A stretch of 64,000 nucleotides of DNA from NCBI GenBank assembly GCA_023213395.1, contig CM041465.1:206219741-206283740 (forward strand). Direction: 5' to 3'. Below, piece after piece: positions 1 through 64,000 of this stretch; position 1 is the stretch's first letter, and each line of letters opens with the position of its first letter. The notes beneath the pieces are model-generated. The model did no database searches. It had not been told where the DNA came from and worked only from the letters and a program-made list of their open reading frames with translations. Source of the stretch: Cycas panzhihuaensis. Lineage: Eukaryota; Plantae; Cycadophyta. The translations under genes and the position numbers were made by a program.

Positions 1-1482
1 ATCTTCTGACAAAGTTTCAGTTGTAAGGTGCTTGACCAGTGGATACACCTATGGAGCCTAATATTAAGCTCTTAGTTGATGGTGACAATAGGGAGGCGGA
101 CGCAACACTCTACAGGCAACTTGTAGGTAGTCTCATCTATACTACCAACACTAGGCCAGATATTGCACACTGCTTCGGCATTCTTGCAAGATTCATGACA
201 AATCCTAAGCGTAATCATTGGCAAGTCGCAATACGAGTGTTGAGGTACCTAAAGACGACTAGCAAATATGGTCATTGTATGAACCCAATGCGTAATTTAA
301 ACTTTATGCATACATGCATTTGACTTTGCCGAGATAAAGACAGTGAAGATCTATGTCCGGCACGTAACATTTCTTGGAACAACACCAATATCATGGAGAA
401 CCGCATTTGAAGATAGTTGCACTCAATCAAGCCGAGTACATTGTCACTTCTCGAGACAAGCAAGGAGGTGATATGGCTTAGAAAATTGTTGAATACATTA
501 AATGCCACCCAAACAAGTTCTACTAGCTTACATGTAGATAATCAATCTACAATCCAGATGGCTAAAAATCCTCAGATTTCACGATCGTACCAAACATATA
601 AGTACAAAAGTCCACAGTGATTAGAGAACTAGTTCATGATGGCACAATTCAATTGGAGTAATCGCCCACAATGGATCAAGTGGCCGATATCTTCACCAAA
701 CCACCAAGAGGGTGAAGTTTGAACAGCCTTCAAAGCAACTCGCCTTAGGGCCTCCATCTCCGATCGATTGAAGGAGATGACAATAGGACCATCATACTGT
801 CTCCTTCGTGAAAACCCCTTGTGGGCGAAGGACAAGAGTAAGTCTCGCCTATCCCATTCGTGAAAACCCCATGTGGGCGCGAAAGGATAAGGGTTGTATC
901 ATTTTGGAAAATCAGAACCTATGAAAACCCGAAAGGGCATGGGGGATGACCAAATGATATATGGAGACTCAGTAAATTTCAGCTACAAAATTTATTGTAC
1001 TGATTGGCTATCTGGCTACATTTAAAGAGTCAGCTCGAGCAGTTAGTAGATTAGAAAATTTGTGGGTTTTCTTCCCCATGAGGGTTTCCCACAAAAGTAT
1101 CATACTAGTTTGCTTTGTAAGAGGCTCAAATGAAGACCTCATAGGATAGAATAAAATTTAATGAAATGACCATCTACCATTAAGGGGGAGATTGAAAAGG
1201 GTTAATGACATAAGGTCATTACATTAGTTGATTATAAGGGACTTAAGTGAACTTTAAATTAGATCATTTAAGTGAAATGCACTTTCATGTGCATTATGTG
1301 TAATTTCATTTCACCTAACTCAAATGCTCCCTCTCTCAATATAAAAGTAAAGCTCAATGGAGGAGATTCATTCTTACCTCCCCATTTTGTGAGAGCTACT
1401 TTCTTTCTCTCAAGTCTCTCTTGCTCCCATGTTTGCCTTTGTGTTTAGTGCATGGAGATGAAGGATAGATCCACTCTTTTCA
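1..1482 (+). mobile_element. Ty1/copia LTR retrotransposon A, 3' end (RT C-terminus/RNase H, long 3' UTR, PPT, 3' LTR)
   Basis: Frameshifted ORFs 39-720 with YRQLVGSLIY..TRPDI, VIWLRKLL, VDNQS..MAKNP motifs; PPT TAAGGGGGAGA at 1181-1191; LTR 1193-1482 with inverted ends TGAAAAG...CTTTTCA; 3' UTR resembles the reverse complement of 2470-2960 of element B. Confidence 0.9.
1193..1482 (+). repeat. 3' LTR of copia A (290 bp)
   Basis: Follows PPT; TG...CA with 7-bp terminal inverted repeat. Confidence 0.8.
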
Positions 1483-2959
1483 ATGTTACCTAATCTAAAC
1501 TTTAGCATACTACTACTAACATAAACCTAAATTCTATCTCATGGTCTCTTGTGTGAAATAAACAGATGGAATTGAGCATGGCTACAAAGGAACAAGGGGG
1601 TTGGCCTGTCATATAACACAAATAATAAATGAATACCATGAGTTGTTGCATGGCAAAGCATACAATCATGTTTAGTGGGACTATAAGCAACATTTTAAAT
1701 AAGACTCCCAAAAGCTATAATCTTCTATAGAGACCAATTATCATGAGGATTTGGGAAGTTTTATTATAAAATTTATTCATATGGGAGAATCTTGTTCAAA
1801 TGAGAAAGAACCATTTTAGGCAAAGATGATGCACTTCCTCATTTCAATTTTGTGATTTGGTCTTTATTGTTTATTCATGCCATAGATCACTTCCTTGTGT
1901 ACATGGAAATTGATGTATTCTTTCAACTATTCACAACTCTAGATTTTCGTGGTTCAATCTTACACCATCTTCATAAATACAAACATGGAAATCTCAATAA
2001 TTCTACTACAAGTTGAATCTAGATTCAATACTAAAATTTAATAATTGATAATGGGACGCTTAAATCAATCTTTAGGGGTTATCTACTATATGCATTTATG
2101 TTGAGAGAATGGATCTAGGGATCTAGTGCACTAACACTACATAATGGCAAATAGTGGAAACAAACATAATGTACTCAACAAGAGAAATGCTAATAGCTTG
2201 AGTTCAAAGTGGAGAAATGTAGAATATGATCACTCTCCATGTAATTTCAGCTTATATAATGGGAATACTCATTATGGTGTAGAATTTGAGTTTTCTCTCC
2301 CAATGACATTCAGATGAGATTACATAAAATTATAATGAAATGAACTTTATGTCATTTCACTTACGTGACTTAAGCATAGTCACCTTATCCTAAAGTTACA
2401 AACATAAAAGTGACTTTATCTAATTCTAACTTTATGAAATGACCATGTGACATTAACATCATTACAATCCCGCTCTTAATGGCAGAAGGTCATTTTCCTT
2501 TATCCCATTCTAATTTATGATGTCTTCATTTTAGCCTCATCATTACATTGAGAAAAAAAATTTACAACCTACAAGACACTTTTGTGGGAAAACCTTCAAG
2601 GGAATAAAAACCCACAGACTTGACTTCCTATTCTATGAAGTGGCTCAAGGGGCTCTTTGAGTATAACTAGATAACCAAACAGTACAAGTTGGTTGTGCAA
2701 TTTCAATCTACTGAGTCTCCATATACCGTTTCATCATCCCCCATGCCCTTTCGGGTTTTTACAGGTTCTGATTTTCGAAACAAGTACAACCCAACTCTTT
2801 TCGCGTCCACGAGCGGTTTTCACGAATGGGAGAGAGCAGAGACTTACTCTAATCCTTCTGCGCCCACAAGGGGTTTTTACGAATATGATAGAATATGCTG
2901 GTCCTATGTGCCATCTCCTTTAATCAGTTGGAGATGAAGGCCTTGAGGCTGAGTTGTTG

Positions 2960-5900
2960 TCAAAATTGTTTAAACTTCACCCTTTGTAGTGGTTTGGTGA
3001 AGATATCAGCCACTTGATCTGCTATGGGGCAGTGTTCCAATTGTATTGTGTCGTCATGGACTAGTTCTCGGATCTTGTGGACTTTCGTAGTAATGTGCTT
3101 TATACGATCATGAAAAACAAGATTTTTGGCCATGTGGATTGCTGATTGATTATCCACATGTAAGCTCGTTGGACCTGTCTAGGTGATATCTAAAGTATGT
3201 AATAATTTGCGAAGCCATATCACCTCCTTGCTAGTCTTAGAAGCAACTATGTATTCAGCTTCAGCAGTAGAATCTGCAGTGATTTTTTGCCACCTTGACC
3301 GCCATGAAATTGAAGTTGTTTCAAAAAATGTGGTGTACCCGAACGTTGATCTTTTTGTATTTTTGTCACCGGCAAAATTTGAGTCTCTGTATGTTGTAAG
3401 TCTGAATTCATTGTTGTACTCATATAACAAACCAAGTTTGTTGGTCGTCTTTAGGTACTTCAACACTCATATTGCTGCTTGTCAATGGTTCTGCTTTAGA
3501 GTTGTCATGTAATGGGTAAGAATACCAACGGCATGGGCAATACCTGGCCTTGTATTGGTAACATAAATGAGGCTACTTACAAGTTGTCGATAGAGTGTTG
3601 CGTCTGCCTCTTAAGTGTCTTCATCAGAAAGTTTGACATTGGGCTTCATTGCTGTAGACATTGTTCTGGCATCTTCTAATCTGAGTCTCTGTATGTTGTA
3701 AGTCTGAATTCATTGTTGTACTCATATAACAAACCAAGTTTGTTGGTCGTCTTCAGGTACTTCAACACTCGTATTGCTACTTGCCAATGGTTCTGCTTTA
3801 GAGTTGTCATGTAATGGGTAAGAATACCAACGGCATGGGCAATATCTGGCCTTGTATTGGTAACATAAATGAGACTACTTACAAGTTGTCGATAGAGTGT
3901 TACGTCTGCCTCTTAAATGTCTTCATCAAAAAGTTTGACATTGGGCTCCATTGGAGTAGACATTGTTCTGGCATCTTCTAATCAGAACTTAATTAGAAGA
4001 TCGTTGAGATATTTTTCTTGGGAGAGAGATTTTTCCATTGCATTGAGTTACCTCAATTCCCAAGTAATATCTCATTAGTCCGAGGTTAGACAGTTCAAAG
4101 GATTTTAACAAGTCCATCTTTAATTTGTTGATATTCTGGTCACTGTTTCCGGTTATCGGCATGTCGTTCACAAAGATCAAGAGATATATGACTTTGCCTT
4201 TTTCTCTCTTAATGAACAAAGTTGCATCAATGTCTTGATAATCACATATCTCATAACCAAGTTGTTTCATTTTGTTGGACAACTTAGTGAACCAAGCACA
4301 AGGGACTTGTTTTAGGCCATATAGCGACTTTTTCAGTCTACACACTTTTTACTCTTGTCCTGTTATCTCAAAGCCTTCAAGCTGTGTCATGTAGATTTCT
4401 TCTTCCAAATCTCCGTTGAGAAAAGCAGTTTTCACATCGAGTTGGTGGATTTTCCAACTCTGTTGAGTAGCCAAGGCCACAAGTGCTCTGATTGTGGGCC
4501 ATTTGGTAGTTGGTGCGAAGACCTCTGTGTAGTCAATGCCTTCCCTTTGGGTGAATCCTTTTGCGACCAACTTCGCTTTGTGTTTTTCAAGGGTGTCGTC
4601 TAATCTGTATTTATTTTTGAACAATCATTTGTTTCTGACTACCTTCCTTCCTAAAGGCAGATCAACAAGCTCCCATGTACTGTTTTTTATCAAGGATTGG
4701 TATTCCTCATTCATGGCATTTCTCCAAATTGTGTGTTTCACAACTTCTTGGTATGATAAAGGCTCGTCATTTGAAGCAAGGTGCAGTTCAGCTGGTTCAA
4801 GCTCTATAGGAAGTGATATTTGCTCCCTTGCTCTGTAGGCATCGCTTCGAGTGCCAGTTTTGCCTACCTCATCAGATCTCAAGTCTTTGTGCAACTGGTA
4901 GGCTTCTCGAAAACCCTTAGTTGGAAATGACATTCTTATTTTCACAACATCTTGGTCTTCATTTTGATCCTGAAAGGATCATGGGAGATGTATGGTCTGG
5001 AGGTCGATGACATTGCTGGAGAAGACAACCCTACAACTGAAGATGGTGAAGGTAGTTCTTCTACAGCTCCTTTTCCTTTTGATGCATGATGTGGTGATTC
5101 CTGGCTATTCTCCCAAGATGGCGTTGGATTGGTGCACATTGGCACAGGATCTGAGTCAAGGATAATGTCCTCTGGAGCTCTATTGTCAAATTCCAAAATT
5201 TTGAGTATTTCTATAGTGTCTGCCCCCCCCCCCCCCCAAATGTTGGAATCTGTACATCATATTCCTGGATATCGTTGTATCTATGAGATGGTACTTTAGA
5301 ATTAAGCTGAAGTAGTTGATCCTTTGTTTCCGCAAACACCACATCCCTAGTGATAATGATCTTCTTTAATGTTGGAATGAAGACCTTGTACCCTTTTTTG
5401 TTCATGGGATACCCAACAAAGATGCCCTTTAAAGCTCGCGGTTGGAGCTTATTTCTATGCTAATCGAGAATGTGACGATAACAAGTAGAGTTGAAAATTT
5501 TAAAGTGATGGACGGTGGGGGTCTGTCCAATCCATGGTTCATTTGGAGACAGGTCGAACTTCGGTGGACTTATGTTGTTCATGCAATAGAGTGCAGTAAA
5601 TAACTTCTGTCCAAAGATATGCAGATACATTCTTGAAGGCGAGCATAGCTTGTGCCATATTCATTACAGTTCTGTTAGCCCTTTTAACAATGCCATTTTG
5701 CTGAGGGGTACCTGCAATAGTTGTTTGATGCTTGATCCCCTGGTGAGGTAAGAAGTCTTTGAATTCATTTGAAGTGTATTCACCACCATTGTCAGTCTTG
5801 AGACACTTCAGCTGATATTTGGATTCCTTCTCTATGAGAGTCTTGAATGCCTTGACTACTATGAATGCTTTATCTTTTGATTTGAGAAAGGTCACCCATA

Positions 5901-7824
5901 CCTTTCGAGTGAAGTTATCAATAAATGTAATGTAGTACCTCTTCCCTGTGAGAGAAGGGATAGGCATAGGCCCACAGATGTCTTAGTGTACTAATTCAAG
6001 AGGCTGACTGGCTTTCCATTGACTCTAGGGAAATGGTTGTCGGTGGGATTTAGCAATAATGCAAGCTTCACATTTGAACGACTTAGAAGAAAATCTGGGC
6101 AGACTTGGAGTGGAATGGGAGATTTCCTTAAGTCGATTAAGTTTGACGTGCCCCATGCCAGCATGCCAGAGAGCTTCTAGGGATAGCTTGGAATGAGTTA
6201 AGGTGACATTATATGCAAGTTCTTCTTCGACACAGATGAGGGCAGCAACTTGGTATGTAGAAGAAGACAGCGTGGTTCCAGTCAGTCTAAATATCTTACC
6301 TTTAAGTTTCCCAGTCATCACCACAAAACATGAAGGCAGGTGAATAACACTAAGAACTTAATCGTTAGTTATGACACACTAAGAACTTGATCGTTAGCTG
6401 TGACACTCAAGTCGAATCCACGGGAGACCAATGTGGATAGCGACAAAAGGTTTTGTTTGAGATGGGGAATATACAAGACATCTTTTAAAGTAAAATTAGG
6501 CAGGCTTGGGAGCTTCAGGCATATGGAGTCCATGCCTAGAACAGGTTGTGTCGACTTATCGGCCATATGCACTACTCCAGTGACCTTTGAGTCAAAATCT
6601 TGGAAGAAGTCTCAGTGACAAGTCATGTGTTGGGTAGCTCCTGTGTCCATAACCCAGTCCGATGATGATGTTGATGTAGTATTTACCTGTCCAAGAGGTT
6701 GAGGCAGTGGCGAATCAAGCTGACAAATGGTTGTGCCACAATGTGCCTCGATGTACCTCTTAGGTCTAGAAACAACAAATGAAGTGGATGCTTCCCTATT
6801 TTGTTGAATATGTGCCTCAATGAGATTTGCTCCTGCAAATAAGTCATCATGACTCTCATCAACATTGTGGGCTTGATGTTGTTGTTGTTGATGACGACGT
6901 TATCTGTTGTAGTCAATGCGGCAATCTTTTGCAAGGTGTCCTTTCCTGTTACACCTTTGACATGTGGAAGCATTGATGTTTGATTGTCTTTGATTAGCGG
7001 TCTTTTAACTGTTGTTTTGTTGCTGACCTTGTTGTTGCCTCTACTGTTGTCCTTGTTGCTTTCCCTTGCCTCTTACCGCGACCTCTTCTTCCTCCATGTG
7101 AAGATTGACCTTGCTATTTGGTGTAGTATTCTTCCTCGTCCATGTTAGCTTCGAAGGCTGCATTAGGAGGTGAATCTGAAAGTGGGAAGCTGGTAGTGAA
7201 GGTCTTGTCATGTTCAATAAACTTCTCAACTAATGCTTCGAAGTTGAGGGTCTTCAGTGTGGCAGATGACTGAAGATTTCCCAGCAAGTTATTATAATCA
7301 AGAACGTGTAGACTTGACTAAATTAGGAAGGCCCAAGTTATGCATTAGGTCTTAAAATCCCTGTTAATGGTCTGTTTAATAGGGAAAAGAGCATTGATGG
7401 TTTCATGTGCTTGCCTTTTCTGCATTCGCATCTTGTTCATCTTCAATACCATATGAACAAACTCCAAGTCTGATCGAGTATCGAAGTTTCTTTTGACGAC
7501 TTTGAGGACCTTGAAGGCAGTGTCGTGTTGCATGTCATCGATCAGGTTGTGCAAGGAGTAATATGTAACTAGAAGGATCCCTGGTCTGATCTTTTGGTCT
7601 TCAATGATCCACTGTCGTCGTTGCAGATTATTAGGTGGAGGAGCTGGAGGTGAGCCACCACTCTGTGGTGTGGTGTCGGTAGCAGGTACTATTGGGGTTA
7701 ACTCTAAGTGGTCCAGCCAGAGTCCCTCATACTTGGTTGTGTTATTGACTCTCGTGAACCATAGATCACAATTTTCCTTCCCCTTTAGTGTACAATTCAC
7801 ATTTTGTTTGAAGTTGGTCGACAT
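2960..7824 (-). pseudogene. gag-pol of copia B (Gag, CCHC, protease, integrase, RT, RNase H), disrupted by stops and frameshifts
   Basis: ORF pieces with protease WVMDTGAT (~6630-6660), integrase KTDNGGEY/TPQQNG (5539-5967), RT QLDVKTAFLNG (4349-4624), RNase H AEAEYI/DIFTKPL (2960-3466); copia domain order. Confidence 0.95.
3380..3983. repeat. 302-bp tandem duplication inside the RT of copia B
   Basis: 3380-3681 and 3682-3983 align end to end with scattered substitutions. Confidence 0.95.
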
Positions 7825-8143
7825 GGTGGTGTGAAAAGATGAATAAGAGTGATGTATATAAATGTGTATGAAAATGCACTAAGTAGAAAAAGGTGGAGTC
7901 ACTGACACTTGGGACAGGTCTACCTGACGCAACAGGGAATAATAATGATGTAAAGCCACTAATACTTGTGGTGAATCTTCCTGACGCAATAGGAAATCAT
8001 GAAATAATATAATGTAAGATGTAAAAGCAAAGATATCACAAATAAGTATGTGGTATAAGTGATCTAGTCAAGATAAGTGATAAGGCCTATATAGAAACCG
8101 GCATGTCGGCGCACACAACTGGTAATTAATGTGATGTAGGATG

Positions 8144-8403
8144 TGTTAAAATCACGTCTAACCCTCTCCACTACTACCTGCGGGTTTTGGTGTGATGGTG
8201 AAAACGTGTTGGTATCAGAGCCAACGTCACGGGGTCGACTCCCGGGGATCCCGACGTATCGGCAAATCCGTGCGCTCGGATGCAAACAGTGGGTTGTAAG
8301 TCCCACGCCGTCGTGGAGCGGTTCACGTGACGGGGCATGTTAAAATCACGTCTAACCCTCTCCACTACTACCTGCGGGTTTTGGTGTGATGGTGAAAACG
8401 TGT
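8144..8403 (+). mobile_element. Miniature LTR retrotransposon (TRIM/SMART-like), 260 bp
   Basis: Identical 66-bp direct repeats 8144-8209 and 8338-8403 starting TGTT; PBS TGGTATCAGAGCC at 8210-8222; PPT-like GTGACGGGGCA at 8327-8337; 128-bp non-coding interior. Confidence 0.9.
8181..8253 (+). ncRNA. tRNA-like cloverleaf with A-box/B-box-like motifs spanning the mini-element LTR/PBS junction (not a canonical tRNA gene)
   Basis: A-box-like TGGTGTGATGGT 8188-8199; stem GTTGG/CCAAC (8208-8212/8221-8225) around an 8-nt loop; T-arm CGGG-GTCGACT-CCCG 8230-8244; acceptor-like pairing GGGTTT(8182-8187)/GGATCC(8246-8251) with G:U pairs. Confidence 0.65.
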
Positions 8404-10512
8404 AGGAAGGCCAAATCAGCACACTGTCCACTGCCACATCAACACACGCCCAAAGCCGGCTCGGCACCGCTTCAAATTTCGACTCCATTTGTCTTTTTGA
8501 GGAAATTTCTTCAAGATTCTAGTGCTCTCTCTCTTCGCCACTCAACTCCTCACCGCCGAGTCATCTCCAACGCATCGCCCTCGAGAAGATTGGATCGCCG
8601 CCACCACTTGAGGATCGCCAAGACTCCCAAGATCACCGTCATCAAAGCGATCTTTGAGTCAATCGCTCTCTCACGCCCAAAGATCCGGCTCATTGATCAC
8701 AGTTTGTCATTGAGCATTCCACCAAGATTTAATCACATCATTGCCTAGCCGCCCGAGCCGCCACCTCATCAAGACTGCCTTGAGCCGCCACCTCATCAAG
8801 ATCGCCAACTCGGCGCTTCTATCATCGCTCACTCATTAATTGCCTTTATCGGCTCATTGGGTGCACTGTCCGACTCATTAATCGCATCGGCTCATTGAGT
8901 GCATCGCCCAAAGATTGACTCATATTGACAAAAAGGATCGTTTAGCCATCATTATCGAGTCGGTCCAATCAACTCAAGCAGAGTATCCCATCTCATCGCT
9001 AGCTAGACTCTCTTCATTTCCATTAGCAAAAGACTCTCTTCATTTCCGACTCACTGGCCGCTACCATCGAAGGTCGCCACTCAACCGCCACTCATCGACA
9101 TTCATTCCACTCATCTCTTTCTTGCCAATTTGTCATCATCTCTTGCCGGCTCGTAGGTTCTGCCACCGGCGGTTTAGCACTCATCATTCAAAGACACAGT
9201 CCACTTTGGTCGCCGGTGTCATCTCACCGCCTAATCAGCCCTCATTCGACTTGCTCCTCAACTATCGAATCACCCTCTACCGCCAACTCAGCAGAGGATT
9301 CCAGCTCATCATCAAACTGTCCACATCAATTCAAGCCGCCACATCGCCCAATTCAACGGTGACTCAAGGCCTCTTGCCAACTCAAAGATTGAACTGCCCA
9401 AAGGCTCGAAGTGGAAATTCAAATTTTTTTTAGCATATTTTGATCAATATGCTCATGTGAATTCTCTTTTAAAAGATTTTAAGAGATTTTTTTTTAAATT
9501 TCTTAAGGGGGGAAATTTTAAAAAAGACTTTAAGTCTTTATAGTTGGGCCTACTTAAAGTTTTTTTTACATTGGCACTCTTGATTCTCAAAAAGTACTTG
9601 TGTACTTACTGTTTTAAGCTTTTTTTTCACACTTTCATGCTATTAAAGCATCATTGGGCTTAATTATTGTGATCAAGAGGAATATTTTCATTGTAAAGGT
9701 GAAGAAAATTACCACCTAACTTCAGTTTTTTGGCACCTTGCATGGTGACCTTGACCTTCTTCAGTTCAAAAAGGAAGGTTCATTGTGAAAAGTAATAAAA
9801 TCACTTTTTTCTTGTTGGATTGTTGAGACATTTTAAGTCTCAACAGCGGCTGTGTGGAGTTTGTGTTGGACTTTGGAGCAATTTCGTGAGTACATTTCAT
9901 CAGATTTTGGAACTTAAAAGGAACCCTCTTTTGCTGTCATCAAAGGTTCCTTACATCAGTTTTAAGTACCCAAAGTACTTTATCATTGTACTCAAGCATA
10001 CATAGCACCTCACTTGGATCTAAAGCACTTGAAATCTGTTTTGTGCTCATTCTTTGTAAGCCAAAAGGCATAAAAAATCCAAGTAAGAAGATTCACTTAG
10101 ACTTATTTAAAAGTGAATTTAAAACTCTGTTGGAGAGGCTCGAAAAAGGTTCAAACCTTGCCTCGAATTAACCTTAAGCTTGGTGCATTCCTAGGGGACC
10201 AACCGACTGCATTGTCGGTGCACGACAATTAAGGTTGCTTGAGGAAAGGAGGTTCGAAAAGGGTGTTATTGAAATGTGAATCCTGTGGAAAGCATGGTAC
10301 GTCCATGCAGATCAACCCTACCTGCCTTGTCCTAGATTTAACTTGATCCTCCACCTCATTAGCCAGAGTCCTCCACCTCTCTTCACCCCATTGGTTGTTG
10401 GATCTTCTTGTAAGATCAAGACTAGTGGTGTTGTTTGAAGGTGGGTCTTAAGCGACAAAGCTTTTGAAGTTTCCAAGTTATCTGCTAGCTTCAAGTGTTA
10501 CTCAAGTGGAAA

Positions 10513-13500
10513 GATGGCTGCCATAAGTATGCTTAATGCTTGTACCATAAGGCTAAGTGGCAATCAAATTATCAAGAATGGAAAAGAATCACAAAAAATC
10601 TCTTGATAATGAATGAGTTCTAGGGATATGTTTCTGGAAGAATCCTCAATCCTACACTTGTGGTTAATGATAATCAACCTGCACCTGTGGATGTTCAACT
10701 TGTTGCTGCATGGGAGGCCAAAGACGAAATTGCCTTGGCTTTCATTCGTATGGTTGTGGACATACATGTAGACCAAAATATTACTTCTGCACTATCTTCT
10801 AAAGAAGCATGGGACACCTTGTCCTCCTTGTATGAAAAGCGAGATGAAGCTCGCATTTTGATGATAAAAGCTAAATTGTACTCCATCAAATTTGTAAAGC
10901 CAATGTCGGCATTCATGTCCTCTATTAAGGAGGTTTGTAATGAATTAACTATTTTAGATAGTCCAGCTACAAGAGATGAAATCATAGCCTCCATCACAAA
11001 AGCATTGCCAAAGGACTACAACAGCTTTATATCATCAATTACACGAGATGGTTCACTAAGGGGGATGACAGTCAATCAACTTGAAAGCTTATTGCTTCAA
11101 GAAGAACAAATCTATGCTAAGGATAATGAAGAACCATCTACATCAGGTGCTTTCATAGCAAGGGCCAAGACAAATCAAAAATCCAAAACTGCATTCACAA
11201 AGCAGTTTGGAAATATGAACGTTGGATCTTCCAAATCCAATGTCGTATGCCATTATTGTGGCATTCTTGGCCACATTGCACCGAAAGTGTAAAGAAGCAA
11301 GCAGATCGTCAAAGACAAAGACCACAGGATCAAAGACAAGCGGCCATTGTGGTCAAAGACAACAGCAGCCCACGACATCGGGCCAACAAAGGTTCCAACA
11401 CACGATCGGCGTTCCCCTCGACCAAATCGAGGTGCCTATCGAGGAGGTCCAAGAGGAGGGGGGGGTCAAAGAAATGGCTACCAACGCCATTATAATCAGT
11501 TTGCCAATGATGACAAACTACTTTGTGCATACCAATCATCCAAGGTTGACAACACTTGGATTGTCGATTCAGGAGCCACTCGACATATGACAGGAGTGAA
11601 GAACTCCTATGCAACATCAAAGAAGGTAAAGGTCATTTAGTGACCTTTGGAAATGTCAATCGATTGAGGTTTCGTGAATAGGCACCATAGCTCCTTTTCA
11701 TTCTCCTCAAAATCCTTCCTCATCATTTCCCAACAAAGGATGCCTACTTCATTCCTTCTATGGAGAAGAATCGCTCTCTGTTAGCCGATGAACAAGCAAA
11801 AATGAGCGTACTATTTAAAATGGGAAATGTATTATTTGTGACAAAGATGATCGGATCATAAATGTAGCCTATGAGGATCAAGGTCTTTACAAGTTGGATG
11901 CCAATAATATTACTCTTAATTCGCTTACTTTGGTTCCACATCTTTGTCAAAAATTCGGTTATGCCATCAACGCTCAGGACGTTTAAGCCTAGACAATCAA
12001 GCGGATGACATACAAACGCATGGTGTATGGGCTTCCAAAGATGTATGGTTCAAAATGTTTTTGCGAAGCTTGCATAATGGGGACACAACATCTACGCCTT
12101 TTCCTAAAGGCAAAGCATGGCGTGCATCTTATCCTTTGCAATTAGTTCACTGCACTTGTGTGGACCCATGTCCACCCACCCTTTGGAGGAGCATTGTACT
12201 ACATATCTTTTATTGATGACTTCTCTCACAAAGTCCGGGTCTACTTCCTAAAGCATAAATCGAGCCTTCTCCAAGTTCAAAGAGTTCAAGGCGAAGTAGA
12301 AAATGAATCGCTACTCAATTGGCACATTAAGGTCGATAATGGAGGTGAATTCACTTCAAATGAATTCAACCAATTTTGCAAGGATAATGGAATTGAGACA
12401 ACTCACGACTCCTCATACTCCTCAAAGAAATGGAGTCTCCGAAAGGATGAATAGAACATTGGCTAATAAAGCCGTAACAATGATGCATGCAAAAGGGCTT
12501 CCAAGAGCTTCTCGGGTCAAGCATTTCTTACAACCGCTTATGTGGCCAATCGAAGTCCTACAAATAGCCACCAATATCACACCCGAGGAGGCATGGTCCG
12601 AAAGAAGCCAACTATCGACCATTTGAGGACATTCGTGTATCAGATATGCACATACCGGATCAACAAAGAACAAAGTTGGACAAACATAGCCTAAAATGCA
12701 TCTTTGTAGGATATGCAATCCATAGCAAAGCCTACAAGTTGTATGATCCAATTGAGAAAAATGCATCTCTCAAGAGATGTAATCTTTGTTGAGGATGATA
12801 AAAAGAGTTGGATATGGCATCAATCCAACCCCCATTGACAAAGGGAAAAGATTGTTGAGAACTTCCTTCCCTCAATCTTACACACCATGTTCTTCATCAA
12901 GACCTTCGTACCATCTACTTCATCTTCATTTGCTCCACTTGAACCTTCCACTTCATCTTCTGCCGCTCCTACACTTAGACCGTAAGATATTGAGGTTCAT
13001 GCCACATCATTTCGTGGTTACCTAAGTGGTACACTCAAACCAAGACAGATGGTCACATCATTGAAGGGAAACGTCCATCAAAGTTTCTAAGAAGAAACAA
13101 ACTTTGCACTTATGGTCAAGTGCTTTCTATTGATGAGCCTACTACCTTTCGGAGGCTTCACAAAGTGATAGTTGGAAAGTCCATGGATGAGGAGATTCAA
13201 TCCATTCACAAGAATGGTACTTGGGACTTGGTCGAATTGCCTCCACACAAACAGTAATCATTGTAAATGGGTCTACAAGACCAAATTCCATTCCGATGGG
13301 ACACTCAAGCGTAAAGCTAGACTTGTAGCAAAGGGGTTTAAACAAAAGAAGGAATTGATTACGAGGAGACCTTTGCACCAGAGCAAACATGAACACAATC
13401 GACTTCTCTTGGCCTTAGCCGCACAATGCAAATGGGTCAGATATCAGATGGACGTGAAGAGCGCCTTCCTCAACGGCGATCTTCAAGAGGAGGTATACTT

Positions 13501-14640
13501 GGAGCAACCTCCTGGTTACAAGGAACAAGGCAAGGAGCATTTAGTATGTCGCCTCAAGAAGGCTTTGTATGGCTTGAAGCAAGCTCCTAGGGCATGGTAT
13601 GCAAAAATCGATGAATACTTTCTGAGACATGGGTTTCATCGATCCACATCTGATCCAAACTTGTACATCAAACATGAACATCACCATGTCACTTATATTG
13701 CCTTGTATGTAGATGACTTAGTGATCACGGTGATGACTCTAAGCTCATCAATGTTCTCCAAGATGACTTGAAGAGAAGTTTTGAGATGACCGATCTTGGA
13801 CTTCTCCATTACTTTCTAGGCTTTGAGGTATGGCGTGCCAAAGCTATATCTTCATTTCCCAAGCAAAATATTCTTGGGACATCTTGCAGAGATTCGGGAT
13901 GCACGATCGCAAGACGGCGCCACACCCATGGAGAATCCAAGACCAAGCTTTCCTTAATGAGGAAGTCGAACCAAGAGATCCCACTCTCTATCGACAGCTG
14001 ATTGGTAGCTTGATTTATCTCACCAACACTCGCCCGCACATTTCATTTGCGCTGGGATTTGCTCGTTACATGTCTCAACCCAATCGACATAATCGAATGC
14101 AAGAAACGCATACTCAAGTATATCAAAGGAACATTGCGCTTGGACTTGAGTATGTACATAAGGAGAACTTCACTTTGAGGGGTTCTCGATTCGATTAAGT
14201 GATGCCGAGATAGCTGAAATCTACCCTGCCATCTGCTTTTACCCTTGGTTCAGCAGCTGTTTCATGGTGTTGCAAGAAGCAACCAAATGTTACCTTGTCC
14301 TCCATCGTAGAGTACAAAGTCTGCAGTCATGACAGTGAGGCTATCCGCTGCGACGGATTCTTGGTGAGCTTGGATTTCAGCAGCAGCAGCCGACCAGCCT
14401 TCATTGTGACAATCAAAGTGTCCTCAAGCTAACTAAGAATCCTGTTTTCCACGCACGGACCAAGCATATTGAAGTTCACCACCATTTCATCAGGGAGCAT
14501 GTACACAGCGGTGAGATCACACTTCAATATCGACCAACGGAGGAACAGACGGAAGATATCTTTACCAAGCCACTTGGTAGAGACAAATTTGTAAAATTCA
14601 GAGATGGTCTTGGTGTCCGACTTAACATTATAAACAGTAA
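10513..14640 (+). pseudogene. gag-pol of copia C, many small indels
   Basis: Gag ORF 10660-11292 with CHYCGILGH knuckle; protease WIVDSGATRHMT; integrase VDNGGEF and TPQRNGVSER; RT QMDVKSAFLNG and LYVDDL; RNase H HARTKHIEV..DIFTKPL near 14450-14575. Confidence 0.95.
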
Positions 14641-14647
14641 GGGGGGG

Positions 14648-15225
14648 TGTTAAACCTTATGTTTAAATGTTAAGTGAATGTATTTTTATTTTTCATGTAA
14701 TATATGCACTTTATACTTTAGGGGTGACTTATCACTTAAGTGATAAAGTGCACACCCACATTCTTTCTAGTGACACAACGTTGTCACTAAAGGGTCAATG
14801 GACCCTCATGCACCTTTTTGAGTAATCCAAGTGATGTATCTTGGATATTTGACACTTGTCAAACATCCAAGGCCTTAGATGAGGATCCAAGCACTTTTGC
14901 TCATGATCCAAGTCATGTATCTTGGATGTTTGACACTTGTCAAACATCCAAGGCCTTAGGTCTCTCATTTCACTCTATATAAAGAGACCTCTCCTCATTG
15001 TCTCATAAGGAGAGTTGGAGCTGTATTGTTATGCTATCAGTTTGCTAATCAAATTGTTTTCTTCTTGGGAGGTTGGACCAATTCCAACTCCACATATTGG
15101 GTATCATTTTCTCTTGCTCCTATTTCAGTTTGTGCTCTTTATGCTTTCATGCTTTCATGCATTTATAGTATTGTGATTGTACTTATGATCTTGGGATTAA
15201 TGTGGCCTAATGCCCATCTTCCACA
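14648..15225 (+). repeat. 3' LTR of copia C (578 bp) with an internal ~55-bp duplication and palindromes
   Basis: After PPT, ends CCACA before the TSD; duplicated unit ~14825-14878/14906-14959. Confidence 0.9.
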
Positions 15226-18091
15226 GGATGTGTAACAAACCCAAACCTCTAACTTGTGTCCAAAGTAGGTGAGGTATCGATGCATAGGGGATTTCTAATA
15301 TACGCAATTAATGGCCTTCACCCACGATACCCACACTGTTTCTTGGTGATAAAATCCAAGTAAACTTGGAGCCCAAGTACTGTCGGTCCTCACCCCATTC
15401 ACCAATGAGTAGCGATATACTCTCTGAAGAGAAGTACATGCATGCCGCACGGCTATGACGGATATTAGCCCAGCTAAATTAATTATCTTAAGGGTTTTCA
15501 GTTTTCCCGGATGGTTATCAGGATAATCCTTGATTGGAGACCATAGGTATGGCTAACCTATCCCTCCACCACTATACTGGTTATGACCAGACACAGTATG
15601 AAACTCACACCTCCCTTAAGGCCCAGACTTCAGCCAACCTTAGTCTATTTCAACCAAGGCGAGTATGCACACAAGTCAAGAACTAGCAGTATAAAGTCAT
15701 CGAGATGAGTTGATTTTAAGGAAAGTGCTCTTGTTCTCGAATGACATGTAAAAATAACTGAAAACTAAATGTAAATGCTCCACTTAAGTGTTGTTGTCGT
15801 GTCCAAGTGTAGTGATGATGTGTCCACCTAGTGCCCAAGTGGCACTCTATATGCCCAAATGGCACTCAATGTGGTCTCCAAGTGCATGAAATTATTAAAG
15901 TCATACACATATGATGAGCCAAATCATTGGATATTGCTCTGATCTAGATAATTGGTTAGTACAAAGAATTTAAGTGTCTTGTTTATTTTACAAAAGGGCT
16001 AAAATAGGCCTCCAAAAACCAAAAAAGCTATAAATGTCTAAAAAAAAATCCCTCTTGCATGTAATTTTTTTTTGAAATGAAAGGAAAAAAAATAAAATTT
16101 TCAGAAATACAATGTACGTTGAAAAATCAAATTTTCAGCAAGCCAAATCTGCTTTTAAGCAGACTATACCGTCTATTGTACTGCTATATGATACAAATTT
16201 CAAAAAAAAAAAAAAAAAATAAAACTTTTTCAGAGTTGTTGCCCTTCACTTGCACTTTGCAAATATATAATTTTTTTTTTTTTTAGTCTTATCAAAAATA
16301 GGCAAAACAACTTATTTTAGCTCGTGACAAAATATATACCAAAAAATCTTAAAATGTTCATAACTTTTCAACGGAGCGTCGGATTCATGCGAGACATATC
16401 CCAAATGATAGATCGGGTCAAGAAGATACAAAAATGTATATTATTGTAGAAAAAAATTCAGATTTTTTCAAATCTGATAATTTTAAATTTGGATGGTAGT
16501 TGCCTAAAGTAGGTTGTTTGACCCCTTTAACCTCGAAATCTCGCGTCACTCTAATAGACAAAAGTGCTTAAGAGGTTAAAACGCATCTACTAGTAAAATT
16601 CTGTCCGATTCTGAGTATTTTGATTTTTTAATTGTATCGATATACGTAATTCCGTACAATTCGTACAACGTCTGTACGATTTGATTTCAGACTTTAAAAT
16701 TTGCTTATGATCAGTGAAAACCACTTATTTCTTTTTTTGCAAGTTGTAATTCTAACTTTTATTACAAAAATGGGCCAAAAATAAGCAAAAAATAACAGAT
16801 TTGGAATTAAAAAATAAAGCTGAAAATTGTTATAAGATGAGCAATTATTGTGCTCTTTTAAACTTGTAAATAGGTTGCTTTAGGGAGTCACACTTCTTTA
16901 TTTCATTTACAGAAATAAAATAGTACAAGAGCATACAATTTTGTACTAAAAATCTACTAAAAAGAGTTTTGAAAAAGGATTTAAAAAAAAAATATCTCAA
17001 CTCTTCATTTCACATGAATGGTGAAAAAGAGTAGAAAATAGCTTGCAATCTCCTTGCAAATGAGTGTGGCACTAGGATACTCTCAATGGCTCTGATACCA
17101 CTTGTTGAGGGAATGGATCTATGGATCTAATGCACTAACACTGCACAATAGTAAATAGTGGAGACAAACACAATACACTCAATAAGAGAAATGCTAACTT
17201 GAGCTCAAAGAGAAGAAATGTAGAATATGATCACTCTCCATGTAATTTTAACTTATATAATGAGAATGCTCATTAGGGTTTGGAATTTGAGTTTTCCCTC
17301 CTAATGATATTCAAATGAGTTTACATAAAATTACAATGAAATGAACTTTATATCATTTCACTTAAGTGACCTAAACATAGTACCTTATCCTAAAGTTACA
17401 AACATAAAAGTGACTTTATCTAATTCTAACTTTATGAAATAACCATGTGACATTAACATCGTCACAATTTAACACTCACAATTCCACAATAGAGTTCTTA
17501 ATCGAGTCAAAACATGTAATATAGAAGTGGGTTTGAAGTTAAGATGTTTGAACTTATTCAAGCATGAGTTCTTGCATTCCATAGGCTTGATCTTGAAATT
17601 TCATGCTCGATATTATTGACATAAATCTTTATAATATAGGAGAAAAGCTCAATAACTATATGCATTGAAATGGAATCAACTAAATTTTTTTGTGTCAAGT
17701 TTTCATTACTAAGGTTGGAATGGGAGTTTTCTTGTATGTTCATTCTACCCCAAAGTAGGGAATCTCCGCAAGAAAATGTCATAGAATTTAAGTCCCATGA
17801 AAGTTTCCAAGGGAGATTCAATACTCTTCAAATGATAAATCTGGGTAAGTCTACTACTTATTAGGTTTCATAGTTTTGTTCTATTTCCATGTTTCCCTAC
17901 ATAGTCAAGTATATGAGATTCTAGTCTAGTAGTTGGTCATGATCTCCATTCCAGGTAAGACACATGTTTAAATCTTGAAGGGTCCACCAACAAACACCAA
18001 TATGTGATAGGAAGGGTTCAAGGGTGGTACATGGTTGCTAATTGTTGTAGAACAAACTTGTCCACAAAGCCCCAATTAATTGGCTATATAT

Positions 18092-18109
18092 ATGTGTGTG
18101 TGTGTGTGT

Positions 18110-18143
<34 letters not shown>
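18092..18143. repeat. (TG)n microsatellite
   Basis: Direct reading. Confidence 0.98.
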
Positions 18144-18145
<2 letters not shown>

Positions 18146-18551
18146 ATCTATTTAATGCATCAATTATACATGTACAAAGCATCTTATGGTGTATAACTAA
18201 TGATTTGTAGGTACCAAAACTAATGATAACAATTGTTGTAATGTTTAACATAATTGTTTGTAAGTATATTATATGAGTTAAAACATGAGCAACACTATAG
18301 AATGGCGTTATCAATCCATGAATCCAAATGAAATATTGAAATCTATTATCAAATAGGAAAGGTAACCCTGGCTATTGCTCAAGTACAAATTCCTAGGAAG
18401 ATTGTGACATATAAAAGTACAATGTTTCAACATTAAAAATTTGACATGTTATTCATTCCATGTGGGGGAGAACTACGATGTGTAGAAGAGTTTCTTCAAT
18501 TTATGTTTTTATTTTATTTATTTATTTATTTGCCACTTTTATGTGCTATAG

Positions 18552-18704
18552 ATGAATGCAAGCATCGCTGGGGCAACTACAGGTGTTGTGATTGCTGCAA
18601 GGACAAGGAGTCTAGTGCAAATTTTTGGTCATGCTATTGTACTTTCAACACTGACCACAGTTGTTGAGTGTTTAAAACCAATTGATGATACTCCTTGGAA
18701 CTAA
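18552..18704 (+). pseudogene. OEP16-4: Orphan terminal exon of a Tim17/22/23 (PRAT) family gene, OEP16-4-like
   Basis: After a pyrimidine tract and TATAG acceptor: MNASIAGATTGVVIAARTRSLVQIFGHAIVLSTLTTVVECLKPIDDTPWN*, resembling the recalled OEP16-4 C-terminus (NALV.GAV.GAA.A.STRNWTQVVGM); upstream exons not found in the window. Confidence 0.7.
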
Positions 18705-19868
18705 ATCTAACTTGCTTATAATGTACATTAATTATTCGTGTATTAGATTTTCTTTAAAGCAAGAGCTAAAGTTTATTGATGCAATTAGTCAAATTCAACA
18801 TTCTTATTGTATTCGCTAGATTATTGTCATTTTTTTCTGGATTCTCTTTTTCTCAAGGTAACTTAGATTTTATGGTTGAGAGGTTCAGTTTTATTATTTA
18901 TTAGCCTTGTTGCATATAAGGCAAGGATATGAGAATCAAACAACTACTTTTTTGGACCTATGTTAATAACGTCGTCTTGTTACAAACACTTCATTGTTCT
19001 TAACTTGATTATTCTATTGTGCAGTGTAAAGATTCATTTTGTGCAGTAATGAAAAAGGTTTGTATTGCCTTTGATCTTTTTTATATTATTTTATACAATT
19101 TACTTCCTATATTATAAAATTTGCACCTTAATCTACCAATTTCTTTCAATTGTCATGGATTACACTAGACCAAGATGGGTTTTCTAGAAAATTGTTATGT
19201 TTAGCATCTTACAATCTATGTTAAACTCTAAAATAGAGTTTATATGAACAATTATATGATTAATTTGTGTTTTATCAAGACCATGATTTAAAGCCAACCT
19301 TGCTAGTGTGAAAATGCTTTGTAAATTGCTTTGTGGCATATTTCATATATGTTTGCTTGTAGTCAAGAACATGAATGAATGATGATATGGATTTGCAAAA
19401 ACATATGTTGTATTGTTGGGTTTTAAGTCATATTTTATGTGAAGCATGAGTAGTTTCTTTGCATTCTCCATTCAATGTGATGTTTACTATCATTTTACAT
19501 TTTGCACCCTGCTGACTTTAATCAAAGTGATTTTTTTTTTCTTTTATGTAGAGATCATTATGTTATAAATCTTATGAAATTGGATTTTAAGACAACACTT
19601 GACTTTTCACTGGGCTAGGCCAAAATCATTTATTACATTCTATATTGTTTTCTTTCACCCTATTTTCTCTTAAGTTTAATTGGAAATGTGTTCTTGAATT
19701 GTATTGTTGATCTTGCCAATGAAGAAATACTATTATTTACTTGAGACCCTTTTGTTTGTTTATGTTATAGTTTGTCATTTCTATTTCTTTATTAATTTGT
19801 TTCCAATTAAAGCCTAGAGTGATATTGTCATGTGTTTTCATCATTTTCATCCATTATTGACTATATAT

Positions 19869-20403
19869 TGTTGAAAATGCCAAAGACCTATGAAATCCAA
19901 GATCAAGAAGATAATTCACTCTAGCTCTAGAAAGCATGAGAACATGGCTAACAAAGGAAATGAAATGATAAATGAACAAGATCAAAGTTTGAAGAGCAAG
20001 ATGATACCAAATTGAGAGGAGACGAAATTAGTCCAATCTCCAAAGGAATACCAGTTGATTAGCAAATTGATAGCATAACATTACAATTCTAACTCTTCAT
20101 ATGAAATATGAGAAGATATTTCAATATACAGAGAAACTGAAGAGACTTAACAACATTGGATGTTTGACAAGTGTTAAACATCCAAGCTACATGCAATGCA
20201 TGTCTTGCACGTCATGCATGAAGAACATGTGTCCTTTCAGACTCTCAAGTGAGCAAAGATGCATAAGGATCCATTGGACCCTTTAGTGACAATGTTGTGT
20301 CACTAGAAAGAATATGGGTGTGCATATTTACTTGTCCCATAAAGTACAAATAATGAATAAAAAAATAAAGTGCATACTTAACATGTAAACATAAAGTTTA
20401 ACA
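19869..20403 (-). mobile_element. Solo LTR related to the copia C LTR (535 bp)
   Basis: TG...CA ends; TSD TATAT/TACAT; reverse complement resembles 14648-15000; absent at the paralogous site ~35190. Confidence 0.9.
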
Positions 20404-21536
20404 TACATCATGTGAGGTTAGACCTTTTCCATTTTAGGCTAAATGTTTTGCAATGAAAATCAACCAATCTTTCTTTGACTATTTGTTGGACAAAAAATAA
20501 CTTTATATTTTCAATTAATGCATAGGCTCCATCATCAATATTGACACGACATAGCCAAAGTGGAAGGTACATATAAGAGATCATGGCATATAATTGAGCA
20601 ACAATCTTCATTATTCATTGTTCAATAGGTAAATTTACAACAAAAATATAGATTGGTAGTCCACAAGGGTTGCTAAAAACCTAAATACCATAATCATACA
20701 GATGTTACCATGCTTTCGCTTTCGTATTCTCTCCTTAAATACATTCTTAGGAGTTTGGGTCATTAATCTAATTCCATTCAACCCGCTTTACCCTTTTATT
20801 ATAATAATCCTCTCAATCATGGTGCCTCTACAATCTTTTTTGTAGGTCACAGGCTTCAACTTTGCTAATATCTCTCTTAGATTTAATGGTTGCCCTCTCC
20901 TTAAATAATGAAGAATCAAACATCATCTCTCTTAGAAGTAGAAATAAAAGGATAATGGAAAGTATGCCAAGAGTTTACGTAAGGGCAAACTACTTAGTTG
21001 TTATGGTTAACTTATGAGTATTCTCATTTATTCCCATGCAATTGATGTGCCCTAAGTCTTTTGGTGGAAAGTGGCCACCTGTGATTTGACACATGACCTT
21101 ACTTGGATCCCAATCATGGTGCAATCCTATAGAAAAGTTAAGTTTGCTACTAGCTATCAGATTCACCTATTGGGTTACATTGTCACTTGAGCACTACCTA
21201 GTAGGTAACTCGCTTTAATATAAGAGTTCTTACTTACCCGTAATCATCACATTTGATCACATCATCATTGAGCCCTACTTGGAAAATTACTCATGACGTT
21301 TGTGTTCATCCTCAACATATGCCATGTGAGGATTTATACTTTATGAATGGCATTGTTCATGGAATCACAAGAAAATGTTAGAAAAATAAGAAGTGAAAAG
21401 AGAAATTTTCACTATAACATCTATTTGTTAAGAAATTGGGTTTGATATCATGTTAGATGGTTATCAAACACATAAGAGATTGATGAATACAAAATATTTC
21501 TATATGTTTGATGTGTTATTATTTAATATAAGAATG

Positions 21537-21538
<2 letters not shown>

Positions 21539-21602
<64 letters not shown>
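21539..21602. repeat. (TA)n microsatellite
   Basis: Direct reading. Confidence 0.98.
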
Positions 21603-21605
<3 letters not shown>

Positions 21606-22079
21606 GTGTAGCTCATACAGGATCAATGAAAAGTAATATGTGCACACAAAAAAAGATAAAAAATCAATAAGAAATAAAAAAATAATGATCTAGGCCAAAC
21701 TGGTCCATTAAAAATAACTAGCGTTGATAGGTGAATTCTGATCTTTGAGTACAGAAATCTAACTTTTGATAGTAGGAATCAAATATCAAATATCTTATCA
21801 TAGAAATCTGATTTTTTTTATTGGTAAATTTTGAATTTTAAGCATAGGAATCTGCCTTTTAATTACAGTAATCAGGGTTTTGTTTGTAGAGATTTAGTTT
21901 TTGGTTGTTGAGATTAGATATTTGACTATTGAAAGAGCTACAACCAAAAGATGTAACATAGAAGACTTAAGAATTTGTTGACTTGTCCAGTCTTAGTTTA
22001 TATAACCAATCAACTTATAATCACTTAGTAACTTGTAATGTAATCCATACCCAATAGTTCTTCTAAGATACTTGGAAAT

Positions 22080-22290
22080 CTTTTTGGCTCCCTGTCAATG
22101 TTTTACCTTGGGCTCATGCATAAACCTAGAAACCACATTGACTGTATACATAATGTCTAATTGAATTGAAATCAAGTAAATAAGACTCCAAATCCACTAC
22201 TTGTAAAGAGTAGAGTCAATTAATTCAGGCTCCTCAAACTTAGACAATTTCAATCCAACTTCTATTAGATGAGTTGTTTGTTACTTAGTG
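22080..22290 (-). pseudogene. Isolated copia RT fragment
   Basis: Minus translation SLIYLISIQLDIMYTVNVVSRFMHEPK. Confidence 0.75.
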
Positions 22291-24354
22291 GGAATGGACT
22301 TGATTGTTCACTTCAAAATTTTAGATTTTTTTGCTTTGAAGTTTATCAAAATACAAAAGGCTTTATTTTCCTTTCTCTTGCATGTTCGCAAATGAACAAA
22401 AGATAGCATTTAACTCATTCAAAAGATTGCAGATTTATGAAACTCATTAAATTGGGTGAAAATGGAGGTATTAATACTCTGAAGTAGTAGAAAAGAGATG
22501 AGTGATGCCCGCACAAAAAACCTATGGACTATTGACCCTTTATAATTTTCAGAGCATGGCAAGTATATGAAGATTTGTGAACTTTAATCACATATATTAA
22601 GATCATATATTAAGAGCATTCACCTATATATTCACTTATGAGAAACGCTTACATGCACCTATGAAAACTTATATGAACTTATACACATCAATAACCATGA
22701 ATTAGACATTACATTCAATACTTTTCCATAATAGTTTAATTCATTAACATCATGAAGTATCCTAAAATTCTCGAACTTGTCTAGTTTACTTTTCAATGTT
22801 GTCACCAACATGTAGTTATTATTGGATAATTTGTATCGTTTTTAGAAATGTTTTTGTCAACTTTCTCAAAGAGATCTATACCATCATTTTTTAGCTTGGT
22901 TATCTCATAAGAGTTTCTATTTGCACTTCTTTATTTTCTTATTCAATTTCTTATATGAAATTTATCTGGACTCTCTCAATTTGCTTCCTTTAAGATCTAG
23001 CTATTCTTATAGCCACCTAACCTTTGAGTTTGATTTGTTGATGTCTATATAAAGAAACAACCATCTACTAGAATACACGAATAATTAGTTATTATAATTG
23101 TTCTTTTGCTTGGAAATTCTTTTCATACATGGTTCATCAACTATTTTTATATATTTACACCTATCATAATCTCCCAAGAACATGCTAAACTACTTGACCA
23201 AACACATATTAAAATCTTATTGATATTCGAGAACAAGTATAACCACTTGGTCAAACAATGTTCAAGTATCATTGTAGATGATTCAACTTTTTGCCAACTT
23301 GTTGTAACTCCACATATATCTATTCCATATTAGAATCCTCTAAAATAGATTGCATGATGTTGTCCTCTCAATCATAATACAGTTATAGTTCAAAATATTG
23401 AAGCACAAATCAAAGTGAGGCAAAGGCTGGAATCGTCAATGCTAATTTCTTGGCTTTTACAGTCCAAATACCAATTGATGAAGTCTCACAAATATTAAAT
23501 TGTCATCTTTGCCATTGTTTTTTCTTCACAATCATCAATTGTAGCTCTAGAACATTCTATCAAACACTTTGTGTGCAACCTCTTATGAACATTTTATCAA
23601 ACATTTGATGCACTTGTGACAATTTCATATGCTCTTAAGAAAAAACAAAACTACCAAATGTGAAAACTCTATTATCAAATAATAGTTTTTTTTTCCTTTT
23701 TATTACTGATCTTTTAATAATAAGTGTGGATAGTCTACATAATTTGTAAAGACCTTTGAAATAATTTAGCTACTTAACTCAAATTGTTAAAATTAGTATA
23801 TATTATATATTTAGGCATCACTTGCATATATATTTATGTGCTTGTTAAATTAAATTTTTATAACAAATAATGATTTTTATGGTTTAAAAGACATTTGTGA
23901 GAATTTATTTATGAGAAATGCATATGGAAATGTCATATCAAATAAATAAATATATTTTGTGTAATCGGTTAAGTGTTTTATTTGGACCTTTCATTTGAAG
24001 ATTTATTAATTGAAGTTTTGTAGTGAGTTCATGGTAAGGATATCTTTTATGAATGGTAGCGAGAGTTACAACATATTATCCAAGGTTAGTAATAAGTGGT
24101 TGTTGAATATTTGTGTTTTATTAATTAATTAAGTTACAAGTAATTACAAGTGGACACCAAAGATGTTTCTTGCTTTGTAAGGTCATAAACTTAAAGTTAT
24201 GAGCTTATGCAAGGTGAAGATAGGTTTCTTCTAAAGAGTTGGAGAAGGGGGACAAGCATAAAATGAAGCATACATAAAGTTGTTTAGTGAGAAAGACAAG
24301 TACGTGGTGATGTGATGTGATAAAACAAAAAAAATATTAAATATTGTAGGGGAG

Positions 24355-24752
24355 TATTAGAGAATAATGCTTAATAAATAATAAATTCATTATTATTATA
24401 TTAATCATCTTTCAAATATTGTTCATAGTTATTATAAAAAAGTGCACGCTTATGTATACATTAAAATGTATTTTTAAAACTCATATTCATGTATTCATTT
24501 TAGAGGTTCTCTAATGTCATTAGATATCCATGAGGTAAATTGTATCTATAACTATGTATTGTTTTGTAAACAATAGTTAAGATGACTATTTCTCCTAAAA
24601 CATATTGTCTTGTGTTGTGATGTATATTTTATTTGTGTATTTTATATTTAATATTTTATTCATATTTTACACCTCATATTTGTGACTTCTTAAATTGAGC
24701 TTAATCGTAATATGTTCATTATTTTAAAATGATCTTGGTGTATTTTCTAACA
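24355..24752 (+). repeat. Decayed 3' LTR preceded by a PPT
   Basis: TAGGGGAG at 24347-24354, then TATTAGAG...CTAACA (TG decayed to TA); no partner LTR seen. Confidence 0.5.
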
Positions 24753-27700
24753 AGAGTCAAGCAAAAGCTCATTAGAGATATTTAAATAAACATAATATTC
24801 ATCAATGGGCTTTAATTCCACAAACAATCGAGGTGGATCTATAGAAATAACATCTTTGGGAAATGTAAAAATATAACTATACAAATCTCTTGATGAAAGA
24901 ACAAATGATTCATAAAACGATAAATCATTAAACAGACTTGATGCATCATAAAATGGATCATAATCAAGCTTAGAATTAAATGAATCATATGATAAAGGAA
25001 TCAACTGTTCAATGTTGTCAAAGAAAGTGTCAACAGGTAGAGTGGGAGTAACAAATTAATTAGGTAAACAAAATGACTTTCATTCTTGACATAACGAATG
25101 GAAAACAACTTTGGAAAAACACTAGATTGAATAAATGTTAGATTGAACCAATATGGCTTGTGTAAGATCTTGTAATTCATCAGTTTAAGTTAATAGTTTA
25201 AAATTTAAGTCTAAAATAGTAGATTGCAATTATTGCTCAAAAGGAAAAATGTTTTAAAATTTTGATAAAATTCAAACAATTTCTAAGTTTTATGGATTGG
25301 AAAAAATTGAATCACAATGTAAAGGGGATGTCAAACATGTTTTAGCATTTATTGTGAGAACTTTGCATTATGAAGTCAATATAGTTTTCATTTTGTTTCA
25401 TTATTCACAGTCAATGTTGACAAATAGAAATTTTAACAATTGGGAAGCATTAACAAGTCTATTACTTTGAAATTTCAAAAACTTAACAATTGTAATTTTT
25501 TTCCTATGGAGAAATTAGATTTCTCAAAAAATAGGAGACAAAACAACTTGCATTGCTAGAATCCAACTATGATTGAGTAAAACATTATGATCAAGAATCA
25601 TATTGACAAACTATTTTTTCCTTAAATGTGATGGAAAGATTGTTGATCTTGCCCATATATTGATGCTTAACAACATCAAAAGAATTAATCATTATGAAAT
25701 TTTTATCCAACTTTGAAAATTATAGGACATGCATAAGCAAAATAGGGATCATGTTGAGTGATGAGCGATAGCCAATAATGGCTCTATGTACTATTGTTTC
25801 ATTTATAATAACTTGATCCATTGAAGATATAGAATTAGACAACGAAGTAACATTCATTGGCATAAATGAAGGGTTGAAAAATATAATTCAAGAACAAGGT
25901 TGGGAAAATTAAGTTCTAAGAGAGCTAACACAATCTTGCCTTATAGAAGGGCAACACTCTATTATATCATAAAGCAACATATACGACAATATACACTTTA
26001 AATCCTCAACAAGGGAATATGAAGTAGAAGTTCATGAACCAAGCATAAGAGTAGGGTATTTAGGAACCCTAGAAGTAGGTGAGTTGGAGACGATTAAAAA
26101 GTTTTTTTTAATCTTTTGATTCTTCTCAATAATCTATTTTTCGTTAGTAATTTAGGATTGAATATGAATCACAAGTGAATTAATGAAGTCCATAGGAACA
26201 TATTCAATTAAATGAATCTCAAGAATATGCTTTTTCTAACAACCTTACTAGATTCACCTAGTTTAAAAGCCTAAACACTAATTGAAGACGGAGAAAAGGA
26301 TGTAGCATGTTATTGGAGAACTTATGGAGGAATAAGTAGCGTTGGCTTATATGTGTTTAAGGTAGGCAAAGAGAATTGAGATCAAATTGCTTGAGATGGA
26401 TTTTAAGAGGAAGTATGCTTAAGTTGTAATGAGTTAAGTTGGCTTTGAAGGCTCTAGATTTAAGCTATAAGTTGTGCTTCATAACTAGAGAACATAGGAG
26501 TTTATGGATGAGTAAGATGAACAATTTTCATGCTATTATCTAGAAGTAAGTTCTCATGTATTCCTAATTCTTGATTGGGATTCTAGTGTTACTATTGTTG
26601 AATTAAGCTAATGTAGGATAATTTCTAATTGTGTGATCATTGGTAATATGACAATCAGAGCACCAAAGTTGTTGATAACAAATATTCTTGCGATAATTTG
26701 TTTGACAACACCTATTATAATATAATGTAGCATTTTATTCTTGAGATGGTTGGTTTTGATGCAGGGGATTCCTCTGGTTCTTGTTTTGAATGAATTGGTT
26801 TTGAGAAGTAGAACAAGTAGAACAACAAGCACCACTCTATGCAAGTGGAATATGGGTTTGATTATTGTTCATCAAATTCTACACAAGGTGTTTTAATTGA
26901 ATGGCTGGAGCAACCAACTTAGGGATCAAGGAAGAAAAGGCAGGTTGATTCAATAGAGCAACCTAATGAACATTTTTTTGAAATAGTGATTGAGGTAAGT
27001 TACTAGTTGTATAGGAATTATTCTATACATTGTTAGGTTGAATAACTTGCAAGGGTGAAGGCTTTGAAAGAGGCATGAGACAATATTGTATCAACACATG
27101 GTCATCTTGTCGAGCCACTTCAATGTAAGATCAAGGGTTTTAATGCAATAACCTAAAATATATTGCACTATTAAGATTGTTAAGAAATAACTATTTGAGG
27201 GGGATCTCATTAAGTTTTATAATACAATGACTCATTAATACATAAAAGGTTTTGATATTCCAAGAGATGGTTCAATGAGAGGTTTGTTTGCAGGTTTGTA
27301 AACCATCTTACCATCTTCTTAAACTTTAGGGAGTGTGAAATGATTGAACAACCTTTCTAAAAGGTCACAAATGGTATGGATTGAGTTTGCCAAAAGTTTA
27401 ACAAACTAGAATGTGTTAGTGTCACCCAAAATAATGTGGGGAAACAAGCTCATTCGAATAGTATTGTCATAGATTTATGCAATGTTTAGGAATGCATTGA
27501 TATGTGACTTAGGATCCTCACTAGGTTTGCCATAAAAGTTTGGAAAACTAAGTATATCCTGTGCAGTTGCTAGAATGACACATGGGGAAGTTTTGATATA
27601 ATCAAGACATCAAAACTAGGAAGTAGAAATACTAACATTGGGTTTTGGTGGGAGAAAAGGTCGACTTCCAAATTTAGAACCCATATTGACTATAAATTTG

Positions 27701-29369
27701 TGTTTCAATTGAATAGAAAAGTGTCAGAGAACAATAAGTGAGTAAGCAACAACAAATTTCATTGGAAGTGAAGCAAATCTTCAAATTACTTTGATCGTAA
27801 GAATGCTATTGACTCCTTTCATGGCGATGCTATTAGACACTCTAATTTTGGTATTGTTTGAATAGTATGCGTTGTTTGTGTACTATACTTATCTTCTAAC
27901 ATAGATGTAATCTCCATTATGAAAGTTATATTATCCTCCTCCTTCATACCTTTAGCTTTAATAACATGGTGCTACTCTAGCTCTCATTTTGATTCCAACA
28001 TGACAACTAATACTATCTCATATTATTCTTCTTTATTTTTTATTTCTTGTTAAGGCATGGTTCCATCATTTTCTTTGTCATGTTGAGCATTTTCTTCCAT
28101 GTTGTAATGAGATATTCTAATTGAATATTTGGTGTTGGAAGAATGGCCTTTCCATTGTTGTACTTTAGCAGATTTCCTCTATGCAAAATATCATTTCTTA
28201 AGTCTTGTATGTAAGTCCTTAATTCTTTTAAATTGTCATGCATGGTCAAAACTATTTTCCTTAACTTGGCTTTCCAATGTATTTTTTTATGCCACATCTT
28301 ATTGTATTTTGTGAAAAAACAATCTATGAAGTAATTCTAGGATGTTGAATACCATCTGACATATTGATACCACAATTTATACCAATCATGGGTGTTGCCT
28401 TATAAATGTCATCCTGTTAATTCCATCCATTCTTCCTTACATTGATGGTTGGGATCTAAGTGATTGTAAGTGTTATTAATTTAGGTGTTAGAATCAAAAG
28501 TGCCATCTCCATTAAATTTTGGAGAATCCCCACCTAATATCCATTAGTAATAGGGCATTTAAAAAATAAATTAATAGAATATTACTAAAATTTACTCAAA
28601 ACCTTATTGAAATAAAAACAAAGTGATGAAAATTGTGAAAATTTAATAGTATTAACCATTCTCATAAAAAGTAAAGTAACATTTCTTCTAACTATTCAAA
28701 TTGAGTGTTACTTTTTTCTTTCCTTTTCGTTGTTGGAAGGAGGATCCAAAGACCCTTGTAATGAATCTAGTTTGAAGTGATTTGGAGTCCTATAGTTTTT
28801 GTGTTGAGATTTTGGAAGTTGATTTTTTTAATATATCAATAATCCATATTAGTAGCATCTAAGTGGGATGCATTTCATATGAGTTGTTCTAGGACATTCA
28901 CAATTATTTATGGGTGTCAATAGTTAAATGTAATAGTTTAGTTTAAATATTATGCTATTCATAAGTGTGGTTCATGGAGGTGGCCTTCTTTGAACTTTGG
29001 GATGTTCATGGGCCTCTTTTGAGTTGCAATGAAGCCTTAGAAAATGAATTATGGTGTCCAATTCAATGATGAAGAAGTGATAGAGAAGAATTCTCCATAC
29101 TATAATAAATCACCAAATGATGTTTCTACAATAGGACTTAGGGGCTACATATACTAAATTTCTCCCATGCATATATAGAAAAACCTACACCCCCCTATGC
29201 TAACATAACAAACCTACATTATTTAATTACCTAAGGATGTGCCACAAACTGACACATTAATTCACATAATAACCTAATGACACATGACCTAATCTAAACT
29301 TCAAGATACTATTACTAATATAAACCCTAATCTAGTGTATGTCATCCATCTCAAATTGGGTACATTATA
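24753..29369 (-). mobile_element. Decayed Ty3/gypsy remnant (Athila/Tat/Ogre-like): 5' LTR, PBS, gag, protease
   Basis: Gag 27335-27552 FPNFYGKPSEDPKSHINAF..IRMSLFP; protease 25510-25815 RAIIGYRSSLNMI..NVLLNHSWI.AMQ; decayed tRNA-Arg-like PBS ~28524-28543; putative LTR ~28545-29369. Confidence 0.75.
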
Positions 29370-30672
29370 AGCTTGGATGATACATCAAGTTTTGTATCTC
29401 AAACTTTCATAAACATTGATGGGTACGAAAGAAAAGAAGAGGAGCAATTTGAAAAATATAGATTCTATCCTATTGTCTCTTGTGTGAAATAGAAAGATGG
29501 AATTGAACATGGCTATGAAGGAACAAGGGGGGGTAGCTTGTTATATAACACAAGTAACAGATGAATACTATGAGTTGTTGCATGGAAAAGTAGGCAATTG
29601 TGTTTAGTGGGACTATAAACAACATTTTAAATAAGACTACCAAAAGTTACAATCTTCTATAGAGACCAATTATCATGAGGATTTGAGAAGTTTAATTATA
29701 AAATTGGTTGATATAAGAGAATCTTGTTTAAATGATAGAGAACCATTTTAGGAAAAGAGGATGCACTTCCTTATTTCAATTTTGTGATTTGGTCTTTATT
29801 ATTTATTCATGCCACAGATCACTTTTCTTTGTGCACATGGAAATCAATGCATTATTTCAAATATTCATAACTCTAGATTTTCATGGTCCAATTTGACACC
29901 ATCTTCATAAATATACACATTGAAATCCCAATAATTCTACCATAAGTTGAATCTAAATTTGATACCAAAATTTAATAATTGATAATGGGATGCTTAAATC
30001 AATCTATAAGACTTATCTACTATATGCATTTAGTACTAACAATTCCACGATAAAGTTCTTAATTGAGACAAAACAAGTAATATAGATGCATGTTTGAAGT
30101 TCAAATGTTTTCTAACTTATTCAAGCAAAAGTTCTTTCATTCTGCACGCTTGATGTTGAAAATTTATGTTTAGATACCGTTGACATAAATCTATCCACTT
30201 TATAATAAAGGAGAAAAGCTCAATAATTATATGCATTGAAATGGAATCAACTAAAATTTTTTGTGTCAAGTTTTCATTACTAAGGTTGGAGTGGGACTTT
30301 TCTTATATGTTTATTCTACCCAAAAGTAGGGAATCATTGTAAGAAAATGGCATAGAATTGAAGTCCTACAAAGGTTTCCACATGAGATTTAATACTCTTT
30401 AAATGACAAAACTAGGTAAGTCTACTACCTACTAGGTTTCATAGTTTTGTTCTATTTTTATGTTTTCCTATATAGTCAAGTCTATGAGATTCTAGTAGTG
30501 GTCATGATCTCTATTCTAGGTAAGTCATATATTCAAATGTTGAAGGGCCCACTAATAAACCCCAAAATATGATGGTATAGTTTAAGGGTGGTATATGGTT
30601 ATTAATTGATAAATAAGAAGCTTATCCGTAAAGCCCCAACTAATTAGCTCCATTCATATATACATGTGTGTG

Positions 30673-30713
<41 letters not shown>

Positions 30714-30716
<3 letters not shown>

Positions 30717-33429
30717 AATGCTAATCCATGAGATTATTAAATTATTATATTTACCCATTTGATATGCATTATGGCGTCATAGTGTGTACACTTCTTTATA
30801 TAATAGGTCATTGGTTGACCAAGTAACTCCTAGGGTGTAATTAGACAACCAAGTGGTTATATGTACTATAAATATGTATTAGTTTAATATAATATAATTA
30901 GAAGTGATTGTTTTTTGTAAGTATATTATGTTGTATATTTGTGTATATTATTCTTTAATTCTTTCACTTGTATGTCTTTAATTTCATAGTCTTGTATGAT
31001 CCTAGATCTGTTTAGGTATTTATTTCTAACAAGTGATATCAGAGCTAGATCCATCAAAGCTCTAGTAATATCAAATCCCTAGTTTAAGCCTATTCTGACC
31101 CTAATTAAACTATAAGACTATGAGTATGTCCTTCTATTAAGGGTTTATTCTGAATTTGTTTAAGTATGATTGTTTATGACTAATAAAGGAGGTAGTCCAT
31201 TTATTTATCGAGTGAGGTTTTGTTGTAAGTTATGGATGGTTTCAAACTTCAGTTTTGTAGGGCGCTTGGAGTATATTGGCATGAGCACCTAGAGCATGTT
31301 GGTGGCATGAGCCTAAGCATATTAGTGTCATAAGCCTGGAGCATATTGGTGCTTATCTATAAAAATTTAGCTGGAACACTGGTATTGCAATTTTTTTAAA
31401 TCCCGCAAAGGTTTATCATATGTTTGATTCATTTTTGGACTAGTTATTTGTATGTTTGACCAATACACATGCAAGTATTGCATGTGAATCCAAGAGTGGG
31501 GCTTTAGATATAGGCATGAACACACAGTGAAGCTGATAATATGGTGTAAAGGTCACAGTTTTATCCTTTATTGTGTTGGCTAGAATTGAGGGTGTTGTGG
31601 CATAGTTTAGAGTAGCAGATGATTCATTAGCTTGCGTGTAGAAACTAGCATGTTTATGTCTTTAATGTGGAACTTGTTAATTAAGAGAACCTATATATAT
31701 GAAGAAATTCTATTGGTAGTAGAGAGTGCAATGATAGAAGTAGGTTTGTTAGGACTTATTAGTGCACCACCTAGTCAACAAGACATTGAGATTATAAGAT
31801 TGAAATTATTGGAGCATTTATAGTAGGCTATTATAGATGGTATGGATAGTGTTTACTACGATCATTTATCAAACCTTGCTTGGGCACAATTATCCTTGTA
31901 TGTTGTTGTCATTTGATGGTGAGAAGTTGCATAGTTAGAGAGGTCTCATGTACATGGTTGTGCGCTTCTCTATTTTTTATCTGGAATAAAGATAAATGGG
32001 GTTTATGCTAAAAAAATAAGAGATATAAGATGTGGGTAAAGATTGCAGGATGTTGTGAGATCCAAAGTTATTTGTCAAGGAAGCATCAAGGGTTTGTATG
32101 GTTCTGATATGATTTAGGTTATTTTTCCTATGTTTCATTTAGATTTAGCTCTATTAGTGACTGTAGATAACAAATCAAAGAATTTGAAGCCTGCTAAGGT
32201 GAATTACTACTATTGAGCACAATTTGTTTTGGTTTAATAGCTCTATTTATATATTAGATGACTTTGTTGTAGTATTGAGTAAATTTAGTAAAAGTTAGGC
32301 CCTTTTAACTATAATTTTCTTTTGTGTGAAATATTTTTAGCTAAATTTCAGATTATTATTGTGTTTGAAGTGTCACATGCATGCCATGAGCACAGACAAC
32401 TTTTAAACTTTTTATTTTTATTTTTATAAAGTTTTAAAATATTATGAAATAACATTAAAATATTTTACATGTATTTTGAGGTCTATTTATCCCTTGGAAA
32501 AGGTTGTATAGGTGACTAAGAGCTAATTTAAAAGGGGCTACATGCCTATTTTTTACACTTTTTCACTTTTTAAGGACATATATTAAGTAAAACAACCATA
32601 TCTCTCTCATATAACATCAAAATTTGGTATCGATAATTATGTTATGAAGTTAACGCATAGAGCTTTTTAAGGAGTGGTCATACAATATGCTTTAAAGATT
32701 TTTCAAGGCAATTTTAATAGTATGAAGTTCATACTTTAATTTAACATAGTGTTAAAATAGAGCCTATGATTTAAAAAAGAGGTATTTTGTTGCATGTTTC
32801 TACTTGGATAACCATTTTTGTAAGTTTGTTCTATAGTATAGTAGATGCAGCTAAAGGTCTTTATCTTGTTTTTTCTCATAAATGTGCAACCTCTATTAGG
32901 AGGGCCAAAAATAAGTAAAATGGGAGTAAATCAAAGCTAGTTGGTAAGCAAATATTGGTCAACTATATATAAAAAGGTCATTCTAGAGGACTAACAAGTA
33001 TAGAGGTTGGTTACCCATGTGCTGTGGTAGATGTTTAGCTTTTATATAGACTCAACATCATATTTGAAGTAGTTATGTGGTATGAATAAACATTAATGGA
33101 GGGGATGTTATGTAATGTTAATTCATGAAATTATTAAATTGTTTTAAATTACCTCTTTGATGTGCATTAGGGGGTCATAGTGTGTATAGTTTTTTATGTC
33201 ATAGGTCATTGATTAACCAAGTAACTCGTAGAGTGTGATTGGATAACCAGGTTATGATATTTACTATAAATATGTATTAGTTTAGCATAATACAATTATA
33301 AGTGATCATTTTTCATATGTATATTATATTGTGTATTTGTGCACATTATTCATTAATTCTTTCACATGTATATATTTAATTTCATAGTCTCGTATGATCC
33401 TCGACTTGTTTGGCCATTTATTTCTAACA
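30714..33429 (+). mobile_element. Non-autonomous LTR element D (~2.7 kb) inserted in a microsatellite
   Basis: LTRs ~30714-31031 and 33106-33429; decayed PBS TGATATCAGAGC 31034-31045; PPT ATGGAGGGGA before 33106; no pol; absent from copy 1 (~18090-18200). Confidence 0.85.
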
Positions 33430-33443
33430 ATATATGTATATAT

Positions 33444-33493
<50 letters not shown>

Positions 33494-33865
33494 CTTGAAG
33501 ATAAATAAGAGGGCCTATCGATTTATAGAGTACCAAAACTAATTATTACAAATGTTTTAATGCTTAACATAATTGTTTGTGAGTGTATTATATGAGTTAA
33601 AACATGAGTATAATTATGAAATGGCCCAATCAATCCATGAATCCAAATGAAATATGGAGATTCTTTATCAAATAGAAAGGTAACCATGGTTGTTGCTCAA
33701 TTAAAGTTTCCTAAGAAGATTATGACATATAAGAGTATAATGTTTCAATATAAATTTTTTTATGTATTATCCATTCCATGTTGGGGAGAACTATGATGTG
33801 TAGAAGAGTTTCTTCAATTTATGTTTTTATTTTATTTATTTATTTGGTATTTTTATGTGCTATAG

Positions 33866-34017
33866 ATGAATGTAAACATTATTAGGGCAACTACAAGGGT
33901 TGTGATTATTGCAAGGACAAGGAGTCTAATGCAAAATTTTGGTCATGTTATTGTACTTTAGCATTGACCATAATTATTAAGTGTTTGAAACTAGCCGGTC
34001 ATACTCCTTGGAATTAA
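33866..34017 (+). pseudogene. OEP16-4: Second, frameshifted copy of the OEP16-4-like terminal exon
   Basis: Paralog of 18552-18704 with a 1-bp deletion giving a premature TAG at ~33959. Confidence 0.65.
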
Positions 34018-36325
34018 ATATGAGTTACTTCTAATGTACATTAATTATTCATGTATTAGGTTTTCTTTAAGGAAAGAGTTTGAATTTACTAATGCAATTA
34101 GTCAGATTCAACATTCTTGTTGTATTGGCTAAATTTCCATCATTTTTTTTTTGTTCCCTTTTTCTCAAGGTAGCTTAGGTTTTATGAGTTTTAGGTCCAT
34201 TCTTATTATTTATTGCCCCTATTTCATAGAAGGTAAGGATGTGAGAATAAAAAAACTACTTTTTTGGATTTATCTTACATTAATAATGTCATCTTATTAT
34301 AAATGTTTTATTGTTCTCAACTTGATTGTTCTATTGTATGGTGGAAAGATTCACTTTATGTTGTAATAAAAATGTTTTACATGTTCTTTGTGATTTTCTA
34401 TATTATTTTATGCAATCTAGTTCCTATATTATAAAAGAAATCACCCTAATCTTGAACCAAGTTCTTTTGGTTATTATGGAGTACATTAGACCAATATGGG
34501 TTTTCTAGAATGTTGTCCTATCTATCATCTTACAATCTATGTTAAACCTTAAAATGGAGTTTATATAAATTATATAAACCAGTGGGGATAGAGTTCTACT
34601 TGACTGATTTGTGTTTAATCAAGACCATGGATTGAAAACCAATGTTACTAGTGTGAAAATGCATTATTAAATTGCTTGATGACATATTTCATATATGTTT
34701 GCTTATAGCCAAGAGCATGAATGAATGATGATATGGATTTACAAAATCATGTGTTGTATTGTTGAGTTTTAAGTCATGTTTTATGTGGAGCAATAGTAAT
34801 TAATTTTTATTCTTGATTTAATATGATGTTTCCTACCATTTTACATTTTGCACCTTTCTGACTTTAATCAAAGTGCTTTTCTTTTGTAGAGATCATTATG
34901 TTATATATCTTGTGAAATTAATTTTATAGACAACACTTGACTTTTCACCAGGCTAGTCCAAAATCATTCACTACATTCTATATTGCTTTCTTCCACCCTA
35001 TTTTTTAAAGTTTAGTTAGAAACATATTTTTGAATTATATTGTTTGTCTTGCTAATGAAGAAATACAATTATTTACATGAGAGATTTTTGTCTGTTTATG
35101 TTGTAGTTTTTCATTTCTATTTGTTTGTTATTAAAGCCTAAAGTGATATTGTCATGTGTTTTTGTCATTCTCATCCCTCATTAACTATATATAATTTGAG
35201 GTTAGACCTTTTCCATTTTTGCTAAATATTTTGCTGTGAAAATCAACCAATGTTTCATTGACTATTTGTTGGAGAAAAAATAATTTTACATATCTGATCA
35301 ATGCATATGCTATGTTGTCAATATTGACACAGCATAACTAAAGTGGAAGGTACATACAACAGATCATGTCATATAACTGAGCAAACAATCTTCATTATTC
35401 ATTGTTCAATAGGCAAACATTGCAATAAAAATATAGATTGGTAACCATAAGGGTTGCTAAGAACCCAAATACCACAATCATATAGATGTTACTATGAGTT
35501 CCCTTTTATATTATTTCCTTAAAATATATTCTTGAGGGATTGGGTCATTAATCTAGTTCCAATCAACCCTCTTTACCCTTTTATTATAATAATATTCTCA
35601 ATCATAGTGCCTTTGTGATCCTTTTTATAGGTCACACACTTTAACTTTGCTAACACCTCTTCTAAATTTAATGGTTGCTTTGTCCTCAAGTAATAAATAA
35701 TCAAACATCATCTCTCTCAAAAGTAGAAATGAAAAGATAATGGAAAGTATGCCAAGAGTTTATATAAGTGTAAACTACTCTTAAGTTTTATGGTTGACTT
35801 ATGAGCATTCTCTTTTATTCCTATGGTAATTAATGTGCTTGAGTCTTTTGGTGCAAGGTGGCCACCTATGATTTGACATATGACTTTACTTGGATGCTAA
35901 TCATGGTGTAATCTTATAGAAAAATCAAGTTTGTTACTAGCTCTTAGATTCACCTATTAGGTTACATTATCATTTGAGCACTACTTGGTAGGTAACTTGC
36001 TTTAATATGAGGGTTCTTTATTACCCATAATCATCACATTTGATCACCTCATCATTGAGCCCTACTTGGAAAATTACTCATAAGGTTTGTATTTATCCTC
36101 AACATACCACACATGAGGATTTATACTTTATGAATGACATTGCCCATGGAATCATAAGAAAATACTAGAAAAATGAGAGAAGTGAATAAAGAAGTTTTCA
36201 CTATAACATCCACTTGTTAAGAAATTATGTTTGATATTTTGTTAAATGAATATTAAACACACAAGAGATAGATAAATACAAAATATTTCTATATGTTTGA
36301 TGTGTTATTATTTAATATAAGAATG

Positions 36326-36357
<32 letters not shown>

Positions 36358-37953
36358 AAAGATGAGTACCTCATAGAGGATAAATAAGAAGTGATAAAGT
36401 ACATGAAGATTTGTGAGCTTCAATCATATATATTAAGGTGCCCATATATTAAGGCTATTCACCTATATATTAACTTATGAGAAACACTTACATGCACCTA
36501 TGAGAACTTATATACATTAATAACCATGAATTAAACATTACATTCAACACTTCTATATAATGTTTAATTCATTAACATCATGAAGTTTTCTAAATTCCTC
36601 AAACTTATCTAGTTTACCTTCTAATGATAACACCAAAATGTAGTTATTATTGGGTAACTTATATCATCTTTAGAAATTTTTTTTTCGCTTTCTCAAAGAG
36701 ATCTATACCATCATTTTTCGGTTTTGCTATCTTATATGTGCTTGTGCCTCCATTTATACTTCTTAATTTTTTTCTTCATTTTCTTAGATGAAATTTGTCT
36801 TGACCCTCTCAATTTGGGTGCTTTAAGCTCTAATTGTTCTTATAGCCACCTTCTAACCTTTGAGTTTGGTTTGTTGATGTTTATATTAAAAAACAACCAT
36901 CTACTAGAATGCATGGATAATTAATTATTGTAATTATCGATTTGTATAAAAGTTATTTGCATATATAGTTCATCAATACTTGTAAAATTTGTATATATCA
37001 ACAACCTTTTTGTGTACCTACACTTATCACAATACCTATCCAAACATATATTAAGAGCTTATTGACATTCAGAAACAAGCATAACCACTCAGTCAAATAA
37101 TGTTCTAGTATCATTATGGATGATTAAGCTTTTTGCTAACTTGTTGTAATTATGCATATATCTATTCCATATTAGAACCCCCTAAAATAGATTGCATGAT
37201 GTTGTCCTCTCAACCATGATACAATATAGTTTAAAATATTATCCCATAAATCAAAGTGAGACGAAGACTAAAATCATCAATGCTAATTTCTTAGCCTCTA
37301 TAGTCTAAATGCCAAATGAAGAAATCTCATAGGTATCAAACTTTGCCATAGTAACTGCAATTATTTTTTACAATATTTAATTGTAACTCTGGAAAACTTT
37401 ATCAAATATTTTGTGTACAATCTCTTACTTCATCGTCCAATGGAAGGGGGATCCATAGAAATTGTAGTGGTTCCACTATAATTTTTGTGGATCTTAGAGG
37501 AGAAATGGGGTCCCATGGAAGTCCCTATTCCTCTTTGTCACTCCCTTGATTCCAAAGTATTTGCCAAGTGGAGTTCTATGATTCGTCGAGAAGAATATGG
37601 CAATAACAATAAAATGATTATAATCATTAGGGATTTGTCAAGTGTTATTTATATATGTACAATTAACATTGATAGTTATATTATCTCATTTCTATAGGTT
37701 TCACTCAATGTAGCCCTTCATTGTTTTTACCATTGAAGGGATGGGAGTTCAGCAGTTTCGCTACATAGGAATCAAAGAAATTCCTTCTTCTCCTACTAGT
37801 GACTCCCTTCTCCAGGTAAAGGACTCCTTGCATCATCAAATTTCCTAGAGCTTAACCCCTCTCTATGGAACCATGAGGTTATAGATATTTTAGCAAACAT
37901 CTAATGCATTTGTGATAATTTCATATACTCTTTTTAAAAATTAACTTCTCACT

Positions 37954-40900
37954 TGATGGAATAAGAGGACAAACACAAAAGATCAGGAAATAGAGATGAA
38001 CTAACAAATCATAATAAGGGTGGTATCGATGAACACCAAGGTCTTTATACCCCATCTAAATATAGGTGGGACTAAGAGGGGTTGGCACACCTCTTAAGGC
38101 CTATCATTGTCTAGCATTGACAAATACCTAACAATGTGTTACCACAAAATATTTATTTAAGATATGGATTATTGCCCTAATATGGGCATTATTCTAACAT
38201 TTCTCCCCCATAATGCCCATTTGGGAAGACTCCAAGCTTATCTCTAAATTTGATAAACTTTATTTTGCAAGTGCTATTATGAAGATGTGTGCGACCTAAT
38301 TCTCTATGCTCCAACTCAACTCTAATTCACCTTGTTACAATTAGCTCTCAGATGAAGTGATGTTGTATTTTAATGTAATTTATCCTATCATGAAACATCA
38401 GATTCCTAGTCATTTAGATTATATTCTAATTATCAAAAAATAACTATGTGGGACTAATCTGCTTTTCTTATAAATTCCAAAGTAATCTCCTAAGCCAAAT
38501 TATCTTACAAACTCCTACTACAACTACTGTATACTCTACTTCTATAATAGAGAGAGATATTGTTGTCTACTTCTTTGAACTCCATGCTACTACTGCTGCA
38601 CCCAAATTGAATATATAACCTGAAGTAGCTTTCTTGTCATCTATATAACTTGCCCAATCTGAGTCTGTATCTCCAATCAACCTGTAATTCCTTAATGACC
38701 TGTAATGTAAACCTTACTTAATAGTACCTTTAGGATACCTAAGAATCCTTTTGGTTGCCTACCAATGTTTTAGCTTAGACTCATGCATAAACTTAGAAAC
38801 TACACTAATTGCATACATAATGTTTGGTCAAGTTGAAGTTAAGTAAATAAAGATTCTAATCAACTACCTATAAAGTGAAGGATTAATTGATTCAAACTTC
38901 TCAAACTTAGATAATTTTAATCTAACTCCTATTAGAATTACAAGTGGCTTGTAACTATCCATGTTGAATTTGTTCAGCATATCCAATATGTATTTCTTTT
39001 GTGATACAAATAACCCCTTTTCATCTTGCCATACTTCAATGGCTAAAAAATAATGCATAAGTCCCAAGTCTATCATTTCAAACTCTTTATACATATCTTC
39101 CTTAAAATTTTAGAATAATTAATCATAATTCTTAGTATATACTAGGTCATCTACATATAAAACCATAATTAATATTGAGGTTTCTTCTAATTGTATATAC
39201 AAAGTGGGGTCTAATTAGATCCTTAGGAATCCTTTATCCTTAAAATATTTATCAATACTAGAGTTCCATGCTCTAAGTACTTATTTTAGTCCATATAAGA
39301 CCTTTTTGAGTTTGTAGACTTTATCTTTCTTTCTCTTCACTTTAAAACCCTTGGGTTGTTAGACATATATCTCCCCATCAATATATCCATTAAAGAAGAC
39401 ACTTTTTACATCAATTTAATAGACTACCCAACCCTATTGTGTAATTAAGATCATGATTAATCTCCCTATTTCTAATCTTGTAATAGGTGCAAACATTTTA
39501 TTATAATATATGCCTTTAATTTGAGCATAGCCCTTTACAACTAATTATTCCTAATATTTATCAATGGAACTATAAAATTTATACTTGATTTTATAGATCC
39601 ATTTTGCCCCAATAGCATTCTTTCTAGGCAACAAATCAACTAACTCCCAAGTGTCATTCTTCACTAAGGCATTATATTCTTCCTTCATTGTATCTTTTTA
39701 TTCAACTTGGCTATTTGCCTTTTCAAAGTTTTGAGGCCCATTTGACTCCACGACTTGAGTCATTAGTATGTAATTTTTCCTTTCAGATCTTGTTGTTCTC
39801 CTCTCAAAGTTTATGTCTAAAATATTTTAAGGGTTATGACCCATTTATACCCATTGTGGAATATTTTGACTTGAAGTAGAGGGTCTTGCTTCACTTGTAC
39901 TAAGTATGTTTATACCACTTGAGTTTGAATCCACTTAAATCATAATGTTTTTGCATTTGTACTTTTCAATAGCTTTCTCTTAATATAATTTATCTTCATT
40001 AAAGATGATATCCTTACTCATGATGTTTCTTTTACCGTTAGGGTCATATAATTTATAAGATCTTGATGTGTTACTATATTCTATAAATATATGCTTAGTA
40101 CTTTTATCATTCAACTTTGTCCTTCTTTATCCATGAACATGTATATAAACTCTGCACCTCAAAACACTTAGGTTTTTTATACTTAGTTTGTGACCTATCT
40201 AAACTTCTTTATGTATGATCCATCTGACTACCTTAGTTGTTTATTTGTTTAACAAGTAAATAACTATATGTATAAGTTCTACCCAATACTTATTGCTAAA
40301 ATGTTTATCCTTTAGCATGCTTCTATCCATCTCAATAATGGTTTTATTTTTCCTTTCTACTAGTCGATTTTATTGAGGGATGTAAGGATTAGTAAGCTAC
40401 TTCCTTATCCAAAAGCATCTATAAGAGACCTCGAATTCATTTGAAATGAATTATCCCCTATTACCTGATCTAAGGGTTAATATCTTATGTCCACTATGCC
40501 TTCTAATCATGACTTCGAAATTAATAAAACATTAAAGTGCATTTGACTTAAACTTGAGAAAATAAACCTAAGTCATTCTCATAAAATCATCAATAAAAGT
40601 TATAAAGTACTTGGCTCTTCCTAGTGAAGGTACATCCATTGGTCCACATAGATCTATGCATAGTATTTAAAGATGACCATTTTCCATACAACTATCATTA
40701 GGAAAACCTTCTTTTTGCTACTTGCCTAGTATACAACCTTCGCATACTACTTTGCCATGTTTAATATCAAGTAGACCAATAACCATTTCCATCTTTTTCA
40801 TCAATGTTAAGTTGTTGTAGTTCATATGGCCAAGTTTTTTATGTCAAGTCTCACTATCCACATTAATTAATACCTTCAAGATATAGTAGTCAGTTGGGGA

Positions 40901-41120
40901 TATGACTGTTTTATATAATTTATCACTAGTTATTTAACCCTTAGCAACTTTACCTTATTCCTTAACTTGTCCTTAATGGTGCACTCACCATTGTCAAACA
41001 TGACTTTGTACTTTTACTCCATCATTTATCCTACTAATATCATGTCTTTTTTAAGTACAAGAATATGGAATATATCATTAATACATCTTGTTTCTCGAAC
41101 ATATCTTACTATAATAATCC
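37954..41120 (-). mobile_element. Old, 5'-truncated Ty1/copia element E
   Basis: 3' LTR 37954-38199, PPT ~38201-38211; RT fragment EFEMIDLGLMHYFL (38864-39094); integrase remnants 40200-40780; many transition-derived stops. Confidence 0.9.
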
Positions 41121-41127
41121 ATCACCT

Positions 41128-41883
41128 TGAGACATAACATAACATATATTAACTAGTTAATCTAATAATCTTAAGTTGGTGAACCCCCAAAACCTAGTAG
41201 ACCATAGAATAATCTTCCATATTATATAGGGTAAACAGAAATAAAATCAAGCAGTGCACCCCCAACACCTTTTGGAGCATGGAATAAACTTCCACCTTAA
41301 ATAGGATAAATAGTATCCATGAAATAAAGAGAAGTTTATATTGGAACTATAAATAAGAAACAAAAAGAGTCTTTCCATACATAAGCACATGATTAAGAAG
41401 CAAGATGGTTATGAAGTAAATTATGTAAGAAGGATAAGTAGATCTGGTTGTCTCTAAGCTAGGTCCTTACACTCTCCTCCTCTTCAAAGAAGCATCATCC
41501 TAATACACTCATTCTATTATAAATAAGTGTAAAAGTTATTGTTTGTATCATCTTTAATCTTTAAAGTAGCTTCTTTTGGAGTTAGATATCATAATTATAC
41601 CATTACTTGTTTTATAGCTCTATTCTATAATACCTTCCTTTGGTTGTATGATGCTTGGTGATATTTACTCTTGTAAATTATATCTTTCAACTAAATTTAT
41701 CATCACTTGAAAACATTCTTTCTGTGGATCTCAAAATCATACTTGTTATTACCTAAATTATGTATATCCCTCTATTCTTTCCTCGCTCATATCATGTACT
41801 TCCCCTATATGTACACCCATCTAAAGTAATTTGGTTAGCTTTTGTATTATGTAAGTCATAACGAAACAAATTACATCATAAGG
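41128..41883 (-). mobile_element. Ty3/gypsy (chromovirus-like) 3' end fragment: LTR part, PPT, chromodomain-like remnant
   Basis: Minus strand reads GAAGAGGAGGAGAG|TGTAAGGACCT at 41471; related copies at ~41900-42445 and 63499-64000; LTPKEAT remnant. Confidence 0.65.
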
Positions 41884-42654
41884 TGTTAGAAGAAAGGAGC
41901 CCACCACGCTAAAACATAACATGTCACAAACTGATTAGATAACCTAACAATCTTAAATTGATACACCCCTAACACTTGATGGATCATGGTATATACTTCC
42001 ACCTTATATAGGGTGAACATAAATAAATTTAGGTGGCGCACCCCTAACATCTGGTAGAGAATAGAACAAGTTTTTGCCTTGCATAGGGTGAACACTATCC
42101 ATGAAATAATAAAAAGTTTATATTAGAACCATAGATAAGAAATGAAAACAGTCTTTGCATACATGGGCACACGATCAAGAAGCAGCATGGTTAGGAAGTA
42201 AACTATGTAAGAAACATAAGTAGACCTGGTTGTCTTAAAGTTAGGTCCTTACACTCCCCTCCCCTTTAAGAAAACATCATCCTAATATGCTCATACCATT
42301 ATAAATAACTATAGAAGTTGTTGTTCTATATCATCTTTAAATGTTTGAAGTAACTTCTTTTGGAGTTAGATGTCACCGTTGTATCGTTACTTATTTTATA
42401 TCTCTATTCTATAATACCTTCTCCTAGTTATATGATGCTTAGTAGGTGATGTATTATTACCTTTCCCTTAATCTTCCACTGTGATTTCTCTGCCCACTCT
42501 TCAAACTATTATATTAGAGCTTGAACTTAGGGCCTATGGGTTATGGATAGAGAAGAAGGAAAGAAATAAGTAGTTGCTATATGAGTAGATAAATATACTT
42601 ATGATTTGGATAAGATCATACACTAAAGAAGTGAGTGTCATTTAACAAACAAGC

Positions 42655-42736
42655 TTCTCTCTCTCTCTCTTTGAATATGTGTGTATGTGTGTGTGTGTAT
42701 TGGTACAACTCATAATGTAAAATCACAATACAAAAA

Positions 42737-42817
<81 letters not shown>

Positions 42818-42823
42818 TATACG

Positions 42824-42876
<53 letters not shown>

Positions 42877-42887
42877 GTATGTACGTA

Positions 42888-42977
<90 letters not shown>
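42655..42977. repeat. Compound (CT)n/(TG)n/(A)n/(TA)n/(AC)n microsatellite; continues at 45561-45640 beyond element I
   Basis: Direct reading. Confidence 0.98.
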
Positions 42978-42981
<4 letters not shown>

Positions 42982-44453
42982 AGGATTATTAATGTTAGTT
43001 TTGTTTAATTGTTATGTTATATTTATGTCACATGTGTAAATAAACATTTAAGTGATTCGAATGTTTAAAGTTAAAAGTTAATGTTATTATTTAATTATTA
43101 TGTGAAAGGTCGTTGAAATGTGCAACTTCCCATTTCAACGAACCTTTCTTGTTATTAATACCCTCTCCTAGATTCTAGGAGGTGGTCCCGAGAATCTAGG
43201 AAGTTGTCCAAAGCCTGTTTCAAAGGCTGGTTTGATGTATTTAGAGAGTATTTTTTAAGGTCTTTGTATAGTTTCTGATTTTAATAAAATTATAACTTAG
43301 GAGGTGGTTTTTCTTCCCTAGAAGGGGTTTTCCACTTGGCAAAACTTGTGTACCTGTGCAATGTCTGTTTACTTGTGATTTTCTGTCTTCTTGATCCTAT
43401 GACATTATGCATGATACCAATTCTTACATGGTATCAAAGCTGATTGATTTGTATTAGGTTCAGAGTAAAGAAGAAGTGGATTCTCTTGGAGAAGTATTTG
43501 GCCTCCTTGTATGGATTAGGTTAAAATAAGATCTGTTCCCTGGCCTTGGATCTCTGCAACTGGAGCCAAAGTTCCCCCACAATTGTCAATAGGGAAAAGG
43601 CTTATTTAGGTAGTCAAATCTGCAAGCATTCATAAGGCAATCATGGTTGAAGAAAGAAGCTTGTGTATATATTGCATATGCTATGACCTTTCTTTCTCCA
43701 TGCTTTTGTACGAGTGCCATCAACCCAAATGCATTATGCTTATCTTTGGCTAACAAAGAGACAGTTAACTCTAGAGAGAACCCAGACAGTCCTTATAGAG
43801 GCCAGAATTGTAAAATAATGTCCATGAAAGACTGCACCAACTATGTCTGAGAGTCCACAGTACCCTCGCCTTGGAGAAGTAGCAGCAGCTGAAATTCGGC
43901 CAAGGAGATAATGACTAAATTGTATGTTGCAATGAGGAACCGCACCTGAGTCTAAGTGTCAAGATCCAGTGATGAGCAATTCAAAATATTTAATGCTTTG
44001 CATACCCATTAGGTATGCGAGGAGGAATGAACTTTTTTTTGGCATTCCACCGTGCAAAATACAAGTGGTTGGATGCACGAAGGGCATGAAGGGGATGCAG
44101 ATGAAGAAGGAAGCAAGCTGGTAAAGCAATGGCCACAGAAGGACATGGGTGGCTATGCAAGAAACTAACGACGATGAAGATCTACAAAAGCTTAAAAGCC
44201 AGTCTGATAATGCCAAGGGCTCCCTCTACATGAGGTAGGATAGAACCACAAAGAAGAGCTGCCACAAACTAGAAGATATCTCAACCGGAAGCCATCGATC
44301 TTGACCTGTAACCAGATGAGCGAATCTAGAAGACGCGCTGCCACAGGTAGGGTTTCGTTACTCCTCCCCCCTCGGACCCAAAACTATTTTGCAATTTAAC
44401 TATCTTTAACAAATAAAAAAAAATGGTCGGGTCTGCCCGTCTATTTCCTTTTT

Positions 44454-44495
<42 letters not shown>

Positions 44496-45557
44496 ATCTA
44501 TTATAAACCTTAGGTTAAATTCAAATAAGTAACCCCCCCTTTACATTTAGTTTACAAATTAAGAAACCCCTCCCTTATTTATCTTATTTCATTCTTGTTA
44601 CATTCTCCTCCAACACCTTATTAAACCTTTCTTATTATATTTGATTTACTTTTTTAATATTTAACTCTTTTTTATTCCTCCTACACTATAATTGATATAT
44701 AAACAAAAACCCTTCCCCTTTAACTTTTACATAAAATTAACCTTCTCTTTATTACACTATAAGGTATTTATAACCTTTAATCCCTTCTAAATATTATATA
44801 TATATATACATTTATATATATATATACTCTTTTAAATAAGGCCTAATTAACTTAGGCAAAATCAATATACCTCTCCTTAATTACATTTTTATTGTTAAAA
44901 TTAAACCCCTTATATATAAAATACCTTGCAAATTAAACCAAATTAGCTTTAAGGCTAAAATTTCTTCAAAATTATTTTCATCTTTAAGCAGTTAAATAAA
45001 TCAACTACTATATACAATACTCGTATTGATTTGGATATTAAACCTTTTTTTATATTTACTTTATAACCTTCACTATAGTGTTCTCCCCTATAACATAATA
45101 CTACTTTAATATATTAATATTTTTTCTAATTAAAATTCTTTTTTTTTTAAATCAATAAAAACTTTTTATAAACTTCATTAAATATTTAGAAATTAATTTT
45201 TTTTTAACACTAGAATTATAGTTATGTTTTTTTATTTGCTGATTTAATAAATAAATCAATAAAATTTTCTTTTAAATTAATATTTTTTTTTTCTCTGCAC
45301 TGCTATTGCCTACTAATCAACAATAGTAAAACAATAATCCTTTATAAAAATAGAATCAAAACACTCAAATTATAAAGTAAACACTTATTTTATTAAGGGG
45401 GACTATTTATTTTTTAAGAAAAAGGGGAACATATAATTCTTTTTTCATCTTACTATGATTTTCGTTTTTTAATTATGCCTGTGAAATGTGCAATGTCTGT
45501 TTACCTGTGATTTTTTGTCTTTTTGATCCTATGACATTGTGCATGATACCAGTTCTT

Positions 45558-45560
<3 letters not shown>
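42978..45560 (+). mobile_element. Non-autonomous LTR element I carrying captured host sequence, flanked by (TA)n
   Basis: 5' LTR 42978-43428 (TG...CA); PBS TGGTATCAAAGC 43429-43440; only the last ~75 bp of the 3' LTR present (45487-45560); no gag/pol. Confidence 0.85.
43530..44146 (-). pseudogene. ASHR2: Captured fragment of an ASHR2/SDG39-like SET-MYND histone-lysine methyltransferase
   Basis: One frame 44146-43598: SFCGHCF..CPSC..FCTVEC..SHT*WVCKAL..QVRFLIATYNL..FQLLLLLQG..LLAKDKHNAFGLM..AYAIYTQASFFNHDCLMNACRFDYL with 4 in-frame stops; then FPID-NCGGTLAP-VAEIQGQG in another frame. Confidence 0.93.
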
Positions 45561-45601
<41 letters not shown>

Positions 45602-45602
45602 G

Positions 45603-45641
<39 letters not shown>

Positions 45642-48600
45642 AACTGTTAACTTTAGAATTCTCAACTCTATCCTACTTCTCAAAGTTTATCTTCTATAAT
45701 GGGTTGTAATTTTACATTATGAGTTGTACCTATAGCTCCTAGACTTTGTGGAAAATTGTAGGCATAATGCCCTCATTCACGACATGTATAACAAGTGATT
45801 TCATCTAGGTTCCTTGGGGAATTAGCCTATGCTAAATTTAGTCTTGAGCTTCCTTAAGGATGGTTGTATGCCCTCTCTTTTTAATCAAAATTTAGAGGTT
45901 TGTAATCCCTCTTAGGTGATTCTCGTTGCACTTTCCTTTTTTCCTTCCATCCATCCTATCTACCTTATGTCTTCATCTACTATTCTTCATAATGTTTGGA
46001 TTTTTTAATTGTTTCTTCTAGAGTTTTAAGCTCAAGTATTCTAATTCTATTTTAAATACCATCATTCCACCCACTAATAAACCTATAAATTTTTACATTT
46101 TCTTCTCGAATATAAGGTACATACTAGAGTAATTCCATAAACTCCCTCTTATACTCATCTACTAACCTCCTTCCTTATTTTATTTCATGGAAAGTATCAA
46201 TTTTCTTATTGTAGTAGTAGTCCAAGAGGTATTTTTATTTGAAATACTTTACAAATTTACTCCCTCTTATGTTCCTTTCTCAAAATCCTTCTGTCTTTTT
46301 TTGATGTTATCACCATAAGGATGTCTTTCCTATCATATTATATACAACTACTCTTACCTTTTCACTAAACCTAAAGCTATTTAAACCAAAGTATTTCTCT
46401 ATATTGAATAATATTGATTCAACTTCATCCTCCTTCTTGATCTCTCTATTGAAGGTAGGGGTTTTACTTTCCTTGTCTCATACTATAGAGTACTTCTTCT
46501 AGGTTCTTATTCTCTTTGTCATAGTCTTAATATCTCATTAGAATACATTGCACCTAAAGAATAATACCCCTTATCATGAACTTGAGTTATCCTTCTAGTT
46601 CTTTTGCTTGAGTGTTTATGAGTTAATGGTTCCCGTGATATGCTCATTCTTCTATTACTTCTAGTATTATGAAGTCTCTCAGACTTCTCTTGCTCCATGG
46701 TCCTTTAAATGTTATGGAGCATTGTCTCATAGTCCTTGAGGAATTTTCTTATTATCCTCTATGTAGCTCCTTAATTATTCTTGTAGGATCTTAATAGTCT
46801 CCAATAATGTTGTTGGTATATCATTGTGCTAGATTTCTCTTTACCTAAGATATTCTTCTATTTCCATCCCCTTAGTATTAGGACCTACTTGCACCTCTTG
46901 GGCTATTCTCATATTGTCTCTCATTCTCTCCATTTCTTGTTCAGTGAAATGGCTTATAATCTTTGTGTCTACACTTTAATTGACACCCTAACAAATTGTT
47001 TTATGAAGCTTTCACAGTAACATGCCACTCTTGCATCCTCTTACAAGCATCAAACCTACAAACTTTGCTATATATAAACCTTAATTATACTCTATTAATC
47101 TTCTTAACTTGTCATCTAGCTATATATCCATTACTTCAAACAAAACTTTAAATATGTTGTTTTATAAGTCTCTAAATAAATATTGTCTAAAATTTTGTAT
47201 GTAAGCCTTCAAAACCTAGGATCTAATACTAATTGTCATTGCCCTACTTGCTATGCTCAAATACCAGTTGTCATGGCCCTATTGGGAAATATAATACACA
47301 TGATAAATGCATACTCAACTAAATAAATACTAAGTTATCCAAGTAAAATTTGTTAAAAGCTCAATTTATTTATTTTATTTATTTTTTTTAATGAATTTAG
47401 TGGAAGCATCACCCATATGATAAGACAAATTTCGAGAGAATAAGGGTACTTATATATTTATAAATATGATTCTTTTATCTATAATAGTACATGCACAAAC
47501 ACATTAAAGATCATGAGTATGCAATCACCAAGCCAGATGATATACTAAATAATATAATAGAAAGGAGAGCCAACTATATTACAATAGAGAGATTCACTGC
47601 CCAACCTTTCACAATCCTAAAGAGGAAAGTGCCCTTGTGCTAGAGCACATAATATGAGCATTAAAGTATTGGTAATCTCTCTTCACATAATAATCTCCCC
47701 CTAACGTATCTACTAAGAAGTTTCTTTTATAACTACCATTGTAGTCTCCCTAATTCTATCTTTTCATAATCTTATTGCTACATTCCTTTTATTTATAACA
47801 AAGGTATAAGGGAGTCACACCCAACCATGTATATCAAGTAGTCAATATAATTTGTTGTTATAACATGCTCTTACTATAATAAATTTTTGTTTCTTACTAT
47901 TAATAATACATTACTATTGTAACAAGTTATGGAATCACTCCACTCCTAAGGATGATATAGAATCACTCTATTTGTTGTTGTAACTAGTTATGGAATCACT
48001 CCACTCCAAAGGAATATATGGAATCACTGTTGGAGTTAATCGTCATCACTCCACTCCCACCTTCCAAACAAGATTGTACATCTCATCAACCTTATTTTAC
48101 ATATGTGGGTGCTCAACATGTGTAGGTAAGTTAAGGTAAGAAGTTAACTTGAGTTAGTTTCATGTGAGTTAAGTTAGTATTATTTTATCGTTAATTTAAA
48201 TTTCGAGGGTTGAGGAGTTTCACTTCTCCCCCAAAATTATAAATATTGAGGGGTGTGAAACCTTTGTGTCTTTAGACACCACCCTCATATGAGAAATTTG
48301 TAATGCTCACTTCTCACAATATGACTTAAATACAATGCTTTCATGGTTTATGCTACATTGATGTATTGCAATATTGATCTATGTGATTCTATTCTATGTT
48401 CTGCCCTATTCTCCTGTAAATTATTTTTCCTACATTTGGTATCAGAGCTATTTAGGCTCCATTTTATTTCTTTCATTTGGTATGAGAGCTACTCGGGGCT
48501 CCATTATTTTTCTAACATTTGGTAGCATAGCAAACGGTTGCTGATCTGTGAAGTTTTTTGTGAAGAAGAAAAGAGATATACTAACATTTGAGGTAAATTT

Positions 48601-50324
48601 GCTCACAAGCAAAATACTGATTATATTCATTTTCTACAAGTTTTTTTTATAAGTTTCATATATTTTTCATCAAGATTTGCTTATTATTGATTTATTTTTA
48701 TGATATAACAAGTATATTTTAGATTTACTCACAGATTTATGAAGGATTTCAGCAGCAAGCCATCTTTATCCAAGTTTTTTCTCAGATTTGAGCTATATTT
48801 CTTCATATCTATATTTTTTTATCATATCTTTCGCCATTTTTTGGTAGATTCTTGTCTATATTTCCAGATCTACGAAGGAGATCAGCAGATTTCAGCTACA
48901 AGCTACATTTTTTCAAAGATTTGTGAAGGATTTTTAGCTACATACAAGATTTATATAAGTTTTCTTCATATTTGTGATATAATTTCTCAGATCTATATAT
49001 TTTTATCAAATATTTAGCATCTTTTAAGTAGTTTTCTATCTATTTATCTGGTATTTTTTGCAGATCTATGAAGAAGATCAGTTGCATGCAAAAGTTTTGC
49101 AACTTTTACTTCAGATCTACTATATTTCATTTCAGATTTATTTATTTCAGCTGTTATTTTGATATTTTTTTACTATATTTTGTTTAGATCTATTATATTT
49201 TACTTTAAAACTGCTTGTTTCAGCAGTTATTTGACCTTTTTTCTAGTATATTTATTTAGATCTGTAATATTTGGCTATAGATATGCTATACTCATGTCAG
49301 ATCTGTAATATCTAGCTTAAAATCTGTAATATTTTCTTAAGTTTTCTTCAGATCTACTATATTTCATTATAGATCTGTATTTTTCATCATATATTTAACT
49401 ATATCTTCAAGTTTTTTTTACAGATCTGTAATTTTTTTAGGCATATTCAGTCTTCTAGAGAAGCATAACAACAGATCTCATTTCTACAAGTCAGCTACAA
49501 CTACATTTACCAGGTTCTTCATACTTTTTTTTCAGATGTAAACACATATTTCTAATATATCTACAACATACTTTGAAAAAATTTCAAATACAAATATATA
49601 TGCATTTTTTCCTGATATATTCTCTTCAAAATATTGAAAATTTTTCTTAATATTGTGACTCTATTGTATGAGTATGTTCCTCCATTAAGTATTTTTTTAC
49701 TGTTATTATTTGAAGAAATTTCTATGAAATCCCCTTTTGAATGCTTCAAATAAAGATACTATTGAAGTTTCAAGATAATACTTAGTACACAGGCTGACAT
49801 ATTTGCTAATAAATATTCTTTTTCAACTGAATATTTCCTTTATTTAATATATTTTCTTTATCATACATTTTGATATTTGCAGTTTACTTTGTATGCACTA
49901 TTTTTTTTCATACACATAGTAGGAAAAGGCATGGTGCTAGCAGCTGACTGAAAATTTTCCAAGCAAATTAGTGTTCAAAGACTCCATACTAGTAGTTATA
50001 GTTGCAAGGCTTGCCAACACTACTGCTAACACCACACCCATTCTAAATCTGTAGCTCAAACTTCCCAAAGAAATACAATAAACCAAAAACAATATGCAAG
50101 TTTGAAACTGAAGTTTTAGATTTTATTGTATTGTCTATTTCAAGATCATCTGATGCTTTAGAAACTAACAAATCCTATCCAAGCTCAATTGAAAATAGTG
50201 AAGTAAACACTGAGGCGGCCCCTTTTAGACAAAATTTGCATGTTATCCACTCTTAAATAAAAATAACCTTTGATATTTCTAGCCAAATCTAAACTACGTC
50301 AAAGACCTCATCTGACTTACAAGA

Positions 50325-50393
50325 TAATTGATCTTTGAAAGCTTGTCCAACTGGACTCATACAAAATAGCACATGAAAACCATCTCTAATTCT
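50325..50393 (-). pseudogene. Short axonemal dynein heavy chain (AAA4 region)-like fragment
   Basis: RIRDGFHVLFCMSPVGQAFKDQL versus recalled motif RVR.NLH.V.CMSPVG.AFR.RL; only 23 aa. Confidence 0.65.
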
Positions 50394-50782
50394 CTTAGGG
50401 GATCACAATCATCTTGCCTAAGATCCTTGACTTGAAGCACTAAGGTCACTTGAAACACTAATTCAAAAACTTTTGAAAAAAAAATCCTCAAGAAGTTTAA
50501 GAAATGAAAGGAAAGTCGACAAAGGCATCAGTTTCTTTTTTTTCCTCCTATGTTTTGCACTACTTTGCGGTCCGCTTGAAGACTCTGGTAAATCTAGCAG
50601 CCCCAACAGATATCTCTTCTGCTGCGTACAAGAAGAAAGGCAAGCATCATTTTGCTGTTAACAAGCTTCGACGCTAGTTATTGTCTCGTCAGTTACAGTG
50701 ATCTGATCAAATAAGTCAAGGGACCAATCATATAACCCCTTTTCAATAACAATTGGTTTGATAGCTTCAGAATTAGCAGATT

Positions 50783-50928
50783 ATCTTTCACTCTGGCAAC
50801 AACACCTACTGTACCTTTCAGACTTAAAATCTTTCATGACTTCAAAAAACTCATTATATTTCTCTTTGACTATGGAACATCTCTTTGGCTACCTTGAGAT
50901 AAGCTAAAGCATTACCAGTAGTTAGCCT
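50783..50928 (-). pseudogene. SNL: SIN3-like paired amphipathic helix (PAH1) fragment
   Basis: RLTTGNALAYLKVAKEMFHSQRE/YNEFFEVMKDFKSER..VVARVKD (frameshifted) versus recalled KLTTNDAL.YLKAVKD.F..KY..FL.VMKDFKAQR..GVIARVKD. Confidence 0.9.
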
Positions 50929-51399
50929 TAGCAAAATATCTCTAGTATTTTTTTTTTAAAGTTTGCTTCAATATAGTACTCTTGTGTAGCATATAAACCA
51001 GTTTGCACTATTATAAACCCTACAAAACCCCAACAACGAATACTCTTGTTCCCCAAATTCCAAAGAAACTGGAGATTTGCCATCAAATTTGTATAAAGAA
51101 TAAAAAATAATTGGCATCGTATACATCCAGAATGAAGAGCAGGTAGGGGAACAAATCATTTTTTTTCAACTTTATCTACAAAGCAAAGCAGTCCATCAGA
51201 AGCTAAGGGAGCTCGGATTAGGAAGGCTTGGACACAGTTCTCAGCGCTTCCATATTGTCTCTCTTTTTTCTAGCAATCAAGGCTAGTTTAGCATCCCTTT
51301 CTAACCACTGTAGCAAAGCTGTTTTAAATTGGCAAACTCCTTCGAACTGTTGTTTCTTACTTCATACTATTCTATCATCTAGCGTGCATCTCCTTATTT

Positions 51400-51678
51400 G
51401 AGGTAATATATTGCAGCCGACCTCTTATTCTTAGAAGTTACAGAGCTACCTCTTGTGAATTTCTCCCAGTCTTGGAACTATCTGCTTCGTATTACTCAAT
51501 ATACAACCAAATAGTTGCACCTTTAGATCCAGTTCTAGAAAGTCGAAACACCAATCAAGACTCATCTTTAGCATATGCTCTAGTGTTTAGAAATAGAGCC
51601 GTTAATTGGATCTTTGTATTCAAACTCGTTCGCATGCACGATCTTTGAAACAGAGCCGTCAACACCATCTTTGTATTC
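51400..51678 (-). pseudogene. PGM: Cytosolic phosphoglucomutase C-terminal fragment, no intron visible
   Basis: EYKDGVDGSVSKIVHANEFEYKDPINGSISKH*..DES*LVFRLSRTGSKGATIWLYIE*YEADSSKTGRNSQEVAL. Confidence 0.93.
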
Positions 51679-51924
51679 CGATGTTCTCTTGCAAGCTCTG
51701 CACATGAAACGCATTTCAGATGATCCGGCTCCATCCTTAAAACTAGAACCCATGCATATCTAGCCCACACGAATTGCACAGTATGTGTGAGTCTAGTGGG
51801 AATAAGTATCACAGCCTAACCATCGGCAAATACTCAAATCAAAGTCAAACTTGTTGCAAATCACGCACACGCAAAGGTTGCAAAAACCACCTTTTGTGCT
51901 GCAAATCTCACAGTTACATTCATC
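51676..51924 (-). pseudogene. OBE: OBERON1/2-like PHD-finger fragment
   Basis: DECNCEICSTKGGFCNLCVCVICNKFDFDLSICRWLGCDTYSH*THTYCAIRVG*ICMGSSFKDGAGSSEMRFMCRACKRTSE. Confidence 0.95.
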
Positions 51925-54900
51925 CCATATAAATTTACATTCAGCCTATCCTGCGTAAAACTACCTATTGTCGACACTAGAATACTTCTAACATTGTCTG
52001 CACATCATAATAGCCATCCAACGGCTCGACTCTTCAAATAGTCACCCAACGAATCAACCACTTCAAACTAACTGCCAAGGTCTGCAAAACTTGTTTGGAT
52101 CTGCGTTTTTCTACATTCTACAATACAGAGAATAAGTGTGCCCTTCGAGAATTGATTTTCTATAGATTATGTTATTGTTGTTCATCATTTTGTAGTTCTT
52201 TGATTCGCCGGATCAGTAACAACACAACGACGTATCTCAACGACACGACGGCGTGTTTTATCCTTCCTTTATATATATATATATATATATAAACCTTCAA
52301 CATTTGTTAGCCAACACCCATCTTCTATCGATTTGATTTTCGATCGAATCAAATCTGAGTTCGGTGCGTAATCACAACCGGTTTTAATTTTAAAGCATTT
52401 ATATATTTTTTTTTTATATAAAGTTTTAAAAAATTAAATTTTATTATATAATTTTTTTAAATCCGTAGCTTAAAAGGTTTAAACTCCCTTCTCTCTTAAC
52501 CTCTGGTCATAAGACGTTTCCATATGACTGTTAATTAGGGCTAACATAAGCTTTTAACATTTTTTCTTTTATTTTTTTAAATTTTTTTTACTTTACATAG
52601 GGTTACTCGAAAAGTTTTACCATAACTCCTCACTGGATCATCAGTTTCTAACAAAACTAGTTTTGTTGCGTCAGAAATGTTTCATGGATTAATTTTGACT
52701 GGTCATATGATCAATTTGGTGCTGATTTGACCCCGTTTCAGTCGATTTAAATTCAATCAGTCATTTTTTTAGCCTTTTTTAAACTTTTTACAAAACTACT
52801 TTTTGAATTGATTATATTTTATTACCAGGGAACCTTTTTCTACTCAGATTTATTCCACGGTGATTTACGTTCAACAAACTTTATTACCAACTATTTATTT
52901 TAATTTTTTAAATTTATTTTGATCACTATTTTAATTGTTGTATGTGGCACTTTAGTGGTTTTTAGCATTTTTCTTAACATATTTACATAAAAGTACTTAT
53001 TGCTATTTTTACTATAACTTTTCTATTTGACATCCAAATTCAGTTCCGTCAGTCTTGTTGGGAAGCTGACTCATTCCCCTTCAAACTGACATAATTTTTT
53101 ATACATTTTAATGTATTTTTTTTAGTTTTATATCAATCAAATTTGAAGTACTTAATAGACTCAAATCTATTATTTATACGCATTTTTTATATATAATTCT
53201 CAAAACTTTTCAATTGAAAATATATTAATCAGTACTCTAAGATATATTTGATCTTTTTACATCATTATATAAAGTTTTATTAACAATTTTATAAGTTTTC
53301 TGAGCTCCCTGCTCATGTTAGGCTTCAAAAGGAGGTCTGTATATTTGAATAATTCAAACTTGACTTATAGGAACCCGTTTTCAAAACGGTCAGTTTCATT
53401 AGATTCATATTTTATTAATCTTCATACTGGTGAAGTTTCATATTCTTCTGACATCGTTTAGTATACTTTTGAAGCAACCAAACTTGAGGTTGTACTCTAA
53501 CCATTCTCTTAAAAACTTTCTTCATACTCCTTATCTTTCAAAGTAAAATATACATATATTTCAGTTTTTTTCAGCATTATATATTATCATCAATGCTAAG
53601 GATTTATTTCATTTAGAATTTAAATTTATTCATTTGAAGAAAATTCAAAGGTTAAGGTCTTATTTCATCTTTGTATCGTTAAAATGATATTGGTATATGT
53701 TTTCAAAGTTGCTTCTATATTCATTATTTATTTATTGCATTTAGTTCATTTATTTTCAAAAGGCATTACATTTCTTTTGAAAAATATATTTAACATCATA
53801 TAAGTTTAGTCACTTATTGACTTTATTTGATTTGATAAAAGCATACTTTTTATGTACTAATGTTTCTTTGATAAAATGATACAATTTCTTATATTTAATG
53901 GGTAAAATTTTTCACTATGGTATAGAACTATGCAAGATTATTTTATTGCACATGACCTTCTAAAGTATTTGTAACATGAATGTGATCTAAGTATTAAAGA
54001 AAATTTTAGAAAGCACAATGAAGCATTAGGTTTATTATTTTGTACTATGAATGATAATGTTTTTTCAAAGGTTTCTGAATTAACAACTTTTAAATCTGTT
54101 TGAAATGTTTTAATTTCCACTTATGGGAGAGATACCCTCCATGTATTTGATGATATTTTTGATGAGCATGTGAGACAGGTGACAGAACAGGCGAATCATA
54201 ATAACAACACCCATGAAGATTCAAATCAAATGTAAGACCAACTTGCTACACAAGTACCTGATCCTCTATTTAAGGGGGAGAATGAATCTTATGACATAAT
54301 GGAGAATGAATCTTATGATATGACAAAGAATGAACCTGATGATATGACAGTTGTTCATAGCATAAAGACTATAAAAGATAAAGTTCAAATTCAAAGTCTT
54401 ATTAATGTTCCAGTTGACAAAGTTAAAATTATAGTTATTCATCTACATTTGAATCAAGTTTTATCTACTTACAGTTTTTTTACATCACTCCTTGGTAAAA
54501 AGATATATTTTGCGAGAAGGTTGAAGTAAGTTGATAAAGATCATAATTTTAAAGTTTTTTTCAAATACAAGTTCTATAAGTTCAAGGAGAAGATACAAGT
54601 GTTCGTGATGACCATTAAGGGGGAGAATGTTAGAGTTAATCGTCATCACTCCACTCCCACCTTCCAACCAAGATTGTACACCTCATCAACCTCATTTTAC
54701 ACATGTGAGTGCTCAACATGTGTAGGTAAGTTAAGGTAAGATTTAATTTGATTTAAGTTAACTTGAGTTAGTTTCATGTAAGTTAAGTTAGCATTATTTT
54801 ATTGTTAATTTGAATTTCAGGGATTGAGGAGTTTCCCTCCTCCCCCAAAATTATAAATATTGAGGGGTGTGCAACCCTGGTGTCTTTAGACACCACCCTC

Positions 54901-56429
54901 ATTTAAGAAATTTGTAATACTCACTTCTCATAATATGGATTGAATACATTGATTTCATGGTTTATGCTACATTGCTACATTGATATATTGCAATATTGAT
55001 CTATGTGATTCTATTCTATGTTCTACCCTGTTCTTCTGCAAATTCTTTTTCCTACATTTGGTATCAGAGCTATTTGGGCTCCATTTTATTTCCTTCATTT
55101 GGTATGAGAGCTACTTGGGGCTCTATTATTTTTCCAACAATCACTCCATTTGTCACTATAAAATATCATATATTTTGTATCCCTTCACTATTATGTAAGA
55201 TAAACCAATATTACCATGCCTCATATGGCTCATCACTATAATATTCTCAAAGAACTAGATCATTATACAACACCATGCCTCACACATACATCAATCAAGA
55301 TCTAATTGCAGATTAACTCCACTTCTTCATAGGCTGTGGACTCACTCTACATCATAAAGAGTTGTGGCCTTACACCACCAAGGAAACATGGTCTCACACC
55401 ATAAGAAATATAGTATCACACCACCTCATAAAAGACATGTGGATTCACTCTACACTTTAGATATATTATGGATTCACTCCACTCTATCTCATAAAATATC
55501 CATAACACTTATGAATAGTCCAGGGAGATTAGAATCATAATTCAATAATATACTTATGAAAAAAACTCTCCACATCCCTAACTGTGTTACCTGCTATTAT
55601 TACTTTCTAGCCCTATTGCCAAGATTTTCTTCTTATATCGAGTGACTTGCTATGCTTGCAACTGAGTTTATGCTTCATTAATTTTTTCCTTCTAGCCAAA
55701 GATACCTTCCTCTTTCATCTCCCCAAGATAAAATATCCTCTCCCAAGCATGGTTTTTTTTTTTTTTTTATGAGCTTTAGTATCAGGAATGATGCATATAG
55801 TAGCTACCAAAATTGACTTCCAATTTTAGTTGTTGAATAATTATCAAAATTGCCCACTACTCACATTTTTAGAAATATTTCCTTATAGGAAATTTTTGGG
55901 TGGTCCCTACCTATCTAAATGTATAAATATCTTTAATACAATTCTAATGAGATTTATTTTACAAAATTTGGTCAACTAACATGAAAATTATAAATGAAAC
56001 TATGAAAGTTTGTCAATTATTTTTCATACTCCCACACCATTCTGTTGATATTTCAAACTAATGGGCATACTTTACGAGTATGAATTATTAAATTTATTTA
56101 TATGGAGATGAATGTCTTTTAATAAGGATTCCAAGGCAACTAGAATAATCTAATTCTAGCTTCATGTGGTAAGATATTACTAAAATATTAGAAGGTTGTC
56201 CAAGAGTGATTTTTTACTTAATTGAGTAAGTTTAATCACAAAGATTTTAATAAATGGAATCATCTCAAATATTTGTTGGGTATAAAATCTTTTTACACAG
56301 ATGGATAACTTTTTTAATGAGCTTTAAATTGATAGGTAGAGTGCAAAAACTGGCCAAGCATTGAGAGAGTTATAGCCATTTTAGTGAAGTGTTATTTTTT
56401 AAGATTTAGTCCCCATCTTTTCACTTTCT

Positions 56430-56750
56430 TGTGAGCTCTTTTCCCATAGAGTTTCTTCTCATAAAGTCTTTGCCCACATGAGCTATTTCCTGTGGAACTA
56501 TTCTTTGCAAACCCTTCCATACAAAACCCTTTCATGTGGGAACTCTTCCTTATAAACATTTGCTATAAAGGCTTTTCCCGCATGGTTTCTTTTTGTAAAG
56601 TCTTTTACCGCATGAGCTCCTCCTTATGGTACTCTTCCTTGTAAACCCTTCTATATGAAACTCTTTCATGTAGGACTTTTCCTTGTGAGAACTCTTCTTA
56701 ATAGACTTCTCCTATAAAGATTTTTACTACATGGGCTTCTCTTGCATTTG
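56430..56750. repeat. Degenerate tandem repeat (~130-bp period built from short CT-rich subunits)
   Basis: CTTTTCCC..TAAAGTCTTT..CATGAGCT..AAACCCTT..TTTCATGT recurs about 2.5 times. Confidence 0.6.
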
Positions 56751-57289
56751 CAACAAAACTGTCGAATTTTTACAAATATTTGGTTCAAAAATCTAATTTC
56801 AAATAGTCATAACTTCCTTATTTGACGTCTAACTTGAAAATTCCACCACTTATAAGACTCTTAATATGCTCTTTATTATAAAAAAGTTATACAAGATTAA
56901 AAGATAACTTAAAATAATGTTTTATATCTTTAAAATTGTCAATTTAGTGAGTTGTTCGATTTCTATAAATAGTGAAATTTAAACCCTTTAACTTTAAAGT
57001 GCCATAACTTTCTCAAATGATGTCCATTTTAGGACCTCTACCACTCATAATAAAGCTCTTAATGCCTTATTTAATGTTGAATAAAACTTAAAATCCATTT
57101 ATATAACATAAAATAAATCCTTTCTATATAACATGGCCTTCAAATTTAAATTTACCCTCTAGTAAATTATCTGTCAATCTGTCAATCATTCCTACAACTT
57201 CAAACCTTCATATCTTTTCCATCTAATGTTTGTTTTTAGTGATCCATAAATTTATATTGATCTGTGATCCACAAGTTTATATTGGAACT

Positions 57290-60200
57290 TGTTCAAGAAC
57301 ATAAAATCATACAGGTATATTTCCATCTATAGTATCTTTAAACATACACAGTAAGCAAATATAAATGCATAAAGAATACAGATGCACAGTATACAGGATT
57401 TATATAGAAAAATCCTTTCAAGAAAAAACCTACGATAAATGAATCCTTTATGGATCACATTAATTATTTCATAGTTGCTTGATATATTGAATACATAAGG
57501 GTATAAGGTATATATATTCTTCTAAGATGTATCACCCAATTAGGGTTGTGGCTCTTCACTTAATTACCTTAGTTAAACTACATTAATATTAATCTATGGC
57601 TTAACAGATAACTACCACATTAATATCGCCCTTTAATGTGAAGGTGGAGAGCCTACCAACTATAACTATTGTGTTATCATAAGGTTAAGAATATCCTACA
57701 GCTTTACATCCCTCCTCAAGGATAACAACGATGAGTCCTAATCCAGTACGCATCTTTGTGAATTGATCTTCAATAAGGGACTTGATAAACACATCTGCAA
57801 GCTAAAATTCACTAAGACAATAGTCGGCCTTCAGGTTCCTTGACTTGATCTATTCATGGATGTAATAGTGTTAAATCTCGATATGCTTCATACACATATA
57901 AAACTCTAGATTCTTCGATAAATAAATGGTACTCTAATTATTAACAAAGATAATTAAATATCCATTGAAAACTCTAAGACACCTTGCAACCATACTGCTT
58001 CCTTCATACCAACATTGAGTCCTTGATGTTCAGCCTTTATAGAAGATAGTGTCATTATCCACTGCTTCTTCAACTGCCATAAAATAAATCCATTACCAAT
58101 ACTAAATAGGTATCTAACAGTGGACTTCTGATCATCAGAGTCTCCTTCCTAATCAATATTCATGTAGTCATGTAGCCTTATCTCTTCACCTCCATGGTGT
58201 TCGAGACCAAGATTTATTTTCCCCTTCAAATATTTTAGAATTTAGTTCACTACAACCAAATGAGGCTCTTGAGGATTTTACATATAGCAAGAAACCAATC
58301 TAATAGTATATGTAATATCTAGCCCAGTATGAGTCAAGTAGATTAGACTCCCTACCAACTAACAATATTTCGTACCATCTATAGGGGGTTTGGCCATATC
58401 CTTTTGCAACCTTTCACCCTTCACATATGGTATTGTAATAGGTTTGTAATTCTGCATCCCAAACTTATCCAGTAGGTTCTTCACGTATTGAGACTATAAC
58501 AATATGATCCTATCATCCATCTACTTAATTTAAATGCCCAAGAAATAGTGAAGTCTTTCAAGATTTATCATGTTAAAAGAAACTTCCAAATTAGACTTGA
58601 CTTCTACTATAGACTTACTACAGTTACTTTTGATGATTAAATCATCCATATACACCATGTAAGCAATTATTGAAGTCCCTCTTCTTTTCACATACAAGTT
58701 CGAGTTGAGTTCTGAAATTTTGAAACCTTCAACTTTTAACTTGGGATCTATTTTCTCATACAAAGCATGGGGTGATTATTTCAGGCTATAGATTGACTTC
58801 TTTAATTAGAAAATAAGATGATCATGGCCATCCTTAATGAATCCCAGAGGTTGGAACATATAAATCTTCTCCTTTAGATCTCTATTAAGGAATGTAGACT
58901 TGATGTCCATCTAGTGTAACTCCCAATCGTAAGCAGCTACTAAGGAAATAAGCAAGCAGACCATTATCATTCTGGAGATTTGTGCGAATATCTCTTTAAT
59001 GTTAATTCCTTCATTTTGCTTAAATCCTTGAGTGATAAGTCTGGCCTTATATTGATCCACCTCTCTATCAGAGTGGAACTTCATTTTATAGACCCACTTA
59101 CATCCAACAAGGTTCTTCATTAAAGGGAGTGGAACTAAATCCCATGTATTATTCTTTAACAAAGAACCATACTCTTCCTCCATTGTAGCTCTCCAACGTA
59201 GATCTCCTTTTGCCTCATCAAATGAATTAGGATCAGAGTTATTAGTGTCTACCAGTAGAGTTCAACTGGCATGTTGACTTCTTATTCTTCTATCATCAGT
59301 CAGGGTTCACATTGCCACAGAAGAATCTTTAATAATCTTCCTTGCCCATAAAGATATAAAAGAACCTATTGTTAGATGTACTTCTTCTTGCAGTGGCTCC
59401 TCACTATTATACATCCTACTTGGTCCTACTTTCGCATGAATTCCAATGACTAGCTTATCATCCTCTTCGCCTGATGAATCTAGGAATGGGAGTAGGGAGG
59501 GTAAAAAGACTCTTCTGATAATTTATCAACATGATACATCAATGATTCATCAACTTTTACATCCTAACTAACCACAATCTTCTTTCCCTGTGGATTCCAT
59601 AGTATGTAAGCTTTATTTTGATCACAATACCCCATGAATATACATTTCAGACTCTTTCGATGCAACTTCTTGTGAGTATCATCTAAGATGTACGTGTATC
59701 TAATATACCCAAAGGTTCTCAAATGGCTAATGACAAGCTTCCAACCAGTCTATTTCTCTTCGAGGGTCATGTTTGAACTGCTTGAGTCAATACCCAGTTC
59801 AGAATATACATAGTAATTGCCACAACCTTTGCCCAAAACATCGGTGGTAGGTTTTTAGCGTGCACCATACACCTCGCCATCTCCATCATGGTACGATTCT
59901 TTCGTTTAATAACTCCATTCTGTTGTGGGGTATACAAGACTGTAAATTCCCGCTTTATACCATGATCATAACAAAACTGATTAAATGTATGGTTGTCATG
60001 TTTCTTGCCATTATCACTTCTTAATGACTTAATCTTTTTATCACATTCATTTTCTACCATCACTTTCCAGTTACAAAAATGATTAAACACATCTAACTTA
60101 TTTTTAAGAAAGTAAACCCTGGACTTCCTGGTGTAATCATCTATAAACACAAGGGTGTAACAAGCTCCTGATATTGAAGGGTTTAGGAGAGGACCTATTA

Positions 60201-63200
60201 TATCTGAATGTATAAATTCTAATTTCTCCTTCGCTCTCTAGGCATTCTCTCGAGCAAAAGGGTAACAATGATACTTGCCATACATACATCATTCACAAAC
60301 ACCATCTGAGTAAGAAACTGATGGCAATCCTTCCACTATATTCAACCTTTTTAGTAGTGCAATGCTCCTATAGTTAAGGTGTCTTAGGTGATTGTACCAA
60401 TGTTTACTCATATCATCAGCATTTACAATAAAGGCATAAGATTTCTTCTAAGATTAAAATTTCTCAAATACCCAGAAGTTGTCCCTAACGTTTCCAGCAA
60501 TAATGACATCAAAGTTCTACTTCAGATCCTTAATCGAGCATTTATCGTTATAAATCTCCACCTTCATGTCTTGTTTGTAGATCTCGCAGGCTGAAAGAAG
60601 ATTCAACTACATCTTGGGTACATAGTATACCCTGGTAGACTTACCATCTGCAATGGATACTTCGTCGATACCTTCCACTGGTAAAACTTGAGCATCTGCA
60701 AGGATAATTTTTGCACCACTATAATTTTCATTCACTGCATCAAAGTTATGCCTCTGGTAAAAGATATACTTCTATGCTCTAGAGTCAAGAACTAAATAAT
60801 ATCTCTTATTTGACTTGGTTGATAAGGTTTTTGCTTAGATGCAATGAGCAACAATGTTCTTCCCTTTATCATCCTAGCTTACTTTGTGCTTGTCATGTCT
60901 TTTGAACTAATAATTCTTCTCTCAGTGACCATCCTTCTTGTAGTAATTATATTTTCCATTAAATAATTTCTTGTCTTGTGGACTTTCTCCTAACTTTTAT
61001 GTGATCTTATATTCCTTAGGAGCCTCCTTCCTTTGAGTCTTCATGGCTAGGGCCTGACTTGATTCAAAACCTCCAAACATACTGTGATGTTTAAGCTTGG
61101 CATCCTCTACTAGAATTAGCTTTTTAAGCCCATCAAAATTCTCTACCTCCATCACCTCATCTCTACCATATATGGTCTAGAAAGTGTCAAATGTAGCTGA
61201 CAACTTCAACATGATCATTGTGAATAATAAGGCATCATCAATCGAGTTCTACTTTAATTCTTCTAACTTGTTCTTTAAGTCTATGATCTTATTTAGGTAG
61301 GAGTTGATGTTGTTCTCATCTTTCACATGTGAATTGAGTAATTCTAACATGAGGGCAAGATATATGTTCATCTTCTTCTTCTCAAAGGTATCACACTATT
61401 TTATCCAAATTTCATCTAGTTTGTCTACATTATGAACTAAGACTCTCTTGTCTAATGCTAATGACAGTTTCAACAGTCTCACAGCCATAAATTTCTTCTC
61501 TTTAAGACGAACACACTCTTTATAATCTAGTGGAATCACATCCACCTTAGCCTTAGTGATACTATAGAGTTTATTCACCATTAAAATAAGCTCTATATTG
61601 GCCTTCCACTTGCTAAAATTATTACCATTAAAGATAACCTTGGGCATAAGGTGTTCCATCTCAAGAAACAAGCTTCAATATATGTTAAATAACACCAAAA
61701 TGATTATCTTCTGGACAAAAATGTACCCTTGTGTCCTCCTCTACCTCAAGGGTGTGCTACAAAGGGCATCAAACATTGACTATACACACATTAAGTGAGT
61801 TGCCAATTGTTCTCCTCTCATAAACGACTTCAAAATACCTTTAAACGAACTCAAAAGTGTTAAAAATGACCCTTCAATCACTTAAAAAAGGTGCTCCAAG
61901 AATGATAATGGCTTCATAAGGTAGGAATGCATAGTCTCTAAGTATCAATCACCCAAAAGCTCCTTGATCCATGCTCAAAATAACTCAAGGATACCCTAAA
62001 TACATCACAGTATATAATAATATGATTTTTCAATGGTTTAAGGAGTTCAATTATAGAAGGAATATGCCAAAAGGCGTATTCCCAAAAAGTGTGACTTCTA
62101 ACTTGACCCATATACCTCCAAATGATCGATAAAACATATTTATGATATTACTAAGGTTTGAACTTAGCAAAAAATCATCAAATAATCACATTGAAGAGTT
62201 GCACGAAGTGGAGATAAGAGGCATAGTTGCTGCACCATGTACACAGACTTGTATACTACACTGATCTATAGACATTTAATACGAATCTCTCACACACTAT
62301 ACAGTTGGTAAAGAACTCAAATGTTATCCAATAGCCTCTTAAACATGCCTAGCCATCATAATATGCACCTAGCCATCACAACAAAGTGCCCAATCAACAC
62401 GAATAGCACCCAACTAATACGAATAACACCTAGCCAGCTCTTAAGAGCACTAAATTAGTATGAAAATAGTATAGCCAGCTTTCAAGAGTGTCAAACTAGC
62501 AAAAAATAGCCCAGCCAGCTCTTAACAAATAGATGCAGCCTTAAATCATACATATGACTAAGATATGGGGGCCATACTCTTAAATAAAGGCACTATGACT
62601 CAAAGTTCAGTAGTTGACACTTTATTCTACTATATACTCAGTCTAGTCTCATCATAGAGGACTGAAAACATTCCTAAATACGCTGCAATCTCTCTCTTAT
62701 ACATACAAGATGTATGTATTACCAGAAAAAGCTTGCGTTTTTTGAATTTTATAGTGCTTTCAATGAGTAAATAACTGACTTATTTGTGTACATGGATGGC
62801 TATTCTCATAGTCGTTGAATCACCATTAGTACGTGATCTGCTGGCTTGAATCACCCCTATAGATCATCAACCCACCTCAAATGGCCCCCAACAAGCTAAC
62901 TCAAACCATAATTGTGGCCTTCACACTTGATTATTGACTCTAATAAATATTTATGCTCCATTGAATAATGATTTTCACTACTTCAACTACCACTAATCTA
63001 TCGTACCTGCTCCTACATGTTACTAGAGATGATGGACCTTTAAGATATGTCTTGGGTTTGACGGCTTCACCCAGCCACTCACAATCTCACTGCTCTGCTC
63101 AACATTAGGCTTTAGTTGTGTAGGACCCTATGGCTTTGATACCATATTCAGAAACATAAAATCATATAGGTATGTTTTCATCCATAAAATTTTTAACTAT

Positions 63201-63498
63201 ACTCAAAAAGCAAATATAAGTATACACCAAATATAGATGCACAGTACATGGGATTTACGCGGGAAAACCCTTTCAGGAAAAAACCCACCACAAAAGCATC
63301 CTTTATGGATCACATTAATTATTTCACAATTGCTTAGTACATTAAATACAGAAGGTCTTAAGACATATATATTCTTCCAGGAGGTGTCACCTGATTAGGG
63401 TTATGACCCTTTGAATAACTCGCACATTTTCACTTAATCACCTAGTCAAACCACATTAACATCAATCCATGGCTTAACAAATAACTGCCATGTTAATA
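57290..63498 (-). mobile_element. Old full-length Ty1/copia element H inserted in a gypsy LTR
   Basis: LTRs 57290-57625 and 63145-63498 (clearly more diverged than those of B or G); PBS TGGTATCAAAGCCA 63144-63131; PPT next to 57626; gag 61396-61671, integrase 59767-60150, RT 58530-59183; imperfect TSD GAACT/ATACT. Confidence 0.93.
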
Positions 63499-64000
63499 AT
63501 ACTATAGATAAGAAATGAAAAGAGTCTTTACATGCATAGGCATATGATTCAAAATTAGCATGGTTAGGAAGTAAACTATGCAAGAAAGATAAATAAACCT
63601 AGTTGTCTCAAAGTTAGGTCCTTGTACTTCCCTCCCCTTTAAAAAAACATCATCCTAATGTGCTCATCCTACTATAAATAAGTATAGAAGTTGTTGTTTA
63701 TTTTATCTTTAATTTGTAGAGTAACTTCTTCTAGAGTTAGATATCACCATTGAACCATTACTTGTTTTATAGATCTATGCAGTAATATCTCCTCCCCTCC
63801 CCCCCCCCCACATTATATGATGCTTGGTGAAATTTACTCTTGCAAATTATGCCTTTCAATTGAATTTATCATCACTTAAAAATACTCTTTTTATAGATTT
63901 CAAAACCATACATATTACTATCTAAACTATGCATATCCTTTTATTCTTCCCTCACTCGTATCATGTGTTCCCTTATATGCACACCCATCTAAAGTAATTT
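63499..64000 (-). mobile_element. Third copy of the gypsy 3' end (LTR start ~63626, PPT, chromodomain-like region), runs off the window
   Basis: Aligns to 41345-41830 and 42130-42445. Confidence 0.75.

What the first reader, a model, noticed from the sequence alone, without database searches (positions are those of the whole stretch)
8139..15230. Copia C has non-matching ends: the mini-element replaces its 5' LTR, yet one 5-bp TSD brackets the whole composite
Seen: GGATG flanks both 8144 and 15225, so mini-element plus copia body look like one integration. The 578-bp 3' LTR has no 5' partner, shares only TGTTAAA with the mini LTR, and no clean second PBS follows 8403. The mini LTR also lacks a CA end. 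Known: normal reverse transcription yields identical LTRs. Inference: a chimeric cDNA, for example plus-strand transfer between co-packaged RNAs sharing the iMet PBS, which would point to the C family as the mini-element's helper. Alternatives are insertion at the LTR tip followed by deletion, or misassembly. A competing 8/9 direct repeat TGTAGGATG/TGTAGGAAG (8135-8143/8401-8409) flanks the mini-element alone.
Basis: partly seen in the sequence, partly recalled or inferred. Interest (0 to 1): 0.8.

Follow-up and report, generated by a model that had tools for sequence, protein, structure and literature searches.

The report
Tiny retrotransposon replaces copia's left end
In this assembly a complete 260-base retrotransposon sits exactly where the left end of a large copia retrotransposon should be, inside one insertion footprint; it likely replaced that end during later DNA repair, though the two may have been joined before insertion, which would point to the copia as its helper.

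Summary
Observation confirmed. GGATG flanks 8144-15225, and a contig of an uninterrupted host element joins 8143 to 15231, so it is a true 5-bp target duplication. The mini-element is a dispersed TRIM family (260 bp, identical 66-bp LTRs); three unrelated contigs start at 8144. The copia's 5' LTR and PBS are absent.

Plus-strand transfer at a shared PBS predicts one TRIM LTR, a PBS, then the leader start. Here a whole TRIM abuts a mid-leader position.

Best reading (0.55): the copia integrated first, and repair later swapped its 5' end for the TRIM through the 7 nt both LTRs start with. A 7-nt word across the inner junction recurs in the host flank (chance 0.5-2%), which hints at an on-chromosome event. 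Main rival (0.32): a TRIM-copia cDNA joined before one integration.

No listed contig spans either TRIM junction, and the copia sequence looks error-rich (misassembly 0.07). Side finding: weak tRNA-like A and B boxes straddle the TRIM's LTR/PBS boundary.

The parts
2099..17466 (-). Host element B: older copia (LTRs 2099-2466 and 17103-17466, PBS at 17100, own TSD ATTTA); the composite sits in its 5' leader in opposite orientation
   Evidence: LTR pair 89.5% identical; TSD 2094-2098 / 17467-17471; pol matches by tblastn
8139..8143 (+). Left copy of the 5-bp target-site duplication GGATG
   Evidence: one 5-mer in the empty site (X6 record 24)
8135..8141 (+).
   Evidence: chance 96 of 21174 to 453 of 21164 window flanks, by the null used
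8144..8209 (+). TRIM 5' LTR, 66 bp, TG...GT; first 7 nt identical to the copia C LTR start
   Evidence: three contigs with 176-950 nt of foreign flank start at 8144
8210..8222 (+). Primer-binding site (initiator-Met type; tRNA identity recalled, not tested), abutting the LTR
   Evidence: same motif at B's PBS
8181..8253 (+). Weak tRNA-like stretch straddling LTR and PBS: A-box-like 8188-8198, B-box-like 8232-8242
   Evidence: only such pair in the window, 11 of 5000 shuffles; Rfam tRNA-Sec model 12.5 bits, E=4, gathering 47; ARAGORN 0 genes
8223..8337 (+). TRIM internal region, non-coding, with a short purine run at 8329-8335 before the second LTR
   Evidence: family contigs at about 95-100%
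8338..8403 (+). TRIM 3' LTR, identical to the 5' LTR up to the base before the PBS
8404..10560 (+). Truncated copia-type 5' leader (GC-rich, loosely repetitive to about 9400); starts mid-leader; assignment of 8404-9400 to family C is inferred
   Evidence: relatives extend 134 nt further upstream (X6 record 28); no PBS or U5 remnant; C-family contigs lie from about 9425
10624..14647 (+). Copia C gag-pol, frameshifted (gag, integrase, RT, RNase H order) and PPT 14636-14647
   Evidence: Pfam PF14223, PF00665, PF07727; RNase H part by tblastn; RT 63-72% identical to its closest hits, many labelled PITA
14648..15225 (+). Copia C 3' LTR, 578 bp, TG...CA
   Evidence: five listed joints from other C positions land on 14648 (tables 5 and 5c)
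15226..15230 (+). Right copy of the target-site duplication GGATG

Best explanation
A complete 260-bp TRIM sits exactly where a copia's 5' LTR should be, inside one 5-bp duplication; most likely the copia integrated first and made the duplication, and microhomology-guided repair later likely swapped its 5' end for the TRIM through the 7 bases both LTRs start with. Steps: (1) shown: an insertion ending in the C LTR duplicated GGATG in the leader of element B. (2) inferred: that insertion was a normal C element with two 578-bp LTRs. (3) inferred: the 5' LTR, PBS and first part of the leader were lost and the TRIM took their place. The left junction formed inside the shared TGTTAAA, which is why the TRIM starts exactly at the old LTR start and the TSD survives. 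(4) inferred: the right junction joins the TRIM's last base to mid-leader. I lean slightly to one repair event that captured a free TRIM cDNA, its end briefly primed on the host flank (hence the 7-nt echo). Nearly as likely, the TRIM first integrated into the leader (right TSD copy AGGAA) and the stretch between the two LTR tips was then deleted.
For: True TSD with empty site. TRIM 5' end is the family's end (3 contigs). Seven-nt identity lies exactly at the left junction. No PBS or U5 remnant, and the junction is mid-leader. The 7-nt word spanning the inner junction recurs 3-9 nt left of the outer junction in host DNA: chance 96 of 21174 (30-nt flank, one strand) to 453 of 21164 (60 nt, both strands); a junction made before integration could not have seen this flank. 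Precedent: Pol-theta end joining in Arabidopsis leaves microhomology, kb-size deletions and fillers templated from the opposite break end while capturing foreign DNA (PMC10923293, passages); Ty1 cDNA is captured at yeast breaks with microhomology (PMC1976456, passages); post-insertion recombination events far outnumber template-switch complexes in Triticeae, 220+20 against 2 (PMC1950507, whole text).
Against: It needs two or three events at one locus in a short time (TRIM LTRs 66/66 identical). Both TRIM ends are precise, which one integration of a chimera explains at the left end without luck. The 7-nt echo was tested after it was noticed, so its P value is optimistic, and the AGGA part also aligns to leader relatives (alignments start at 8404 in X5 and X6, at 8410 in other X4 and X5 contigs). 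The shared 7-nt tip equally fits a shared integrase site. No intermediate allele was seen, and no listed contig spans either TRIM junction. That 8404-9400 belongs to family C is not shown.
Confidence: 0.55

Rival explanations
1. The TRIM and copia were joined before integration. A finished TRIM cDNA was fused by its right end to a copia cDNA lacking its 5' part (RT jump onto the TRIM DNA end, integrase attack inside the particle, or nuclear end joining). One intasome then inserted the molecule using the TRIM's left end and the copia's right end. This would mark C as the TRIM's likely helper.
For: One event gives the TSD and the exact TRIM start. The second TRIM LTR runs right up to the PBS boundary, as an untrimmed cDNA end would. 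The TRIM shares 7 nt of LTR start with C and a C-like solo LTR, against 3-5 nt with other LTRs here. C is a very deep family in all four runs laid. Integrase acts inside plant copia particles (auto-integration; PMC7197481, passages).
Against: It leaves the 7-nt echo of the host flank to chance (0.5-2%). One relative's second LTR also appears to run to the PBS boundary (X6 record 26 and loose ends), so the untrimmed look may be normal for the group. Described RT-made complexes have matching outer LTRs (PMC1950507). No sibling chimera was found, though the genome could not be searched.
Confidence: 0.32
2. Assembly artefact: a chimeric or mis-joined read placed the TRIM here.
For: The copia looks error-rich: 167 indel places against family contigs, most of the 12 shown being letters missing from the window; C[A/T]G count 56 against 105 expected in C gag-pol, versus 140 against 133 in B pol. 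No listed contig bridges either TRIM junction.
Against: Both joins fall exactly on TRIM ends and on a TSD edge verified by an empty site. The TRIM itself is clean (0 differences over 115 nt to X5 record 17; LTRs 66/66), unlike a raw single read.
Confidence: 0.07
3. One reading: plus-strand strong-stop DNA of the TRIM jumped to the copia minus strand through the shared PBS.
For: The PBS motif is the common plant copia type, and PBS homology guides the second transfer (PMC6894440, passages).
Against: It predicts one TRIM LTR, one PBS and the leader from its first base. Seen: two LTRs plus TRIM internal, no PBS after 8403, and a mid-leader junction. It survives only as a late step for a precursor elsewhere that already held a nested TRIM.
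Confidence: 0.03
4. The TRIM alone (ending at 8400) inserted with a 9-bp duplication into an already 5'-truncated copia.
For: 8/9 repeat; P of 8/9 or better at two fixed sites 1.8e-4.
Against: TGT at 8401-8403 is also the end of the 5' LTR and of family copies. The insertions checked here have 5-bp TSDs. The TRIM would have to land exactly on the old LTR start by chance.
Confidence: 0.03

Closest known systems
Plant TRIMs / SMARTs (Gao et al. 2016, PMC4717578, passages; SMART 292 bp via PMC10886601)
   Same: Short non-coding element with two LTRs, PBS, a short purine run and dispersed copies; 260 bp with 66-bp LTRs is close to the smallest reported (CcaRetroS9, 233 bp, 52-bp LTRs)
   Different: No TSD of its own here; LTR ends TG...GT; fused to a copia leader
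Template-switching complexes of Triticeae (Sabot and Schulman 2007, PMC1950507, whole text)
   Same: Three LTRs, two elements, one flanking 5-bp TSD
   Different: Their outer LTRs are near-identical and both cores complete; here the outer LTRs are unrelated and the second core lacks its PBS
Chimeric non-autonomous elements of sugar beet (PMC13570524, abstract and sections 25, 27, 35 part 1)
   Same: Elements with LTRs donated by another family (TRIM-08 with TRIM-01 or TRIM-05 LTRs)
   Different: TRIM-TRIM chimeras with additional LTRs; the sections read describe no TRIM replacing an LTR of a coding copia inside one TSD
Break-repair capture and deletion (Pol-theta end joining, PMC10923293; Ty1 cDNA capture, PMC1976456; passages)
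   Same: Microhomology at one junction, echo of the opposite flank at the other, loss of target DNA
   Different: Those are induced breaks with T-DNA or Ty1 fragments; capture of a whole TRIM end to end is inferred here, not shown
Helenus / TRIMp3 (Kojima 2024, PMC10886601, parts 1-4 of 6)
   Same: TRIM with tRNA-like A and B boxes
   Different: Helenus holds the tRNA-like sequence inside the LTR and keeps GGTTC in box B; here box A is in the LTR, box B lies after the PBS with one mismatch, and the signal is weak

Membership tests
TRIM | Under 1 kb, two direct terminal repeats | tested here: met
   260 bp, 66/66 identical
TRIM | PBS after the 5' LTR | tested here: met
   8210
TRIM | PPT before the 3' LTR | tested here: inconclusive
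   only a short purine-rich run at 8329-8335
TRIM | No coding capacity | tested here: met
   the two open frames of 100 aa or more that overlap it have 0 Pfam families
TRIM | Dispersed copies with the same ends | tested here: met
   5' end: 3 contigs with foreign flanks start at 8144; the family's 3' end was not resolved
TRIM | Own 4-6 bp TSD | tested here: not met
   flanks GGATG / AGGAA; explained by the rearrangement, so it lowers 'intact insertion', not 'TRIM family'
TRIM | TG...CA termini (usual, not universal) | tested here: not met
   TG...GT, also in family copies; non-TGCA ends are known (10.1101/137141 passages; PMC5659011 abstract)
Ty1/copia (element C) | gag-integrase-RT-RNase H order | tested here: met
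Ty1/copia (element C) | PPT, 3' LTR TG...CA, 5-bp TSD | tested here: met
Ty1/copia (element C) | Matching 5' LTR and PBS | tested here: not met
Template-switching complex (Sabot and Schulman) | Flanking TSD and an internal LTR | tested here: met
Template-switching complex (Sabot and Schulman) | Similar outermost LTRs and two complete cores | tested here: not met
   7 nt shared only; no second PBS
Recombinant of two neighbouring insertions | No flanking TSD | tested here: not met
   a verified TSD is present; criterion from PMC1950507
Helenus (TRIMp3) | tRNA-like sequence with boxes A and B inside the LTR | tested here: not met
   box B lies after the PBS; ARAGORN 0; Rfam 12.5 bits, E=4
Helenus (TRIMp3) | Transcription by RNA polymerase III | not testable with these tools
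   needs 5' end mapping or inhibitor tests

The most novel reading that the evidence does not exclude
One integrase complex inserted a hybrid cDNA with two unrelated ends: the left end of a 260-bp TRIM and the right end of a copia, fused before integration. That would be a genomic snapshot of a TRIM meeting its helper's cDNA, and a way to name helpers for TRIMs that share no sequence with any autonomous element.
Probability: 0.3. Interest if true: 0.72.

Novelty: new variant of a known kind. Interest (0 to 1): 0.42.

Why it matters
Most TRIMs have no identified helper (11 of 289 subfamilies in PMC4717578; 61 of 115 families without detectable similarity in PMC13570524). If such composites arise before integration, TSD-bracketed elements with unrelated LTRs become a searchable record of who mobilises whom. 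If they arise by later repair, the case is a caution: one TSD around a composite does not prove one integration, because LTR tips shared between families act as microhomology. Pipelines that need two similar LTRs miss such structures either way. As it stands this is one locus in an error-rich assembly.

Tried and rejected
No genome is held for the window, so sibling chimeras, intact C copies and the TRIM's usual 3' end could not be searched.

Collection scans: metagenome scans for the C LTR end and for the TRIM LTR found 0 matches. A viral-contig scan with a gag relative gave 7 pattern matches, none confirmed. A TRIM motif scan gave 9 loci; 0 of 9 hold a PBS and none matches the TRIM beyond 17-23 nt, so they were rejected as chance.

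Sequencing runs: no RNA holder listed. The best run shares only 0.16 of the words, so the runs laid may be other individuals or species. Cover of 8583-9365 was nil or very low in the four runs, and nil for 8537-8640. A hole proves nothing; it could reflect a rare leader or window errors, and I draw no conclusion from it.

Idea dropped: the true TRIM LTR starts at 8295 and the 5' copy is truncated. Contigs with foreign flanks start at 8144.

Rfam over 7900-9500 gave 3 weak hits, all far below gathering, and no ribozyme. Tandem Repeats Finder found no real array in the leader. Earlier findings: none. A frameshift count of C against B by tblastn was uninformative: the first try returned nothing, and both are fragmented. 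The RT homolog search gave no close named relative; the best identities were 63-72%, many labelled PITA, which I recall as loblolly pine, so the copia lineage was not assigned.

Literature: searches for a TSD-flanked chimera with unrelated LTRs gave 0 papers, 3 general reviews and only Sabot and Schulman. A search on one-ended aberrant integration gave 0. A search on tRNA boxes with a PBS in TRIMs listed nothing specific among 15 of 35 titles. The library lacks most subscription papers, and no supplements were read.
Full report
Setting. The window is repeat-rich plant DNA; no genome is held for it. An older minus-strand copia, B, spans 2099-17466, with LTRs 89.5% alike and its own TSD ATTTA. 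The finding lies in B's 5' leader, in the opposite orientation.

GGATG stands at 8139-8143 and 15226-15230. The mini LTRs 8144-8209 and 8338-8403 are identical over 66 nt, and a PBS starts at 8210. The copia's 3' LTR is 14648-15225, preceded by a purine tract. It shares the first 7 nt and no terminal base with the mini LTR, and five listed joints from other copia positions land on 14648. Gag, integrase and RT match Pfam, and the RNase H part matches by tblastn. No PBS with 2 or fewer mismatches lies in 8404-10600, and no 10-mer of the LTR's last 60 nt lies in 7900-10600.

The TSD is real. I laid public contigs on 8100-8640 (4 runs, 3 studies, 148 records laid, 28 listed). X6 record 24 matches 8100-8146 without gaps, with 7 other letters, and continues with 30 nt that match 15234-15263 at 29 places (by eye). 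X4 records 9 and 10 stop at the same base. The empty site thus holds one 5-mer where the window holds two. TGT follows on both sides, so the join formally slides by 3 nt; the 5-bp reading keeps both LTR starts whole.

The mini-element is a TRIM family. X2 records 1 and 2 and X6 record 25 begin at 8144, with 950, 321 and 176 nt of foreign flank. X4 record 11 begins one base earlier, and X5 record 17 equals 8146-8260. So 8144 is the family's 5' end, and the non-CA end beside the PBS is a family trait. Loose ends show related subfamilies that share the LTR core to 8199 and differ after it, one with CA and others without. Non-TGCA ends are known in short copia LTRs and TRIMs (10.1101/137141, passages; PMC5659011, abstract). 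At 260 bp it is near the smallest TRIM reported, 233 bp (PMC4717578, passages). The family's integrated 3' end was not resolved.

The inner junction is mid-leader. X6 record 28 matches 8404-8513 (19 other letters, 2 gaps) and carries 134 nt more upstream, with no PBS in the 30 nt shown. An X5 contig has the same last 12 letters. Other X4 and X5 contigs start at 8410. The X6 contig is shallow (depth 12) and ends in what I recall as adapter sequence, so this rests on few records. That 8404-9400 is family C's own leader is inferred from continuity: no boundary signal, and the same low C[A/T]G count as the copia body (16 against about 28 expected in 8404-9403; 56 against 105 in C gag-pol; 140 against 133 in B pol).

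The second strand transfer is guided by PBS homology and normally yields identical LTRs (PMC6894440, passages). A cross-family version would give one TRIM LTR, a PBS and the leader from its first base. The window has a whole TRIM, no second PBS and a mid-leader join. That model is rejected in its simple form (0.03).

Two families of explanation remain. (A) On the chromosome: C integrated normally, then lost its 5' end, with the TRIM in its place. The left join falls inside the shared TGTTAAA, so the TSD survives and the TRIM seems to start at it. The TRIM came either as a cDNA captured in the same repair, or as an earlier nested insertion (right TSD copy AGGAA) followed by deletion between the two LTR tips. 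(B) Before integration: a finished TRIM cDNA was fused to a 5'-incomplete C cDNA, and one intasome inserted it.

Its 7-nt exact core spans the inner junction (8401-8407) and recurs in host DNA at 8135-8141. Among window flanks such a match occurs in 96 of 21174 (30 nt, one strand) to 453 of 21164 (60 nt, both strands). Under B this is chance. Under A it is expected: Pol-theta joining in Arabidopsis leaves microhomology, kb-size deletions and short copies of the opposite break end (PMC10923293, passages), and Ty1 cDNA is captured at yeast breaks (PMC1976456, passages). In the nested variant the AGGA simply lengthens the homology that guided the deletion. The test was made after the repeat was noticed, so it is a modest clue.

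For B: it needs one event only; the TRIM start is exact; the TRIM LTRs are identical; the 7-nt tip is shared with C and a C-like solo LTR against 3-5 nt for four other LTR starts; and integrase is active inside plant copia particles (PMC7197481, passages). I give A 0.55 and B 0.32.

Artefact. The copia looks poorly polished: 167 indel places against family contigs (some are family variants) and the C[A/T]G deficit, which I recall as a methylation-linked long-read error pattern. No listed contig bridges 8143/8144 or 8403/8404, and the runs may be other individuals or species (best word share 0.16). But both joins sit exactly on TRIM ends and on a verified TSD edge, and the TRIM sequence is clean, so misassembly gets 0.07.

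Comparison with what is known. Triticeae template-switching complexes have one TSD but near-identical outer LTRs, and are far rarer than post-insertion recombination, 2 against 220+20 (PMC1950507, whole text). Tandem LTR elements share LTRs of one family (PMC11899658, abstract and Discussion). Sugar beet has TRIM-TRIM chimeras with donated LTRs (PMC13570524, named sections). My searches found no description of a TRIM replacing one LTR of a coding copia inside one TSD; the library lacks most subscription papers and I read no supplements.

Side finding. An A-box-like motif (8188-8198, in the LTR) and a B-box-like motif (8232-8242, after the PBS) lie 44 nt apart. With recalled consensus patterns and one mismatch each, this is the only such pair on either strand of the window and appears in 11 of 5000 base shuffles of the TRIM. 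Rfam's best hit on 8160-8270 is a tRNA-clan model at 8181-8253, but at 12.5 bits, E=4. ARAGORN finds nothing, and the predicted fold is not a cloverleaf (z 0.49); it pairs the LTR end with the PBS instead. Helenus TRIMs carry such boxes wholly inside the LTR (PMC10886601, parts 1-4 of 6). If real, a promoter split across the LTR/PBS boundary would exist only at the 5' LTR. I put this at about 0.25.

Verdict. A real, unusual composite with a verified TSD; most likely a repair product of an ordinary copia insertion, with a live chance of a pre-integration hybrid. New variant of a known kind; interest 0.42.

Noticed in passing
window 8181-8253: tRNA-like A and B boxes at tRNA spacing straddle the TRIM's LTR/PBS boundary, with the PBS where the anticodon arm would be; a listed family variant at 8239 falls on the free position of box B. 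Weak: E=4, no ARAGORN call; the LTR end can instead pair with the PBS.
   Followed up: partly
window 8144-8209: The 66-nt TRIM LTR folds into one long hairpin, z = -3.13 against 200 shuffles.
   Followed up: no
X6 record 26 and loose ends at 8199, 8210, 8393: Related TRIM subfamilies share the LTR core to 8199 and the PBS block to 8245 but differ in LTR ends and internal length (joints skipping 59-65 nt).
   Followed up: partly
window about 19869-20403 (-): Solo LTR about 69% like the C LTR, with the same 7-nt start, absent from the paralogous segment near 35181.
   Followed up: partly
window 17467-23585 and 30028-37427: A multi-kb segmental duplication at about 79-85% identity with independent insertions; content not identified.
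   Followed up: no
window 3376-3986: A tandem duplication of about 302 bp (95%) inside B's RT/RNase H region.
   Followed up: no
window 8404-14640: C[A/T]G is about half of expectation and many single letters are missing relative to family contigs, unlike flanking B: probably an unpolished young repeat.
   Followed up: partly
window 48028-55139: Another LTR pair (88%) with a PBS motif after both copies (48437 and 55059), suggesting a tandem or recombined arrangement.
   Followed up: no
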